From: a virus
Length of the DNA: 42,668 nt
IMG/VR virus record: IMGVR_UViG_3300037419_001219
Strand: one strand, 5' to 3'
In this document: one piece after another, positions 1-42,668 of the stretch
How positions within the stretch are numbered: the first letter of the stretch is position 1
Layout: every line of letters begins with the position of its first letter
The notes under the pieces: generated by a model
What the model saw: the letters and a program-made list of their open reading frames with translations, nothing else
Databases searched by the model: none
Told to the model about the DNA's origin: nothing
Translations under genes and position numbers: made by a program

Positions 1-127
1 TTATTCGGACGGCTATCTCGGAATAACGACGGCGCTCAACAAATGGCAGATCAGCGCTATTGACGACGCGACAAGCTGGGATGGGCTGGACTTTGCCACG
101 GCCGATGGCGACCCGGATGCACTGGTT
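1..127. repeat. Terminal direct repeat copy 1 (same as 42542..42668): circular or permuted-genome overlap
   Basis: Direct comparison shows bases 1-127 equal 42542-42668. An ORF crosses the junction in frame. Confidence 0.95.
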
Positions 128-979
128 CGGATCGCGGCGTATCAGGCCTATTTCTATCTGTTCGGCGCGGAAAGCACCGAGGTCTGGCAGGACAACGGAG
201 ACGCGGATTTTCCATATGCGCGGGCCTACGTGATCCCGGTCGGCATCTTTGGCGCGGCATCGCTGCAGAAGGTGGCCGACTCGCTGTTCTGGATCGGCCA
301 TGACCGCACGGTGCGACGGTTGGCAGGTGGCGACGGCGCTGTTGTCATCTCGGAACCGGACGTTGAGAACGATATTCAGTCGATCTCCGATGCATCGACC
401 ATTCGCTCTGCGGCCTGGATTGCGAACGGCCGCATGTTCTACATGATCTCATCTCCCGATTGGACCTGGGTCTACGATACCAAGATGCAGCGCTGGCACG
501 AGCGCCAGACCTATGGCGAAAAGAACTGGCAGGTGTCGTTCGTTGTCGGGTTCGGGACCAAGATCATTGCCGGTGATGTGGCCTCCGGCGCGCTTTGGGA
601 GATGAGTTCGAAGTTTACGGACGACGCCGGCAAGCCGCTCGTCTCGACTATCGTTCTTCCCCGTGTTCATGCCTTCCCATATCGGCTCAGATATTATTCG
701 TTGTTCCTTGACGTGCAGAAAGGCGTCGGCGTCGGGCAGGGCGCGCCACAGGACATCGATCCTGAGATCATCGTCAAATGGTCTGACGACGGCGGCGCGA
801 CGTTCAAAGGCCAGCGTGCGCTGAAACTCGGACAGCAGGGCAAGCCCATGACCCGCGTGCGCACGCATCGGCTCGGTCAGTCGGGCGAAAACGGCAGAGA
901 CTTCCACATCTCTTGGTCGGCAAAGGTTGATCGCGCGCTCTATCAGGTCTCGGCCAATGTTCGGCAGGTTGCAGCCTGA
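2..979 (+). CDS. P22 gp10-like tail hub / packaged-DNA stabilisation protein, 3-prime part (continues from 42096..42668; 474 aa in total)
   Basis: Same frame across the junction. The block WQISAIDDATSWDGLDFATADGDPDALVRIAAYQAYFYLFGAESTEVW parallels the recalled gp10 block WFITDLEDESHPDRY..PDGIIGIG..FGSSTIEYF. Length is 474 aa versus 472 aa for gp10. Confidence 0.75.
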   Translation, partial: YSDGYLGITTALNKWQISAIDDATSWDGLDFATADGDPDALVRIAAYQAYFYLFGAESTEVWQDNGDADFPYARAYVIPVGIFGAASLQKVADSLFWIGHDRTVRRLAGGDGAVVISEPDVENDIQSISDASTIRSAAWIANGRMFYMISSPDWTWVYDTKMQRWHERQTYGEKNWQVSFVVGFGTKIIAGDVASGALWEMSSKFTDDAGKPLVSTIVLPRVHAFPYRLRYYSLFLDVQKGVGVGQGAPQDIDPEIIVKWSDDGGATFKGQRALKLGQQGKPMTRVRTHRLGQSGENGRDFHISWSAKVDRALYQVSANVRQVAA

Positions 980-1428
980 TGGCAGGATTGTTCGATCCTC
1001 CGCCGCCTGGGAACATGACGACCAGCAGCGGCAAGATCAGCGATGCGGCCTACAATTGGTTCCGGTCGTTGGGTCAGAACCTTGCCAGTGCGGTTTCCGG
1101 CGTCAGCGACTTGAACGGCGAAGTCATCGTTATGGACTTCGCGATCGAGCATCCGCTTAATCAGGACTATCCGCTCGAGCTGAGCGCGCCCTATGGCTAT
1201 ACGATCTCGCGTGTCGACAGCCAATGCATCGCAGGATCGTGCACCGCGACCATTAAGATTGGAGGCGTAGCGCTCGGCGGCGGCGGAAATTCCGTTTCGA
1301 CGACGCTGCAAACGATCAATCACACGTCTGCGAATGTCATGGCGGCGGCAGGATCTTCGGTCGTCACCGTCAGTGCAAATTCGAGTTGTGACCGGCTCAA
1401 ACTGACGATCTGGACAACGCGGTCGTGA
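979..1428 (+). CDS. Virion/tail-associated hypothetical protein (slot after the gp10-like gene)
   Basis: ATGA overlap with the upstream stop. Beta-rich, Gly/Ser/Thr-rich 149-aa ORF. The call rests on synteny only. Confidence 0.55.
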   Translation: MAGLFDPPPPGNMTTSSGKISDAAYNWFRSLGQNLASAVSGVSDLNGEVIVMDFAIEHPLNQDYPLELSAPYGYTISRVDSQCIAGSCTATIKIGGVALGGGGNSVSTTLQTINHTSANVMAAAGSSVVTVSANSSCDRLKLTIWTTRS

Positions 1429-2078
1429 GACGTCGCTCGATTAGCTATTCTGGCGGCCTTGTTACCGTTTCGTACATCGACACCAAGTCGATTTTCACCG
1501 GCAGTGCTGGATCGGTGTCGTTCACGATTCCTGCGCTCGGCGGCAATCAATGGTGCGTCGTCACCCGGCAGTTCATCGGTGGGACGCGCGGCCTATCGTC
1601 GATTGGTGGCGTTACCCCGACCAAGCTCGTTGAAAGCGTCAACACGGGCGGCACGACCGATACCCGGTCGCAGATCTGGATTGCGCAGCCTCCGGCCGGA
1701 ACGACGACGGTAACGATCGTAACGGCGACCGGTGCAGAAGCCTATTCGCTCTATATCGTCAGCAACCTCATCAATGGTGGCGCGGCGAGCGACACGGCAA
1801 CAACGACGGGATCGGGCACAAGTCTCGCGTCTCTGTCTGCTCCGGCTGGGTCAGCAGTGATCAGCATCGCTATGCTGCTGGCTGGTGGCACTCCGGCGAC
1901 GGCCTGCACATGGAGTGGCGGCGTGACAGCCGACGCATTCGGCGGGGTGACGGCGGGCATCAATGATCTGCGCTGGAGACCGGCGCATGCAACGCCATCG
2001 GTCGCGACGACATACGGGCTTTCGTTTTCATTCAACGGTGGCGGGTTCACGACCGGCAGCGCCGTTGCCTTGCGCTAA
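1425..2078 (+). CDS. Virion/tail-associated hypothetical protein
   Basis: GTGA overlap with the upstream stop. 217 aa, Thr/Gly/Ala-rich. The call rests on synteny only. Confidence 0.55.
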   Translation: MRRRSISYSGGLVTVSYIDTKSIFTGSAGSVSFTIPALGGNQWCVVTRQFIGGTRGLSSIGGVTPTKLVESVNTGGTTDTRSQIWIAQPPAGTTTVTIVTATGAEAYSLYIVSNLINGGAASDTATTTGSGTSLASLSAPAGSAVISIAMLLAGGTPATACTWSGGVTADAFGGVTAGINDLRWRPAHATPSVATTYGLSFSFNGGGFTTGSAVALR

Positions 2079-2105
2079 GCACTTCCTCAGATAGGACAAA
2101 CACCC

Positions 2106-2756
2106 ATGGCCTTTTTCGATTGGAACGGATCGCAAGCGCGGTCCGACATCAACAGCGCATACAAAAAGGCAAATACGGCGCTCGATACGGGCTACCAGCA
2201 GTCTCAGGGCTACTACGACAAGGCCGCTGGCAATTATGACCCGTATGTCTCATCCGGTGCGCAGGGGCAGCAAACCTATCTCGATCTGCTCGGCCTAAAC
2301 GGAAACGACGCGCGCTCAAGTGCGCAGAGCATGATCACATCCGATCCCTTGTGGACGGGACAGCTTGCATCCGACCAGAACGCAGCTTTGAAAGCGCTCA
2401 ACGCGCGGGGGCTCGGAGCATCGGGAACGGCGGCGCTCGCCGGTCAGCGTGTTCTGGCGCAGAACTACGGCGACGTTCTCAACCGCTACATGGGATTGGG
2501 GCAGGAAGGCCTGCAGGCGGCAGGTGCTCAGGCAGGCGTCTACACCGGACAGGGTGATAACGCATACGGGTTCGGGGCGACGAAAGCCAACAACGCGATC
2601 AACCAGGGCAGCGCTATCAGCCAGACCCGCAATACCGGCCTCAACAACGTGCTGAGCATTCTGGGAACGGGTGCAAAGCTCGCAAGCGCGGCCGGTGGCA
2701 TGCCTCAGGTCGGAAAGCTTCTGCCCGGTGGCTATACCGGCTCAACGACGTACTGA
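2106..2756 (+). CDS. Putative ejection/internal virion protein (P22 gp7-sized slot)
   Basis: 216 aa, Gln/Gly/Ala-rich with low complexity. Its position precedes two larger ejection-protein-sized genes. Confidence 0.5.
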   Translation: MAFFDWNGSQARSDINSAYKKANTALDTGYQQSQGYYDKAAGNYDPYVSSGAQGQQTYLDLLGLNGNDARSSAQSMITSDPLWTGQLASDQNAALKALNARGLGASGTAALAGQRVLAQNYGDVLNRYMGLGQEGLQAAGAQAGVYTGQGDNAYGFGATKANNAINQGSAISQTRNTGLNNVLSILGTGAKLASAAGGMPQVGKLLPGGYTGSTTY

Positions 2757-2778
2757 TCGGTAAGGAGAGCATCCTCTG

Positions 2779-4242
2779 ATGGCGAACTATTACGCACCGA
2801 TCGCGCCGTTCCGAACGGGACCGGGGATCAATCTTGAACCGGTCAATGCGGCTCTCGATGGCATCCTTCAGCAGCAGAACCTGAACCGATCGTTCGGGCT
2901 GCAGCAGCAAGCATCGGACCGCGCCGACGAGCAGTTGAAGATCAGCCAGGGCGAATTCGGACTGCAGCAGGATCAGGCCAAACGCCAGCGCGTCGCTGAC
3001 CTCGGCAAGCAGGCATTGGCGATCGATCAGTTGACGGACCCGAACCAGCGCGCCGCAGCATGGCAGGGCTGGGTGCGCGCACACGGCGCGGACGGCCTGT
3101 CGCCTGAAGAAATGGACCCCGTGACCGGTCCGAAGCTGGCCGCGGCGCAGGCCGGGCAGTACGTCGACCCGATGGCCCGCGAACAAAGCGCCGCCGATCT
3201 AGCATACAAGCGCGCGCAAACGACGGCGCTCGTGAACAAGCAAAACGACCCCGTCGAGGCGATGCTACTTGAAAGGCTTCGCGGTACTGGATCCCAGCCA
3301 TCAGCTGCCGGAACTCAGTCATCTTCTCCGCAGCCTCAGTTCTCAGGGCCTCGAAACCAAGCTCTGCCGCCAATGCCGATGCCGCAAGCCCAGCCGCAGA
3401 GCTATACCGCACCTTCTCCGGCGCCTGGCATCCAATTCGCATCTGACACCGCGACGGTTCCGGGTTCACCCTCGGCGCAGCCTCAGGCCGCACCACAGGC
3501 TCCGGATATGATCGACACGCCATACGGCCGGATGACACGGGAAGAGGCCAAGCAAATGGGCGGCACGATGCTTCTCAGCCCAAAGTATGCTGCAGCCGGT
3601 AAAGCCTTGTTCGATGCCGCAGGCGGCGCATCTGATCCCAACGCCCTTGGCAAAACGGCCGCGAACCAGAACGACAAGGAAGAACTCACCGCAACGGGAC
3701 AGCTTGCGACGCTGAATAGCATCAAAAGCAACTACAACGAAAAGTTTCTTAATATCCCGACACGGTTCAAGCTTTGGGGCGCGTCTCTTGCCGACAAGTT
3801 CGGCGCGCTTAACCCCCAGGATAAAGCTGATCTGACGGCCTATACGCAGTTCCGGCAGAGTTCATGGCACAATCTCAATCGGGTTCTGAAAGACCTATCC
3901 GGAACGGCAGTAACGGACAATGAAATGCAGCGGCAATTGCTCGATCTACCGAACCCAGGCAAGGGCATCGCGGACGGCGATAGCCCGACAGAGTTCGATG
4001 CCAAGCTTAAGAACTCGATCGCCTTCACGACTTCAGCGATCGCGCGGGCGCGGTATCTGAGAACGCGAGGATTCACGGGGAAGCCGTGGGAAGCCGGGAT
4101 CGCCGTGGAAGACATGCCAGCAATCATCAATCAGCGCGGCGCTGAAATCGAACAGCAACTGAAGCAATCGAACCCAAACGCATCTCCTACGCAATTGCAG
4201 CAGGCCACAACCCGCCAAATCAAGCAGGAGTTCGGGATTTGA
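2779..4242 (+). CDS. Putative ejection protein (P22 gp20-sized slot)
   Basis: 487 aa with a Q/P-rich central linker. Synteny and size match gp20 (about 470 aa). No motif-level identification. Confidence 0.55.
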   Translation: MANYYAPIAPFRTGPGINLEPVNAALDGILQQQNLNRSFGLQQQASDRADEQLKISQGEFGLQQDQAKRQRVADLGKQALAIDQLTDPNQRAAAWQGWVRAHGADGLSPEEMDPVTGPKLAAAQAGQYVDPMAREQSAADLAYKRAQTTALVNKQNDPVEAMLLERLRGTGSQPSAAGTQSSSPQPQFSGPRNQALPPMPMPQAQPQSYTAPSPAPGIQFASDTATVPGSPSAQPQAAPQAPDMIDTPYGRMTREEAKQMGGTMLLSPKYAAAGKALFDAAGGASDPNALGKTAANQNDKEELTATGQLATLNSIKSNYNEKFLNIPTRFKLWGASLADKFGALNPQDKADLTAYTQFRQSSWHNLNRVLKDLSGTAVTDNEMQRQLLDLPNPGKGIADGDSPTEFDAKLKNSIAFTTSAIARARYLRTRGFTGKPWEAGIAVEDMPAIINQRGAEIEQQLKQSNPNASPTQLQQATTRQIKQEFGI

Positions 4243-6551
4243 CCGACTATTTCTCCGCGGCAACGGGTCTCGATCAGATCGGACAGCAGCCGCAAGCGCC
4301 TCAGGCGACGGTGCAGCCGGTCGATTACTTCTCCGCCGCAACTGGGCTGGACAAGATAGGTGCACAGCCATCGGCCGCGCAACAGCCGCAGAAAAAGGAA
4401 GGCTGGGGCGAGTGGATCGCCAACTCTGTCCGCGGCCGGCATGATCCGAACTATGCAGCAGCCGAAGCCGCGCCAACGGTCGGAGCGCAGTTCCAGCCGG
4501 AATTGAGCGGCCGCATTGCGCTTGAGGCGCTCGCCGGCGCCTCAGATAGCCAGATGGCTGACGTTTTCGCGAAGGGCCTCGGCGACAAGTACATCCGTAC
4601 GGAAAAGGACGCCAACGGCTATCCGGTTCTCGTAACGCGCGGCCCGGACGGACAAGAGCAGAAGAATTATGTCAACAAGCCCGGCCTCGACTTCGGCGAC
4701 GTTGCCAGAGGCGTGATAGGAACGGTTCCCTATGCCATCGGGGCTGGAACCGTTGGTGTGGCAACGAAAGGCGCCGGCATCGGTCTGCAAGCGCTTGCGC
4801 AGGGCGCGGCGGCAGGCGCGACAAGCGTGGCCGGCGACGTCGCTCAGATCCCGGCAGGCTCACAACAGGGCGTCGACCTTCCGAAAGCAGCCGTTACGGC
4901 CGGGTTTGGTGCAGCGGCCCCACCTCTTGCAGCGGCGGGTGGCGCGCTCTGGCGCCGGTTTGTCACCATTCCGGGTCTCGTCGATGAAACCACGGGTCAA
5001 CTGACGCAGAAAGGGATTGCGGCGGCACGGCAGGCCGGAATTGACCCGGCCGACATCACGCCTGACTTCTCGAAGGCCTTTGCTAAATCCTTTGCCACCT
5101 CAGGCGATCCCGCGGCGGCTGCGACGCAGGCTGGTCTGGAACGGTTCGGCATCCCGGCGACGAAGGGTCAGATCACCAAAGACCCGTACTTGCTGACGCA
5201 GGAAGAAGGCATGCGGCGCCGTCTCTATGGCGAAACGGCACAAGACACGATGCGCGCCTTTGATCAGAACCAGCAGGACGCGATCGCCCGCTCGGTGCTC
5301 GGAGACAATGGCTCAGGTGCATTCCCTGGCAGCACGGCGCCGGCGCAGGGCATCGGCGAACAGATCAACCCGGCGAGACAGCCGGGCATGTCGGCCTATG
5401 ATCGCATGCCATCGACGCTCGGAAGCAATGTGCAGGATACGCTGCAGACCGCGCGATCGGCCGCGCGGCAGCAGGAATCGGCACTCTGGGACGATGGCGT
5501 GAAAAACCTCGCCGCAACCCCGGAGGCCTTGAAGACCCTGACGCCTCATATTGAGCAGGCTCTTGCCGACGAGACCGCCTTTACGAAGACAGGCCAAGCC
5601 ATGGCCGAAGAGATAGGCCAGTTCGCAAAGGGCGAGCTTCCCGTCAATCAGGCAGGTGGCATTAAGCTCAAGCAGATTCAATCGGTCGATCAGATGCGAC
5701 GGCGGCTCGGCGCCCTTGTCGGGAGCGCAGAAGACGGCACGGACAAGAACCAGGCCGGAAAGATCTACGACGCGTTCAACGACTGGATCGGGGAAAGCGC
5801 CAAGAACTCGCTTCTTTCCGGCGATCCTGCCGCGGCGATGCAGCTGGTCAAGGCCAGATCCTTCACGAAAGAGGTTCGGGATATTTTCCAGCCAAAGAAT
5901 GCTGACGGAACGATTTCTTCCGGCGCGCGACGGATTGCAGGCGTTCTCGACCCGGCAAAGGCCGACAGCGGCGAAGGCGTGATCCAGAACCTTCTCGGAT
6001 CGCAAGGCTCGCGCGGCGTCAATCAGGGCACCGTCTCGGCGCTGACCAACATCAAGACGGCACTCCAGAAGTTTGCTCCAAAAGATGCGGCCGACCAGGC
6101 CTGGAACGATATTCGTTTGGCCTACTGGACGCGGCTTGTGACAGGAAAGAACGGCGAGCTTGTCGGACCGACTGCCATGGTCAACAACATCAAGAGCGCT
6201 ATTCAGAACCAATCGACGGTCATGGGCACGCTCTATCAGCCGACAGAACTGCGCCAGATCCGGGAGCTGGTTCGCGCGCTTGAAACGGTTTCCTACAAGC
6301 CGCCGAACGCGTCGGGCTCAGGATACTCTGCGGCGCAGTTCGCCAAGGAAGGCATCATGAAGCTTCTCGATAGCTTCGGCATCGGAAAGCCCGTCATGTC
6401 GGCCCTGCAATATACAGGTATTCCAAACGCCTGGAACGCAGCTGCTGCAAAGCAGGCGATTGGGGGCGTCGTTCGATCGCCGCGTCCCAACCTCGCTCCG
6501 GCCTTCGCCGGGGCAGGGCAGGCGACCTATCAATCTCAGTCTGGGCGGTAA
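4239..6551 (+). CDS. Large putative ejection/internal virion protein (P22 gp16 slot)
   Basis: 770-aa ORF with a TTG start overlapping the upstream stop. Ala/Gly-rich N-terminal third. The call rests on synteny. Confidence 0.55.
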   Translation: MTDYFSAATGLDQIGQQPQAPQATVQPVDYFSAATGLDKIGAQPSAAQQPQKKEGWGEWIANSVRGRHDPNYAAAEAAPTVGAQFQPELSGRIALEALAGASDSQMADVFAKGLGDKYIRTEKDANGYPVLVTRGPDGQEQKNYVNKPGLDFGDVARGVIGTVPYAIGAGTVGVATKGAGIGLQALAQGAAAGATSVAGDVAQIPAGSQQGVDLPKAAVTAGFGAAAPPLAAAGGALWRRFVTIPGLVDETTGQLTQKGIAAARQAGIDPADITPDFSKAFAKSFATSGDPAAAATQAGLERFGIPATKGQITKDPYLLTQEEGMRRRLYGETAQDTMRAFDQNQQDAIARSVLGDNGSGAFPGSTAPAQGIGEQINPARQPGMSAYDRMPSTLGSNVQDTLQTARSAARQQESALWDDGVKNLAATPEALKTLTPHIEQALADETAFTKTGQAMAEEIGQFAKGELPVNQAGGIKLKQIQSVDQMRRRLGALVGSAEDGTDKNQAGKIYDAFNDWIGESAKNSLLSGDPAAAMQLVKARSFTKEVRDIFQPKNADGTISSGARRIAGVLDPAKADSGEGVIQNLLGSQGSRGVNQGTVSALTNIKTALQKFAPKDAADQAWNDIRLAYWTRLVTGKNGELVGPTAMVNNIKSAIQNQSTVMGTLYQPTELRQIRELVRALETVSYKPPNASGSGYSAAQFAKEGIMKLLDSFGIGKPVMSALQYTGIPNAWNAAAAKQAIGGVVRSPRPNLAPAFAGAGQATYQSQSGR

Positions 6552-6709
6552 TTCCAAAGCCGTCCGATAACGAACGCCAACACGATTCCGAACATCCATA
6601 AGAGGTGTGTGCGGCCTGTTTCGCGCGCCCACATCAGCCAACTGCTCAACACGGCCATCACAACGGTCGTGAACACGAGCACGAAGATCATCTCTCCGCG
6701 CCGCTTCAT
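6536..6709 (-). CDS. 57-aa two-TM membrane micro-protein, antisense to the structural operon
   Basis: Not in the ORF track (under 60 aa). GGAG lies 6 nt before the ATG. Translation is MKRRGEMIFVLVFTTVVMAVLSSWLMWARETGRTHLLWMFGIVLAFVIGRLWNYRPD. Third-position GC is high, like neighbouring real genes. Confidence 0.6.
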   Translation of the reverse strand: MKRRGEMIFVLVFTTVVMAVLSSWLMWARETGRTHLLWMFGIVLAFVIGRLWNYRPD

Positions 6710-6725
6710 TCAGGGCTCCTAATCC

Positions 6726-8018
6726 ATGGCAGACGCTATTGCGGTATTCCCACCTGGCTTTCGCGTAACCGACGATTCGACAGGCGAACCAGTTCCAGGC
6801 GCCATCATATCGTTTTTTGACGCGGGCACCACTGCGCCAAAGACGGTTTATGGTGATGAAGACCTAACGGTTGAAATCGGAACGGAAATCACCTGCGACG
6901 CGCTTGGCTATCCGACCTCGGATGGCTCGAGCACGCGCACGCTAATCTATGTCGGGACGGCAGATTATAAGATCGTCTGCACCGATGCTGACGAAAATCC
7001 TCTGTGGAACCACGATAACGTCAAGGGCGCGGTCGTCTCGGCGGATTCTTCGAACGTCTCTGTGACGGCGACATTCCCGGTCGTTTCGAAGTCGCTCGAT
7101 TACACCATTCTAGCAGCAGACCAGAACAAGACGTTCAAGGTCAATCCGTCCGCTGGCGACGTGGCGATGACACTTCCGTCTGCCGTGACGGTCGGAACGG
7201 GCTGGAAAGTCAAAATCCAGCACGCCGGAACCGCTAATCAGGTTCTGATCAAGGTCGCGACGGGCTCAGGTCAGCTGATCTCCGAGGGCTCGAAATCCTA
7301 TGGCGGGACGTTCTCGCTCGCGCTCAATGGCGAGGATTGCGAGGTCACGTCTGACGGCGGCAACTGGCTGGTGTCATCGCATACGCCTCCGTTTCTCAAG
7401 ATCGGGCAGGGCATCATACCGGTTGTCAGCTGGGTTTCGTCTGCGCCGTCATCTCCCGTCGAAGGCTCAATCTATCTTGCCTCTGCTAGCGGCACATGGG
7501 TGGGTGTGAGCGTTGCTGCCAGCGATGTTGTCCAATGGAGCGGCGCGCTCTGGGTGCCGTTTACGCCGTACACCGATTGCGGATGGACGGCGTTCGTTGC
7601 GAACGAAGATCGCAATTATCAGTTCGTCAATTCGGCCTGGGTCAAGCAGGCGCTTTCAACGCCGGCCGATCAAGCAGCAATGGAAGCCATTACAGCAGGC
7701 CGTCCCGTCATAGCGGACGTGCAGCGGTTCCATCCTGGACATCCCAAAGCCTGGGCGGAAATCGCCTCGGATGGATCGATTGTCGCGTCTTATGGGATAT
7801 CGGGCGTCGCGCGACCATCGACTGGGAACTATACGATCTCTTTCACTGTCGCTTTCAGCAGCGCCAACTATGCCGCTATAGCCACGCCGCAAGGTGTCAA
7901 CGTGGCATGCGGTACGCAGTCTTATGCGACAGGTTCCGTGATCCTCTCGACATTTTCCGTGATTTCCGGATCGGCGGCCAACGCCGGATTCTGCATCGCC
8001 TTCTTTGGAGATCAATAA
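6726..8018 (+). CDS. Tail fibre protein
   Basis: 430 aa. The N-terminus VFPPGFRVTDDSTGEPVPGAIISFFDAGT is a recurrent phage fibre N-terminal pattern (recalled). It sits after the ejection genes. Confidence 0.6.
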   Translation: MADAIAVFPPGFRVTDDSTGEPVPGAIISFFDAGTTAPKTVYGDEDLTVEIGTEITCDALGYPTSDGSSTRTLIYVGTADYKIVCTDADENPLWNHDNVKGAVVSADSSNVSVTATFPVVSKSLDYTILAADQNKTFKVNPSAGDVAMTLPSAVTVGTGWKVKIQHAGTANQVLIKVATGSGQLISEGSKSYGGTFSLALNGEDCEVTSDGGNWLVSSHTPPFLKIGQGIIPVVSWVSSAPSSPVEGSIYLASASGTWVGVSVAASDVVQWSGALWVPFTPYTDCGWTAFVANEDRNYQFVNSAWVKQALSTPADQAAMEAITAGRPVIADVQRFHPGHPKAWAEIASDGSIVASYGISGVARPSTGNYTISFTVAFSSANYAAIATPQGVNVACGTQSYATGSVILSTFSVISGSAANAGFCIAFFGDQ

Positions 8019-8021
8019 CGC

Positions 8022-8495
8022 ATGCCAAGAGAGCAAGAGACCTTCGTCTGCTACGCGCTCCCTGCCACAGACGCGATACCCTATGAGCATGTCGGTCATT
8101 TCATAGAAGGGGCTGCACCGGAAGGCGCCCGTGTGATCGACGCGACAGAGGCCAAGCGCATCAACGATGATGTGGATTCCAGAACGCCGCCGAAGTCTGA
8201 CATCGGAGCTCAGCTAGCCGCCTCCGTCGATCTGAAACCTCTGTTCGACAAGATCGATGCTCTCTCCAAAACAGTCGTGTCGCAAGCTGAAGCGCTGGAT
8301 GCGGCAACCGCCAAAATCGATGCTCAGGCTCAGGACATTTCTCAAGTCAAAAGCGACACGAAAAAGCAGGCGGACGATATCGATAAAGCTCAGAAGAAAA
8401 TTGATGATCAAGCATCAGACATCTCAAAAGTCAGAGAGAATACCGCCAAAGCCATTGCACAGATGACGGAAGGCATTGGGGAGCAGAAGGCATGA
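8022..8495 (+). CDS. Coiled-coil protein downstream of the fibre (possible fibre assembly or accessory protein)
   Basis: 157 aa. The C-terminal half carries repeated KIDxQAxDISxV heptad-like units. Confidence 0.5.
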   Translation: MPREQETFVCYALPATDAIPYEHVGHFIEGAAPEGARVIDATEAKRINDDVDSRTPPKSDIGAQLAASVDLKPLFDKIDALSKTVVSQAEALDAATAKIDAQAQDISQVKSDTKKQADDIDKAQKKIDDQASDISKVRENTAKAIAQMTEGIGEQKA

Positions 8496-9268
8496 GCGTC
8501 AATGATGAGACAATCCGTCTGAACAAGTCGTTCGAAGGCTATCACAAAAAGCTAGAGAACGGTGATTGCACTGCCTACCAGACGCCGCTTGGCAAAAGCA
8601 AGCTGACCGGGAAAATGCTCTACGACATCCCGACCTGCGGTTACGGAACGACTAAGAACGTCAAGATGGGAATGGTCTGGACGGAAGCCGAGGCGACGGC
8701 TCGGATGATGCAGGACTTGGCCGAAGCAGAAGGCTATGTCCAGCAGTATGTCACCGTTCCGATCAATGAGAACGAGAAGGGTGCTCTGACCCTGTTCTGC
8801 AACAACTGCGGTCCGAAGAACCTTAAGAGACTGGTCAAGCGCTTGAACAAGGGAGATCGCGCCGGGACTGCGAAGGCATTTGCGCTCTACAACAAAGCAC
8901 AGGGCATTGTCCTTGACGGCCTTGTGTCTCGTCGCGCCAGAGAAGCGGCGTTATTCCTCAAGCCGGTAGAGGCGCCGATTGAGCCGGCCATGCCGCAGAC
9001 AGTCCAGAAGCAGCTCGAGCCACCATCCGCACCTGCAGTCGCGGCCGGCGGCGGAGTCCTTTACACGGCATGGCAGTACCTCGGAGACAAGTTCAATTCG
9101 TTCTTCGATGGTCTCGATCAAGAGCAGGCCATGATGCTTCTCGGAACCGCTCAGAAGCACGGCGTCGGCAGTGCTTGGATCAACGTCCTGCTGTGTGCCG
9201 CGGCAGGCGTTGGCCTTTATGTCCTCGTCGGCCATGTGTTTCCGAAACTGGCAGGGAGCAAATCATGA
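8492..9268 (+). CDS. GH24 (T4/lambda-type) lysozyme endolysin with a C-terminal transmembrane segment
   Basis: FEGYHKK..AYQTPLG..TCGYGTT matches the E..GY...Y.D..G..TIGYG lysozyme core. The C-terminus AWINVLLCAAAGVGLYVLVGHVF is hydrophobic. Confidence 0.8.
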   Translation: MSVNDETIRLNKSFEGYHKKLENGDCTAYQTPLGKSKLTGKMLYDIPTCGYGTTKNVKMGMVWTEAEATARMMQDLAEAEGYVQQYVTVPINENEKGALTLFCNNCGPKNLKRLVKRLNKGDRAGTAKAFALYNKAQGIVLDGLVSRRAREAALFLKPVEAPIEPAMPQTVQKQLEPPSAPAVAAGGGVLYTAWQYLGDKFNSFFDGLDQEQAMMLLGTAQKHGVGSAWINVLLCAAAGVGLYVLVGHVFPKLAGSKS

Positions 9269-9510
9269 TCACGGCAGCAGCGGATTTCTTTGGAACGCTG
9301 ATGGGCAAGTTTGCGCTCGGCGGCGGGATCATAGCGACCATCTTCGGATGGCTTCTCATTCACGATCACAGAGTGCGCGTTCAAGAGCGGCAAGCAATCG
9401 AAGAAGGAGCGAAAGCACTCAATGCGAAAGGTCTACAAGCCCGCGCTTCTGTGCGCACTGATGGCGCCTCTGAGCGGCTGCGGCGGCAATACTGCTCTGA
9501 CTGCAAGTAG
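9265..9510 (+). CDS. i-spanin (Rz-like)
   Basis: ATGA overlap with the endolysin stop. N-terminal TM FALGGGIIATIFGWLLI is followed by a charged helical region. The o-spanin gene is embedded at its 3-prime end. Confidence 0.65.
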   Translation: MITAAADFFGTLMGKFALGGGIIATIFGWLLIHDHRVRVQERQAIEEGAKALNAKGLQARASVRTDGASERLRRQYCSDCK

Positions 9511-9661
9511 TCTCTGTGGGGATGGCGCAACGCCCGGTGCCTGGCAACCGATCACGATCTTGAAAGACGACAAGATCACCGATCGAACGTCAGCGAAGAT
9601 TTTGCAGAACAACGAGGCCCGTAAAGTGATCTGCAAAAACAAGGGCGCAGAGCATGGCTGA
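9422..9661 (+). CDS. o-spanin (Rz1-like lipoprotein), overlapped architecture
   Basis: Signal peptide with lipobox LSGC (MRKVYKPALLCALMAPLSGC). It starts inside the i-spanin gene in another frame. Confidence 0.7.
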   Translation: MRKVYKPALLCALMAPLSGCGGNTALTASSLCGDGATPGAWQPITILKDDKITDRTSAKILQNNEARKVICKNKGAEHG

Positions 9662-9962
9662 AGAAACGCAGAACCCTGCAACCCAGGTATCGTCTGGATT
9701 GAGCTCGATGATCACAGGCATCTGGTCTGCATTTGCGACGGCTGCAGGCTCATGGCGCGGACTCATCGGGCTTGCTCTCATACTGCTTTTTGTACTCATC
9801 TATCAGGGGAAACTACCCGTCAAATCAGATAACGCTGAAGTGCTGTCTTCAGTTGCAAATATCCGCAAAGATATTGCTGATTTGAAGGCGATTGTTACGC
9901 GCCAGAAAGACCCTTCAGTTGCCAACAACTATCCGTCAGCAATCGATCCGCCGAGGCCCTGA
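9654..9962 (+). CDS. Holin-like membrane protein
   Basis: 102 aa with two hydrophobic segments (LSSMITGIWSAFATAAGSW and GLIGLALILLFVLIY) and a charged C-terminus. It is the last gene of the lysis cassette. Confidence 0.5.
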   Translation: MAEETQNPATQVSSGLSSMITGIWSAFATAAGSWRGLIGLALILLFVLIYQGKLPVKSDNAEVLSSVANIRKDIADLKAIVTRQKDPSVANNYPSAIDPPRP

Positions 9963-11137
9963 TGTCATCCTATTTGCCGCGCTCGCTCTTCGATCAGGTC
10001 CAGCCGGAAACGGCAGATCCGACCTATCGCGCTTCTATGTTGCCGATCGCGACATACCCGAACGCCGACGGCTCCGGCGAGCATCTCGGCCTTGCGATGC
10101 CTGGCATGATCCAGGAGCCCATGAACGCGTTGATGCGTTTGATAGGAACGCCATCACATCCGGGCACCTTCGGGCAAGGCCCTGACTACGGCTCCAATGC
10201 AGAGGATATGCGAACCTTGCTGGAGACCTTCCTCGGAGGCAACGCCACAAGAGGAATGGGGGCAGTGGAAAGAGGGGCTGTAGAAGCTGCGCCGGCATAC
10301 GTACGCCGAAAGACGATTTACGATGAACCATTGGAACCCGGATCAGCAATCCATAAAACGACGGGAGACAATCAGGACCGCTTTGTCTCAAGATTCAATA
10401 GCGGAACGCAGAATTACGATGCGCAAGGCCGTTTCAGTCCAGATGGAACAGCTTACGTCCAGTGGATGGGGCCGGAACCCGGTTCTCCATTTTCAGCTGA
10501 CAGTTCGTTGAGCCGATCGGATTTTCGCAAGTGGCGAGATAGTTTTCTCGCGGCCTATCCCGACGTTCAGGCGTTCTCTGGGACTCGGATCAGCGGCGCC
10601 AAGATGGTGAACAACGCTGCGGATCGAACGCAAGCATTTCCAGCGCTGTTCTCGGATAACCTCCCCTCTCTCCCAGGAGCTGTTATAGCAGGGGCGGAGA
10701 AACAGCCATTCAATCCGACAGAGTTTCGGTTGGCCGATCTCATGCCAGGACAGTCTATCCATGCAGCGCCTTATCCCCATGACCCATCTCAATTCGTAAG
10801 CAGGTTCAATCACGGCGGAAACAATTATGAGGCATCGGGCCATATCGAGGATGGAACCGCGCACGTCGGGTGGATTGGAAGTACTACCGCTCCGTTCGGA
10901 AGCGCGGCAAACACGTTAGGAAGACCTGCTCTGAGACAATGGAGAGATAGCTTTTTAGAACAGTTCCCAGACGTAAAGTCGTTTTCGGGCGAGCGCATAA
11001 GTGGGTCTAGAGCAACAGAGGACGGAAACTATCCTGTCCAAACCGTATCCGCTCTTTTCTCAGACGGCCTCCCCTCTCTCTGGGGATCAGCCCTTCAACC
11101 CCAACAGCAATATCCAAACTCTCTCTTCCGGTACTAA
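9962..11137 (+). CDS. Hypothetical protein with an internal tandem duplication of a ~100-aa module
   Basis: aa 141-240 and 278-377 align by eye: FVSRFNxGxxNYxAxG..DGTAxVxWxG ... (R)xWRDSFLxxxPDVxxFSGxRISGx ... ALFSDxLPSLxG. Confidence 0.6.
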   Translation: MSSYLPRSLFDQVQPETADPTYRASMLPIATYPNADGSGEHLGLAMPGMIQEPMNALMRLIGTPSHPGTFGQGPDYGSNAEDMRTLLETFLGGNATRGMGAVERGAVEAAPAYVRRKTIYDEPLEPGSAIHKTTGDNQDRFVSRFNSGTQNYDAQGRFSPDGTAYVQWMGPEPGSPFSADSSLSRSDFRKWRDSFLAAYPDVQAFSGTRISGAKMVNNAADRTQAFPALFSDNLPSLPGAVIAGAEKQPFNPTEFRLADLMPGQSIHAAPYPHDPSQFVSRFNHGGNNYEASGHIEDGTAHVGWIGSTTAPFGSAANTLGRPALRQWRDSFLEQFPDVKSFSGERISGSRATEDGNYPVQTVSALFSDGLPSLWGSALQPQQQYPNSLFRY

Positions 11138-11349
11138 CGAATAACCTCGCGGAATTTTGCAAGGCGGATCTTTCCCCAATTAGGCAAGTCGAGAATTGCC
11201 GCGTCAGGTGTGCGGCGCACGTCTCCAATTGTCTGCAGCTTCAGATACTCCTTCAAACTCCAAATAAGACCAGGCGGCACATATGCTTTAAGCTGGTCAA
11301 GTTCAGCGTGATCTGGAAACCGTTGCAGTGGCGGCGGAAGATATCCCAT
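11134..11349 (-). CDS. Small helix-hairpin-helix protein resembling the RNA polymerase alpha C-terminal domain
   Basis: LKLQTIGDVRRTPDAAILDLPNWGKIRLAKFREVI fits the alpha-CTD HhH pattern (recalled). GGGGA lies 6 nt before the internal ATG at 11349. The ORF-track version starts at 11382. Confidence 0.5.
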   Translation of the reverse strand: MGYLPPPLQRFPDHAELDQLKAYVPPGLIWSLKEYLKLQTIGDVRRTPDAAILDLPNWGKIRLAKFREVIR

Positions 11350-11397
11350 CCTTAATCCCCTTGTGCAATGCGTCCCCAACACGGACGGAACCCATGA

Positions 11398-11718
11398 ATG
11401 ACCTCGAACTTCAACTCGGACCGCTCATCTCATCCGCCCTCGAACGACTCCGAGCATCCGAGCGTGATGCACATCATGCTGGAGCACCAGTTCACTCAGA
11501 CGCAGGCCCTTGGCAGGATCGAGGGCAAACTCGACGGCCATCATCGCCGGATCACGCGACTGGAACGGGCCCCACAGGAACCAAAATTCAACCCGTGGAA
11601 TCTCCTCATCGCGATCCTGCCTGGAGTACCTGGGGCCGTCGTCCTGGTATTGGCCGCACTCGGCAAGCTCCCCTGGTCAGCAGCCATGACCGCACTTACG
11701 AACGGCTCTGGTCATTGA
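11398..11718 (+). CDS. Hypothetical C-terminally membrane-anchored protein
   Basis: High third-position GC through the whole frame, unlike the overlapping 11328 frame. Helical region, then TM WNLLIAILPGVPGAVVLVLAALG. Confidence 0.55.
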   Translation: MTSNFNSDRSSHPPSNDSEHPSVMHIMLEHQFTQTQALGRIEGKLDGHHRRITRLERAPQEPKFNPWNLLIAILPGVPGAVVLVLAALGKLPWSAAMTALTNGSGH

Positions 11719-11817
11719 GCGGTTTATTTTCCGTCGCCGTGATCAGCGGGTTTCTCGTCAGCCATATGTTTTGAGACGGCATCATCGCTTTTATAGTGGT
11801 GGTGTAAGTCTCCGATC

Positions 11818-12036
11818 TTATCCAACTGCCTTCCGGCATCTTTCGTAAATCACGCGACGCTTGACGCCGACGAGTTCGCAAATCTTTTCGCTCGGCTCTT
11901 TATCGCCCGCCAGCACTGCCGACACGAATGCTTGAGACACGCCAACGGCATCAGCCACCGCTTTCTGGTTCATGTCCCGCAGCGCCATCAGTAATCGAAG
12001 TCTCTTGCGAACGCCGTCAGAATCCATGCTCGACAT
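11818..12036 (-). CDS. XRE/Cro-type HTH transcriptional regulator
   Basis: LRLLMALRDMNQKAVADAVGVSQAFVSAVLAG is a classic HTH_3 pattern. Confidence 0.7.
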   Translation of the reverse strand: MSSMDSDGVRKRLRLLMALRDMNQKAVADAVGVSQAFVSAVLAGDKEPSEKICELVGVKRRVIYERCRKAVG

Positions 12037-12038
12037 CT

Positions 12039-12227
12039 CTAGCTGCGAACAATCTTCTTAAACACTGCCCAAGCCAGAAATACCGACGCCAGAGGCCAGA
12101 ATACCGTACACACCGCGATGGCGGTTGTAGGCATTGAAACCGGGTCGCGTAGCATCCGGTTCGCCGTTGCTGTGATGACAAACATAGCAGCCGCTCCGAC
12201 AAGATACGCTTGCATGAATGTTATCAT
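12039..12227 (-). CDS. 62-aa two-TM membrane protein
   Basis: AYLVGAAAMFVITATA and AIAVCTVFWPLASVFLAWAVF are hydrophobic. It ends 2 nt before the HTH gene start. Confidence 0.55.
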   Translation of the reverse strand: MITFMQAYLVGAAAMFVITATANRMLRDPVSMPTTAIAVCTVFWPLASVFLAWAVFKKIVRS

Positions 12228-12238
12228 CTAACTCTCCT

Positions 12239-12460
12239 TTAACTTCCAAGTATGTCACGACCGGCATCACTGACGCTGTATGCTTCCGCGTCCGGTAACC
12301 ACTTTAGCAAACCAGCTTTGACCATCTGGTTCGCGACCTTCGTTCCGAACCCATGCGACGCGCTGAGATGTACACCGATCTCTTTCGACGAAGCCGCTCT
12401 TCGGTCATCGATGAACCGCAGAACTTGCGCAAAATATCGTTCGAGGTTAGGCTTGGTCAC
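12239..12460 (-). CDS. Small winged-helix (MarR-like) DNA-binding protein
   Basis: GTG start 5 nt after AGGGAG, directly after the upstream stop. FAQVLRFIDDRRAASSKEIGVHL..FGTKVANQMVKAGLL looks like a wHTH. The longer ORF-track version overlaps the zinc-finger gene. Confidence 0.5.
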   Translation of the reverse strand: MTKPNLERYFAQVLRFIDDRRAASSKEIGVHLSASHGFGTKVANQMVKAGLLKWLPDAEAYSVSDAGRDILGS

Positions 12461-12470
12461 ATCGGCTCCC

Positions 12471-12692
12471 TTATTGAACCGTTGACCAGTGCTTCCCGCA
12501 CTCGCATTCGCAGATAGGCCCGACGCCGCATTCGCACGGGGCGAGCACCGCGTCCAAGGCGACGAGTTCAGCATCGTAGGCAGCGTTCGCCTTTGCCGAC
12601 AGTTTCCCTTTGCCGTCACAGCGCATACAGTCGTCCCACTCGCCGAAGTAGTCCTTGCTGCCGCCCTGTCCTTCGCAGTCCGGGCACTTCAT
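12471..12692 (-). CDS. DnaJ-type (CXXCXGXG) zinc-finger mini-protein
   Basis: Contains CPDCEGQG and CMRCDGKG, plus a further Cys cluster CECGVGPICECECG. Confidence 0.6.
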   Translation of the reverse strand: MKCPDCEGQGGSKDYFGEWDDCMRCDGKGKLSAKANAAYDAELVALDAVLAPCECGVGPICECECGKHWSTVQ

Positions 12693-12710
12693 CCGCCTGC
12701 CTCCTATGTT

Positions 12711-12929
12711 TTACAAAGTTTTGCATTTCTCGGTCACGACGTATCCGCGACCCGGCACATGCTTGAGGAACCCTAGGCGCACGTACCTCGCTACAGGTTC
12801 ATACGTCTCGTGCATCGGCGGTTCGCCTCTACTCTCTGGGCCGAACCAAAAATATCCGTGGTGATATTTCGCGCAGTAGCGCAACTCATTGATATCCTGT
12901 TCAGACAGTTGGCAACGATACTCCGTCAT
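12711..12929 (-). CDS. Hypothetical protein
   Basis: 72-aa ORF packed into the minus-strand operon. No recognisable motif. Confidence 0.5.
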   Translation of the reverse strand: MTEYRCQLSEQDINELRYCAKYHHGYFWFGPESRGEPPMHETYEPVARYVRLGFLKHVPGRGYVVTEKCKTL

Positions 12930-13189
12930 TCGACTGGCCTCAGATATGGCTTGCCGTCTTCGGCGCTGAGAATTCTATTTTTGACTGCGGCGTGGCGTTC
13001 GTCGCTGGAATGCCCAACGGGGTCGTCACGCAAAGCGGCATCAACAGCCGCGCGGCTGACCATATGCGTCTCAGTTAGCCGATAAACGCGATCATTCGGC
13101 GTGAAGTCGCAGACGGTGTAGACCTCGCAAGGCTCATCCGTGGCGACCTCGAAGCTGCCGTCTTCTTTGAAGTTGATTACAATGCGCAT
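12926..13189 (-). CDS. Hypothetical protein
   Basis: ATG at 13189 preceded by GGGGAAACAG. High GC3 downstream of this start. An alternative GTG at 13303 has an AAGGAGAG SD, but that extension has lower GC3. Confidence 0.55.
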   Translation of the reverse strand: MRIVINFKEDGSFEVATDEPCEVYTVCDFTPNDRVYRLTETHMVSRAAVDAALRDDPVGHSSDERHAAVKNRILSAEDGKPYLRPVE

Positions 13190-13314
13190 CTGTTTCCCCG
13201 AACAAACATTATCGTAAAATGCCTTCGCTGCTCTAAGATCTGGCGTAACGCCAACGTCGCGGTATTGGCGACAAAGCAGCAAATACAGGCCGTTTACTCG
13301 CACGAAACTCTCCT

Positions 13315-13536
13315 TTAGCGTGAAACTGATTTCGGCAAATGGCACCACACGTTGGGTTCGCGAATGAACGGTCCAGCATGGTCATGGATGTAGTCTCCGA
13401 ACTCGGTGCATTCAAACCACAGCCACTCTCCGGCAGGTTCACTCGGAACGCATTTTGCGACGTATAGGCCGTGCCCGTCATGTGCCGCGACTGGCTTGTC
13501 AGGCTCCGGCAAAAGAACCGCTGGCGTCGTCCACAT
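13315..13536 (-). CDS. Hypothetical protein
   Basis: ATG at 13536 preceded by GGGAGAGAGCC. 73 aa. No recognisable motif. Confidence 0.5.
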   Translation of the reverse strand: MWTTPAVLLPEPDKPVAAHDGHGLYVAKCVPSEPAGEWLWFECTEFGDYIHDHAGPFIREPNVWCHLPKSVSR

Positions 13537-13546
13537 GGCTCTCTCC

Positions 13547-13666
13547 CTAAATCTTCTTGGGCTTGCGGCGTCTGCCGAGCCCCGATGTGTATTTCTGCAC
13601 AGCCGCGTGGCTGATCTTAATTCCAAATTCCGCTTCGATCTTTTCGGCGATCACGCGCCTAACCAT
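13547..13666 (-). CDS. Possible 39-aa basic HTH-like micro-protein
   Basis: Not in the ORF track. MVRRVIAEKIEAEFGIKISHAAVQKYTSGLGRRRKPKKI. GC3 about two-thirds. It overlaps the 3-prime end of the GIY-YIG gene by 16 nt. Confidence 0.35.
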   Translation of the reverse strand: MVRRVIAEKIEAEFGIKISHAAVQKYTSGLGRRRKPKKI

Positions 13667-14061
13667 TGTCCAATGATCTGTTGAATTTCTGGATCAGCTA
13701 GAAGCTTCTCCGTGTCAGGGAGATAGTCTCTCGGCCAAACTTTTTCTGACCTTGGCCGATTGGTATGATACCGCCCCCGCTGCCCAAGCGCCTTTATGGC
13801 CGTCTTGACGTGTCCGACCAGAACGTCGGCATCCACATCAAATTGCTCAATCCCCTTAACCGCTTTGTGCCCTTCCGCACGGATCAGCCTCAGCGCTTCG
13901 CCTTCGATAAGCCGCGCCTCTCCGGGTATTCTCCACGACTGCACGATGCGTTCCAGGCCGCGCGTTCTTTCATACTTGAAGCTCGCGAGCCTGGCATTGA
14001 CGTCGGCCGCAATGCCGACTTTTGAGCCGCCAGGACCTGTCGCAACGTAAACGTACATCAC
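13651..14061 (-). CDS. T5orf172 / GIY-YIG-superfamily domain protein
   Basis: VYVATGPGGSKVGIAADVNARLASF ... EGEALRLIRAEGHKAVKGIEQFDV matches the recalled T5orf172 pattern (YV....KIGxTxxxxxRl ... E..lh..f......EWF). Confidence 0.6.
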   Translation of the reverse strand: MMYVYVATGPGGSKVGIAADVNARLASFKYERTRGLERIVQSWRIPGEARLIEGEALRLIRAEGHKAVKGIEQFDVDADVLVGHVKTAIKALGQRGRYHTNRPRSEKVWPRDYLPDTEKLLADPEIQQIIGQWLGA

Positions 14062-14234
14062 CGGCCGCCTTTCTTCTCTTTAGCCTTTTCATCGGCCAAC
14101 AGCTTGCGGATTGCAGCCTCAATGACCGCCGCACGCGTGGTGCGGATCGGACGACTTGCAATCCATTCGTCAAGCTCAATCACCAACTCGGGATCGAGCG
14201 TGGCGTTGATAGGGATTCGGGTGCGCATTTCCAT
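14058..14234 (-). CDS. Ribbon-helix-helix (CopG-like) regulator, SD-less start
   Basis: MEMRTRIPINATLDPELVIELDEWIASRPIRTTRAAVIEAAIRKLL shows a beta strand plus two helices. ATGA coupling to the GIY-YIG gene. Only this C-terminal part of the 225-aa ORF-track call is credible. Confidence 0.65.
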   Translation of the reverse strand: MEMRTRIPINATLDPELVIELDEWIASRPIRTTRAAVIEAAIRKLLADEKAKEKKGGR

Positions 14235-14242
14235 GGGATGAC

Positions 14243-14294
14243 ATAATCCACACAAATCAACAAATGTCAACTCATGTGCGCACACGTGTTGACA
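14243..14294. promoter_or_regulatory. Divergent promoter/operator region
   Basis: Minus strand: TTGACA (14265-14270) N16 GATTAT (14243-14248), ending 8 nt before the RHH ATG. Plus strand: TTGACA at 14289-14294. A 10-bp palindrome TGTGCGCACA (14275-14284) lies between the two -35 boxes. ACAAAYGTCAA occurs as a direct repeat. Confidence 0.5.
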
Positions 14295-14339
14295 AACGTC
14301 AAGATATGGTTTACACGGATATTGTGGACGGAGGGGCAA

Positions 14340-14624
14340 ATGGAACTGAACGATATCGAATGCGTGTTCGTCGATACCGCTGGCGGGATTTGGGGTGCTC
14401 AGCGGTTCGACCATGGTGAGCCGGAAGACTGGTTCCGCCTCGACGAAAAGGCCACTCGTGAAGACGCTATAGCCAAGGCAACAGCAAAGTGGCCTGGCCT
14501 TCAACTTTTGGTCGAAGGCCCATGCGATTTTTGCAATGGCGCTGGACACGTTGAGGATGATCCGGAAGAGCCGTGCGAATATTGTGAAGGCGAAAAAGTG
14601 CTCTGCGCACCTTTGGAAGGATAA
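14340..14624 (+). CDS. DnaJ-type zinc-finger mini-protein
   Basis: ATG at 14340 preceded by GGAGGGGCAA. The C-terminus carries CDFCNGAG and CEYCEGEK. Confidence 0.55.
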   Translation: MELNDIECVFVDTAGGIWGAQRFDHGEPEDWFRLDEKATREDAIAKATAKWPGLQLLVEGPCDFCNGAGHVEDDPEEPCEYCEGEKVLCAPLEG

Positions 14625-14766
14625 CCCCGCTTTCCCCTTCCTCCAGTAAGCCTGAATGAGGGTGGGGAATGGTACAGCCGACACGAAGAACGCCGAAAAC
14701 CGCCGCTTCTGGTACATCGGTACCACGCAGATCACTTATCGATGTTGCAGAAGTTGTTGGATTCAT

Positions 14767-14816
14767 TGGTGCCGGCTGTAGGATTTGAACCTACGACCCC
14801 CTGATTACAAATCAGT
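14767..14816 (-). other. attP core: 3-prime 50 nt of a tRNA-Thr(UGU) gene (anticodon arm to CCA), not a complete tRNA
   Basis: The minus strand reads ACTGA-TTTGTAA-TCAGG-GGGTC-GTAGG-TTCAAAT-CCTAC-AGCCGGC-A-CCA. No matching 5-prime acceptor or D arm lies upstream. It is 37 nt from the integrase stop. Confidence 0.8.
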
Positions 14817-14852
14817 AGGCCGCTTTGATTTCACATCATTTTATGCTTTCGG

Positions 14853-15929
14853 TCAATTGAGAAGTATCTGTTTTCCTTCACTGTTTGTCGCCGAGTCGTT
14901 CACGGGTCCGGGTACCGAGGTACCAGTGGTGCACCTTATTTCCAGAGCCGTCGCCGCCTCCCGCAAATAGGCGGGATGAAAACGAGCGTAGTGTTTGCGC
15001 GTCGTCTCAATCGACGTGTGCCCCATAAATTCGGCGATGCGCTCCATCGAGACGCCTGCCTGGGCCATGTAGACGCCCGCTGTGTGTCGCAGGGTGTACT
15101 GGCTAACCCCAACGAGCCCGGCGCGCTTGGCGGCCGCCTTAACCCCGTTCCGGATGCTTTTTATCGGCCGGCCATCGACCTCGATGACGTGATCACAGGT
15201 CTTGACCTTGGAAGCCGTCTCGAGCTTCTCCAGCAACGTGGCGTTGATCGGAACGCGGGCGCGGCCCTTCTGCGTCTTGAACCGGGTCGGGTCGTCCAGG
15301 TTGACGATGCGGCGCGCGAGATCGACTCGCGGCCAGGTGAGCTCAAGAATGTGCTTCGGCCGGCCGGCAGTGGTCACAGAAAGGATGATGAACAGCTTGA
15401 CGTGCATCATCATCGCGCCGTCTATCAGAGCAAGCAGTTCTTCCATCGTCAGCCAGCGCTCGCGAGGGCGGCCCTGAGGCGGCTTGGCGATCTTCGGTGC
15501 CTTGTCGATGAGCTTGGCCTCTACGGCCCAATTCAGGGCGGCGGTGATGTATCCGAGGTCGTTCCTGATACCGCCGTTTGAGCATCCCATGGCCGTCCTG
15601 ATGGCGACGAACCGTTCGACTTGTTTCTCGTCGATCTCGGCGGCGGTCAGATCGCCCCAGATCGGTGCCAGCGTGCGGCCGACTTCCTTGATGCGGGTGA
15701 TGTTGACGACTTTGCCTTTCCGGTTCGCTTCGTACTTGTCGTAGATCATAGCGAGCGTGAGCCGCTCTGGCAGCTTCAGCCTTTCGGCCTCCCGGTTGAG
15801 GTCGCGGACAAAGCTTTTTGCATCCTCGACTTCCTGGATAGGCGCGACACGGCGGACGCGATCATTTGCTTTTCCGGTGACGGCACACCACTTCCCACGG
15901 TGCTTCCCAAGTCTCCACACGTCTTGCAT
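14853..15929 (-). CDS. int: Tyrosine recombinase / phage integrase
   Basis: The C-terminal block LRHTAGVYMAQAGVSMERIAEFMGHTSIETTRKHYARF matches the R..HxxR..Y catalytic region. Adjacent to the tRNA fragment. Confidence 0.9.
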   Translation of the reverse strand: MQDVWRLGKHRGKWCAVTGKANDRVRRVAPIQEVEDAKSFVRDLNREAERLKLPERLTLAMIYDKYEANRKGKVVNITRIKEVGRTLAPIWGDLTAAEIDEKQVERFVAIRTAMGCSNGGIRNDLGYITAALNWAVEAKLIDKAPKIAKPPQGRPRERWLTMEELLALIDGAMMMHVKLFIILSVTTAGRPKHILELTWPRVDLARRIVNLDDPTRFKTQKGRARVPINATLLEKLETASKVKTCDHVIEVDGRPIKSIRNGVKAAAKRAGLVGVSQYTLRHTAGVYMAQAGVSMERIAEFMGHTSIETTRKHYARFHPAYLREAATALEIRCTTGTSVPGPVNDSATNSEGKQILLN

Positions 15930-16090
15930 TTGCTGTCCCTGTACCGTTGAAGTTCAGTTTCAGCGATGCGGACCATCCGCGGCCCGAACTTGACCGCGGC
16001 CAGCTCCCCCTCGCGGATCAATTTGTAGACGTGGCCGCGCTTGCAGTCCAAAACGGCGGCAACACGTTGCGGGCTAAGCAGATTTTCCAT
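15776..16090 (-). CDS. xis: Excisionase / AlpA-type HTH protein
   Basis: LSPQRVAAVLDCKRGHVYKLIREGELAAVKFGPRMVRIAETELQRY is an excisionase-family HTH. GGAGG lies 5 nt before the ATG. The ORF tail overlaps int by 154 nt. Confidence 0.7.
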   Translation of the reverse strand: MENLLSPQRVAAVLDCKRGHVYKLIREGELAAVKFGPRMVRIAETELQRYRDSKCKTCGDLGSTVGSGVPSPEKQMIASAVSRLSRKSRMQKALSATSTGRPKG

Positions 16091-16108
16091 AGCTGCCTCC
16101 GAATCGGG

Positions 16109-16384
16109 TCATGTCTCCCCCTTAAGAGCACGGATGGATTTGGCGATTTCGTCTGCCCATATCGGCGAGCCATGTTCCAGTGAGTCTGTGTGTGCTTGGT
16201 CGGCGACCTTCGCGCATTCTTCAATGACCTGAGCGCGGATGTCTGCGATGTGAGTTTTCAGTCGTTCGAAACTGACGGCGACCGACCCGTTCAATTCCTG
16301 TTGGTTCTGCGGTTTGATCTTGTCCATCAGCTCGTAGAACGGCTTGAGTTCATCGATCATTGTCTTGATACGTTCGTTGCTCAT
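16109..16384 (-). CDS. Hypothetical early protein
   Basis: 91-aa helical ORF in the tightly packed early-left operon. Confidence 0.55.
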   Translation of the reverse strand: MSNERIKTMIDELKPFYELMDKIKPQNQQELNGSVAVSFERLKTHIADIRAQVIEECAKVADQAHTDSLEHGSPIWADEIAKSIRALKGET

Positions 16385-16786
16385 CTACTTCCCCTTCGCT
16401 TTCCTATAGGCTTCTGAGAGAGAACGGAGATTATCGATTGTTAGCGAGTAATCTCGAAACGATCCGCATTCCACGATCACGAGCTTCATGGGTGGGATAT
16501 CGACTGCCTCTTCTGTCTCAATGATATTCGCTACCGGCTCCATGACTCTTAGAAGCTCTTCTAGGGTGGTGGTTAGGTCGCAGACCTTTTGCGCATCAGC
16601 CATTGCAGCGGCTTTCATTTCCGGAGACCAACCGCGCGCGTCGTCGAGTTCCTTCCTCAGTCTCTCGTTCTCTTCTTTGAGACGGGTGAGTTCTGCTGCG
16701 GCGTCATCGCCTTGTGGCTCATTTAGAGCGCGAAGCCATGCGCATAATTCATCGTATGCGAAGGTGATGGCGGGATGGGCTGTCAC
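16385..16786 (-). CDS. Hypothetical early protein with a coiled-coil segment
   Basis: 133-aa ORF abutting its neighbours with no gap. Confidence 0.55.
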   Translation of the reverse strand: MTAHPAITFAYDELCAWLRALNEPQGDDAAAELTRLKEENERLRKELDDARGWSPEMKAAAMADAQKVCDLTTTLEELLRVMEPVANIIETEEAVDIPPMKLVIVECGSFRDYSLTIDNLRSLSEAYRKAKGK

Positions 16787-17070
16787 GTTTCAGACTCCGG
16801 CATATATGCGAACGGCCTCCAAAACTCTTCGGTCTTCTCATCGAGCATTAATGGCACCACCAGAAGCATCGCTCTCGCGCGCCAGTCCGACGTTCCGCCC
16901 CAAAAATATTCCCCGGAACTCACAACGTAGGCGTCACATTGCATGCCGACGATCTGGCCGTTCTCTTCTTTTGTGGTGGCATACTCGCTCTTAAAGCCGA
17001 GAGCGCCATTGAACCAAAAGAGCCCGGTCGGACAATCATCAAGCGTTACTGTAGGAAGTGTCTCGCTCAT
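16783..17070 (-). CDS. Hypothetical early protein
   Basis: ATG at 17070 preceded by GGAGAA. ATGA overlaps at both ends. Confidence 0.55.
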   Translation of the reverse strand: MSETLPTVTLDDCPTGLFWFNGALGFKSEYATTKEENGQIVGMQCDAYVVSSGEYFWGGTSDWRARAMLLVVPLMLDEKTEEFWRPFAYMPESET

Positions 17071-17252
17071 TTGGTTTCTCCGAGAAGAGAGCGGGCCAAC
17101 TCTTTCGCTATATCGCGCATTTGTTCCCATCCGTACTTGGCATCGCCCCCGGCTTCACAGTTGGCGACATATATCGCCCAATCTGCAAAGATCATGAGAA
17201 GCTCTACAATATCTCTCTCTTCTTTGAGTGTGGCCTCGTGTGTATTAGGCAT
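17067..17252 (-). CDS. Hypothetical early protein
   Basis: 61-aa ORF, translationally coupled on both sides. Confidence 0.5.
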   Translation of the reverse strand: MPNTHEATLKEERDIVELLMIFADWAIYVANCEAGGDAKYGWEQMRDIAKELARSLLGETK

Positions 17253-17401
17253 TACTCTTTAGCCTCTTGAATCTTCGCCTCGGTGATTATGGAGCGAAGT
17301 CGATTTGAGAGTTCGAGCAGGTATCCATCTTGGCTTCCCTGTGCCTGCTCTCGCATGTCTTCCTCGATCGCTTCTAACCTCGCCAAATGATTTACCGTCA
17401 T
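17252..17401 (-). CDS. 49-aa helical micro-protein
   Basis: Not in the ORF track. MTVNHLARLEAIEEDMREQAQGSQDGYLLELSNRLRSIITEAKIQEAKE. It fills the gap exactly, with 1-nt overlaps (TGATG and TAATG) to both neighbours. Confidence 0.5.
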   Translation of the reverse strand: MTVNHLARLEAIEEDMREQAQGSQDGYLLELSNRLRSIITEAKIQEAKE

Positions 17402-17625
17402 CACGCTTTCTCCTTATGGGTTGCTTCTTGCTGGGCGCGCGTATTCCACTGAGTGATGGCATCGGGCTCGGCATTCGGAGGCCACTCAAATGCGACATTG
17501 CACTCGTCACAGCCGCACCAAGTCCATTCGACAATATTATGCGTCCACAAATCCTCATCCATGCGCTTCGATATTCGCGCCGGTCCTCCACAGAACGGGC
17601 AAGGCAACAGCTTAATGTCGCTCAC
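17401..17625 (-). CDS. Lar-family restriction-alleviation-like zinc-ribbon protein
   Basis: GTG start (GTGA overlap, GGAGGGTG SD). LLPCPFCGG ... CGCDECN ... PDAITQWNTRA fits the recalled Lar family pattern CPFCGG...C..C...eAi..WN.R. Confidence 0.65.
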   Translation of the reverse strand: MSDIKLLPCPFCGGPARISKRMDEDLWTHNIVEWTWCGCDECNVAFEWPPNAEPDAITQWNTRAQQEATHKEKA

Positions 17626-18020
17626 TTCACACCCTCCATAGCTTCTTCTCTTGCGAGAACGGCAGGCTTGAAATCGGTCCAAAAAATGCGAAATCCGCCG
17701 AACGGAAGTGGTCCATATTTGGCGCGGAACCAGTCCCGCATTTGCTCAATGCCCTTGAAGCCATCGACTTTTGCAATGTGATCCGCATCCCCGTATGGAA
17801 GTCTGAAATAGCCGACCGCAATATAGTCGTCAGCTATCGTTATGGGTTCGCAGATCGCGCACTTGGCCGTCCCGATCAGTTCGCAGTTCTTCGTCCGCTG
17901 ACCGGTATAAAGCTGCAGATCATCTCCAGCTTTGCAGCGCTCTGATCGCCGTATGGTTTGCGTCTTCCGTCCCGCGCGAATGTCAGGAACGAATTCGGCT
18001 TGAAAGTTTATCGCGACCAT
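17622..18020 (-). CDS. ASCH (PUA-like) domain protein
   Basis: The N-terminus FQAEFVPDIRAGRKTQTIRR matches the ASCH signature f...i..G.KT.tiR. Confidence 0.6.
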   Translation of the reverse strand: MVAINFQAEFVPDIRAGRKTQTIRRSERCKAGDDLQLYTGQRTKNCELIGTAKCAICEPITIADDYIAVGYFRLPYGDADHIAKVDGFKGIEQMRDWFRAKYGPLPFGGFRIFWTDFKPAVLAREEAMEGVK

Positions 18021-18075
18021 TGTTCCACCGTTGCACTTCTAACGCGTTCCTGGAGGGATTGGAGAGATGATAGGT

Positions 18076-18438
18076 TCATGGTGTTCTCTCGTATTTTCCC
18101 GATCTCCAATTGAACTTGGTGCCGGGCTTCTTTGAAAGGGATGACTTCGGCTTCTTCGCACCGAAGTGTTTCTCAGCCGTGTTGCGGATCTTCGCTCTGA
18201 CTTCAGCCTCTCCGGATGTCTTCGCGCGCGCGCACTTCTCATGTGCCGGCGCGCGGTTTGGAGCCGAATTGTCGCCATTCAACCAGAGAGGATTAATGTG
18301 CTCGTCCCATGCTTCCTTAACGCCATCGATCTTGAAGCCGCAGACGCAGCAAATCCCGCCAGCTTCGACGAACATCTGAAGCTTTTGCTTGGCTGTGAGA
18401 GGCTTTCTAATCTCGACGGCGTAAGGGTTGTGGGTCAT
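18076..18438 (-). CDS. HNH endonuclease
   Basis: CCVCGFKIDG...WDEHINPLWLNGDNSAPNRAPAHEKCH-like core (Cys pair, His, Asn, His). Confidence 0.7.
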   Translation of the reverse strand: MTHNPYAVEIRKPLTAKQKLQMFVEAGGICCVCGFKIDGVKEAWDEHINPLWLNGDNSAPNRAPAHEKCARAKTSGEAEVRAKIRNTAEKHFGAKKPKSSLSKKPGTKFNWRSGKYERTP

Positions 18439-18680
18439 CCTGCTAGCGCCCTCTGGATTTGATTACGCACACCATTGATCTGGATTCTAACCCTCTCATG
18501 TTTGCAGTCCCCGGCCGCCGCTCTCAAAGCCGCAAGGGCATCCGCGAGGAGCAGTTCCATTTCCATTTTCGCGCTCTCTTCCGAGAACTTCTCGGTGACA
18601 GCTGCAAGCTCGTTGAGGCGCTGTTCGGCCCGATCCTTGATGCGCTGGATGCGTTCGAAAACATCATCGCTCATCGCCAA
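18435..18680 (-). CDS. Hypothetical coiled-coil protein
   Basis: 81-aa helical ORF with an ATGA overlap. Confidence 0.5.
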   Translation of the reverse strand: MAMSDDVFERIQRIKDRAEQRLNELAAVTEKFSEESAKMEMELLLADALAALRAAAGDCKHERVRIQINGVRNQIQRALAG

Positions 18681-18841
18681 TTTTCCTGCCGTTCGATCTC
18701 AGTATCGGTATCGATCATGATGGTACGCACGAGACGCGGTCTGACTTCTGCTCTGTCTTTTTGATGAGCCCACTCAGAAATTAGGATACCTGCGAGCACG
18801 AACAGAAAGACGAGAATGATCGCTGAAGCGGTGTTGGTCAT
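18671..18841 (-). CDS. 56-aa single-TM membrane protein
   Basis: ATG at 18841 in ATGA overlap with the RecT stop. TM segment AIILVFLFVLAGILI. Confidence 0.5.
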   Translation of the reverse strand: MTNTASAIILVFLFVLAGILISEWAHQKDRAEVRPRLVRTIMIDTDTEIERQENWR

Positions 18842-19581
18842 TCGGCAGCCTCTTGCGTTGCTGCGAACGACTGCATCTTGTCGTCGAACTCGTCGTTGAG
18901 GATTTCGACCCAACGCGCAGGCATCTGATCCCAGTCGTCGGAATACGTTTGCCGGATGTGCGTCAGGTGCTCGGCGTTGAGCGCATCAGCGATCTCGGCC
19001 CGCAGCGCATTGAATGTCTTGTCGGTGCCGTCCTTCTTGGCGCCAGACGAGGATTTGCGCTTCGGCTCGTCTTCGATCTCTTCCCGGAAATAAAGGCCGC
19101 CAAGCACGTCTGCAGCGCCGTCGCGGCATGCATAGCCACGGGCACGCATTGCCCGCATACGCTCAGGGTATTGCGTCCAGGGCCCTGACTTGTTGGCGAG
19201 ACCGGCTTTCTTCGCATCGAGGTTCGAAAACTGACGCTCGATAACCGTTCCATCCGGTCGCGTGACTTCGCAGTAGGACGTGTCAGCATCGGCCCATTCG
19301 CGGATTTTGAAGCCCTTGGCCCAAAGCAGCGCCGGAACCGCATCACCCCACACAGTTGGCCGTCCATTGATGACAGCGATCTTGTTCATGGCGAACATCG
19401 GCGGCAAACCGATCTCAAGCCCGGTCATGATCGCGACCATGATCTTCTCTGGCGTGTTGAGGTCCTTCGGAGCCAAGCCGCTGATAGAAACAGCCTGCGC
19501 CAAGCGGAAGACCTCCTCGACGTTCTGCGGAATGATGCCTGCGATCTGTCCGCCAGACTTCAATGGGACAAGGTTGCTCAT
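18838..19581 (-). CDS. recT: RecT-family single-strand annealing recombinase
   Basis: GLEIGLPPMFAMNKIAVINGRPTVWGDA ... GPWTQYPERMRAMRARG matches the recalled RecT core. Confidence 0.8.
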   Translation of the reverse strand: MSNLVPLKSGGQIAGIIPQNVEEVFRLAQAVSISGLAPKDLNTPEKIMVAIMTGLEIGLPPMFAMNKIAVINGRPTVWGDAVPALLWAKGFKIREWADADTSYCEVTRPDGTVIERQFSNLDAKKAGLANKSGPWTQYPERMRAMRARGYACRDGAADVLGGLYFREEIEDEPKRKSSSGAKKDGTDKTFNALRAEIADALNAEHLTHIRQTYSDDWDQMPARWVEILNDEFDDKMQSFAATQEAAE

Positions 19582-19970
19582 TTGCCGTCGTCCTTCGATT
19601 GCTCTTCGATTGCCGCAAGGAAGCTCAGCAAGGGTCCGGTTCGCTCAAGGGCTCCAGCTTCCTTTGCTTCGTTCATGAAGTTCAGTTGCGCCTTGACGAG
19701 TTCTTCGTTTGCTTCTTCAAGCGCCTGCTCTCTCTTGACGAGATAGGCTTGATGCTGCGCCAAGCGCTCGGCGTTCTCTGCGATCACTTGCTCTAGGGCG
19801 ATCTTGGCGCGCTCCACATCGCCCTCAGCAACAACGACACGATCGTTTGCGCGCTTTGCAATCTTGGCCGCGTTGTCGATCGGCAGGCGCTTGACGACCG
19901 ATGCGATCAAGCCCGTAGGCGGCTCTGTTTTTGGAACTCCAGCGAGAACGTCTTTCCATGTTTTCGACAT
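19578..19970 (-). CDS. Hypothetical coiled-coil early protein
   Basis: 130-aa helical ORF overlapping the recT start by 4 nt. Confidence 0.55.
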   Translation of the reverse strand: MSKTWKDVLAGVPKTEPPTGLIASVVKRLPIDNAAKIAKRANDRVVVAEGDVERAKIALEQVIAENAERLAQHQAYLVKREQALEEANEELVKAQLNFMNEAKEAGALERTGPLLSFLAAIEEQSKDDGK

Positions 19971-20005
19971 TCGCAGTCATCCCCCGAGATAAATAAAAAA
20001 CGCGA

Positions 20006-20197
20006 TCAGAAGTACGAAGCCATTCGCTGCAAGAGCGATTGTGAGTGCGTTTCGGAGTGGTCGTAGTTCCATTCATCCAGTCCCGATGGGATCACGACGA
20101 GCGCCACGAAAACAAAAGCAGCAGCGACTGCCGAGTACCAAAATAGAGTTCTGTCTGACCTCTCACCGTATGTGAGAAGGCGCTTGTTCTTCCGCAT
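20006..20197 (-). CDS. Small membrane protein
   Basis: ATG at 20197 preceded by GGAG at 8 nt. TM segment LFWYSAVAAAFVFVALVVI. Confidence 0.5.
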   Translation of the reverse strand: MRKNKRLLTYGERSDRTLFWYSAVAAAFVFVALVVIPSGLDEWNYDHSETHSQSLLQRMASYF

Positions 20198-20222
20198 GCA
20201 CAAAACTCCGAAACTGAAAGGG

Positions 20223-20666
20223 TTAGTCTTCACATACCTGAACGATGCACCACTTGTTCAGCATGTGCGCGATGCCGCCGATCTTGTGCTCATGCTTCGG
20301 ACCGAAATCGCCCAGCGTGGCACGGACGTAACGCATGATTTTCGCTATGTCGTGTCCAGGCTTTGGAACGATGCCGAAATCAGAAAGTCTGCCGCCCTCG
20401 AAGAATAGATGCTGAAGCGCATCACAGAACGGTCCCCGACCGCTCTTCTCGTCGTTCGAGAGATCTTCCCACTTCGGCAATAGTTCAAGATATCGGGAAG
20501 GAAATGCACACTCGAGATCGCCAACCTCAGGGATACGGTCACCTGAGGTGTGAATAGATTCTTCCTGCCCGTAGTTTCCAAGCGACTTGGCGACAGAAGA
20601 CATCATCTTAGGGTCTTCTCCGCGGTAATTGGGCTGGAGGTGAGCTCGGCGTTGCTTCCTGCTCAT
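20223..20666 (-). CDS. Hypothetical early protein
   Basis: ATG at 20666 in ATGA overlap with the upstream stop. 147 aa. No recognisable motif. Confidence 0.55.
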   Translation of the reverse strand: MSRKQRRAHLQPNYRGEDPKMMSSVAKSLGNYGQEESIHTSGDRIPEVGDLECAFPSRYLELLPKWEDLSNDEKSGRGPFCDALQHLFFEGGRLSDFGIVPKPGHDIAKIMRYVRATLGDFGPKHEHKIGGIAHMLNKWCIVQVCED

Positions 20667-20983
20667 TCCGCAGCCTCGCGCGGTTCCCACTGCTTCTCAG
20701 CGATAGAGACAGACCAATCGTCGAGAAGGTCCTTGATCTCGCGGTCATATGCGGCTTCGATGGTGTCAGCCAATTCGCGCGCCCAAACCTCGACCTTCGT
20801 CACCGGGTTGACGAGAACGTCGACTTCAAGATCAGGCGTCTTTGATCGGAAACCTTCGACGCGAAGGTGAACGACATGGCCGTCGCAATCGATCTCAGCC
20901 GTTCCGTCGTACCCTTTGCCGTATTCGTCGCCATCAATGTAATGGCCGACTTCGAAATCCATGCTGATCACACCGACGTTCAT
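20663..20983 (-). CDS. Hypothetical acidic early protein
   Basis: 106-aa ORF, translationally coupled. Confidence 0.55.
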   Translation of the reverse strand: MNVGVISMDFEVGHYIDGDEYGKGYDGTAEIDCDGHVVHLRVEGFRSKTPDLEVDVLVNPVTKVEVWARELADTIEAAYDREIKDLLDDWSVSIAEKQWEPREAAE

Positions 20984-21183
20984 CTCTGTGCGTCCTTCTT
21001 TTGAAAATCAGCGACTGTGAGAGGCTCAAGGGCTCGAAGGCACCTTGTGAGGCAGAGCATGTCTTCGCGAAGCGCGAGCGGGGCTTTCTTTCCGCCGTTG
21101 GCTGCCATGAAGCATTCCGCGAGAACGACGGTCGCGCGCCTTGCTCTGATCAAATCATCATGCGTGATTTCGATGCTCGGCAT
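20980..21183 (-). CDS. First gene of the early-left operon, hypothetical
   Basis: ATG at 21183 preceded by AAGGAG at 8 nt. Confidence 0.55.
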   Translation of the reverse strand: MPSIEITHDDLIRARRATVVLAECFMAANGGKKAPLALREDMLCLTRCLRALEPLTVADFQKKDAQR

Positions 21184-21206
21184 CCAATGCGCTCCTTTTG
21201 AAAACC

Positions 21207-21251
21207 GGCCAGATGAGAGCAACCGTCCCTCAACGTTCGTCTCATCTGGCC
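21207..21251 (-). promoter_or_regulatory. Leader stem-loop II (perfect 12-bp stem), terminator-like on the minus strand
   Basis: GGCCAGATGAGA (21207-21218) pairs with TCTCATCTGGCC (21240-21251). On the minus strand it is followed by GGTTTTC, then the SD of the first early-left gene. Confidence 0.55.
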
Positions 21252-21288
21252 CTCGGTGGCCCCCGCCGCCGGTATGAATTTCATGGGC

Positions 21289-21351
21289 GCTGCTGCGAAG
21301 ATGCGGGTAACGTCATCATGACGGGCCACAACGGCTCACCTTCGCAGCAGC
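21289..21351 (-). promoter_or_regulatory. Leader stem-loop I (perfect 12-bp stem) with a nested palindrome
   Basis: GCTGCTGCGAAG (21289-21300) pairs with CTTCGCAGCAGC (21340-21351). The inner palindrome CGTCATCATGACG lies at 21311-21323. Confidence 0.55.
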
Positions 21352-21415
21352 ATGGACAAGGTTCCGAGTGAGACGGGAGGAAGTGTCGGTCCTCAGTGCT
21401 TCATCCATGACCAAA

Positions 21416-21456
21416 TCATTATCGCAAGATTTACTTGCACGCAAGAATTTCTTGCG
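21416..21456 (-). promoter_or_regulatory. OL-type operators overlapping a PL-like promoter
   Basis: Palindromes GCAAGATTTACTTGC (21424-21438) and CGCAAGAATTTCTTGCG (21440-21456). Minus-strand promoter: TTGCGT (21439-21444) N17 TAATGA (21416-21421), or N15 GATAAT. Confidence 0.6.
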
Positions 21457-21512
21457 GATGTGGATAAAGTTTTTTGGCGGGGGTGTCTTCCACCGCTTTC
21501 AGACGGACTGAA

Positions 21513-22124
21513 TCAGAGTTGGGAAATGTGCGAAGCGAAGCGCCGCAATTGCTGGCGTGCGTGGCCGGTCAGGGAGCGCGGTCCCCACTGGCGCTTGGCC
21601 ATAGAAAAGGCTTCCTGCCACTCCGGTTGCGGGACGCGCCATAGGTCGACATGACCCGGATGTGGGTGCGGAATGTTCAGCAGCCGGAAGGCGAGGTTTG
21701 GCGCTCGGCGCCTGATTGCGTCTTCGATCTCGATTTCCCGTTCGCCGGCCGCGTAGGTCACGAACAGCAGGGCAGCATCGGGCCGGTCGATCATCGTCCG
21801 CAGCTTGGCGCAGAGGTGCTCATGGCGCGAGCGCGCGGTGTCGTAGCTGTCCAATCCCTCGGGAAACTCATGCGGATGGAACGTGCCGTAGCGGCGATTG
21901 CCGATGAACCCGTCCTGGTCGCGAACGTAGAGATCGTCACGCTCGAACATGCCGCGAAAGTCTGAATCGAAATAAGCGATCAGAGCATCGGTCGGGGTAT
22001 ATTGCGACGTGAAGGGATTATTTAGACGTTGATGACGCGGGAAGAATTTCCTGGCCTGCAAACCAGGCAGGCAGCTCGGCCCGAGACTGACGACATAATC
22101 GAAAACGAACCGGCGTTGAGCCAT
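21513..22124 (-). CDS. 203-aa protein co-transcribed with the repressor; possible DUF1796-type papain-like cysteine peptidase
   Basis: Its start overlaps the repressor stop (TAATG). VVSLGPSC..NPFTSQYTPTDALIAYFDSDFRGMF and HPHEF recall the DUF1796 SLGxxC ... PFDW ... HxF pattern. This is memory-based and not searched. Confidence 0.6.
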   Translation of the reverse strand: MAQRRFVFDYVVSLGPSCLPGLQARKFFPRHQRLNNPFTSQYTPTDALIAYFDSDFRGMFERDDLYVRDQDGFIGNRRYGTFHPHEFPEGLDSYDTARSRHEHLCAKLRTMIDRPDAALLFVTYAAGEREIEIEDAIRRRAPNLAFRLLNIPHPHPGHVDLWRVPQPEWQEAFSMAKRQWGPRSLTGHARQQLRRFASHISQL

Positions 22125-22780
22125 TATCTTTTCCGAGTTGTGCGCCGAAATTCTACGACAACGCCAAGTATATCGGCCGGATTCTTAGAATTGACAGTAT
22201 ACGTCGTTAAATCGGCATTGGGCGTCGTAAGATCAAACGCCTCGAATCCCGTGCTGTCTATTCCCCGAGAGACATAGGTGCGCAGAATAAGCGCGTCACC
22301 GGGGAAACTGGCCACAACAACGTCGTTGTCGATTGGCGAAATCTTCGGATCAACAATGCAGATGTCGCCCTCTTGGTAGAGAGGTTTCATCGAGTTGTCG
22401 CCAATAGAAACAGCAAAACACTCTTTGAAAGATTCTGATACAGCAAGCATATCGTCAGCATACGCGCGCAAACTATTTGGGAGATCTCGCGCGTCCCCCG
22501 CTTTTAATATTGTTTTTTCTATGCGTAGCAGCGGAATTTTATGCGACTCCAAAGTAACACTGTCAATGATCTTTGCCGGTTGAGCAAAAGGATCGAGTTT
22601 CGCGATATCAATTTTCAAAATGCGAGCAACTAGAACAGCACGCTTGCGCTTCGGTCCACTTGTACCTTTTTCCCATTGCTGCACGGTCTGCCGGCTGACC
22701 TCGAGCTTTTGCGCGAGGTCCTCCTGGCTGAGACCTGCCGCGGCGCGGGCGTCTCGAATGAGCTTTGCAATGGAAACCAT
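22124..22780 (-). CDS. CI-like lysogeny repressor (XRE HTH plus S24 LexA-type peptidase domain)
   Basis: LSQEDLAQKLEVSRQTVQQWEKG forms the HTH. An Ala-Gly site occurs in LKAGD. GDNSMKP supplies the Ser and a distal Lys is present. The ATG at 22780 has no SD. Confidence 0.85.
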   Translation of the reverse strand: MVSIAKLIRDARAAAGLSQEDLAQKLEVSRQTVQQWEKGTSGPKRKRAVLVARILKIDIAKLDPFAQPAKIIDSVTLESHKIPLLRIEKTILKAGDARDLPNSLRAYADDMLAVSESFKECFAVSIGDNSMKPLYQEGDICIVDPKISPIDNDVVVASFPGDALILRTYVSRGIDSTGFEAFDLTTPNADLTTYTVNSKNPADILGVVVEFRRTTRKR

Positions 22781-22783
22781 ACT

Positions 22784-22865
22784 TCGCGAATAAAGTTCGC
22801 GAGGCAAGTTCACAACGCAAGATAATATTGCTGGACCGTGGACAAACCGCAAGAATTTCTTGCGG
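22784..22865. promoter_or_regulatory. OR-type operator cluster between the divergent repressor and cro-like genes
   Basis: TCGCGAATAAAGTTCGCGA (22784-22802, 7-5-7). GCAAGATAATATTGC (22817-22831, one mismatch). CCGCAAGAATTTCTTGCGG (22847-22865, perfect 9-1-9, same core as 21440-21456). Confidence 0.65.
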
Positions 22866-22878
22866 ACGCCGAAATTCC

Positions 22879-23127
22879 ATGGCATATCGATTTGCCATGA
22901 ACGCAATCGCAGAAGCAATTTCGAAGGCTGGCGGCCCAACCAAACTTGGTCGGGCGCTCGGCATCACGCGTCAGGCCGTTGAGCAGTGGAAGGGGCGCGT
23001 CGTCCCTCCCGAGCACGTTCTTGCAATAGAGAAGCTGACCGGCGTCACGCGTTACGAGCTTCGCCCCGATATTTACGGACCACCACCGACAAACCCTAAG
23101 CATCGGGCCTCAGCCCGAGCTGCATAA
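22879..23127 (+). CDS. Cro-like / YdaS-type HTH protein
   Basis: KLGRALGITRQAVEQWKGRVVPPEHVLAIEKLTGVTRYELRPDIY matches the recalled YdaS/Cro-type pattern. An alternative ATG lies at 22897. Confidence 0.7.
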   Translation: MAYRFAMNAIAEAISKAGGPTKLGRALGITRQAVEQWKGRVVPPEHVLAIEKLTGVTRYELRPDIYGPPPTNPKHRASARAA

Positions 23128-23296
23128 GCAGTCCTGCGTTCCATCTAGTTCGCGTTGCGTGAGTTGGCTGGCGGTTATTGCCGTGGCCATCGGAGCAAGG
23201 ACTTTGCCTGGGTAATGATGCTCAGGATCGCCTCGCCCTGCAGCGAAAGCGCTCCGATGGTCACCGCTGTAAGCGTCCTTGGACTCCCCTGAACTT

Positions 23297-23325
23297 GGCC
23301 GGGGCTTCCCAGCTCCGGCCTTTTT
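23297..23325 (+). terminator. Rho-independent terminator after the cro-like gene
   Basis: GGCCGGGGC (23297-23305) pairs with GCTCCGGCC (23312-23320, one G-U), followed by TTTTT. Confidence 0.6.
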
Positions 23326-23350
23326 CTCCGAGGGTCCGCAAAAATGAAAA

Positions 23351-23381
23351 GAGCTGAATCCGGGGGCTCCAGATTCAGCTC
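23351..23381. promoter_or_regulatory. Perfect 10-bp stem-loop upstream of the replication genes
   Basis: GAGCTGAATC (23351-23360) pairs with GATTCAGCTC (23372-23381), with an 11-nt loop. A T-rich tract occurs only on the minus-strand side. Confidence 0.45.
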
Positions 23382-23408
23382 AGACGCTCATATTGGGGGT
23401 ACCAAACG

Positions 23409-24293
23409 ATGACGACACATACGCTACACAACGCTCCCGTCAACGATCAGAATCTCGGTGATTTGCGTGACGAAAACAAGGCGAGGTGGATACGCGTTTC
23501 TGTTGATATGTTGGAGCACGACGCGTTCGCCGGGGAACCATTTTCGAGGCGCGATGCGTGGCTCTGGTTGATCGCCAATGCGGCGTGGAAGCCAAGACGG
23601 TTTAAGGTCGCCAACGTCAACGGCATGATCGAATTGCAGCGCGGTCAGACGCTCGCTGCGCGCGGGTATCTCGCTAACAAATGGATGTGGGGCGAGAAGA
23701 AGGTCCGCCTCTTCCTCGAATTTCTACAATCCGAAAACATGATCGAAATGGTCCAGTCAAAGGGCCGGTTCGCAAACATCGTAACGATTTGCAATTACGA
23801 GAAATACCAGACAGCGACCGAAAGTAAGGGCCAGTTAAAAGACCAGTTGGAGGCCAGTTCAGGGCCGGTTGAGGGCCAGACTCTTACCAAGAATACCAAT
23901 ACTACCAATAAAAAAACAAATACGCCCGCGCGCGAAGAGCGCCGGTCCGGAATGGATTATTGGGCGAACGCGATATCGGCTCCGCCGTCACCGGAAACCC
24001 ACTCGCACGTCGGCGTCACGATGCAGGACGGAGAGATCACGCTCCACAACGGCGCGCGAGCCATGTGGCTCGAGCAGTTCGGTGGCGACGCGAAGCGACT
24101 GCAACTCGCGCTGAAGCAGGCCGCAGGATTTGTCCAGCCGAACAGCGGCCGGCCGCTTGAGGCACAGGTCGGCGCCCAGCTTGCGAGGATCGTTGGCCAG
24201 AAGATCGATTCCGACAAGCGATACGAAAAGGCCAAAGCGTCATCTGCGAAGCCCTATCAGTCCGACTTTCGCAGCCAGCTGGAGGCCATTTGA
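23409..24293 (+). CDS. Replication initiator / DnaD-O-like winged-helix protein
   Basis: FSRRDAWLWLIANAAWKP...IELQRGQTLAARGYLANKWMWGEKKVRLFLEFLQSENMI is the recurrent phage replication-protein wHTH pattern. It sits directly upstream of the helicase. Confidence 0.65.
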   Translation: MTTHTLHNAPVNDQNLGDLRDENKARWIRVSVDMLEHDAFAGEPFSRRDAWLWLIANAAWKPRRFKVANVNGMIELQRGQTLAARGYLANKWMWGEKKVRLFLEFLQSENMIEMVQSKGRFANIVTICNYEKYQTATESKGQLKDQLEASSGPVEGQTLTKNTNTTNKKTNTPAREERRSGMDYWANAISAPPSPETHSHVGVTMQDGEITLHNGARAMWLEQFGGDAKRLQLALKQAAGFVQPNSGRPLEAQVGAQLARIVGQKIDSDKRYEKAKASSAKPYQSDFRSQLEAI

Positions 24294-25699
24294 TGAACCT
24301 CCATTCCACCCAGAATTTCCAAATCGATCTCGAAATTTTCGGCGCCGAGCGTGCGGTGATCGCCCGCTGCCTCGCCGAGCCCGCATTGATCGCGCAGGCG
24401 GCGGCACGGTTGTCGCCGGCAGAGTTCGCCCACCCGTTCCTCGGAGAAGCCTTCCGCGTCCTCGTCGACCTTCACGACAGCGGCCGAAAGCCGTCCATGG
24501 AATCCCTCATCGCCGTGTTCGCAGACGACGAGGTCGAGTCCGGCCTCAAGGTCCGCGATTGCTTGACTCGCATCGTCCGGGCATCGCTCTACGGGCAGTT
24601 CCTGCCGATCGATGATGCCATCGAAGTTGTCCGGGATGCGGCCGCGCGCAACGTGTTCTCCAAAATAGCCGAGGATATGCGGATCGGAGCCGGCATCGTT
24701 CGCCCACTCATCGAAACCGCTTCCGAGGCGTCCGCTCGCCTAGATGATCTCATCGCCATGGCCAGAGGCGGCGACCGATTGACATTCGGAGGCGAGCAAA
24801 TCACGTCCGTGGTTGCCGACCATTTCAGCAGCTCGGATGTTAACAACCCGACGACGGGTCTCAAAGACCTCGACGACGTTCTTGGTGGATGGCCAAAGGG
24901 CGAACTCTCCGTCGTCGCAGCGCGACCTGGAATGGGAAAATCGGCCTTCGCAACGCATGCCCTTGTGCGGGCGGCTAAGGCACGGCGCGGTTGCCTGTTC
25001 TTCTCGCTCGAAATGACGCCGCTGCAGATCAGTTCGAGGATGCTGACCGATCTGGCATTCACGGCCGATAACCCGATCTTTTATGAGGACATTCTGAAGC
25101 GGCGCGTCGACGAGAGACAGCGCGCGCGCCTCGACGCGGCACAAGCTATCGTCGCTCAGCTTCCCCTGACAATCGAGGTCGAGCGCGGCCTGACGTTGAC
25201 TGACGTTGCCGTACGCTCGCGCAAGCTCGCCGCCCAGTACGCCCATGACGGCGGCAGCTTGGATGTTATCTTCGTCGACCACATGCTTCTGCTACGGGCT
25301 TCCCAGCGGTACGCCGGCAATCGCGTCAGGGAAGTCGCTGAAATATCTGACGGCTTGGCCTCTCTGGCGAAGGAACTGAATGTCGCCGTCGTTGCGCTTT
25401 GCCAGCTCAACCGGCAAGTCGAAGGCCGGGAAAACAAACGCCCTGGTCTCTCAGATTTGCGCGACAGCGGCGCTATCGAGGAAGACGCATCTACGGTCAC
25501 GTTCCTCTATCGGCCGGCCTATTACCTCGAAAGAATGAAGGCCGACGGAGATCAGGAATACGAGCGCCTGCAGAAGCTTGAAGACAAGCGAAACGATCTT
25601 GAATTCATCGTTGCGAAGAACCGTAACGGCCGCGTCGAAACGGTCAACGCCTTCGTCAATATCGGCGCCAACGCGATCAGGAACAAAGCCTATGGATGA
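24293..25699 (+). CDS. dnaB: Replicative DNA helicase, DnaB family
   Basis: Walker A ARPGMGKSAF, then FVDHMLLL, QLNRQVE and LSDLRDSGAIEEDA. ATG at 24293 (TGATG), with GGAGG 7 nt upstream. Confidence 0.9.
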   Translation: MNLHSTQNFQIDLEIFGAERAVIARCLAEPALIAQAAARLSPAEFAHPFLGEAFRVLVDLHDSGRKPSMESLIAVFADDEVESGLKVRDCLTRIVRASLYGQFLPIDDAIEVVRDAAARNVFSKIAEDMRIGAGIVRPLIETASEASARLDDLIAMARGGDRLTFGGEQITSVVADHFSSSDVNNPTTGLKDLDDVLGGWPKGELSVVAARPGMGKSAFATHALVRAAKARRGCLFFSLEMTPLQISSRMLTDLAFTADNPIFYEDILKRRVDERQRARLDAAQAIVAQLPLTIEVERGLTLTDVAVRSRKLAAQYAHDGGSLDVIFVDHMLLLRASQRYAGNRVREVAEISDGLASLAKELNVAVVALCQLNRQVEGRENKRPGLSDLRDSGAIEEDASTVTFLYRPAYYLERMKADGDQEYERLQKLEDKRNDLEFIVAKNRNGRVETVNAFVNIGANAIRNKAYG

Positions 25700-25976
25700 G
25701 GATGAAAGCGCCTGGGAACACATCAGCGCACCGATCACGCGCGTTCTCGAAAAGATCCCGAAAGGATTGGAGTCCGTGGCAGACAAGGCAGATTGCGTCA
25801 CCTGCAAATATCTCTCGACTGCGACACAGCATTCGATCTGTCAGCGCGCGACGAGTGAGCACTACTCCCGCAAGGTTCTCCAGTGCGGCGTTCACTCTTG
25901 CTCTCAATGGGAACAGTTCAAGAAGGTCGAGAGGACTGGGAATAAGGATCGGGATTGGCTGAGGTTGATAGGATGA
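25692..25976 (+). CDS. Cys-rich hypothetical protein
   Basis: 94 aa, overlapping the dnaB end. Contains CVTC..C..C..C. Confidence 0.5.
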   Translation: MDEDESAWEHISAPITRVLEKIPKGLESVADKADCVTCKYLSTATQHSICQRATSEHYSRKVLQCGVHSCSQWEQFKKVERTGNKDRDWLRLIG

Positions 25977-26233
25977 AAACGAGCCGGATCGTTGTAGATG
26001 AACTGATCGAGGCGCTGCGTTCGCGCCCGGAATCATTCACGGCCGGAGAGCATACGCTGGACGACAAAAACACAGGTCTGTCGTTTTGGATTGCAAACGG
26101 ACGGTTCTGCGCTGGCGTCTACCATCCATTCAAGATGAATTTCGGAGCGTGGCAGTCGATGCGGTTTCATCGAGAACTGCGCAACTGGAAGGCTTGGTAT
26201 ACCGCGAAGAAATTGCGTGGTGGTTCCAAATGA
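25973..26233 (+). CDS. Hypothetical protein
   Basis: ATGA coupling. 86 aa. Confidence 0.5.
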   Translation: MKTSRIVVDELIEALRSRPESFTAGEHTLDDKNTGLSFWIANGRFCAGVYHPFKMNFGAWQSMRFHRELRNWKAWYTAKKLRGGSK

Positions 26234-26379
26234 CCGGCCACAAGTTCCAACTGAAAGGCTTCCGCATCAACAAGAAGACCGGACTTCCGGAGAGGATTCC
26301 GAACTTCGGTTTGAATAAGTCAGCCCAGCTCAAACAAAGATCCAGCAAGCGTACGCGTCCGATGAAAAGGAAACCGTGA
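26230..26379 (+). CDS. 49-aa basic micro-protein
   Basis: ATGA coupling to the upstream stop, high GC3. Part of the ORF-track entry 26086..26379. Confidence 0.5.
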   Translation: MTGHKFQLKGFRINKKTGLPERIPNFGLNKSAQLKQRSSKRTRPMKRKP

Positions 26380-26864
26380 TGGATACGACGAAAGCTGAAC
26401 TCGTGACACGAAAGCATATGCAGCGGGTGTCCGCCTTGTTGGGCGAGGCGGCCTGCGAGATCATCCGGCGCGCCGCAGCCCATGACCTATCGAAGCTGAC
26501 GCCCGTCGAACTGGAGCCTCTCCAGAAGATGCAGGATCTCATCGATAGCGAAGGCCAGGCGCCGTTCGGCAGTGAGGAATACCAGCGCCGGACAAGGATG
26601 CTGGCACCCATGCTCGCTAACCACTACCAGAAGAACAGCCACCATCCTGAGCACTACCCAGATGGCGTCGATGACATGGACCTGTTCGACCTCATCGAGA
26701 TGTTCTTCGACTGGAAAGCCGCCAGCGAACGAGGAGAGGAAAGCTCGATGAATATTTCTGTCGCGGCGGTTCGGTTTAAATTGTCTCCGCAGCTCGAAAG
26801 CATCTTCCGGAATACGGCTTTTCGTCTCGGATACAAAGCTGACTCTTCAGCGAAGGCCGCTTGA
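26376..26864 (+). CDS. DUF5662-like HD-type protein
   Basis: AAHDLSKL ... NSHHPEHYPDGVDDMDLFDLIEMFFDWKAASERG closely follows the recalled DUF5662 pattern HD.SK ... HHPEHF..gi..M.l.DL.EM..DW.AA..R. Confidence 0.6.
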   Translation: MMDTTKAELVTRKHMQRVSALLGEAACEIIRRAAAHDLSKLTPVELEPLQKMQDLIDSEGQAPFGSEEYQRRTRMLAPMLANHYQKNSHHPEHYPDGVDDMDLFDLIEMFFDWKAASERGEESSMNISVAAVRFKLSPQLESIFRNTAFRLGYKADSSAKAA

Positions 26865-26880
26865 TCTAAGGAAAAATCTG

Positions 26881-27360
26881 ATGGAAGACGCAGCACTTTC
26901 ACCGACGCGCGAACAGCTTCGCCGAGACACGTACGAAAGCCCACAGGTAGACCAACAGACGAACCGGCGCGCATGGCGCAAGCTCTCGACATTCGACCAG
27001 CTCTACCGCCGCAATGAGATCGAGTATTCGCAGTTCCGTTCGGCTGAGAAGCTCGAACAGCACTGGATGGGTGCCCAAGGACACGACGTCCGCCTTTCCC
27101 ATGAAGAGGGAGGCTCAGGAGAGCGCTTGGAGTTCCCCAGGTCGTATCATGCCCAGATGGTGGAGAAAGCCCGTAGGCAGCTTCTGCCTCGGGAATGGCT
27201 TGCGTTGCAGTGCTTGCTTGAGGATACAGACGATCTTGCTGGCATCGGCCGGAAGTGGCGGGCCATAGGAACGCAGAAGATCGCGCGAGCGCAGGGGCTG
27301 CTTTTGGTGTCGCTCGGACTTGAGCGGCTGGCAGTGCATTGGGGGTTCGTAAAAGCGTGA
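26881..27360 (+). CDS. Hypothetical protein at the end of the early-right operon (possible late-gene regulator)
   Basis: 159 aa with an HTH-like C-terminal helical region. The position is analogous to lambdoid Q. No motif-level support. Confidence 0.5.
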   Translation: MEDAALSPTREQLRRDTYESPQVDQQTNRRAWRKLSTFDQLYRRNEIEYSQFRSAEKLEQHWMGAQGHDVRLSHEEGGSGERLEFPRSYHAQMVEKARRQLLPREWLALQCLLEDTDDLAGIGRKWRAIGTQKIARAQGLLLVSLGLERLAVHWGFVKA

Positions 27361-27384
27361 GGGCGAGCCCGAAGACCCGCCCTC
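27359..27384. terminator. Bidirectional terminator between convergent genes
   Basis: GAGGGCG (27359-27365) pairs with CGCCCTC (27378-27384). TGATTT follows on the plus strand and CGCTTTT on the minus strand. Confidence 0.5.
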
Positions 27385-27392
27385 TGATTTGC

Positions 27393-28397
27393 CTAAGCCC
27401 TGAGAGCGATCCTCAGTTGCTTGCCGACTTTCGTCAGCTGAAGGTGAGGCTCGATCTCTTGCCGCAACCGGCTGGCAGCGCCTTCGTCTATACCGAGCAA
27501 CTGAGACAGTTCCCGGTGTGAGTTGACCGAGCCGCCGTTTGCTTCGATTGCCTTCCACACCCGGTGTTCGTGAAGATCAATGACACCCTTGCCGATCTCA
27601 GGCTTACGTTTGCCTTTGGGAGGCTCTGGATCATTGTCGATGTCTTCGACAATCGTATTTCCATGAGTCAAATCAACGGCAAACGAACGGCAATCGTTGT
27701 CGGCAACTAAGACCCTCTTGCCTTGCCGGAACGCAAACCCGAACGCGACAATCGAACCGACTTCGAAGAACAGGGTCTTAGCGAATGGGATCAGCAACAC
27801 AAGCGCGCCGACGATTTGCTCTTTTGTGCCGGGAGAGTGAAAAAGCAGGGCTATTTCAGCCATTGCTTCGGCTTGAGCGTTGACGGGCTTTGCAGGTCCG
27901 ATCTTCGCAATATCCCGGTCAATGGAGTCGATCTTGGCTTGAACGTCGCTGCTGTTTTGTTTCCATTCCTGGCAGCGTGTCTTGCAGTTTTTCATTTCCT
28001 TTTGGACCTGGGCATCAGCGTAGTCGCGGCGAGCGACGGCCTTCGCACGTTCCGTCTTGAGCTCCATCAATTTGTCGTTGGCGTCTTCGACAGAAAGCGT
28101 AGTGATGCCTTGCGTTTCAGCTTGGCGGCCGACCGAAGAATAAACGACCAACGTTGTTCCAGAGAGAAACACTGCGAGACAGCCTACAGCCGTCAAGATA
28201 TGGCGCGCTCGCCCAGCTTCAGCCATGAGATGCCCGAAAGCTATGGTGATTGCGACGTATAGGATCGACAGCCATTGACTGGACTGCCAATGCATCGGGG
28301 ACGTCAGCTCTTTGTCGAGGAGGATGGTCAATCCGCCAGCTGCCGAAGCAACCCCCGCCACAAGGGCGAGGGCGCGACCTTTCCAGGAGTCGTTCAT
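27393..28397 (-). CDS. 334-aa membrane protein: 3 TM, coiled coil with a Cys pair, C-terminal TM region, then a wHTH-like tail
   Basis: ATG at 28397 preceded by GAGGAAGGA. TMs are ALALVAGVASAAGGLTILL, WLSILYVAITIAFGHLM and ILTAVGCLAVFLSGTTLVV. Coiled coil spans about aa 100-190 with CKTRC. Then IVGALVLLIPFAKTLFFEVGSIVAFGFAF. Confidence 0.65.
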   Translation of the reverse strand: MNDSWKGRALALVAGVASAAGGLTILLDKELTSPMHWQSSQWLSILYVAITIAFGHLMAEAGRARHILTAVGCLAVFLSGTTLVVYSSVGRQAETQGITTLSVEDANDKLMELKTERAKAVARRDYADAQVQKEMKNCKTRCQEWKQNSSDVQAKIDSIDRDIAKIGPAKPVNAQAEAMAEIALLFHSPGTKEQIVGALVLLIPFAKTLFFEVGSIVAFGFAFRQGKRVLVADNDCRSFAVDLTHGNTIVEDIDNDPEPPKGKRKPEIGKGVIDLHEHRVWKAIEANGGSVNSHRELSQLLGIDEGAASRLRQEIEPHLQLTKVGKQLRIALRA

Positions 28398-28513
28398 CGG
28401 CCAATTCCTTCCTCGATAGACTGCTCGACGAGGAGGGAAACGACGGCGATGGCGCCCACAAGAATAACGGGAGCCAGACTTGCCAGTAACACAATCAGAG
28501 CTAAAGTAGACAT
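28394..28513 (-). CDS. 39-aa single-TM micro-peptide, ATGA-coupled to the 334-aa gene
   Basis: Not in the ORF track. MSTLALIVLLASLAPVILVGAIAVVSLLVEQSIEEGIGR. AAGGA upstream. Moderate GC3. Confidence 0.4.
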   Translation of the reverse strand: MSTLALIVLLASLAPVILVGAIAVVSLLVEQSIEEGIGR

Positions 28514-28591
28514 CGTGAAAGTCCTTTCTTGAGATGGGATGGATTGTCACCAGCCCCGGGACCGTTGACGCGGTTGGCCGGGGCACTTGCT

Positions 28592-28663
28592 TACAATCAC
28601 AATATATACATATGTAATTACGTACGCAAGGGGATTGACATTATTTTTCTACATATGTAATTA
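28592..28663. promoter_or_regulatory. Back-to-back promoters, each carrying a TACATATGTAATTA box
   Basis: Plus strand: TTGACA (28635-28640) N17 TAATTA (28658-28663). Minus strand: TTGCGT N17 TATATT. Identical 14-bp boxes lie at 28607-28620 and 28650-28663, 43 bp apart. This is the AT-richest patch of the window. Confidence 0.65.
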
Positions 28664-28670
28664 TCGTGTC

Positions 28671-28850
28671 ATGAAAGACACAGAGCCACGAGGGCCTGGG
28701 CGCCCTAAGAAGTTCGAAGCGCTTGAGAGGATTCAGGTTTTGGTGCTTCACGAGCAGCACGAGGCCGCGAAAGGCGAAGCTGCTAAGCGGGGGATATCGA
28801 TCTCAGAGGTCTATCGAGATTGGATCGACAAGGGGAGAAAGAGAAAATGA
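28671..28850 (+). CDS. Ribbon-helix-helix regulator with an N-terminal AT-hook-like motif; probably leaderless
   Basis: MKDTEPRGPGRPKK carries a GRP core. IQVLVLHEQHEAAKGEAAKRGISISEVYRDWI shows strand-helix-helix. The ATG lies 7 nt after the -10 box and has no SD. Confidence 0.6.
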   Translation: MKDTEPRGPGRPKKFEALERIQVLVLHEQHEAAKGEAAKRGISISEVYRDWIDKGRKRK

Positions 28851-28948
28851 GCGAGACAGAGATCTTAATCGCGTTCGCCATATTTTTTGCAGGCATGCGT
28901 TACGGCGTGATGATCGCCCTCCCTAACCCTCCGAAGGAAGACAAATGA
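28847..28948 (+). CDS. 33-aa single-TM micro-peptide
   Basis: Not in the ORF track. ATGA coupling at both ends. MSETEILIAFAIFFAGMRYGVMIALPNPPKEDK. Confidence 0.4.
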   Translation: MSETEILIAFAIFFAGMRYGVMIALPNPPKEDK

Positions 28949-29160
28949 GCCCGTTCGAGACGCTTATTTTGGTGATTGGGGCGTACTTTCTCGGAAAGCG
29001 GAGCGGGCGATGTCGCGCTCAGGTGACGAGCTATCCCATCCAGCAGCCAACAGTTTCTATGCCGCCTCTTGATACTCCGCAGATGCGGCACATCCTGACA
29101 GGTCAGCTCGCCCCATGGCAGATTGAAATGATGAAACGTGACTCTCCCGCCACTTCCTAA
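28945..29160 (+). CDS. 71-aa N-terminally anchored membrane protein
   Basis: ATGA coupling. TM segment FETLILVIGAYFLG. Confidence 0.5.
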   Translation: MSPFETLILVIGAYFLGKRSGRCRAQVTSYPIQQPTVSMPPLDTPQMRHILTGQLAPWQIEMMKRDSPATS

Positions 29161-29633
29161 AATTGCCTGAACATTCCTTTTCTTGCTGCCTATTGACCTT
29201 CGGTCCCAAATCACCGCATTGAAAGTGTATGGTGGCGTTCCTGCGCGAAGGGAACCGCTGCGCCAAATCCAAACAATTCCAATCCCCGCTGCCGTGACTG
29301 TCTCCTGACCCGGGACTGCCACGACATACGTGCTGGCGCCCGATCCTTAGCCATGGATGCGCGGCGGCGGGGTAATCCATTCTGACCGGAGCCCTGCAAG
29401 AGGGCAGGAACTAACAGGCCCTTAAACCAGCGCATATCGCGCTTTGGGATGGGTGCGTCCTTCAACGACCGGTCAGACCCCAAACCTGTAGCCGCGTCGC
29501 GCCGGGCTGCTTCCCTCGCTTAAGCGCGATGTTGTGCCGTGAAGAGCCCAGGCCCGGGCCTCGTGCGGAAGGCGACAGGTCCCTTATTCGTAACCAGTCC
29601 GAAAATTCACCCTTCCCCCAGGGAGATAGACTC
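29161..29633. other. 473-bp spacer with no credible ORF, dense in hairpins and palindromes
   Basis: No plus-strand ORF of 60 aa or more. The minus-strand ORFs are Arg-rich and mutually overlapping. Stems lie at 29235-29258, 29353-29380, 29393-29408 and 29429-29443. Palindromes are CGCTTAAGCG (29517-29526) and AGGCCCGGGCCT (29550-29561). Confidence 0.5.
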
Positions 29634-30794
29634 ATGTCAGATTCTGCAATGCCCGCCCGTCCGGGGCTGATCCCGGCTATTGCCAGTCTGTTCGGATTCG
29701 TGACCAAGCCTGCGTCGCGGATCAATCTCGATAAGATCGCGATAAGTCTGGTGTTCTTCGCCGGCATCGTCACCATCCTGAAGAAAAACGGCGTTGAATT
29801 GCCGAACTTCATGGTTCTTTTCGGTGTCTCTCTCGGCATCGCCGGTTTGCTTTACGAAATGAGCGCTTCCCGCGCCATGATGCGCGCCTGGTGGGAAGCC
29901 AAACCCTTCTCGATGTTCTGCAATGTGGCCATTTGGGGAGCCGCTTTCTCGTTCTCAATCTTTAATTGGATCGGTGCAGCGGCGGAGGGCCAAGCCGAAA
30001 AGACCAACATGCAGAAAGCCGCCTATGTCCATTCGGAAGACGCTCGCACGGCGCTTTCGATGGCCCAGGAGGCCCTGAAGCAGGCCCGTGCAGCAGCCCA
30101 GGAGAAGCACAACGCGGCTTGGGAAACCATCCCGCTCGTGCAGGGTCAGAAGATCACCGACCGGGCCCAGGCGCAGGCTATGATCGACAAGATCAAGTCC
30201 AATACCCGCTTCTGGGAATTGACCGACGGTTGCGTCACGACCAAAGGCCCGCAGACCCGCAAATTCTGCGGCGATTACAACGATGCAAAGGCCGCACTCG
30301 CCTGGGCCGATACGCATCCTGCACTCATCGACGCAGCGAACGATGCCGATCAAGAGGTCAAGCGACAGGAGCGCGAAGTCGCCAAGGCGCGATCTCTTGC
30401 TTCCACGACTGCAGTTGTCACCTCCGACGAGCGCGCTGATCTCTTCATGCTGACCGATTGGGGCGGCATGTCGGAATCGCGCGCTCAGCAGCTGACGGGA
30501 TTGATCTCGGTTCTCGTGATCTCGATCTTCCTGTCGTTCGGCTCGATGCGGGAAGAGGCGGCGCACCTTTCGACGCTTGGCCCCCGCCGCAAGTGGTCGT
30601 TCTTCTCGCGCGGCTATCGCTGGGTGCATCGCCGGTTGTGGGGAACTGACCCGGACCACATTACCTACAATACGACCTACGTCGATCCACGAGGTGCTGA
30701 AGCTCTGGACGCGCACGAGAAGTTCAAACGGCAACTCGTAAGCAATGCGCAGCGTACTCGCGAAATCCTCGGTGTTGATGCGGTGCCAGCATGA
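29634..30794 (+). CDS. 386-aa membrane protein: 3-4 TM, long coiled coil with a Cys pair, C-terminal TM
   Basis: ATG at 29634 preceded by GGGAG at 8 nt. TMs include IAISLVFFAGIVTIL, FMVLFGVSLGIAGLLY and FCNVAIWGAAFSFSIFNWIG. The coiled coil carries CVTTKGPQTRKFC. Then LTGLISVLVISIFLSFGS. Confidence 0.65.
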   Translation: MSDSAMPARPGLIPAIASLFGFVTKPASRINLDKIAISLVFFAGIVTILKKNGVELPNFMVLFGVSLGIAGLLYEMSASRAMMRAWWEAKPFSMFCNVAIWGAAFSFSIFNWIGAAAEGQAEKTNMQKAAYVHSEDARTALSMAQEALKQARAAAQEKHNAAWETIPLVQGQKITDRAQAQAMIDKIKSNTRFWELTDGCVTTKGPQTRKFCGDYNDAKAALAWADTHPALIDAANDADQEVKRQEREVAKARSLASTTAVVTSDERADLFMLTDWGGMSESRAQQLTGLISVLVISIFLSFGSMREEAAHLSTLGPRRKWSFFSRGYRWVHRRLWGTDPDHITYNTTYVDPRGAEALDAHEKFKRQLVSNAQRTREILGVDAVPA

Positions 30795-30958
30795 ATCTCA
30801 ACCAAATCGACATCAGGCAACTGACGCAACTCGCGGGCAAGATCCTCATCGGTATCGGGCTCGCGATGTTCTATTTCAACCTCAACATCGGAGTGGAGAT
30901 GTTTGCCCATCCCGGTCTTGAGATTGCCGTCTCCGGCTTTCTGTTGAAGAGCATCTAA
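30791..30958 (+). CDS. 55-aa membrane micro-protein
   Basis: Not in the ORF track. ATGA coupling to the 386-aa gene, high GC3. Contains ILIGIGLAMFYF. It ends 1 nt before the tailspike start. Confidence 0.55.
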   Translation: MNLNQIDIRQLTQLAGKILIGIGLAMFYFNLNIGVEMFAHPGLEIAVSGFLLKSI

Positions 30959-30959
30959 C

Positions 30960-33572
30960 TTGGCGCTTTCGCTCAAGCACAAGTTCATCAATGCGCATCC
31001 AGACGGGCCAGACGCGACGCTCGTTCGCCCGTCGAATTGGAATGACGAGCATGATCTCATTGTCAGTTCCGGCAAAGTTATAGGGAGAACGTCTCCGGGC
31101 TCTGGAGCCGCAGAGGAAATCGATATTTCCTCTTTGTCATCAGGCGGAAACGTTTTCCTTCCAGAAACCTATGGCGCCGTTGGAGATGGCGTCACGGAAG
31201 ATCAGGACGCAATCCAGGCTGCCATAAACGCGGCGTATGCCGCTGGCGGTGGAAAAGTTGTCCTGAGTAACAAGACCTATGCCATTGGTCTGACAAGTGA
31301 GACGACAACGGTTATCGGCGCTGCAGCAGGAGGCGGGACGGGGCTTTTTTATGCACTGCGCATGCGAAATAACGTTGTTCTGGAGGGGCAGGGCCGCGCA
31401 ACGCAACTTAAGCGGGTCGACGCCAATGTCATTCTATGCTTTGCGATAGACGAAACGAGTTATGCGCAAGCCCGGAACTTCTACCTCAATGCCAATTACA
31501 CCGCCCTTCCGCATCCGACAATTCAAAGCGCCCCCGGTGGGGTCGAGATCAACAGCGCATCTCATACCGTTGGATCGTATGATCGGCACATCGAAGTCGA
31601 GAACGTCTGGATCGAAGACACTGGCGGATACGGCGTGGGCGTTCAGTGGGGAAATAACGTCGATATCACGCTGCGGAATATCTTCACAAAGAACACGGGC
31701 GCCGATGGCATAGATATAAAATCCAGACAACCGCCGCAAACGACGCCTGCGCACGATGTTCGCAATATCCTTCTAGAAAACATCCATATCGAAAATTTCG
31801 GGCTGTTTGTGAATGACGTGAACGTTGGTGACCAGACAGGTCTCGACATTCGCGGCAAGGGCGTCATTGCAAACAACATCTTCGTTCGTGGCTTCGGCTC
31901 GCAAGCAAGCTGCGGCATACGCTTTCGTGTTGACGGAGGCTCTGGAAACGGTGGTGGCTATAAGGCGCAGCTGAGCAACTTCTTTATCGAGCGCGTATCC
32001 GGCGGATACAACGACCAGCCGAACGGCCTCGAGATCGATTGCGGCGACACCAACATTGTGAACGGCGTCGTTAAAGACTGCTATGTCAACGTCAACGCTG
32101 TCATCTCGCACGCGATTGAAGACAACGCCCGTCAATCCGTTACCAACGTTAAGTCGATAGGAGCCAGCGGCTTTACGACGAAAGGTTTCAACGTCGTAGA
32201 CGGTAATTCAGAAATCGATTTTGTCGCCTGTTCACACAGCGGAGACGGCGCGGGTTGGACGATCGCTGGCGACAACTGCCGACTATTCGGTCCAATCCAC
32301 AACGGATCTGGCGCCGGCATAACGATTGCGTCAACTGCCGATGGAACGCAGATTTACGGGCCAGCATTCACGGGCTCGCCGTCTTCGACGATAACGGACG
32401 GCGGGACGAACACGCTAATCTTGGGAAGCCCTGATAATACGTCGGATAAGCTGCCAGGCCGCTTGACGGTTGGGGCAAGGATATTGCGTGACAGTAACTT
32501 TTATCTCGACTTATCGACCGGCAATCCATTCATAAGCTTCGACAGCAACGACATACTTTACTACGATAGAACAAACAACGTTTTCTCGTTTATCATTGGC
32601 GGCACAAGCAAAGGGCTGCTGAACACAAACGCGTTGTCTCCTGCGTCCAATGATGGGTTAGCGCTTGGTACGATAAGTCTGGGTTGGTCGGACTTATTCA
32701 TCGCAAGCGGTGGACTTCTCAACTGGGCGAATGGCGACGCCGTTCTCACCCATTCAGCGGGCGTGCTCAACGTTACCACTGGCGACCTTCGTGTAACGAC
32801 ACCGGGCACGAATTCGGCTTCTGTCGCTACGGTCGGAGGAACGCAAACTCTTACGAACAAGACGCTGACGACGCCGGTAATTTCGCAGATTTCGAATATC
32901 GGCACCCTCACGCTGCCGACTTCTAGCGATACTCTTGTCGGCAGGGCGACAACGGACACGCTCACCAATAAAACCCTCACGTCGCCAACGATTACCGCGC
33001 CAAAGATCACAGGCGCCGCCGTCATCGGATCGACTACGGCATTTACAGGTGGAGCGGGAACGCCAGCAGTGGCCGTGAGTGGGCTCGTCGGAACGGTCAA
33101 CGGTTACTTCGCCAACGACAGTAACCCCGTCATCATCGAAAGTATTAAATCGCGCAATGCGACTGTCGGATCACACACAGTCGTTCAAAATAACGACAGC
33201 ATCGCTGAGTGGCGCGTTGAGGCCTCGGACGGTACCAATTTCATACGCCTAGGGCAGATGCGTTGGAGCGTGGACGGGACGCCCGGCACAAACGACATGC
33301 CGGGACGTATGGGAATTTTCACGACACCAGACGGTGCCTCAACGCCTCTTGAGCGGTTCCGTTTAGACAATAAGGGCAACGTCATCAACAACCCGAGCGG
33401 CTCGGCTTTGTCGACGAGCGCGACGGACGGCTTCACATATATCCCGACGTGTGCTGGCGCCCCCACAGGAGTGCCGACGTCCTATACCGGCGCCGTTCCC
33501 ATGGTCTACGATACGACCAACAACAACTTCTACATTTACAACGGGGCTTGGAAAAAGGTTCTTCTCTCCTAA
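30960..33572 (+). CDS. Tailspike / depolymerase-type receptor-binding protein (pectate-lyase-like beta-helix) with C-terminal fibre repeats
   Basis: PETYGAVGDGVTEDQDAIQAAINAAYAAGGGKVVLSNKTYAI is the pectate_lyase_3 N-terminal signature. TLTNKTLTxPxI units repeat later. TTG start. Confidence 0.75.
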   Translation: MALSLKHKFINAHPDGPDATLVRPSNWNDEHDLIVSSGKVIGRTSPGSGAAEEIDISSLSSGGNVFLPETYGAVGDGVTEDQDAIQAAINAAYAAGGGKVVLSNKTYAIGLTSETTTVIGAAAGGGTGLFYALRMRNNVVLEGQGRATQLKRVDANVILCFAIDETSYAQARNFYLNANYTALPHPTIQSAPGGVEINSASHTVGSYDRHIEVENVWIEDTGGYGVGVQWGNNVDITLRNIFTKNTGADGIDIKSRQPPQTTPAHDVRNILLENIHIENFGLFVNDVNVGDQTGLDIRGKGVIANNIFVRGFGSQASCGIRFRVDGGSGNGGGYKAQLSNFFIERVSGGYNDQPNGLEIDCGDTNIVNGVVKDCYVNVNAVISHAIEDNARQSVTNVKSIGASGFTTKGFNVVDGNSEIDFVACSHSGDGAGWTIAGDNCRLFGPIHNGSGAGITIASTADGTQIYGPAFTGSPSSTITDGGTNTLILGSPDNTSDKLPGRLTVGARILRDSNFYLDLSTGNPFISFDSNDILYYDRTNNVFSFIIGGTSKGLLNTNALSPASNDGLALGTISLGWSDLFIASGGLLNWANGDAVLTHSAGVLNVTTGDLRVTTPGTNSASVATVGGTQTLTNKTLTTPVISQISNIGTLTLPTSSDTLVGRATTDTLTNKTLTSPTITAPKITGAAVIGSTTAFTGGAGTPAVAVSGLVGTVNGYFANDSNPVIIESIKSRNATVGSHTVVQNNDSIAEWRVEASDGTNFIRLGQMRWSVDGTPGTNDMPGRMGIFTTPDGASTPLERFRLDNKGNVINNPSGSALSTSATDGFTYIPTCAGAPTGVPTSYTGAVPMVYDTTNNNFYIYNGAWKKVLLS

Positions 33573-33578
33573 GCGGAG

Positions 33579-33806
33579 TTACCTTGCGTTTCGTCTAGCG
33601 TCAGCAGCCTTCATCAGCTCTGCCCCCAGTTCGTGCAGATCGTCTGCGCTGAGTTTCAACATGCCAAGCCCTTGAGTTCCCCTGGTCAAAACGAAGTGAC
33701 GGTCGTCGCCGTCCCACGCGATGTCCAGGATATGGGCACCAAAATTGCTGCTCAACTCGTCAACAACGATACCTATTACAACTTCAGGCCTGATCTTTGT
33801 GGTCAT
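33579..33806 (-). CDS. 75-aa hypothetical protein on the opposite strand between the tailspike and the late operon
   Basis: ATG preceded by GAGGGGAACG. Convergent with the tailspike stop. Confidence 0.5.
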   Translation of the reverse strand: MTTKIRPEVVIGIVVDELSSNFGAHILDIAWDGDDRHFVLTRGTQGLGMLKLSADDLHELGAELMKAADARRNAR

Positions 33807-34120
33807 CGTTCCCCTCGCAATATCATCTCTAGACCGACAGATCGTAGACGGAAATTGAGGCCTCTGGAAGATGATGGAAACGGCGTTTCAGGCCAATGCC
33901 TTTCAGATCGATGCGTTCCAGATAAACGTTGTTTCACTGCGATCCGTAGCAGGTCGAGGTTCGCCGCTTGGTCGCGAACGTTCCACAGGACATACCCTCG
34001 CTCGCGCAACTTCGAGCGGGCATAAGCCTCAGAAGGTCGGGACCTAATGCTGACACCTGCCAAGTACTTCGTCGGTGGCGCGATAGTGCTGTCCGCGTCG
34101 TTCTCGGATGCCAGTGGCAA
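33803..34120 (-). CDS. Possible upstream partner ORF of the 75-aa gene; start unresolved
   Basis: ATGA coupling to the 75-aa gene. High GC3 and a natural-looking segment (YARSKLRERGYVLWNVRDQAANLDLLRIAV) between 33935 and 34046. The 5-prime end would overlap the 112-aa plus-strand gene. Confidence 0.3.
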   Translation of the reverse strand: MPLASENDADSTIAPPTKYLAGVSIRSRPSEAYARSKLRERGYVLWNVRDQAANLDLLRIAVKQRLSGTHRSERHWPETPFPSSSRGLNFRLRSVGLEMILRGER

Positions 34121-34385
34121 CCCATCAGACCCGTCAACTGTGGTGCTTAAACTGCGCTCGCCTTATGGCAAGGATTACACCTACACCTACGGGACAGACA
34201 CAAACGTCTCGAAGCAATCGACCGGCAACTATCAGGCAATCGTAACGCCTGATGGACCTGGACGTTGGTTCACCCGTTGGGAAGGGACGGACGCACTCGG
34301 CAATGTTCTGCCCATTGAGGACTTCATTGCGGTGCAGAAGTCCCGCTTCGTAAACAACTCAGACTGCGATTGGGATTACCGGTGA
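34047..34385 (+). CDS. Beta-sandwich-like hypothetical virion protein
   Basis: 112 aa, high GC3, beta-rich (GNYQAIVTPDGPGRWFTRWEGTDALGNVL). GTGA coupling to terS. Confidence 0.6.
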   Translation: MLTPAKYFVGGAIVLSASFSDASGNPSDPSTVVLKLRSPYGKDYTYTYGTDTNVSKQSTGNYQAIVTPDGPGRWFTRWEGTDALGNVLPIEDFIAVQKSRFVNNSDCDWDYR

Positions 34386-34849
34386 CCTTCGACCTCACGC
34401 CGAAACAGGAAGCGTTCGCCCAGGCCTACCTTGAAACCGGGAATGCGAGCGCCGCATATCGCAAAGCCTATGATGCTCAGAGGATGCAGGAGAACGCCCT
34501 GAACGTCCAAGCATCGCGAATGTTGAAGCACCCTAAGGTCGCCCTAAGAATTGAGCAGCTACAACGCAAGCATCAGAAGCGCCACGAAGTCACGATCGAC
34601 ACGCTGACAGAGAAGCTCGAAGCCGCCTTAGCAAAGGCGATGGCAGAGCCCAAGGGTGCATCGGCTGCGGTCTCTGCTGTCATGGGCATTGGCAAGCTTC
34701 ACGGATTGATTGTCGATAAGCAGGAGACGACGAGGAAGCGGGATGTTGCAGACATTACAGACGCAGAACTCGCTGATCTCGCCAGAAGCGGCAGCAAGGG
34801 AGCTTCTGAGAAGGAGACAGGCCCGAGAGGGGCTGATCCCGTTCACTAG
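34382..34849 (+). CDS. terS: Terminase small subunit
   Basis: LTPKQEAFAQAYLETGNASAAYRKAYDAQ...ASRMLKHPKV matches the Terminase_2 pattern. GTG at 34382 overlaps the upstream TGA. The ORF-track TTG start is at 34370. Confidence 0.8.
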   Translation: MTFDLTPKQEAFAQAYLETGNASAAYRKAYDAQRMQENALNVQASRMLKHPKVALRIEQLQRKHQKRHEVTIDTLTEKLEAALAKAMAEPKGASAAVSAVMGIGKLHGLIVDKQETTRKRDVADITDAELADLARSGSKGASEKETGPRGADPVH

Positions 34850-36296
34850 GTACACGTTCCCTGAATATCGGCCGGCTGCGCATCACCGGCTCATTGCTGA
34901 GAAGCTCGAAGCTGTAGCGGACGGAAAGATAAGGCGCCTGAAGATCAGGATGCCACCACGGCACGGTAAGTCTGAATTAGCGTCAAAGCGTTTCCCTGCT
35001 TTCTTTTTGGGCAAGCACCCGAAGCGCAACATTATTGCGGCGAGCTACAATAGCGATCTGGCGACGGACTTTGGCCGAGAGGTCAGGAACATCGTCGGCA
35101 CGAAAAGGTATCGTACGCTGTTCGCTACGGAGCTTGCGCAGGACTCTACGGCGGCCAATCGCTGGCATACGGACAAGGGCGGCATGTACGTCGCAGCCGG
35201 TATCGGAACGGCCATGACGGGTCGCGGTTCGCATATCCTTCTGATCGACGACCCGTTCAAAGACCGTGAGGAGGCGGACAGCGCCAACCAGCGTGAGAAA
35301 GTCTGGCGCTGGTATACGTCGACGGCTTACACTCGGCTTGAGAGCGATATCGTCGCTGATGTGACTGCAGACGATGAACTCTGGCATGACTTGCTTGACG
35401 ACATCGGCAGCGGCAAAGCCGAACCGTTCGAAGGCGCGATTATCCTCGTCAACACGCGCTGGCACGAAGACGATTTGGACGGACGCTTAGACCAGGCGCA
35501 ACTTGCTGGCGGCGATCAATGGGAAATCCTCGATCTCCCGGCGATCCTGTCGACCGGCGAGGCGCTCTGGCCTGAGAAATACCCGCTTGAGAAGCTTGAG
35601 AAGATCAGAAGCGTGATCGGAACGCGCGACTGGTCAGCACTTTACCAGCAGCAACCTGCGCCAGACGAAGGCGATTACTTCAAGCGCGACTGGTTCAAAT
35701 ATTACACCGAGCGTCCTGCCAACCTGCGCATCTACGGCACGTCGGACTATGCGGTCACGGAAGCGGGCGGCGACTATACCGTCCATCTCGTGTTCGGTGT
35801 TGATCCAGAAGACAACATCTTCCTGCTCGATCTCTGGCGGGACCAGAAGACAACCGAACACTGGATCGAAGCCGTCATAGACCAGATGCTGTTTCACAAG
35901 CCCATGATGTGGGCCGAAGAACAGGGTCAGATCATCAAGGGCGTTGGCCCGTTCCTCGCCAAGCGGATGAGGGAACGCAAGTGCTACGTCCGGCGCGAGC
36001 AGGTCATTTCTGCCGTCGATAAGCCGACGCGCTCTCGCTCGATACAGGGACGCACGTCTATGGGGAAGGTCTACCTGCCTCAAGGCGCGCCGTGGGTTGC
36101 TGACTTCATTGCGGAATTGCTGCTGTTTCCGGCCGGCAAGCATGACGACCAGGTCGACGCGTTCGGCCTTATAGGTCGGATGCTCGATGAGTTGATACCG
36201 GCCACAAAGCCGAAACCGCCGACCGCTGCGAAAGCCAGTGGTTATCGCCGTCTTGGCGATGACTACGGGGATTCTGGCTGGAAGGCCGACACATGA
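34743..36296 (+). CDS. terL: Terminase large subunit
   Basis: HHRLIAEKLEAVADGKIRRLKIRMPPRHGKSELAS is Walker A-like. ILLIDDPFKDREEADS is Walker B. The nuclease half follows. Conserved N-terminal residues force a start at or before 34743. Confidence 0.85.
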   Translation: MLQTLQTQNSLISPEAAARELLRRRQAREGLIPFTRYTFPEYRPAAHHRLIAEKLEAVADGKIRRLKIRMPPRHGKSELASKRFPAFFLGKHPKRNIIAASYNSDLATDFGREVRNIVGTKRYRTLFATELAQDSTAANRWHTDKGGMYVAAGIGTAMTGRGSHILLIDDPFKDREEADSANQREKVWRWYTSTAYTRLESDIVADVTADDELWHDLLDDIGSGKAEPFEGAIILVNTRWHEDDLDGRLDQAQLAGGDQWEILDLPAILSTGEALWPEKYPLEKLEKIRSVIGTRDWSALYQQQPAPDEGDYFKRDWFKYYTERPANLRIYGTSDYAVTEAGGDYTVHLVFGVDPEDNIFLLDLWRDQKTTEHWIEAVIDQMLFHKPMMWAEEQGQIIKGVGPFLAKRMRERKCYVRREQVISAVDKPTRSRSIQGRTSMGKVYLPQGAPWVADFIAELLLFPAGKHDDQVDAFGLIGRMLDELIPATKPKPPTAAKASGYRRLGDDYGDSGWKADT

Positions 36297-36312
36297 ACGA
36301 GGATCAAGGCGG

Positions 36313-38424
36313 ATGGCGGACGTTGTAATGGGCAACTCAGCGGCAACCGAAGGGCAAGCCGCGCCTGCCTATACGCCCGATCTTGTTCGTCTCAAGAAAT
36401 GGTTCTCGGCCTATGAAGGCAACAAATCGTTCGAGCTGAAAGAGCGCGACGAAGCCCAGGCCTACTATCACGGCATTGGCCAGTGGTCGGAATCCGAGCG
36501 CAAGAAGCTGAAGAAGCGCGGGCAGGCGCCGATCTTCGACAATCGCATCGGCCGCAAGATCGACTTTCTCGTCGGCGTCGAGCAGCGCATGCGCCGTGAT
36601 CCTAAAGCCTATCCGCGCACGCCCAACGATGAGCAGAGCGCCGATGTGGCTACGGCCGGCATGCGCTACGCCTGCGACATCAACCGCTGGGAGTTCATCG
36701 GCTCGTCTGGCACGCATGATGGCCTGGTCGAAGGCATCGGCGTGCTGTTTGTCGGCATCAAGCCATGCAACGGCGGCCTCGAGCCTGAGATGAAGCACGT
36801 TCAGGCCGATCGCTTCTTCTATGATCCTCGCTCGATGCGTCCTGACTTCGAAGATGCGAAGTACATGGGCCTCTATCTGTGGATGGACATCGACGACGCC
36901 AAGGATAAATGGCCGGATCAGGCCAAGCAGCTCGATGCGTTGATGGACAACACGACGGGGAACTCGCTCGCCCGGTCGGATCAGAACCATGAAACAGCCT
37001 GGGCCGAGTTCGAAACCCGCCGCGTGCGTGTCGTCGAGTTCTGGGAAAAACGCATGGTCCCGGCACCGATGAGCCATCCTGCCTTGATGGGCTCAACCGC
37101 CATGACCGGCAGTCGCATGGTGATGGGCTGGGCCTATTGCAACTTTGTCGGTGACGTGAACCTCGAAAGCGGCGTGTCTCCGTATCTCGACGAGGAAGGC
37201 AAGCCGGATTGCCCGTATGTGGCATGGTCGCCCTACATCGACGAGCGCGGCAATCGTTACGGTCCTATCCGCAACATGAAGCCGATGCAGGATGAGATCA
37301 ACCATCGGCGCTCGAAGTTCCTGCACCTCAACTCGACGAAGCAGCTGCATGCGCGCAAAGGCGTGTTCGGAGACATTGACGAAACTCGGAGAGAACTCGC
37401 AAAGCCTGACGGCATGATCGAGCACGACGGTGCGGAATGGGGCAAAGACGTTGGCATCATCGACCACTCGGCTGACATTCAAGGCCAATCGGCTTTGCTC
37501 GAGCAGGCGCAGGCAGCTCTTGAGAACCTCGGGCCAAACCCTGGCCTGATCGGCAAGGGCGCAGGCATCGCAGATCAATCCGGCCGTGCCATCCTTGCTC
37601 AGCGTGACAGCGGCATGACCGAGCTGTCTCCGGTCTTCGAGCGCAACAGGGATTGGAAGCTTCGCGTCTATCGCAAGCTCTGGGCACGCTGCAAGCAGGC
37701 CTGGACTGCTGAAAAGTGGATCCGGATCACGGACGAGAACGACGCGCCGCAGTTCATCGGCCTCAACCAGTATGGCATGGACCCGCAGACCGGCCAGATG
37801 ATGAGCCAGAACGTTGTGGCGCAGATCGACGTCGACATCATCATGGAAGAGGGCCCGGACGTCATCACGATGAACGAAGAGTTGCTTCAGACCTTGTCGC
37901 AGCTCGGCCCGAATGCCGTCCCGCCCAAAGTGCTGATCGAACTCTCGAACGCGCCGAACAAAGATCGCCTGTTCAAGATGATCGACGAGGCGACACAGCC
38001 AGATCCGATGGTTGCCCAGATGCAGCAACGCATGGCGCGGCTCGAACAGCTGGTGCAGGCCTCGACGGCGGACAAGAACGTATCACAGAGCGAACTTTAC
38101 CGGGCTCAGGCTGTTGCAGCGTTGGCCAAAGCCTTCACGCCGCAGCAGGCCAAGCCAACGACGGATGCGATGGGCAACGTCATTCAAGGGCCGCCCCCAG
38201 CCGCGCCCGATATGATGGCGGCGATGCAGGCCCTGCAGATGTTCCCACTGCACTATGCACAGCCGACCATCGAGCAGTTTGCAGAAGGCGCGCCCCCGCC
38301 GCAACCGCCTGCCGATCCAGAAGATCAGCAGCAATCACCGATGCAGGGCGCACCACAGCCGCAGTTACCGCCGCCTGGACCTCCTGGTGGCCTACCAGTC
38401 AACCCACAACTCGCAGGGATGTAA
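36313..38424 (+). CDS. Portal protein (P22-like size, with a long Q/P-rich C-terminal extension)
   Basis: 703 aa directly after terL. EAQAYYHGIGQWSESERKKLKKRGQAPIFDNRIGRKIDFLVG is a typical portal N-terminal block. The C-terminus is helical and Q/P-rich. Confidence 0.8.
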   Translation: MADVVMGNSAATEGQAAPAYTPDLVRLKKWFSAYEGNKSFELKERDEAQAYYHGIGQWSESERKKLKKRGQAPIFDNRIGRKIDFLVGVEQRMRRDPKAYPRTPNDEQSADVATAGMRYACDINRWEFIGSSGTHDGLVEGIGVLFVGIKPCNGGLEPEMKHVQADRFFYDPRSMRPDFEDAKYMGLYLWMDIDDAKDKWPDQAKQLDALMDNTTGNSLARSDQNHETAWAEFETRRVRVVEFWEKRMVPAPMSHPALMGSTAMTGSRMVMGWAYCNFVGDVNLESGVSPYLDEEGKPDCPYVAWSPYIDERGNRYGPIRNMKPMQDEINHRRSKFLHLNSTKQLHARKGVFGDIDETRRELAKPDGMIEHDGAEWGKDVGIIDHSADIQGQSALLEQAQAALENLGPNPGLIGKGAGIADQSGRAILAQRDSGMTELSPVFERNRDWKLRVYRKLWARCKQAWTAEKWIRITDENDAPQFIGLNQYGMDPQTGQMMSQNVVAQIDVDIIMEEGPDVITMNEELLQTLSQLGPNAVPPKVLIELSNAPNKDRLFKMIDEATQPDPMVAQMQQRMARLEQLVQASTADKNVSQSELYRAQAVAALAKAFTPQQAKPTTDAMGNVIQGPPPAAPDMMAAMQALQMFPLHYAQPTIEQFAEGAPPPQPPADPEDQQQSPMQGAPQPQLPPPGPPGGLPVNPQLAGM

Positions 38425-38661
38425 ATGGACGACGAATTGCTGAAACTCGAATGCCTGAAGCTTGCGGCCGACAAAGGCCTTGTTGGTCAACAGCTGACTG
38501 AAGAAGCATGGCGACTTTTCGATTTCATCAAAGGGCGCGGAAAATTCAGCCAAGTCAACTATTGGGCGATTGGCGAGCGAGATGACCTCATCGGCGGTGG
38601 CAAAGCCCGTGTCGTCGGCAAGGATGGCGATGTTCCGTTTAAGGATTACAAGCCCGAATGA
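38425..38661 (+). CDS. Hypothetical head-module protein
   Basis: 78-aa ORF starting 1 nt after the portal stop. Confidence 0.55.
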   Translation: MDDELLKLECLKLAADKGLVGQQLTEEAWRLFDFIKGRGKFSQVNYWAIGERDDLIGGGKARVVGKDGDVPFKDYKPE

Positions 38662-38819
38662 GCGATACGGTCTTGAACGAGTTCGACAAGAATGAATGGT
38701 ACGACGTGTGCCGAGCTTTGATGCCAGGCCTCACCGAAGAAGAATATGACGCTCTGTGGGCCGATTTCCAGGCCGCAAAGGCGGCCCACAAGCGTCAGCA
38801 CATTCGAACACTACAGTAG
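38658..38819 (+). CDS. 53-aa hypothetical micro-protein
   Basis: Not in the ORF track. ATGA coupling, good GC3. MSDTVLNEFDKNEWYDVCRALMPGLTEEEYDALWADFQAAKAAHKRQHIRTLQ. A hairpin CGCCGC/GCGGCG follows at 38834-38850. Confidence 0.5.
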   Translation: MSDTVLNEFDKNEWYDVCRALMPGLTEEEYDALWADFQAAKAAHKRQHIRTLQ

Positions 38820-38945
38820 ACGTGCGTAAGACTCGCCGCCTCAAGCGGCGTTTCGCGACTGTCCGCGCGTAATCGGGCAGACCTCGCACCAGCCGGGCGA
38901 TATCGGCTGCTTTCGTGACCAGCTACGACAAAGCGGAGATGAACC

Positions 38946-39842
38946 ATGACGACTGAGAAGTCGGCAGATGATGCCGTATTGGACGACGTATTCTCTACAG
39001 GCCGCGATAGGGGAGGCGACACCGCGCCGCCCGCGACGCCCGAAGCTAAAGCCGCACCGGAAGTGGTTGCCGAGCCGCAAGGCAAAGACCCGGCAACTGA
39101 AGCAACCGAGCAAGCGGCTGAGCAACCATCGGACGCCGAGCCCAAGGGATACCGAGACCCTTCGACAGGACGCTTTGTTCCTCTCAAAGAGCTGACGACC
39201 GAACGTGAAAAACGCCAAGCGGCGGAAAAAGCACGTGAGGAAGAAGCTCGCCTGCGCAAGGAGACCGAAGAACGCTACGCCCAGATGGAGCGTCGGTTCC
39301 AAGACATCGAGCGCAGGACACAGGCGGCCCAAAACCCGCCGCCACCGCCGCCTGATCCGTTTGTCGATCCGGCCGGCGCCTTGGCACACGAACGGGCAGG
39401 TTTCCAGCAAGCCTTGCTCAATCAACGACTGAACTTCTCCGAGATGTTCGCCCGCAACAAGTTCGGCGATCAGGCCGTCGATACGGCTCTGCAAGCTGCA
39501 CAAGCTGCCGGCGTCATCAGCGAGCAATGGGTCACGCGCTCACGCGACTTCTATGGCGACCTCCTGCAATGGCACAAGCGCCAGCAGGTGTTGGCCCGTG
39601 TCGGCGAAGACCCCGAAGCCTACGAGAAGTCGATCGAGGAACGTGTCCGCGCGAAGGTGCTGGAAGAATTGAAGACGGGCAATCGGGCTGTGATGCCGGG
39701 TCAAACGCCTGCCCCAGCCGCTCCGCAACAGTTCCCGGGCTCGCTCGCAGATGCGACGGCATCGGGACCATCAGGAGCGCAACCGCAAAATGACGAAGCC
39801 ATGATAGGCAGCGTCTTCGCTACAGGGCGAAAGCGCAAGTAA
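38946..39842 (+). CDS. Scaffolding protein
   Basis: 298 aa, acidic and Ala/Glu/Gln-rich with coiled coils. It sits between the portal and the major capsid gene. Confidence 0.65.
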   Translation: MTTEKSADDAVLDDVFSTGRDRGGDTAPPATPEAKAAPEVVAEPQGKDPATEATEQAAEQPSDAEPKGYRDPSTGRFVPLKELTTEREKRQAAEKAREEEARLRKETEERYAQMERRFQDIERRTQAAQNPPPPPPDPFVDPAGALAHERAGFQQALLNQRLNFSEMFARNKFGDQAVDTALQAAQAAGVISEQWVTRSRDFYGDLLQWHKRQQVLARVGEDPEAYEKSIEERVRAKVLEELKTGNRAVMPGQTPAPAAPQQFPGSLADATASGPSGAQPQNDEAMIGSVFATGRKRK

Positions 39843-39859
39843 GCCTGCGTTTCAAACGC

Positions 39860-39887
39860 TTCGTGATCCGCAACCCCTGATCACGAA
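39860..39887 (+). promoter_or_regulatory. Perfect 9-bp stem-loop immediately 5-prime of the capsid gene
   Basis: TTCGTGATC (39860-39868) pairs with GATCACGAA (39879-39887). The capsid ATG at 39899 lacks an obvious SD. Confidence 0.45.
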
Positions 39888-39898
39888 AGATCAAACAC

Positions 39899-41011
39899 AT
39901 GTCAACGACTACCGTTCTGTCAGGCTTGGAACTGACGAAATGGCGCTCGAAGTTCATCACGGAATACATCCGCGATACTGGCTTCGAGCCCTATATGGGC
40001 GACTCGGCGATGGACATTATCTCCGTCGTCAACGATCTCCAGACCGATGGCTATACCATCCGCATTCCGCTGCTCGGCAAGCTGAATGGCGAAGGCGTCA
40101 GCGGCAACACGTCTCTGACCGGCAACGAACAGCAGATGGATCAGTACTACCAGGATCTGTCCTGGGAGTTCCGCCGTCAGGCCGTTCTCGCCACGAAGAA
40201 GGACCGGGCTAAGTCGGCTATCGACTTCATGTCGTCGGCGCGCCCGCTGCTGAAGGACTGGTCGACCGAGAACGTCAAGTATCGTCTGATCCAGTCGTTC
40301 CACAAGATGTCGGATGGCACGCCGTTCTCGACGGCCAACGCGACGCAACGCAACGCCTTTGCCGCAGCGAACCAGGATCGCATCCTGTTCGGTGTGACGC
40401 AGTCTAACTATTCCGCGACGCACGCAACAGGCCTGACGGCGATCGACAACACGGCGGACAAGCTCTCGACCACGATGGGCTCGCTCGCAAAGTTCATGGC
40501 GCGCCAGGCACGCCCGATGATCCGGCCGTTCAAGACCGGAACGCAGGGCCGTGAATACTACGTCATGTTCTGCCATCCGCTCGGCTTCCGCGATCTCAAA
40601 GCCGATACGGTCATGCAGCAGGCGAACCGTGACGCGCGTGCTCGCGACGTCGATAGCAACCCGCTCTTCCAGGACGGCGACCTGATCTATGATGGCGTCA
40701 TCTATCGCGAAATCCCTGAGTTCTATCAGGGCAAGGATGCCGACAGCGGCCTGAACCCCGACACCACGTTCTCGAACGGCACGATCCAATGCGGCGTGTC
40801 GTTCCTGTGCGGTGCGCAGGCCATTGGCTTCGTCAACAAGCAGGCGGCGATCCCGACCTCGCGTGCTGACGATGACTACGGCTTCCTGAAGGGCGTCGGC
40901 ATCGAGTTCGCCGACGGCATCGACAAGCTGCGCTGGAACAACAACCCGGGCGGCATCAACAACGGCAAAGACGTTGGCATGGTCACCGTCTATCACGCGG
41001 CCGTGGCATAA
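39899..41011 (+). CDS. Major capsid protein (HK97 fold; N-terminus recalls the N4-gp56-type capsid family)
   Basis: 370 aa after the scaffold. WRSKFITEYIRDTGFEPYMG ... GYTIRIPLLGKLNGEGVSGNTSLTGNEQQM matches the recalled family pattern. A strong terminator lies downstream. Confidence 0.8.
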   Translation: MSTTTVLSGLELTKWRSKFITEYIRDTGFEPYMGDSAMDIISVVNDLQTDGYTIRIPLLGKLNGEGVSGNTSLTGNEQQMDQYYQDLSWEFRRQAVLATKKDRAKSAIDFMSSARPLLKDWSTENVKYRLIQSFHKMSDGTPFSTANATQRNAFAAANQDRILFGVTQSNYSATHATGLTAIDNTADKLSTTMGSLAKFMARQARPMIRPFKTGTQGREYYVMFCHPLGFRDLKADTVMQQANRDARARDVDSNPLFQDGDLIYDGVIYREIPEFYQGKDADSGLNPDTTFSNGTIQCGVSFLCGAQAIGFVNKQAAIPTSRADDDYGFLKGVGIEFADGIDKLRWNNNPGGINNGKDVGMVTVYHAAVA

Positions 41012-41023
41012 GGAGACTGACAC

Positions 41024-41482
41024 ATGGCTATTTATACGACATCTCAGTCTCGCGTCAGCAGCCGGGCCAAAGCGCAGGGTGCCTCGACGCAGGAAGTGGC
41101 TCTCGTCGCAATCGTGGCTGTGACCACGGGCATGATCGACACCAACACGGATGAGGTCGGCCTGTTCTACGTGCCGAAAGGCTTCATGCCGACGAGCATC
41201 AACTTCTCGACGACCGATATGGACTCGTCCACCGGTCTGCTCTGGGACGTTGGTGACGACGGCGACGAGGACCGGCTGATCGCCGCGTTCTCGGGTCAGG
41301 CTGCGGGCCAGCAGAACGCCTTGGTTGCGACCACGGGCTTTCTCTACAAGTACACGGCCCGCACGCTGATCAAGGCCTACGTCAACACGGCTGCGACCGG
41401 TGGCGCTGCTGGCACCCTGAAGGTCGTCCTGAAGGGCATCGTCGACGAAGACTTCGACACCACGCCGCTGGTTGCGGCCTAA
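41024..41482 (+). CDS. Putative head decoration / capsid accessory protein
   Basis: AGGAG SD. 152 aa, beta-rich. It lies directly after the capsid gene and before the terminator. Confidence 0.5.
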   Translation: MAIYTTSQSRVSSRAKAQGASTQEVALVAIVAVTTGMIDTNTDEVGLFYVPKGFMPTSINFSTTDMDSSTGLLWDVGDDGDEDRLIAAFSGQAAGQQNALVATTGFLYKYTARTLIKAYVNTAATGGAAGTLKVVLKGIVDEDFDTTPLVAA

Positions 41483-41491
41483 CGATCCTCG

Positions 41492-41524
41492 GAGCGGCGG
41501 GAAACTGCCGCTCTTTCCTTTTTT
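41492..41524 (+). terminator. Rho-independent terminator after the capsid genes
   Basis: GAGCGGCGG-GAAA-CTGCCGCTC: a 9-bp stem with a GAAA tetraloop, followed by TTTCCTTTTTT. Confidence 0.8.
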
Positions 41525-41537
41525 AGCAGGAGACAAG

Positions 41538-41768
41538 ATGAAGTTCAAATTCATTGGTGAAGAGCCGTCCGAGTTCATGGGGTTCCGCTGGTTCCCCGGA
41601 ACGGAACACGACGTGACCGACGCGCACGCGATCAAGAAGCTGTCGAACTCTGTCCTGTTCGAGAAGCTTGACGACGCACCGGCCGAAGACAAGCCGGAGC
41701 CCAAGAAGAGGACCCGTAACGCAGCCCAGCCGGTGAGCGAGAATGGCGACGACAAGAACGCCGAGTGA
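41538..41768 (+). CDS. Hypothetical head-completion-region protein
   Basis: ATG at 41538 preceded by AGGAGACAAG. 76 aa with an acidic/basic tail. Confidence 0.55.
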   Translation: MKFKFIGEEPSEFMGFRWFPGTEHDVTDAHAIKKLSNSVLFEKLDDAPAEDKPEPKKRTRNAAQPVSENGDDKNAE

Positions 41769-42096
41769 GCTGGCGAAAAACGTGCTGCTTGCTCCCAACA
41801 TCATCGCGGCGGAAGAAACACCGTCTGCGGCGGATAGCCAGTACGTGATCCAGCGTTACACCGATCTCTTCGAAGAGATGATGGTCAACGATGAATTCTA
41901 TTGGCCTCTCAATGAAATCCCGGCCGCTGTATTCGAGCCTCTGACAGAGATGATGGTGTTGATCATCTCGCCGGCGTTCGGAGAGCCCGTCGATGCAGCG
42001 TCGATGGATGAAGGACTGCGCATTCTGCGGCGCCGTCTCCGTCGCACCGTAAACATTAAGTCCGACGAGCTCGCAACACAGTTCGAGGACTTCTGA
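41743..42096 (+). CDS. P22 gp4-like head-to-tail adaptor (tentative)
   Basis: LAKNVLLAPNIIAAEETPSAADSQYVIQRYTDLFEEMM parallels the recalled gp4 block [36 protein letters not shown]. It is immediately upstream of the gp10-like gene. Confidence 0.5.
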   Translation: MATTRTPSELAKNVLLAPNIIAAEETPSAADSQYVIQRYTDLFEEMMVNDEFYWPLNEIPAAVFEPLTEMMVLIISPAFGEPVDAASMDEGLRILRRRLRRTVNIKSDELATQFEDF

Positions 42097-42668
42097 TGCC
42101 GGTCATCCCTTTCCAGCTCCCGACCGGATCGACAAAAGGCAAGTTTCTTCAGGGCGGCGCGTGCCGTCTGATCAACTGCTATGCCTCCGAGATCGGTCCT
42201 GAAGGCAAAGTTCCGCGTGCGATCTATTCAGCTGATGGCCTGCAGGGCTTTACGCTTCTGTCGGGTATCGCAGCAGGATTAGGAACGCGACAGGCCATTA
42301 ATCTGGACGATGCCGCTCTTTACGTCGTGGCAGGAACGGCGCTGTTCAAAGTCACGCCGAACGGCGCACAGACGCTCATTGGGTCGATGAACATCTCGAC
42401 GACGGCGCCGGTGTTCATGGCGCGCAACCGTCGCGTTCCGGCCGATGTGACAATCGTCTGCGACGGCCTGATGTACAACTGCCGTAATGATGTCCTGTCT
42501 CAGGTGACTGACGCTGACCTCTCAGGCCCGACATCGCTGGCTTATTCGGACGGCTATCTCGGAATAACGACGGCGCTCAACAAATGGCAGATCAGCGCTA
42601 TTGACGACGCGACAAGCTGGGATGGGCTGGACTTTGCCACGGCCGATGGCGACCCGGATGCACTGGTT
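42096..42668 (+). CDS. P22 gp10-like tail hub protein, 5-prime part (continues at 2..979)
   Basis: ATGA overlap with the upstream stop. The ORF is open to the window end and in frame with 2..979 through the 127-bp overlap. Confidence 0.75.
   Translation, partial: MPVIPFQLPTGSTKGKFLQGGACRLINCYASEIGPEGKVPRAIYSADGLQGFTLLSGIAAGLGTRQAINLDDAALYVVAGTALFKVTPNGAQTLIGSMNISTTAPVFMARNRRVPADVTIVCDGLMYNCRNDVLSQVTDADLSGPTSLAYSDGYLGITTALNKWQISAIDDATSWDGLDFATADGDPDALV
42542..42668. repeat. Terminal direct repeat copy 2 (same as 1..127)
   Basis: Identical by direct comparison. Confidence 0.95.

What the first reader, a model, noticed from the sequence alone, without database searches (positions are those of the whole stretch)
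21513..22780. 203-aa gene translationally coupled to the CI-like repressor, in the lambda rexAB-equivalent slot; possible papain-like peptidase
The repressor stop and the 203-aa start overlap (TAATG at 22124-22126), so both are read from the maintenance promoter. The pair is bracketed by operator clusters sharing the core CGCAAGAATTTCTTGCG (21440-21456 and 22847-22865). That geometry matches lambda PL/OL-rexB-rexA-cI-OR/PR, where the passenger genes are a defence system. The protein begins VVSLGPSC..NPFTSQYTPTDALIAYFDSDFRGMF and later has HPHEF. From memory this resembles the uncharacterised DUF1796 putative papain-like cysteine peptidase family (SLGxxC, PFDW, HxF). I know of no described prophage exclusion system built on that family.
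Basis: partly seen in the sequence, partly recalled or inferred. Interest (0 to 1): 0.72.

Follow-up and report, generated by a model that had tools for sequence, protein, structure and literature searches.

The report
Repressor-coupled DUF1796 enzyme gene in phage
A complete temperate phage carries, fused stop-to-start behind its CI-like repressor gene, a well-conserved gene for a divergent member of the uncharacterised DUF1796 enzyme family; it looks like a lysogen-expressed passenger gene whose "papain-like peptidase" label and defence role remain unproven.

Summary
A 203-aa ORF (21513-22124, minus strand) starts inside the stop codon of a CI-like HTH+S24 repressor (TAATG). The pair is bracketed by the only three perfect GCAAG-N5-CTTGC palindromes in the 42.7-kb window, which is a circular, complete temperate phage.

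The gene is real: dN/dS is 0.076 against an 85%-identical orthologue. It belongs to the DUF1796 (PF08795) superfamily. Its own Pfam score is below threshold (13.8 bits against 23). However, a profile-profile comparison with PF08795-annotated proteins gives 99.9% probability (E 2.6e-31). Its pLDDT-93 model also matches giant-virus DUF1796 models.

Cys18 and His85 are kept. The canonical Asp-Trp of the FDW motif is lost.

The "papain-like" label is not supported. Two confident family models find no papain-like or any other significant PDB match, and they look like Rossmann-type alpha/beta folds.

Homologues do not recur next to repressors. In other phages they sit at varied accessory-gene positions. 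Distant family members are repeatedly fused or adjacent to sulfo- and glycosyltransferases and capsule genes.

Best reading: a lysogen-expressed accessory enzyme, giving conversion or exclusion and possibly acting on a glycan. Its function is untested. It is a new member of a known kind and of moderate interest.

The parts
21513..22124 (-). 203-aa gene for a soluble, basic (pI 9.3), divergent DUF1796-family protein. Key codons: Cys18 at 22073-22071, Asp64 at 21935-21933, His83 at 21878-21876, His85 at 21872-21870.
   Evidence: ORF. dN/dS is 0.076 against the L001 orthologue. Family assignment. AF2 pLDDT 93.4. No transmembrane segment.
22122..22126 (-). TAATG stop/start overlap between the repressor and the 203-aa gene (translational coupling). 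The TAATG is conserved in the L001 locus.
22124..22780 (-). CI-like repressor, 218 aa (HTH_3 + Peptidase_S24). The Ala-Gly site and the Ser of GDNSM are present. The catalytic Lys position aligns to Arg.
   Evidence: Pfam and PHROG phrog_4 hits. Alignment with lambda CI and LexA.
21424..21455 (.). Left operator pair: two perfect GCAAG-N5-CTTGC palindromes (21424-38, 21441-55) between the 203-aa gene and the leftward early operon.
22817..22863 (.). Right operator pair (22817-31 with one mismatch, 22849-63 perfect) between cI and cro.
22879..23127 (+). Cro/YdaS-like small HTH gene, divergent from cI.
   Evidence: Pfam YdaS_toxin E 2.6e-22 and P22_Cro E 7.8e-10. phrog_35.
20980..21222 (-). First ORF (80 aa) of the leftward early operon, which continues to RecT (18838-19581) and the integrase (14853-15929). 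It defines the PL-like side of the immunity region.

Best explanation
The 203-aa ORF is a genuine, selected gene. It encodes a soluble, divergent DUF1796-family enzyme with a Rossmann-like alpha/beta fold. Invariant Cys18 sits at the N-cap of helix 1, His85 sits just after a beta-strand, and Asp64 is conserved.

The gene is a passenger (moron) of the immunity operon of a complete ~42.5-kb temperate phage, probably of Hyphomicrobiales. It starts inside the repressor's stop codon, no terminator lies between the two genes, and operators bracket the pair. I therefore infer that it is transcribed from the repressor-maintenance promoter and translated by coupling to cI, so it is made continuously at a low level in lysogens.

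It is not a dedicated partner of the repressor. Relatives sit at quite different accessory-gene positions in other phages and as single genes in chromosomes.

The most likely job is a lysogen-expressed accessory enzyme that alters the host cell (lysogenic conversion or superinfection exclusion) through Cys-based acyl-enzyme chemistry, either hydrolase or acyltransferase. The family's repeated fusion or adjacency to sulfotransferases, glycosyltransferases and capsule or Wzz genes makes an envelope-glycan precursor the most plausible substrate class, rather than a protein.

Shown: the gene, purifying selection, the family, the fold class, the geometry and the varied phage contexts. Inferred: co-transcription, enzymatic activity, the glycan substrate and any protective phenotype.

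Sub-claim confidences:
- real gene: 0.97
- DUF1796 superfamily: 0.9
- expressed with cI: 0.75
- moron: 0.8
- conversion or exclusion role: 0.45
- glycan target: 0.25-0.3
For: Geometry.

Selection: dN/dS 0.076, dS 1.14. The orthologue is intact in L001-3, where the upstream repressor is 5'-truncated and frameshifted.

Family.

Fold:
- pLDDT 93.4.
- BFVD hits to giant-virus proteins of this family at E 1.9e-9 to 5e-4, TMq 0.53-0.68.
- Conserved C18, T43, D64 and H85, plus several Arg and His.

Varied phage positions:
- L004: between tail-fibre genes and sheath, on the opposite strand.
- L014: before the SU10 adaptor.
- L015-19: opposite strand between a 684-aa virion structural protein and a 117-aa gene of the same kind of module.
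- L006: after a GH108 endolysin.
- L037: inside an array of small phage-like genes.

Glycan links:
- P0109 is a DUF1796+Sulfotransfer_3 fusion next to GT2/GT4 and methyltransferase genes.
- P0181 lies inside a GT4/ABC-2/Capsule_synth cluster.
- L005 lies directly after a Kelch-GT4 gene, and L012 is next to Wzz/GNVR.
- The best BFVD structural hit is a 615-aa 'Glycosyltransferase'.

Against: - No expression data exist. The consensus scan found no promoter, so PRM-driven co-transcription is inferred from layout only.
- The glycan-linked contexts are all in distant canonical DUF1796 members. The closest chromosomal relatives (Mesorhizobium, L007, L010, L011, L020) sit next to unrelated housekeeping genes.
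- The window clade has lost the Asp-Trp that is invariant in canonical members, so its chemistry or substrate may differ, or it may be catalytically impaired.
- The protein is cytoplasmic and has no membrane segment, unlike classic O-antigen conversion enzymes.
- PADLOC, PHROGs and NCBIfam give no functional hit.
- The counts of contexts are small and were read post hoc.
Confidence: 0.4

Rival explanations
1. The protein is a papain-like cysteine peptidase that acts as a Rex-like intracellular exclusion or abortive-infection effector. It is expressed with cI and cleaves a phage or host protein when a superinfecting phage arrives.
For: - It occupies the rex-equivalent slot and is coupled to cI.
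- Cys18 is invariant at a helix N-cap and His85 follows a strand, as in thiol peptidases.
- Relatives occupy accessory slots of other phages, one resembling the tail-gene accessory hotspot of P2 (PMC13586616).
- Pfam and NCBI name the family a putative cysteine peptidase.
Against: - No papain-like or other peptidase structure matches two confident models. The best PDB E-values are 0.22 and 2.3e-3, with TM below 0.3.
- The secondary-structure order is strand-loop-helix plus parallel strands, typical of Rossmann-like folds.
- PADLOC finds nothing.
- Family fusions and neighbours point to glycan enzymes, not proteolysis.
- The 'peptidase' label has no experimental or literature basis in the held library.
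Confidence: 0.2
2. ImmA-like model. The protein is a dedicated anti-repressor or processing protease, or a switch modulator, for its own CI, which may not self-cleave because the S24 catalytic Lys is replaced by Arg.
For: - The gene lies immediately downstream of, and overlaps, the repressor gene. From memory, ImmR-ImmA of ICEBs1 has the same layout.
- In the alignment with lambda CI (K192) and LexA (K156), the window repressor has Arg at the Lys position, while keeping the Ala-Gly site and the Ser.
- Lambda RexA itself modulates the switch (bioRxiv 10.1101/2021.04.19.439022).
Against: - Adjacency to a repressor is not conserved. Across 36 loci only the window's own lineage shows it.
- In L001-3 the repressor is truncated and frameshifted while the 203-aa gene stays intact and constrained.
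- Relatives are single chromosomal genes or sit in structural modules.
- There is no metalloprotease or M78 signature.
Confidence: 0.07
3. A passenger with no lysogen phenotype. The gene serves the lytic cycle (for example modification of virions or of a host metabolite) or is a neutral or selfish hitch-hiker, and its position behind cI is a historical accident of mosaic recombination.
For: - In several phages the homologue sits in structural or lysis modules, sometimes on the same strand as late genes (L014, L006).
- Mosaic junctions coincide with the gene's stop codon and with the middle of the cI C-terminal domain.
- The cI gene is the compositionally odd one (GC 49.5% against 60.5% for the gene), which suggests an immunity-module swap that could have created the junction.
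Against: - The exact TAATG coupling is conserved between two lineages that have diverged to dS above 1.
- Purifying selection is strong.
- Opposite-strand insertions in L004 and L015-19 are typical of independently expressed morons.
Confidence: 0.2
4. Not a gene: a chance ORF in GC-rich DNA.
For: High-GC sequence yields many long spurious ORFs.
Against: - 887 family representatives at E<=1e-3.
- dN/dS 0.076.
- AF2 pLDDT 93.4.
Confidence: 0.01

Closest known systems
Pfam PF08795 / DUF1796 ('putative papain-like cysteine peptidase'; NCBI 'DUF1796 family putative cysteine peptidase')
   Same: - Homologous over about 170 columns (hhalign 99.86%, E 2.6e-31).
- Shares the SLGxxC motif with its invariant Cys, the HxHEF-type His motif, and conserved C-terminal Trp residues.
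- Same predicted fold as giant-virus proteins of this family.
   Different: - Scores below Pfam's gathering threshold (13.8 against 23 bits).
- Lacks the Asp-Trp of FDW, which is invariant in canonical members. The window has Thr-Ser and the phage-linked subclade has Ser-Tyr.
- Has a C-terminal amphipathic helix conserved in its own subclade.
- The family has no solved structure, no literature and no tested function.
Lambda cI-rexA-rexB immunity operon
   Same: Passenger coding sequence directly downstream of cI, on the same strand, between the OR and OL operator clusters. It is presumably read from the maintenance promoter in lysogens (lambda facts from bioRxiv 10.1101/2021.04.19.439022 and PMC11077077).
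   Different: - One gene instead of two.
- No sequence or PADLOC similarity to RexA or RexB.
- No membrane component.
- Stop-start overlap with cI.
- Two rather than three operators detected on each side.
- No exclusion phenotype known.
ImmR-ImmA type repressor/anti-repressor protease pairs (ICEBs1 and Gram-positive phages; from memory)
   Same: A putative hydrolase gene sits immediately after, and overlaps, the repressor gene.
   Different: - ImmA is a Zn metalloprotease whose linkage to its repressor is conserved.
- Here the linkage is confined to one lineage, and the gene outlives the repressor in L001-3.
Phage lysogenic-conversion glycan-modifying genes (Sf6 oac, P22/SfV gtrABC; from memory) and superinfection-exclusion morons (review PMC11436027)
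   Same: - Prophage-expressed accessory enzymes that change the host and can block related phages.
- DUF1796 relatives are fused or adjacent to sulfo- and glycosyltransferases, Wzz and capsule genes.
   Different: - Those enzymes are membrane proteins of unrelated families and usually sit near int/att.
- This protein is soluble and sits in the immunity operon.
- No glycan phenotype has been shown.
P2 accessory hotspots (old/tin; Z/fun and tail-gene hotspot) - PMC9122126, PMC13586616
   Same: In L004 the homologue sits, on the opposite strand, between tail-fibre genes and the sheath-tube-tape measure genes of a contractile-tailed phage. This is an accessory slot within the tail genes.
   Different: L004 is not a demonstrated P2 relative. 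That concerns a homologue (41% identity), not the window gene.

Membership tests
Pfam PF08795 (DUF1796) | Score at or above the curated gathering threshold (23 bits) against the Pfam HMM | tested here: not met
   13.8 bits, E 0.052, covering residues 11-69 only. It is nevertheless the sole Pfam hit for all 5 close homologues, best E 0.005.
Pfam PF08795 (DUF1796) | Homology to bona fide members shown by profile methods | tested here: met
   - hhalign of A1 against 40 PF08795-annotated proteins: 99.86% probability, E 2.6e-31, 170 columns.
- 30 of 70 relatives hit PF08795, best E 2.6e-22.
- A profile search returns proteins nearly all pre-annotated as PF08795.
Pfam PF08795 (DUF1796) | Conserved motifs SLGxxC, FDW and HxF | tested here: inconclusive
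   SLGPSC and HPHEF are present (C18 in 70 of 70 sequences, H85 in 68 of 70). FDW is replaced by FTS, although D and W are invariant in the 40 canonical members.
Pfam PF08795 (DUF1796) | Same three-dimensional fold as other members | tested here: met
   The pLDDT-93.4 model matches giant-virus proteins annotated 'papain-like cysteine peptidase' (taken here to be DUF1796 members) at probability 1.00, E 2e-6 to 5e-4, TMq 0.53-0.57. It also matches a 615-aa viral 'Glycosyltransferase' at E 1.9e-9, TMq 0.68.
Papain-like cysteine peptidases (clan CA) | Papain-like alpha+beta fold recognisably similar to solved members | tested here: not met
   - Foldseek against PDB with the window model: best E 0.22, TM at most 0.29, no peptidase among the top 50.
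- With a canonical member (P0181, pLDDT 87.7): best E 2.3e-3, TM about 0.2, VWA/Rossmann-type hits only.
- A profile search against PDB sequences found nothing.
Papain-like cysteine peptidases (clan CA) | Catalytic Cys at the N-terminus of a helix paired with a His on a beta-strand, in contact | tested here: inconclusive
   In the DSSP string of the model, C18 immediately precedes helix 19-27 and H85 follows strand 81-83.
Papain-like cysteine peptidases (clan CA) | Peptide-bond hydrolysis | not testable with these tools
   Needs biochemistry. There is no literature on the family.
Lambda Rex-type, cI-linked exclusion system | Passenger gene(s) between cI and OL on the cI strand, with no intervening terminator | tested here: met
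Lambda Rex-type, cI-linked exclusion system | Homology to RexA/RexB or any catalogued defence protein | tested here: not met
   PADLOC gave 0 families. PHROGs and NCBIfam gave nothing significant.
Lambda Rex-type, cI-linked exclusion system | Transcription in lysogens and exclusion of superinfecting phage | not testable with these tools
   Needs RNA-seq and phage challenge.
ImmA-like anti-repressor proteases | Conserved linkage to a repressor gene, and a metalloprotease motif | tested here: not met
   tblastn of the window CI and lambda CI against 36 loci finds only the L001-3 remnant. There is no M78 or HEXXH family hit.

The most novel reading that the evidence does not exclude
DUF1796 proteins are a new class of single-gene, prophage-borne host-conversion or superinfection-exclusion enzymes. 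They would have a previously unsolved Rossmann-like Cys/His fold, mislabelled as papain-like. In lysogens they would be expressed from the repressor operon and protect the cell, either by tailoring an envelope glycan used as a phage receptor or by an intracellular thiol-dependent reaction. This would give the first function for a family found from Alphaproteobacteria to giant viruses.
Probability: 0.25. Interest if true: 0.65.

Novelty: new member of a known kind. Interest (0 to 1): 0.42.

Why it matters
Genes that ride in the repressor operon of temperate phages have repeatedly turned out to be defence or conversion functions, rexAB being the classic case. This one belongs to a widespread family with no solved structure, no tested function and essentially no literature: 887 representative clusters, from bacteria to giant viruses.

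The window offers a clean, testable handle. It is a single small soluble gene with an obvious catalytic Cys to mutate, and it sits in a defined regulatory context.

The work here also corrects the family's label. The fold evidence does not support 'papain-like peptidase', and the fusion and neighbourhood evidence points toward glycan tailoring.

If a phenotype is found, it would add a new enzyme family to prophage-mediated exclusion or lysogenic conversion in Hyphomicrobiales, which are plant-associated bacteria. If none is found, this is an ordinary moron of unknown function.

Tried and rejected
- PADLOC, NCBIfam and PHROGs scans of the 203-aa protein gave nothing significant.
- PDB sequence searches with the single protein and with the 70-sequence profile gave only noise, E at least 0.087.
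- Foldseek against PDB with two models gave no significant hit. The weak top hits (alpha/beta hydrolases, CARF, VWA, sirtuin, ADP-ribosyl cyclase) have TM below 0.3 and were not interpreted beyond 'Rossmann-like'.
- tblastn of three family members against 50,697 deposited phage genomes gave no match.
- The word-indexed protein search found only 5 homologues. The exhaustive profile search was needed.
- The sigma-70 promoter scan found 0 sites, so I give no promoter coordinates.
- Rfam found nothing in the region beyond two sub-threshold sRNA matches downstream of cro.
- Literature searches returned one irrelevant paper for DUF1796 and none for PF08795.
- I considered a similarity of SLGPSC to the LMW-PTP CX5R loop and to the SGNH 'GDSL' block, both from memory. 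I rejected both because there is no Arg after the Cys, Ser13 is not invariant, and no such structures appear in the fold searches.
- I considered the ImmA-like anti-repressor idea and ranked it low.
- The 'not a gene' reading is rejected.
Full report
**1. The observation**

The ORF list and the raw sequence show a 203-aa ORF at 21513..22124 on the minus strand. Its ATG (22124-22122) shares its A with the TAA stop (22126-22124) of the upstream ORF.

The upstream ORF, read from the ATG at 22780, is a 218-aa protein with HTH_3 (E 2e-14) and Peptidase_S24 (E 2e-10) domains. It matches the phage repressor family phrog_4 (E 1e-24).

A Cro/YdaS-like gene (22879-23127, plus strand) diverges from it. 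To the left, a minus-strand early operon runs from 21222 through a RecT-like gene to a tyrosine integrase. To the right lie DnaD-like and DnaB-like genes.

The 17-mer CGCAAGAATTTCTTGCG occurs exactly twice, at 21440-56 and 22848-64. With up to 3 mismatches there are 6 matches against 0.26 expected. Its core palindrome GCAAG-N5-CTTGC has three perfect copies in the whole window and one copy with one mismatch. These form two adjacent sites on the left of the pair and two on the right.

No terminator-like hairpin separates the two genes, and the promoter consensus scan found nothing in the region.

The window has a 127-bp terminal overlap. It also encodes terminase, portal, major head and tail-fibre proteins. 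It is therefore a circularly assembled, complete temperate phage of about 42.5 kb.

**2. The gene is real and under selection**

The exact protein is on record only from this contig. An 85%-identical orthologue (P0002) lies on three identical short contigs (L001-3). Nei-Gojobori counting gives dN 0.086, dS 1.14 and dN/dS 0.076.

DNA similarity between L001 and the window (78.6%) covers only the last ~200 nt of cI plus the whole 203-aa gene, and stops two bases after its stop codon. In L001 the repressor frame is cut by a stop on its 5' side and shifted by a 2-nt insertion. The TAATG junction and the 203-aa ORF are intact. The passenger has therefore outlived its repressor there.

An exhaustive profile search found 887 representative clusters at E<=1e-3, of which 68 are at E<=1e-30.

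The gene's composition (GC 60.5%, GC3 71%) matches the phage. The cI gene is the outlier (GC 49.5%, GC3 50%).

The protein is basic (pI 9.3) and has no hydrophobic segment.

**3. Family**

Alone, the protein hits only PF08795/DUF1796, and below threshold (13.8 bits against 23, E 0.052). All five close homologues have the same sole hit.

Of 70 aligned representatives, 30 hit PF08795 at E<=0.01, with a best E of 2.6e-22. A profile search of the large protein collection returns proteins almost all pre-annotated as PF08795, and NCBI names them 'DUF1796 family putative cysteine peptidase'.

A profile-profile comparison of the window clade (A1) with 40 PF08795-annotated proteins that exclude that clade (A7) gives 99.86% probability, E 2.6e-31, over 170 columns. 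Membership of the DUF1796 superfamily is therefore well supported, as a divergent branch.

Conservation across 70 sequences is as follows:
- G15, C18 and T43: 70 of 70.
- H85: 68 of 70.
- D64: 63 of 70.
- H83: 55 of 70.
- Several Arg residues (26, 78, 98, 100, 109) and H101 are also conserved.

The Asp-Trp of the FDW motif is invariant in the canonical set. It is Thr-Ser in the window protein and Ser-Tyr in its nearest, partly phage-borne relatives. That defining motif is not met. This may mean changed chemistry.

**4. Fold and the 'papain-like' label**

AlphaFold2 with the 70-sequence alignment gives pLDDT 93.4 and pTM 0.87. The order of elements is:
- strand 10-13
- the SLGPSC loop
- helix 19-27
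- short helices
- a three-strand meander (65-67, 74-76, 81-83) followed by HPHEF
- a long helix 90-113
- two strand-helix units (117-122/128-140 and 145-150)
- C-terminal helices

Against BFVD the model matches giant-virus proteins annotated '(putative) papain-like cysteine peptidase', which I take to be DUF1796 members, at probability 1.00, E 2e-6 to 5e-4 and TMq 0.53-0.57. The best match is a 615-aa 'Glycosyltransferase' of Pyramimonas orientalis virus (E 1.9e-9, TMq 0.68).

Against the PDB nothing is significant. The best E is 0.22 and TM is at most 0.29. The weak hits are alpha/beta hydrolases and CARF domains.

A second model, of the canonical member P0181 (pLDDT 87.7), also finds no peptidase. 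Its best E is 2.3e-3 at TM ~0.2, with VWA, sirtuin and P-loop type hits. A profile search of PDB sequences is empty.

The local picture is compatible with a thiol enzyme: Cys at a helix N-cap and His after a strand. The global fold looks Rossmann-like and has no solved relative. The papain-like assignment is a name, not a finding. I could not measure the Cys-His distance because model coordinates are not exposed.

**5. Where relatives live**

*(a) Link to repressors.* tblastn of the window's CI, lambda CI, Cro, integrase, terminase and other phage proteins against all 36 fetched loci finds only the CI remnant of L001-3.

*(b) Other phages.* Relatives occupy different accessory positions:
- L004/L030 (IMG/VR, 38.7 kb): on the opposite strand between tail-fibre genes and the sheath, tube and tape-measure genes. 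This resembles the accessory hotspot within the P2 tail genes (PMC13586616).
- L014: just before an SU10-type adaptor gene.
- L015-19: on the opposite strand between a 684-aa virion structural protein and a 117-aa gene of the same kind of module.
- L006: right after a GH108+PG_binding_3 endolysin.
- L037: in a run of small unannotated genes with an HNH gene.

Different insertion points and orientations in similar modules are the hallmark of morons. No deposited phage genome carries a detectable homologue.

*(c) Chromosomes.* Relatives occur in Mesorhizobium, Devosia, Aminobacter and Pseudaminobacter, which suggests a Hyphomicrobiales host for the window phage. Many sit beside unrelated housekeeping genes.

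*(d) A recurrent glycan theme among more distant members:*
- P0109 is a DUF1796+Sulfotransfer_3 fusion flanked by GT2/GT4 and methyltransferase genes.
- P0181 (Paraburkholderia bryophila) lies between a 1364-aa multi-GT4 protein and further GT4 genes, with an ABC-2 exporter and Capsule_synth nearby.
- The L005 copy directly follows a Kelch-GT4 glycosyltransferase, and the L012 copy neighbours a Wzz/GNVR co-polymerase.
- The top viral structural match is annotated as a glycosyltransferase.

That is four of about fourteen non-phage contexts, plus one viral fusion. This is a lead, not a proof.

**6. How it most likely works**

*Shown:* a constrained gene for a DUF1796-type protein sits stop-to-start behind cI, inside the operator-bracketed immunity region of a complete temperate phage.

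*Inferred:* it is transcribed with cI from the maintenance promoter and translated by coupling. It would therefore be present in every lysogen at a level tied to the repressor.

Its relatives behave as mobile accessory genes, and the gene persists where the repressor has decayed. I therefore read it as a moron whose product acts on the host cell, not on the repressor.

The invariant Cys, with His and Asp, suggests covalent thiol catalysis, either hydrolase or acyltransferase. The family's company suggests a glycan or glycan-precursor substrate. The expected outcome would be lysogenic conversion or superinfection exclusion.

I put 0.4 on this overall reading and only ~0.25-0.3 on the glycan part.

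Rivals:
- A Rex-like intracellular peptidase effector (0.2).
- A passenger with no lysogen phenotype, or with a lytic-cycle role (0.2).
- An ImmA-like partner of a CI whose catalytic Lys aligns to Arg (0.07).
- Not a gene (refuted).

**7. Comparison with what is known**

In layout the locus works like the lambda cI-rexAB operon (bioRxiv 10.1101/2021.04.19.439022; PMC11077077) and other prophage defence genes placed next to repressors (for example BstA, bioRxiv 10.1101/2020.07.13.199331). It shares no protein family with them.

It is a divergent member of DUF1796. It fails the Pfam threshold and the FDW motif but passes the profile and fold tests. It is not shown to be a papain-like peptidase.

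**8. Verdict**

The peptidase and defence interpretations are unproven, and the peptidase part is weakened.

It is a new member of a known kind: a passenger gene of a phage immunity operon, drawn from an uncharacterised enzyme family.

Interest is moderate (0.42). The locus is a convenient entry point to a function-less, structure-less family, but nothing here yet shows an unusual mechanism.

**Limits**
- There are no expression or phenotype data.
- Contexts were sampled, not surveyed.
- Several contigs are short.

Noticed in passing
window 22124-22780 (minus strand), near residue 168 of the repressor: The CI-like repressor keeps the Ala-Gly cleavage site (LKAGD) and the S24 nucleophile Ser (GDNSM). 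However, the position of the catalytic Lys (lambda K192, LexA K156) aligns to Arg (LILR-TYV), and there is no Lys nearby. The L001 remnant also has Arg there. The repressor may self-cleave poorly or not at all.
   Followed up: partly
window 22124-22780 compared with the rest of the window: The cI gene is compositionally foreign (GC 49.5%, GC3 50%) in a phage of GC 57% with GC3 about 70%. The 203-aa gene (GC 60.5%) is not. This suggests a recent swap of the immunity specificity module.
   Followed up: no
window 1-127 and 42542-42668: A 127-bp identical terminal overlap shows that the contig is a circular assembly of a complete phage genome.
   Followed up: yes
L001 1-615 (also L002, L003): In the locus of the 85%-identical orthologue, only the last ~65 codons of the repressor remain. 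They are preceded by stops in all frames and carry a 2-nt insertion, while the 203-aa gene is intact. DNA similarity to the window starts inside cI and ends 2 nt after the passenger's stop codon. This looks like a mosaic cassette or a decayed prophage.
   Followed up: partly
window 22784-22802 (minus strand): A 7-bp-stem hairpin (TCGCGAACTTTATTCGCGA) ends 3 nt before the cI ATG, and there is no obvious Shine-Dalgarno sequence. It could be a leader structure affecting cI translation, or cI may be read from a near-leaderless transcript.
   Followed up: no
window 23254-23381: Two convergent terminator-like hairpins (23297-23320 on the plus strand, 23381-23351 on the minus strand) lie between cro and the DnaD-like gene, in a tR1-like position. 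Sub-threshold Rfam sRNA matches (suhB/mmgR E 0.11, SorY E 0.14) overlap the first hairpin.
   Followed up: no
P0109 (L022 7001-8344); P0193: Domain fusions of DUF1796 were seen. P0109 is fused with Sulfotransfer_3 and lies beside GT2/GT4 and methyltransferase genes. P0193 is fused with DUF7024. P0104 carries two DUF1796 stretches.
   Followed up: partly
L005 405-1124 (minus strand) and L013 5109-5897 (minus strand): Two unrelated loci carrying a DUF1796 homologue also share a nearby protein of about 240-260 aa with a common N-terminal motif (..GAAMLLDFI..). It has no Pfam hit.
   Followed up: no
window 20223-20690 (minus strand): This early-left ORF (155 aa) matches only phrog_36680, a family of unknown function. 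Its neighbours 20663-20983 and 20980-21222 have no family at all.
   Followed up: no

What the first reader, a model, noticed from the sequence alone, without database searches (positions are those of the whole stretch)
27393..30958. Self-regulated divergent membrane module: two distantly similar 3TM/coiled-coil/TM proteins, three micro-peptides and an AT-hook/RHH regulator
A block with its own promoters lies between the early-right operon (closed by the bidirectional terminator at 27359-27384) and the tailspike. Leftward it encodes a 39-aa TM peptide ATGA-coupled to a 334-aa protein. Rightward it encodes a leaderless RHH regulator, a 33-aa TM peptide and a 71-aa TM protein (all ATGA-coupled), then a 473-bp spacer, a 386-aa protein and a 55-aa TM peptide. 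The 334-aa and 386-aa proteins share an unusual layout: three N-terminal TMs, a G(R)QAE(T/K) motif right after TM3 (VGRQAETQG vs AEGQAEKTN), a ~100-aa coiled coil holding one Cys pair (CKTRC vs CVTTKGPQTRKFC), and a final TM (FFEVGS vs LSFGS). The 334-aa protein also ends in a wHTH-like tail. I cannot place either protein in a characterised holin, Gtr, Sie or Abi family. A lysogen-expressed envelope-acting system (superinfection exclusion, abortive infection or surface conversion) is plausible but is inference.
Basis: partly seen in the sequence, partly recalled or inferred. Interest (0 to 1): 0.78.

Follow-up and report, generated by a model that had tools for sequence, protein, structure and literature searches.

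The report
Membrane-tethered DNA-binding phage module
A temperate P22-like phage carries a conserved, locally regulated cassette of two related inner-membrane proteins from an undescribed superfamily, one of which has a DNA-binding domain tethered to the membrane; what the cassette does is still untested.

Summary
All seven ORFs, the ATGA overlaps, the 3TM / long soluble loop / TM4 layouts, the Cys pairs and the C-terminal winged helix are in the sequence.

The 334-aa protein (fam1) and the 386-aa protein (fam2) are true distant homologues. hhalign of a diverse fam1 profile against fam2 gives probability 95%, E 4.5e-8, over 200 collinear columns. Controls score 27 or less against 60-65 for the real pair.

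Neither protein hits Pfam, PHROGs, NCBIfam, PADLOC, PDB or 50,697 GenBank phages. Fam1 is still a large family: 681 clusters at 50% identity. Its relatives carry interchangeable C-terminal HTH domains (MarR, IclR, Crp and others).

The conserved core is two gene pairs, 39-aa peptide + fam1 and fam2 + 55-aa peptide, plus a divergent leaderless small regulator. That regulator's palindromic operators sit in the spacers of two back-to-back promoters. The 33-aa and 71-aa ORFs and the RHH sequence are variable cargo.

Fam2 lies behind a conserved structured leader and is probably a separate unit. The lysis cassette is elsewhere.

Best reading: fam1 is a new architecture of transmembrane DNA-binding regulator, and fam2 is a paralogue without the DNA-binding domain. 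The cassette's role is inferred to be envelope-linked regulation or exclusion. Nothing about function has been tested.

The parts
27359..27384 (-). Intrinsic-terminator-like hairpin closing the leftward p39-fam1 unit. It may also stop the early-right operon.
   Evidence: On the - strand it forms an 11-bp GC stem with a UUCG loop, -23.6 kcal/mol, z -3.1, followed by ACGCUUUUAC. On the + strand it is weaker, -15.3 kcal/mol.
27393..28397 (-). fam1, 334 aa. Layout: 3 TM, a periplasmic helical hairpin with C138-x3-C142 at the tip, TM4 carrying E212 (invariant across the diverse fam1 alignment), a disordered Pro/Lys-rich linker, and a C-terminal winged helix.
   Evidence: The profile search finds 681 representative clusters. 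There is no Pfam hit for this protein itself.
28394..28513 (-). p39, a single-TM micro-protein translationally coupled (ATGA) to fam1.
   Evidence: Homologues lie directly upstream of fam1 in 11 loci, including Hyphomicrobium sp. MC1. The hydropathy peak is 2.85.
28553..28584 (-). Conserved GC-rich hairpin in the presumed 5'UTR of p39-fam1: CCCCGG, 18 nt, CCGGGG.
   Evidence: -27.6 kcal/mol, z -3.3. It is present, with a changed inner stem, in L005 and L007. Its function is unknown.
28601..28629 (-). Putative leftward promoter: -35 TTGCGT (28629-28624), 17-nt spacer, -10 TATATT (28606-28601). Operator copy O1, TACATATGTA, lies at 28607-28616 in the spacer.
   Evidence: Read from the sequence. 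It is below the scan tool's threshold because the -35 matches only 3 of 6. The palindrome occurs only twice in the genome, against 0.14 expected. The mirror-image arrangement with the rightward promoter was picked up as inverted repeat I1. L007 has the same design.
28635..28664 (+). Rightward promoter: TTGACA, 18 nt, (TG)AATTAT. Operator copy O2 lies at 28650-28659. The predicted start is at the ATG of the RHH gene, giving a leaderless mRNA.
   Evidence: The same -10 / 6 nt / ATG geometry is seen in L002, L005 and L007.
28671..28850 (+). 59-aa regulator with an AT-hook (PRGPGRPKK) and a probable ribbon-helix-helix.
   Evidence: The best matches are weak: ParG at E 0.056 in Pfam and 0.73 in PDB, both covering the beta-alpha-alpha core. 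Relatives at the same position carry faint or weak RHH_5 or RHH_10 hits. L014 has an HTH protein there instead.
28847..29160 (+). p33 (28847-28948, one TM) and p71 (28945-29160, weakly hydrophobic N-terminus). Both are ATGA-coupled and are variable cargo.
   Evidence: No homologue in any other locus except the identical contig. Other phages carry unrelated small genes in this slot.
29284..29372 (+). Conserved structured element in the 473-bp spacer: a closing stem of 11-13 bp, and an internal 16-mer GTCTCCTGACCCGGGA. Probably the leader of the operon that starts with fam2.
   Evidence: -49.1 kcal/mol, z -3.9. It is conserved in relatives and some pairs show compensatory changes. There is no Rfam match. 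In L014 and L019 other genes lie between it and the fam2-type gene.
29634..30794 (+). fam2, 386 aa: a paralogue of fam1 without the DNA-binding domain. Layout: 3 TM, a ~176-aa periplasmic helical domain with C200...C213, TM4, and a basic 81-aa tail.
30791..30958 (+). p55, a hydrophobic micro-protein coupled (ATGA) to fam2.
   Evidence: Conserved at 45-47% identity next to fam2 in 9 loci. A similar 53-aa gene lies upstream of fam2 in L005, and a 64-aa one follows the fam3 gene in L014.

Best explanation
The block is an accessory cassette of a temperate P22-like podovirus. It is built around two paralogous inner-membrane proteins of an undescribed superfamily.

Shared core. N-terminus in the cytoplasm, three TM helices, then a long periplasmic helical hairpin whose tip carries a conserved C-x3-C (or C-x12-C) pair, then a fourth TM. 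Each paralogue has its own translationally coupled micro-TM partner (p39 for fam1, p55 for fam2).

fam1. After TM4 there is a ~55-residue disordered Pro/Lys-rich linker and a cytoplasmic winged helix. That makes fam1 a transmembrane DNA-binding regulator. It follows the ToxR/CadC/TcpP logic of sensor and DNA-binding output in one membrane protein, with a periplasmic Cys pair and a small membrane partner. The architecture, however, is new.

fam2. It has the same sensor and membrane core without the DNA-binding output. I infer that it modulates fam1 or acts alongside it.

Local control. p39-fam1 and the small regulator's operon start from back-to-back sigma-70-type promoters. Each promoter has one copy of a genome-unique palindrome in its spacer. 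The leaderless RHH/AT-hook protein most likely represses both, giving a burst on entry and then a low, capped level.

Shown: anatomy, homology, conservation, synteny, operator layout, wHTH fold.
Inferred: topology, DNA binding, repression by the RHH, and the biological role. I take the role to be coupling an envelope cue, such as another phage attacking, to DNA-level control or exclusion.
For: - TM layout and charge bias; AF2 models.
- The wHTH matches ArsR/MarR/PagR/AspA at Foldseek probability 1.0.
- At E<=0.1, 34/141 diverse fam1 relatives hit MarR_2, 29 HTH_23, 23 HTH_Crp_2 and 19 HTH_IclR, always at the C-terminus. The membrane core stays constant while the DNA-binding domain is swapped.
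- fam1 and fam2 are homologous.
- Cys motif invariance.
- p39 and p55 are conserved next to their partners.
- The divergent-regulator design recurs in at least 7 different contexts, with operators that change with the regulator.
- The palindrome occurs only twice in 42.7 kb, both copies in promoter spacers.
- fam1 has its own terminator.
- The RHH/p36/fam1 trio stands alone in Hyphomicrobium MC1, in a region with BstA_C, DUF3987 and SSB genes. An RHH + fam1 pair (no upstream small TM ORF seen) lies in a MAG island with Fic, resolvases and SLFN/AlbA_2. So it works without the phage's lytic genes.
- The operational definition of a transmembrane transcription regulator (a DNA-binding domain plus at least 1 TM) is met (PMC10269533).
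- From my own knowledge: ToxR, TcpP and CadC each have a functionally important periplasmic Cys pair and a membrane partner.
Against: - No DNA target for the fam1 winged helix was found. The operators co-vary with the small regulator, not with the fam1 wHTH.
- The fam1 model is only moderate: mean pLDDT 64.5, with the TM core at 52-75.
- Some family members lack a recognisable HTH, for example P0092.
- A winged helix can also mediate protein contacts.
- Expression timing is unknown.
- Polar residues in or next to the TM helices (fam1 H56 and R91, invariant in the close-homologue alignment; fam1 E212; fam2 E75) would also suit a channel or effector.
- fam2 has no output domain, and its position in the genome varies.
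Confidence: 0.4

Rival explanations
1. SieA-like superinfection exclusion. The two paralogues and their micro-partners sit in the inner membrane of the lysogen or freshly infected cell. Their periplasmic hairpins block the ejection-protein conduit of incoming related podoviruses. The fam1 winged helix only autoregulates, or it holds the incoming DNA end.
For: - The position mirrors P22, where (from my own knowledge of the map) sieA and the mnt/arc RHH switch lie next to the tailspike gene. P22 SieA is a 3-TM inner-membrane protein that blocks the gp20/gp16 conduit (PMC10883804).
- The phage is P22-like: P22_portal, tailspike.
- fam1 has its own promoter and terminator, like a moron.
- fam1 occurs in islands with defence-type genes: BstA_C, SLFN/AlbA_2, Fic.
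- The fam2 slot is filled by very divergent versions in close relatives (L014 fam3, L015), as expected under an arms race.
Against: - No similarity to any PHROG, Pfam or PADLOC family, including annotated exclusion proteins.
- The proteins are twice the size of SieA and have a different layout.
- A DNA-binding domain has no precedent in exclusion proteins of this type.
- The cassette seems universal in this phage group rather than sporadic. In P22-like phages only 22 of 66 carry sieA.
Confidence: 0.25
2. Rex- or Kiwa-like abortive infection. The four-TM core is a gated ion path, and the winged helix senses foreign or replicating phage DNA at the membrane. Opening the path depolarises the cell.
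For: - Conserved polar residues in or next to TM helices: fam1 E212 is invariant across the diverse alignment, and H56 and R91 across the close homologues; fam2 E75 and R84 are invariant in the fam2 alignment.
- A DNA-binding domain is fused to a membrane core.
- Tight repression by a local regulator would fit a toxic product.
- Island neighbours include abortive-infection genes.
Against: - No PADLOC hit.
- No similarity to RexA/B or KwaA/B in the libraries searched.
- The conserved polar positions are not shared between fam1 and fam2 in the profile alignment.
- The periplasmic Cys-tipped hairpin has no role in this model.
Confidence: 0.1
3. Lysis-timing device (holin/antiholin-like, or lysis inhibition). 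fam2+p55 are the first genes behind a late leader and control when the membrane is permeabilised.
For: - fam2 follows a conserved structured leader and precedes the tailspike and terminase genes. In lambdoid phages that slot holds lysis genes.
- Small TM partners and a periplasmic Cys-bearing domain recall antiholin or spanin themes.
Against: - A lysis cassette lies elsewhere: endolysin PF00959 at 8492-9268, an i-spanin-like ORF ending at 9510, a lipobox o-spanin-like ORF at 9422-9661, and a 102-aa TM protein at 9654-9962.
- fam2 is in the early-right operon in L009 and L010.
- fam1 occurs in islands without lysis genes.
Confidence: 0.05
4. Virion-associated or morphogenetic role. fam2, made with the tailspike, is an internal or ejection protein or a tail-assembly factor.
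For: - Two weak BFVD fold matches are labelled 'internal virion protein' (E 0.013 and 0.13).
- fam2 is next to the tailspike in most relatives.
Against: - The top BFVD matches are unnamed proteins, and the labelled ones are weak.
- Four TMs plus a TM partner fit a cell-membrane resident.
- Unassigned large proteins at 979-6551 already fill the P22-type ejection-protein slot.
- fam2 has an early-operon location in L009 and L010.
- fam1 is on the other strand with its own signals.
Confidence: 0.05

Closest known systems
Transmembrane transcription regulators (TTRs: ToxR, TcpP, CadC and the broad class surveyed in PMC10269533)
   Same: - A DNA-binding winged helix and TM segments in one polypeptide.
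- A flexible linker between the membrane and the DNA-binding domain.
- A periplasmic domain with a conserved Cys pair.
- A small membrane partner (compare ToxS and TcpH).
- The class definition, a DNA-binding domain plus at least 1 TM, is met.
   Different: - The wHTH is C-terminal and MarR/ArsR-like, not an N-terminal OmpR-type domain.
- There are four TMs, not one.
- The periplasmic part is a helical hairpin between TM3 and TM4.
- It is phage- or MGE-borne and comes with a paralogue lacking the DNA-binding domain.
- There is no sequence similarity to any TTR family.
- Transcriptional regulation has not been shown.
Phage P22 immI region and sieA (mnt/arc RHH switch, ant, sieA next to the tailspike gene)
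   Same: - A small RHH-type regulator at divergent promoters with palindromic operators, next to the tailspike gene of a P22-like phage.
- An inner-membrane accessory protein close by.
   Different: - There is no antirepressor.
- The regulator is leaderless and carries an AT-hook.
- The membrane proteins are unrelated to SieA (162-164 aa, 3 TM) and twice its size.
- The genome position differs: here between the early-right operon and tailspike/terminase.
Pfam DUF4407 (PF14362), uncharacterised membrane proteins
   Same: It is the only non-HTH Pfam family that recurs among fam1 relatives: 11 of 141 at E<=0.1, best E 2.8e-4.
   Different: - The window proteins and all 35 fam2 members give no hit.
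- The matches are below Pfam's thresholds.
- DUF4407 itself has no known function; it gets only three incidental mentions in the paper library.
Lambda RexA/RexB and Kiwa KwaA/KwaB (a membrane component plus a DNA-binding component in prophage or host defence); phi29 p16.7 (membrane-anchored DNA-binding protein). All recalled from my own knowledge.
   Same: They link a membrane-embedded part to DNA recognition in phage-host conflict or phage DNA handling.
   Different: - Those systems are two-protein, or single-TM proteins with other folds.
- No homology was detected in the libraries searched.
- Here both parts are fused in one chain.

Membership tests
Transmembrane transcription regulators (broad class, PMC10269533) | Contains a DNA-binding domain | tested here: met
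   Foldseek gives probability 1.0 and rmsd 2-3 A to ArsR/MarR/PagR winged helices over ~60 residues. Relatives give MarR_2, MarR, IclR and other Pfam hits at the same position.
Transmembrane transcription regulators (broad class, PMC10269533) | At least one transmembrane region in the same protein | tested here: met
   Four hydrophobic segments by hydropathy, matching helices in the AF2 model.
Transmembrane transcription regulators (broad class, PMC10269533) | Regulates transcription while membrane-bound | not testable with these tools
   No target site was identified. This needs EMSA, ChIP and reporter assays.
ToxR-like receptor family (ToxR/TcpP/CadC) | N-terminal OmpR-type wHTH, single TM, C-terminal periplasmic sensor | tested here: not met
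   Here the wHTH is C-terminal and MarR/ArsR-like, there are four TMs, and the sensor hairpin lies between TM3 and TM4. There is no Trans_reg_C hit.
P22 SieA-type superinfection exclusion | Sequence or profile similarity to SieA-type or other annotated exclusion proteins | tested here: not met
   No PHROG or Pfam family at E<=0.1 apart from one unnamed, insignificant match. No tblastn hit in 50,697 phage records, which should include the P22-like phages. P22 SieA was not compared directly.
P22 SieA-type superinfection exclusion | Small (~160 aa) 3-TM inner-membrane protein that blocks DNA injection | tested here: not met
   The size and layout part is not met: 334 and 386 aa, four TMs, large periplasmic hairpin, against 162-164 aa and 3 TM for SieA. 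Whether DNA injection is blocked cannot be tested here.
Pfam DUF4407 (PF14362) | Match to the family HMM at or above the gathering score | tested here: inconclusive
   The window proteins give no hit at E<=0.1. 11 of 141 fam1 relatives hit at E<=0.1, best 2.8e-4. 0 of 35 fam2 members hit.
Arc/Mnt/ParG-type ribbon-helix-helix regulators | RHH fold recognisable by profile | tested here: inconclusive
   ParG is the best hit in both Pfam (E 0.056, 14 bits against a cut-off of 21.4) and PDB (E 0.73). It covers the beta-alpha-alpha core.
Arc/Mnt/ParG-type ribbon-helix-helix regulators | Palindromic operators overlapping the regulated promoter(s) | tested here: met
   Two copies of TACATATGTAATTA, 43 bp apart, each in a promoter spacer next to the -10. 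They are unique in the genome.
Known anti-phage defence systems (PADLOC-DB 2.0) | HMM match of any module protein | tested here: not met
   0 families for the 9 proteins scanned (7 module ORFs and 2 upstream genes) at E<=0.1.
Holin/antiholin/spanin lysis cassette | Linked to the endolysin, with matching family hits | tested here: not met
   The endolysin, spanin-like genes and a TM candidate lie at 8492-9962, about 20 kb away. The module proteins have no holin or spanin family hits.

The most novel reading that the evidence does not exclude
fam1 and fam2 define a new class of phage- and MGE-borne trans-envelope signalling device. A disulfide-tipped periplasmic hairpin detects an event at the envelope, for instance another podovirus building its ejection conduit, or envelope or redox stress. 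It relays this directly to a membrane-tethered winged helix. That domain then switches phage genes (immunity, induction or late genes) or seizes incoming DNA. The paralogue without the DNA-binding domain, made from the lytic operon, acts as its built-in antagonist.
Probability: 0.2. Interest if true: 0.8.

Novelty: new variant of a known kind. Interest (0 to 1): 0.55.

Why it matters
Membrane-anchored transcription factors are known in bacteria, but they are essentially unstudied in phages.

This one belongs to a large family (681 clusters at 50% identity) seen only in uncultured phages, prophages and mobile islands. It has a constant sensor and membrane core and interchangeable DNA-binding heads. 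That is the pattern expected of a specificity-swapping regulatory or immunity device.

If it couples envelope events to phage gene control or to exclusion, it would be a new route by which prophages sense the outside world. It would also give names to two protein families that currently have no annotation in Pfam, PHROGs, NCBIfam or PADLOC.

The compact control region would be a useful regulatory part in its own right. It consists of a leaderless RHH and mirror-image promoters, each with an operator in its spacer.

Tried and rejected
Searches that found nothing informative:
- Pfam, PHROGs, NCBIfam and PADLOC on the module proteins.
- PDB profile searches with A1 and A2.
- Foldseek against PDB for both models. 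Only the wHTH of fam1 matched meaningfully; the cores gave generic coiled-coil or ABC-transporter noise at E>0.02.
- Foldseek against BFVD for fam2. The significant hits (E<=0.001) were all unnamed uncultured-phage proteins.
- megablast of the block, and tblastn of both proteins, against 50,697 phage records: no match.
- Rfam on the whole window and on the block.

Tests that were too insensitive:
- BLASTP between the two proteins, and the narrow fam1 and fam2 HMMs against each other's members, showed no similarity. The diverse profile was needed.

Leads not confirmed:
- DUF4407. Ten of the longest and most divergent fam1 relatives were scanned and none hit it. fam2 members do not hit it either.
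- Literature searches for DUF4407 and for phage membrane-bound wHTH proteins gave nothing specific.

Readings rejected:
- The module as the lysis cassette, because the endolysin and spanin-like genes are at 8.5-10 kb.
- The operators belonging to the fam1 wHTH, because they change with the small regulator while the wHTH stays the same.
- The spacer element being fam2-specific. It is absent upstream of fam2 in L005, L009 and L010, and it is separated from the fam2-type gene by other genes in L014 and L019.

Limited result:
- The genome-contig scan returned only 5 loci, so the taxonomic range is poorly sampled.

Full report
SETTING

The window looks like a complete, circularly permuted genome of a temperate P22-like podovirus.
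- It encodes a P22-type portal, large and small terminase, a DnaB helicase and a CI-like HTH/S24 repressor.
- It has a tyrosine integrase at 14853-15929(-) and a phage lysozyme at 8492-9268.
- It has a major head protein and a head-closure protein.
- The tailspike at 30960-33572 carries a pectate-lyase-like domain.
- GC content is about 57%.

The block under study lies between the last early-right genes and the tailspike. Those genes are DUF5662 at 26376-26864 and an unassigned 159-aa ORF at 26881-27360. No GenBank phage resembles the block at the DNA level. Homologues of the 334-aa protein occur in Hyphomicrobium genomes and MAGs. A Hyphomicrobium-like alphaproteobacterial host is therefore likely, but this is inference.

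THE OBSERVATION

Membrane layout:
- fam1 (334 aa) has TM segments at 9-27, 43-61, 67-85 and about 195-223, a 109-residue loop between TM3 and TM4, and a 111-residue tail.
- fam2 (386 aa) has TM segments at about 30-50, 56-77, 92-110 and 287-305, a 176-residue loop and an 81-residue basic tail.
- The short basic loops and the basic stretch right after TM4 fit N-in, loop 3-4 periplasmic, tail cytoplasmic. This is inferred from the positive-inside rule.

AlphaFold2 models built with family alignments:
- fam1: TM3 runs on into a long helix, turns at residues 135-139 and returns, giving a helical hairpin. C138 and C142 sit at the tip. TM4 follows, then a disordered stretch at 222-272, then a winged helix at 279-332 (mean pLDDT 64.5).
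- fam2: the model is similar with a larger helical domain (mean pLDDT 73.7).
- The fam1 tail matches ArsR/SmtB, MarR, PagR and AspA winged helices with Foldseek probability 1.0 and rmsd 2-3 A.

Minor corrections:
- p71 has only a 12-residue hydrophobic start.
- The RHH assignment rests on weak ParG matches.
- The terminator hairpin at 27359-27384 is convincing on the minus strand only.

BOTH LARGE PROTEINS BELONG TO REAL, CONSERVED, UNNAMED FAMILIES

- fam1 has at least 173 close homologues. By full HMMER search it has 681 representative clusters at 50% identity.
- fam2 has 41-61 homologues.
- None of the proteins listed carries a precomputed Pfam domain or any name other than 'hypothetical protein'.
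- In the close-homologue fam1 alignment, invariant residues include G55-H56-L57 in TM2, G90-R91-Q92 after TM3, C138 and C142, a GP..P.N motif, and P204/E212 in TM4. Across the 141 diverse relatives only C142 and E212 stay invariant.
- In fam2, invariant residues include E75, R84, W112, E118, N125 and C200.
- A C-x3-C motif (CGxRC in fam1, CKSKC in most fam2) is found in 28/28 fam1 and 21/35 fam2 members. The window's fam2 subgroup has C-x12-C instead.

THE TWO PROTEINS ARE PARALOGUES

BLASTP and narrow HMMs see nothing. The narrow profile pair gives hhalign probability 50%, E 1.6e-4. This already exceeds 26 reversed or locally shuffled controls: score 35-39 against 24.5 or less.

With a profile of 141 diverse fam1 representatives, the match to fam2 rises to probability 94.9%, E 4.5e-8. 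It covers 200 collinear columns from TM1 to TM4 and places the Cys motifs in register. Controls again stay at 27 or below. The same HMM finds fam2-type ORFs directly at E about 2e-5.

The closest relative phage (L014) has a third, very divergent member in the fam2 slot: 346 aa with CGPRC, followed by a 64-aa partner. It matches both profiles. The three form one superfamily.

WHAT IS CONSERVED AROUND THEM

In seven or more distinct phage contexts the same design recurs. These are the window, L002-4, L005/6, L007/8, L009, L014, L019 and L020.
- A fam1 gene with a 36-39-aa TM peptide coupled upstream points away from a small DNA-binding regulator.
- A fam2-type gene with a roughly 55-aa hydrophobic partner lies further on, mostly just before the tail fibre or spike gene.
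- The regulator changes type: different RHH proteins, or an HTH protein in L014.
- The small genes after the regulator are unrelated from phage to phage. The window's RHH, p33 and p71 have no homologue in any other locus.
- In L009 and L010, fam2 sits in the early-right operon instead.

In Hyphomicrobium sp. MC1, the RHH/p36/fam1 trio stands alone in a region with BstA_C, DUF3987 primase and SSB genes. In a proteobacterial MAG, an RHH + fam1 pair lies in an island with Fic, resolvases and a Schlafen/AlbA_2 ATPase. No fam2 is present in either. The fam1 cassette is therefore an autonomous accessory unit.

THE CONTROL REGION

The 157-bp intergenic region holds two exact copies of TACATATGTAATTA, 43 bp apart. 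Each contains a perfect 10-bp palindrome found nowhere else in the genome, against 0.14 expected.
- One copy fills the spacer of the rightward promoter TTGACA-18-AATTAT. Its predicted start is the A of the RHH ATG, so the mRNA is leaderless.
- The other copy fills the spacer of a mirror-image leftward promoter, TTGCGT-17-TATATT, read from the sequence.
- The same geometry, with different repeats, is seen in L002, L005 and L007.
- The repeats change with the small regulator while the fam1 winged helix stays nearly the same between the window and L002. The operators therefore most likely belong to the small regulator, which would repress both promoters. This is inference.

That layout recalls P22 immI, where (from my own knowledge) Arc and Mnt act at divergent promoters beside the tailspike gene.

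fam2 IS PROBABLY A SEPARATE UNIT

The 473-bp spacer contains a conserved element of about 90 nt at 29284-29372. It has a long closing stem, -49 kcal/mol and z -3.9. It is conserved in relatives, with some compensatory pairs, and is unknown to Rfam. In L014 and L019 other genes lie between it and the fam2-type gene. It is missing where fam2 sits elsewhere. It looks like the leader of the operon that continues into the tailspike and terminase genes, not a fam2-specific signal.

WHAT IT IS NOT

- It is not the lysis cassette. The endolysin, an i-spanin-like ORF, a lipobox o-spanin-like ORF and a 102-aa TM protein lie at 8492-9962.
- It is not a known defence system.
- It has no detectable relative in isolated phages.
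- The only recurrent non-HTH Pfam signal among fam1 relatives is DUF4407, in 11 of 141 at E<=0.1. DUF4407 is itself uncharacterised. The link could not be firmed up.

HOW IT MOST LIKELY WORKS

The decisive feature is the C-terminal domain. Among 141 diverse fam1 relatives, the tail is recognised as MarR_2, MarR, IclR, Crp-type, GntR, TrmB, HTH_23 or HTH_36, while the membrane core stays the same. A constant sensor and membrane module with interchangeable DNA-binding heads is the signature of a regulator family with changing specificity.

fam1 meets the operational definition of a transmembrane transcription regulator: a DNA-binding domain plus at least one TM (PMC10269533). It shares three further traits with ToxR, TcpP and CadC (from my own knowledge): a flexible linker, a periplasmic Cys pair and a small membrane partner. 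It fails the ToxR-family layout, because the wHTH is C-terminal and there are four TMs. It is a new architecture, not a member of that family.

I therefore read fam1 as a membrane-tethered DNA-binding protein whose periplasmic hairpin senses something at the envelope. fam2 is a paralogue without the output domain that modulates fam1 or works alongside it. The RHH is a local repressor that caps expression.

The biological role is open. Exclusion of related podoviruses at the inner membrane, as P22 SieA does (PMC10883804), is the main rival and is not mutually exclusive. A Rex- or Kiwa-like abortive mechanism, lysis timing and a virion role are less likely, for the reasons given under the rival explanations.

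VERDICT

The finding is real and well described, and the paralogy and the winged helix are now supported by computation. Function is unknown. Novelty lies at the level of an undescribed protein superfamily and a new transmembrane-regulator architecture on phages and mobile elements. No mechanism has been demonstrated.

Noticed in passing
window 29284-29372 (+): A conserved structured element of about 90 nt in the spacer before fam2. It has a closing stem of 11-13 bp, -49.1 kcal/mol and z -3.9. Its 16-mer GTCTCCTGACCCGGGA was found in 10 IMG/VR contigs. There is no Rfam family. It may be the leader or antitermination site of the operon that runs into the tailspike and terminase genes; relatives encode a NusG-like protein upstream.
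   Followed up: partly
window 28553-28584: A GC-rich hairpin (CCCCGG, 18 nt, CCGGGG) in the presumed 5'UTR of p39-fam1. It is kept in L005 and L007 with different but still complementary inner stems. It is neither a terminator nor an operator copy, and its role is unknown.
   Followed up: partly
L014 1286-2520 (-), and L015 7444-8664 (-): In the closest relative phage the fam2 slot holds a third, very divergent superfamily member: 346 aa with CGPRC at the hairpin tip, plus a 64-aa two-segment hydrophobic partner. L015 has another divergent member. The slot evolves fast while fam1 stays 74% identical.
   Followed up: partly
L009 2598-3659 and L010 8001-9062: In these phages fam2 lies in the early-right operon, shortly after the cro-like and HTH genes, rather than before the tail fibre. 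L009 keeps a divergent fam1 (297 aa, E 3e-16 to the fam1 profile) at the usual place after the NusG-like gene.
   Followed up: partly
window 8492-9962: Lysis cassette after the tail genes. The endolysin (PF00959) has a hydrophobic C-terminal segment. It is followed by an i-spanin-like ORF (ending at 9510), an overlapping lipobox ORF (MRKVYKPALLCALMAPLSGC, 9422-9661) and a 102-aa TM protein (9654-9962) that may be the holin.
   Followed up: no
window 9962-11137 (+): A 391-aa protein with no family hit. It consists of two internal repeats of about 150 aa (SRFN.G..NY.A.G...DGTA.V.W.G ... WRDSFL..(Y/F)PDV..FSG.RISG). It lies between the lysis genes and the leftward early region, in a moron-like position.
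   Followed up: no
window 535-628 (+): ARAGORN calls a 94-nt tRNA-Gly(GCC) inside the ORF (230-979) that matches head-closure protein Hc3. It is probably a false positive.
   Followed up: no
window 28830-28850; L002, L005, L007, L014, L021, L022 regulator genes: All the small regulators, whether RHH or HTH, end in a basic tail (KGRKRK, RRKRK, KQKGRK). The tail coincides with the purine-rich Shine-Dalgarno sequence and the ATGA overlap of the next gene. It probably reflects a translational-coupling constraint rather than a protein motif.
   Followed up: no
L021 (Hyphomicrobium sp. MC1, FQ859181.1 1896587-1917561): A stand-alone RHH/p36/fam1 cassette sits at the edge of an integrated element that carries BstA_C (abortive infection), a DUF3987 primase-helicase, SSB and a Peptidase_S78-like gene. 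The same genome encodes a second fam1 copy (P0100).
   Followed up: partly
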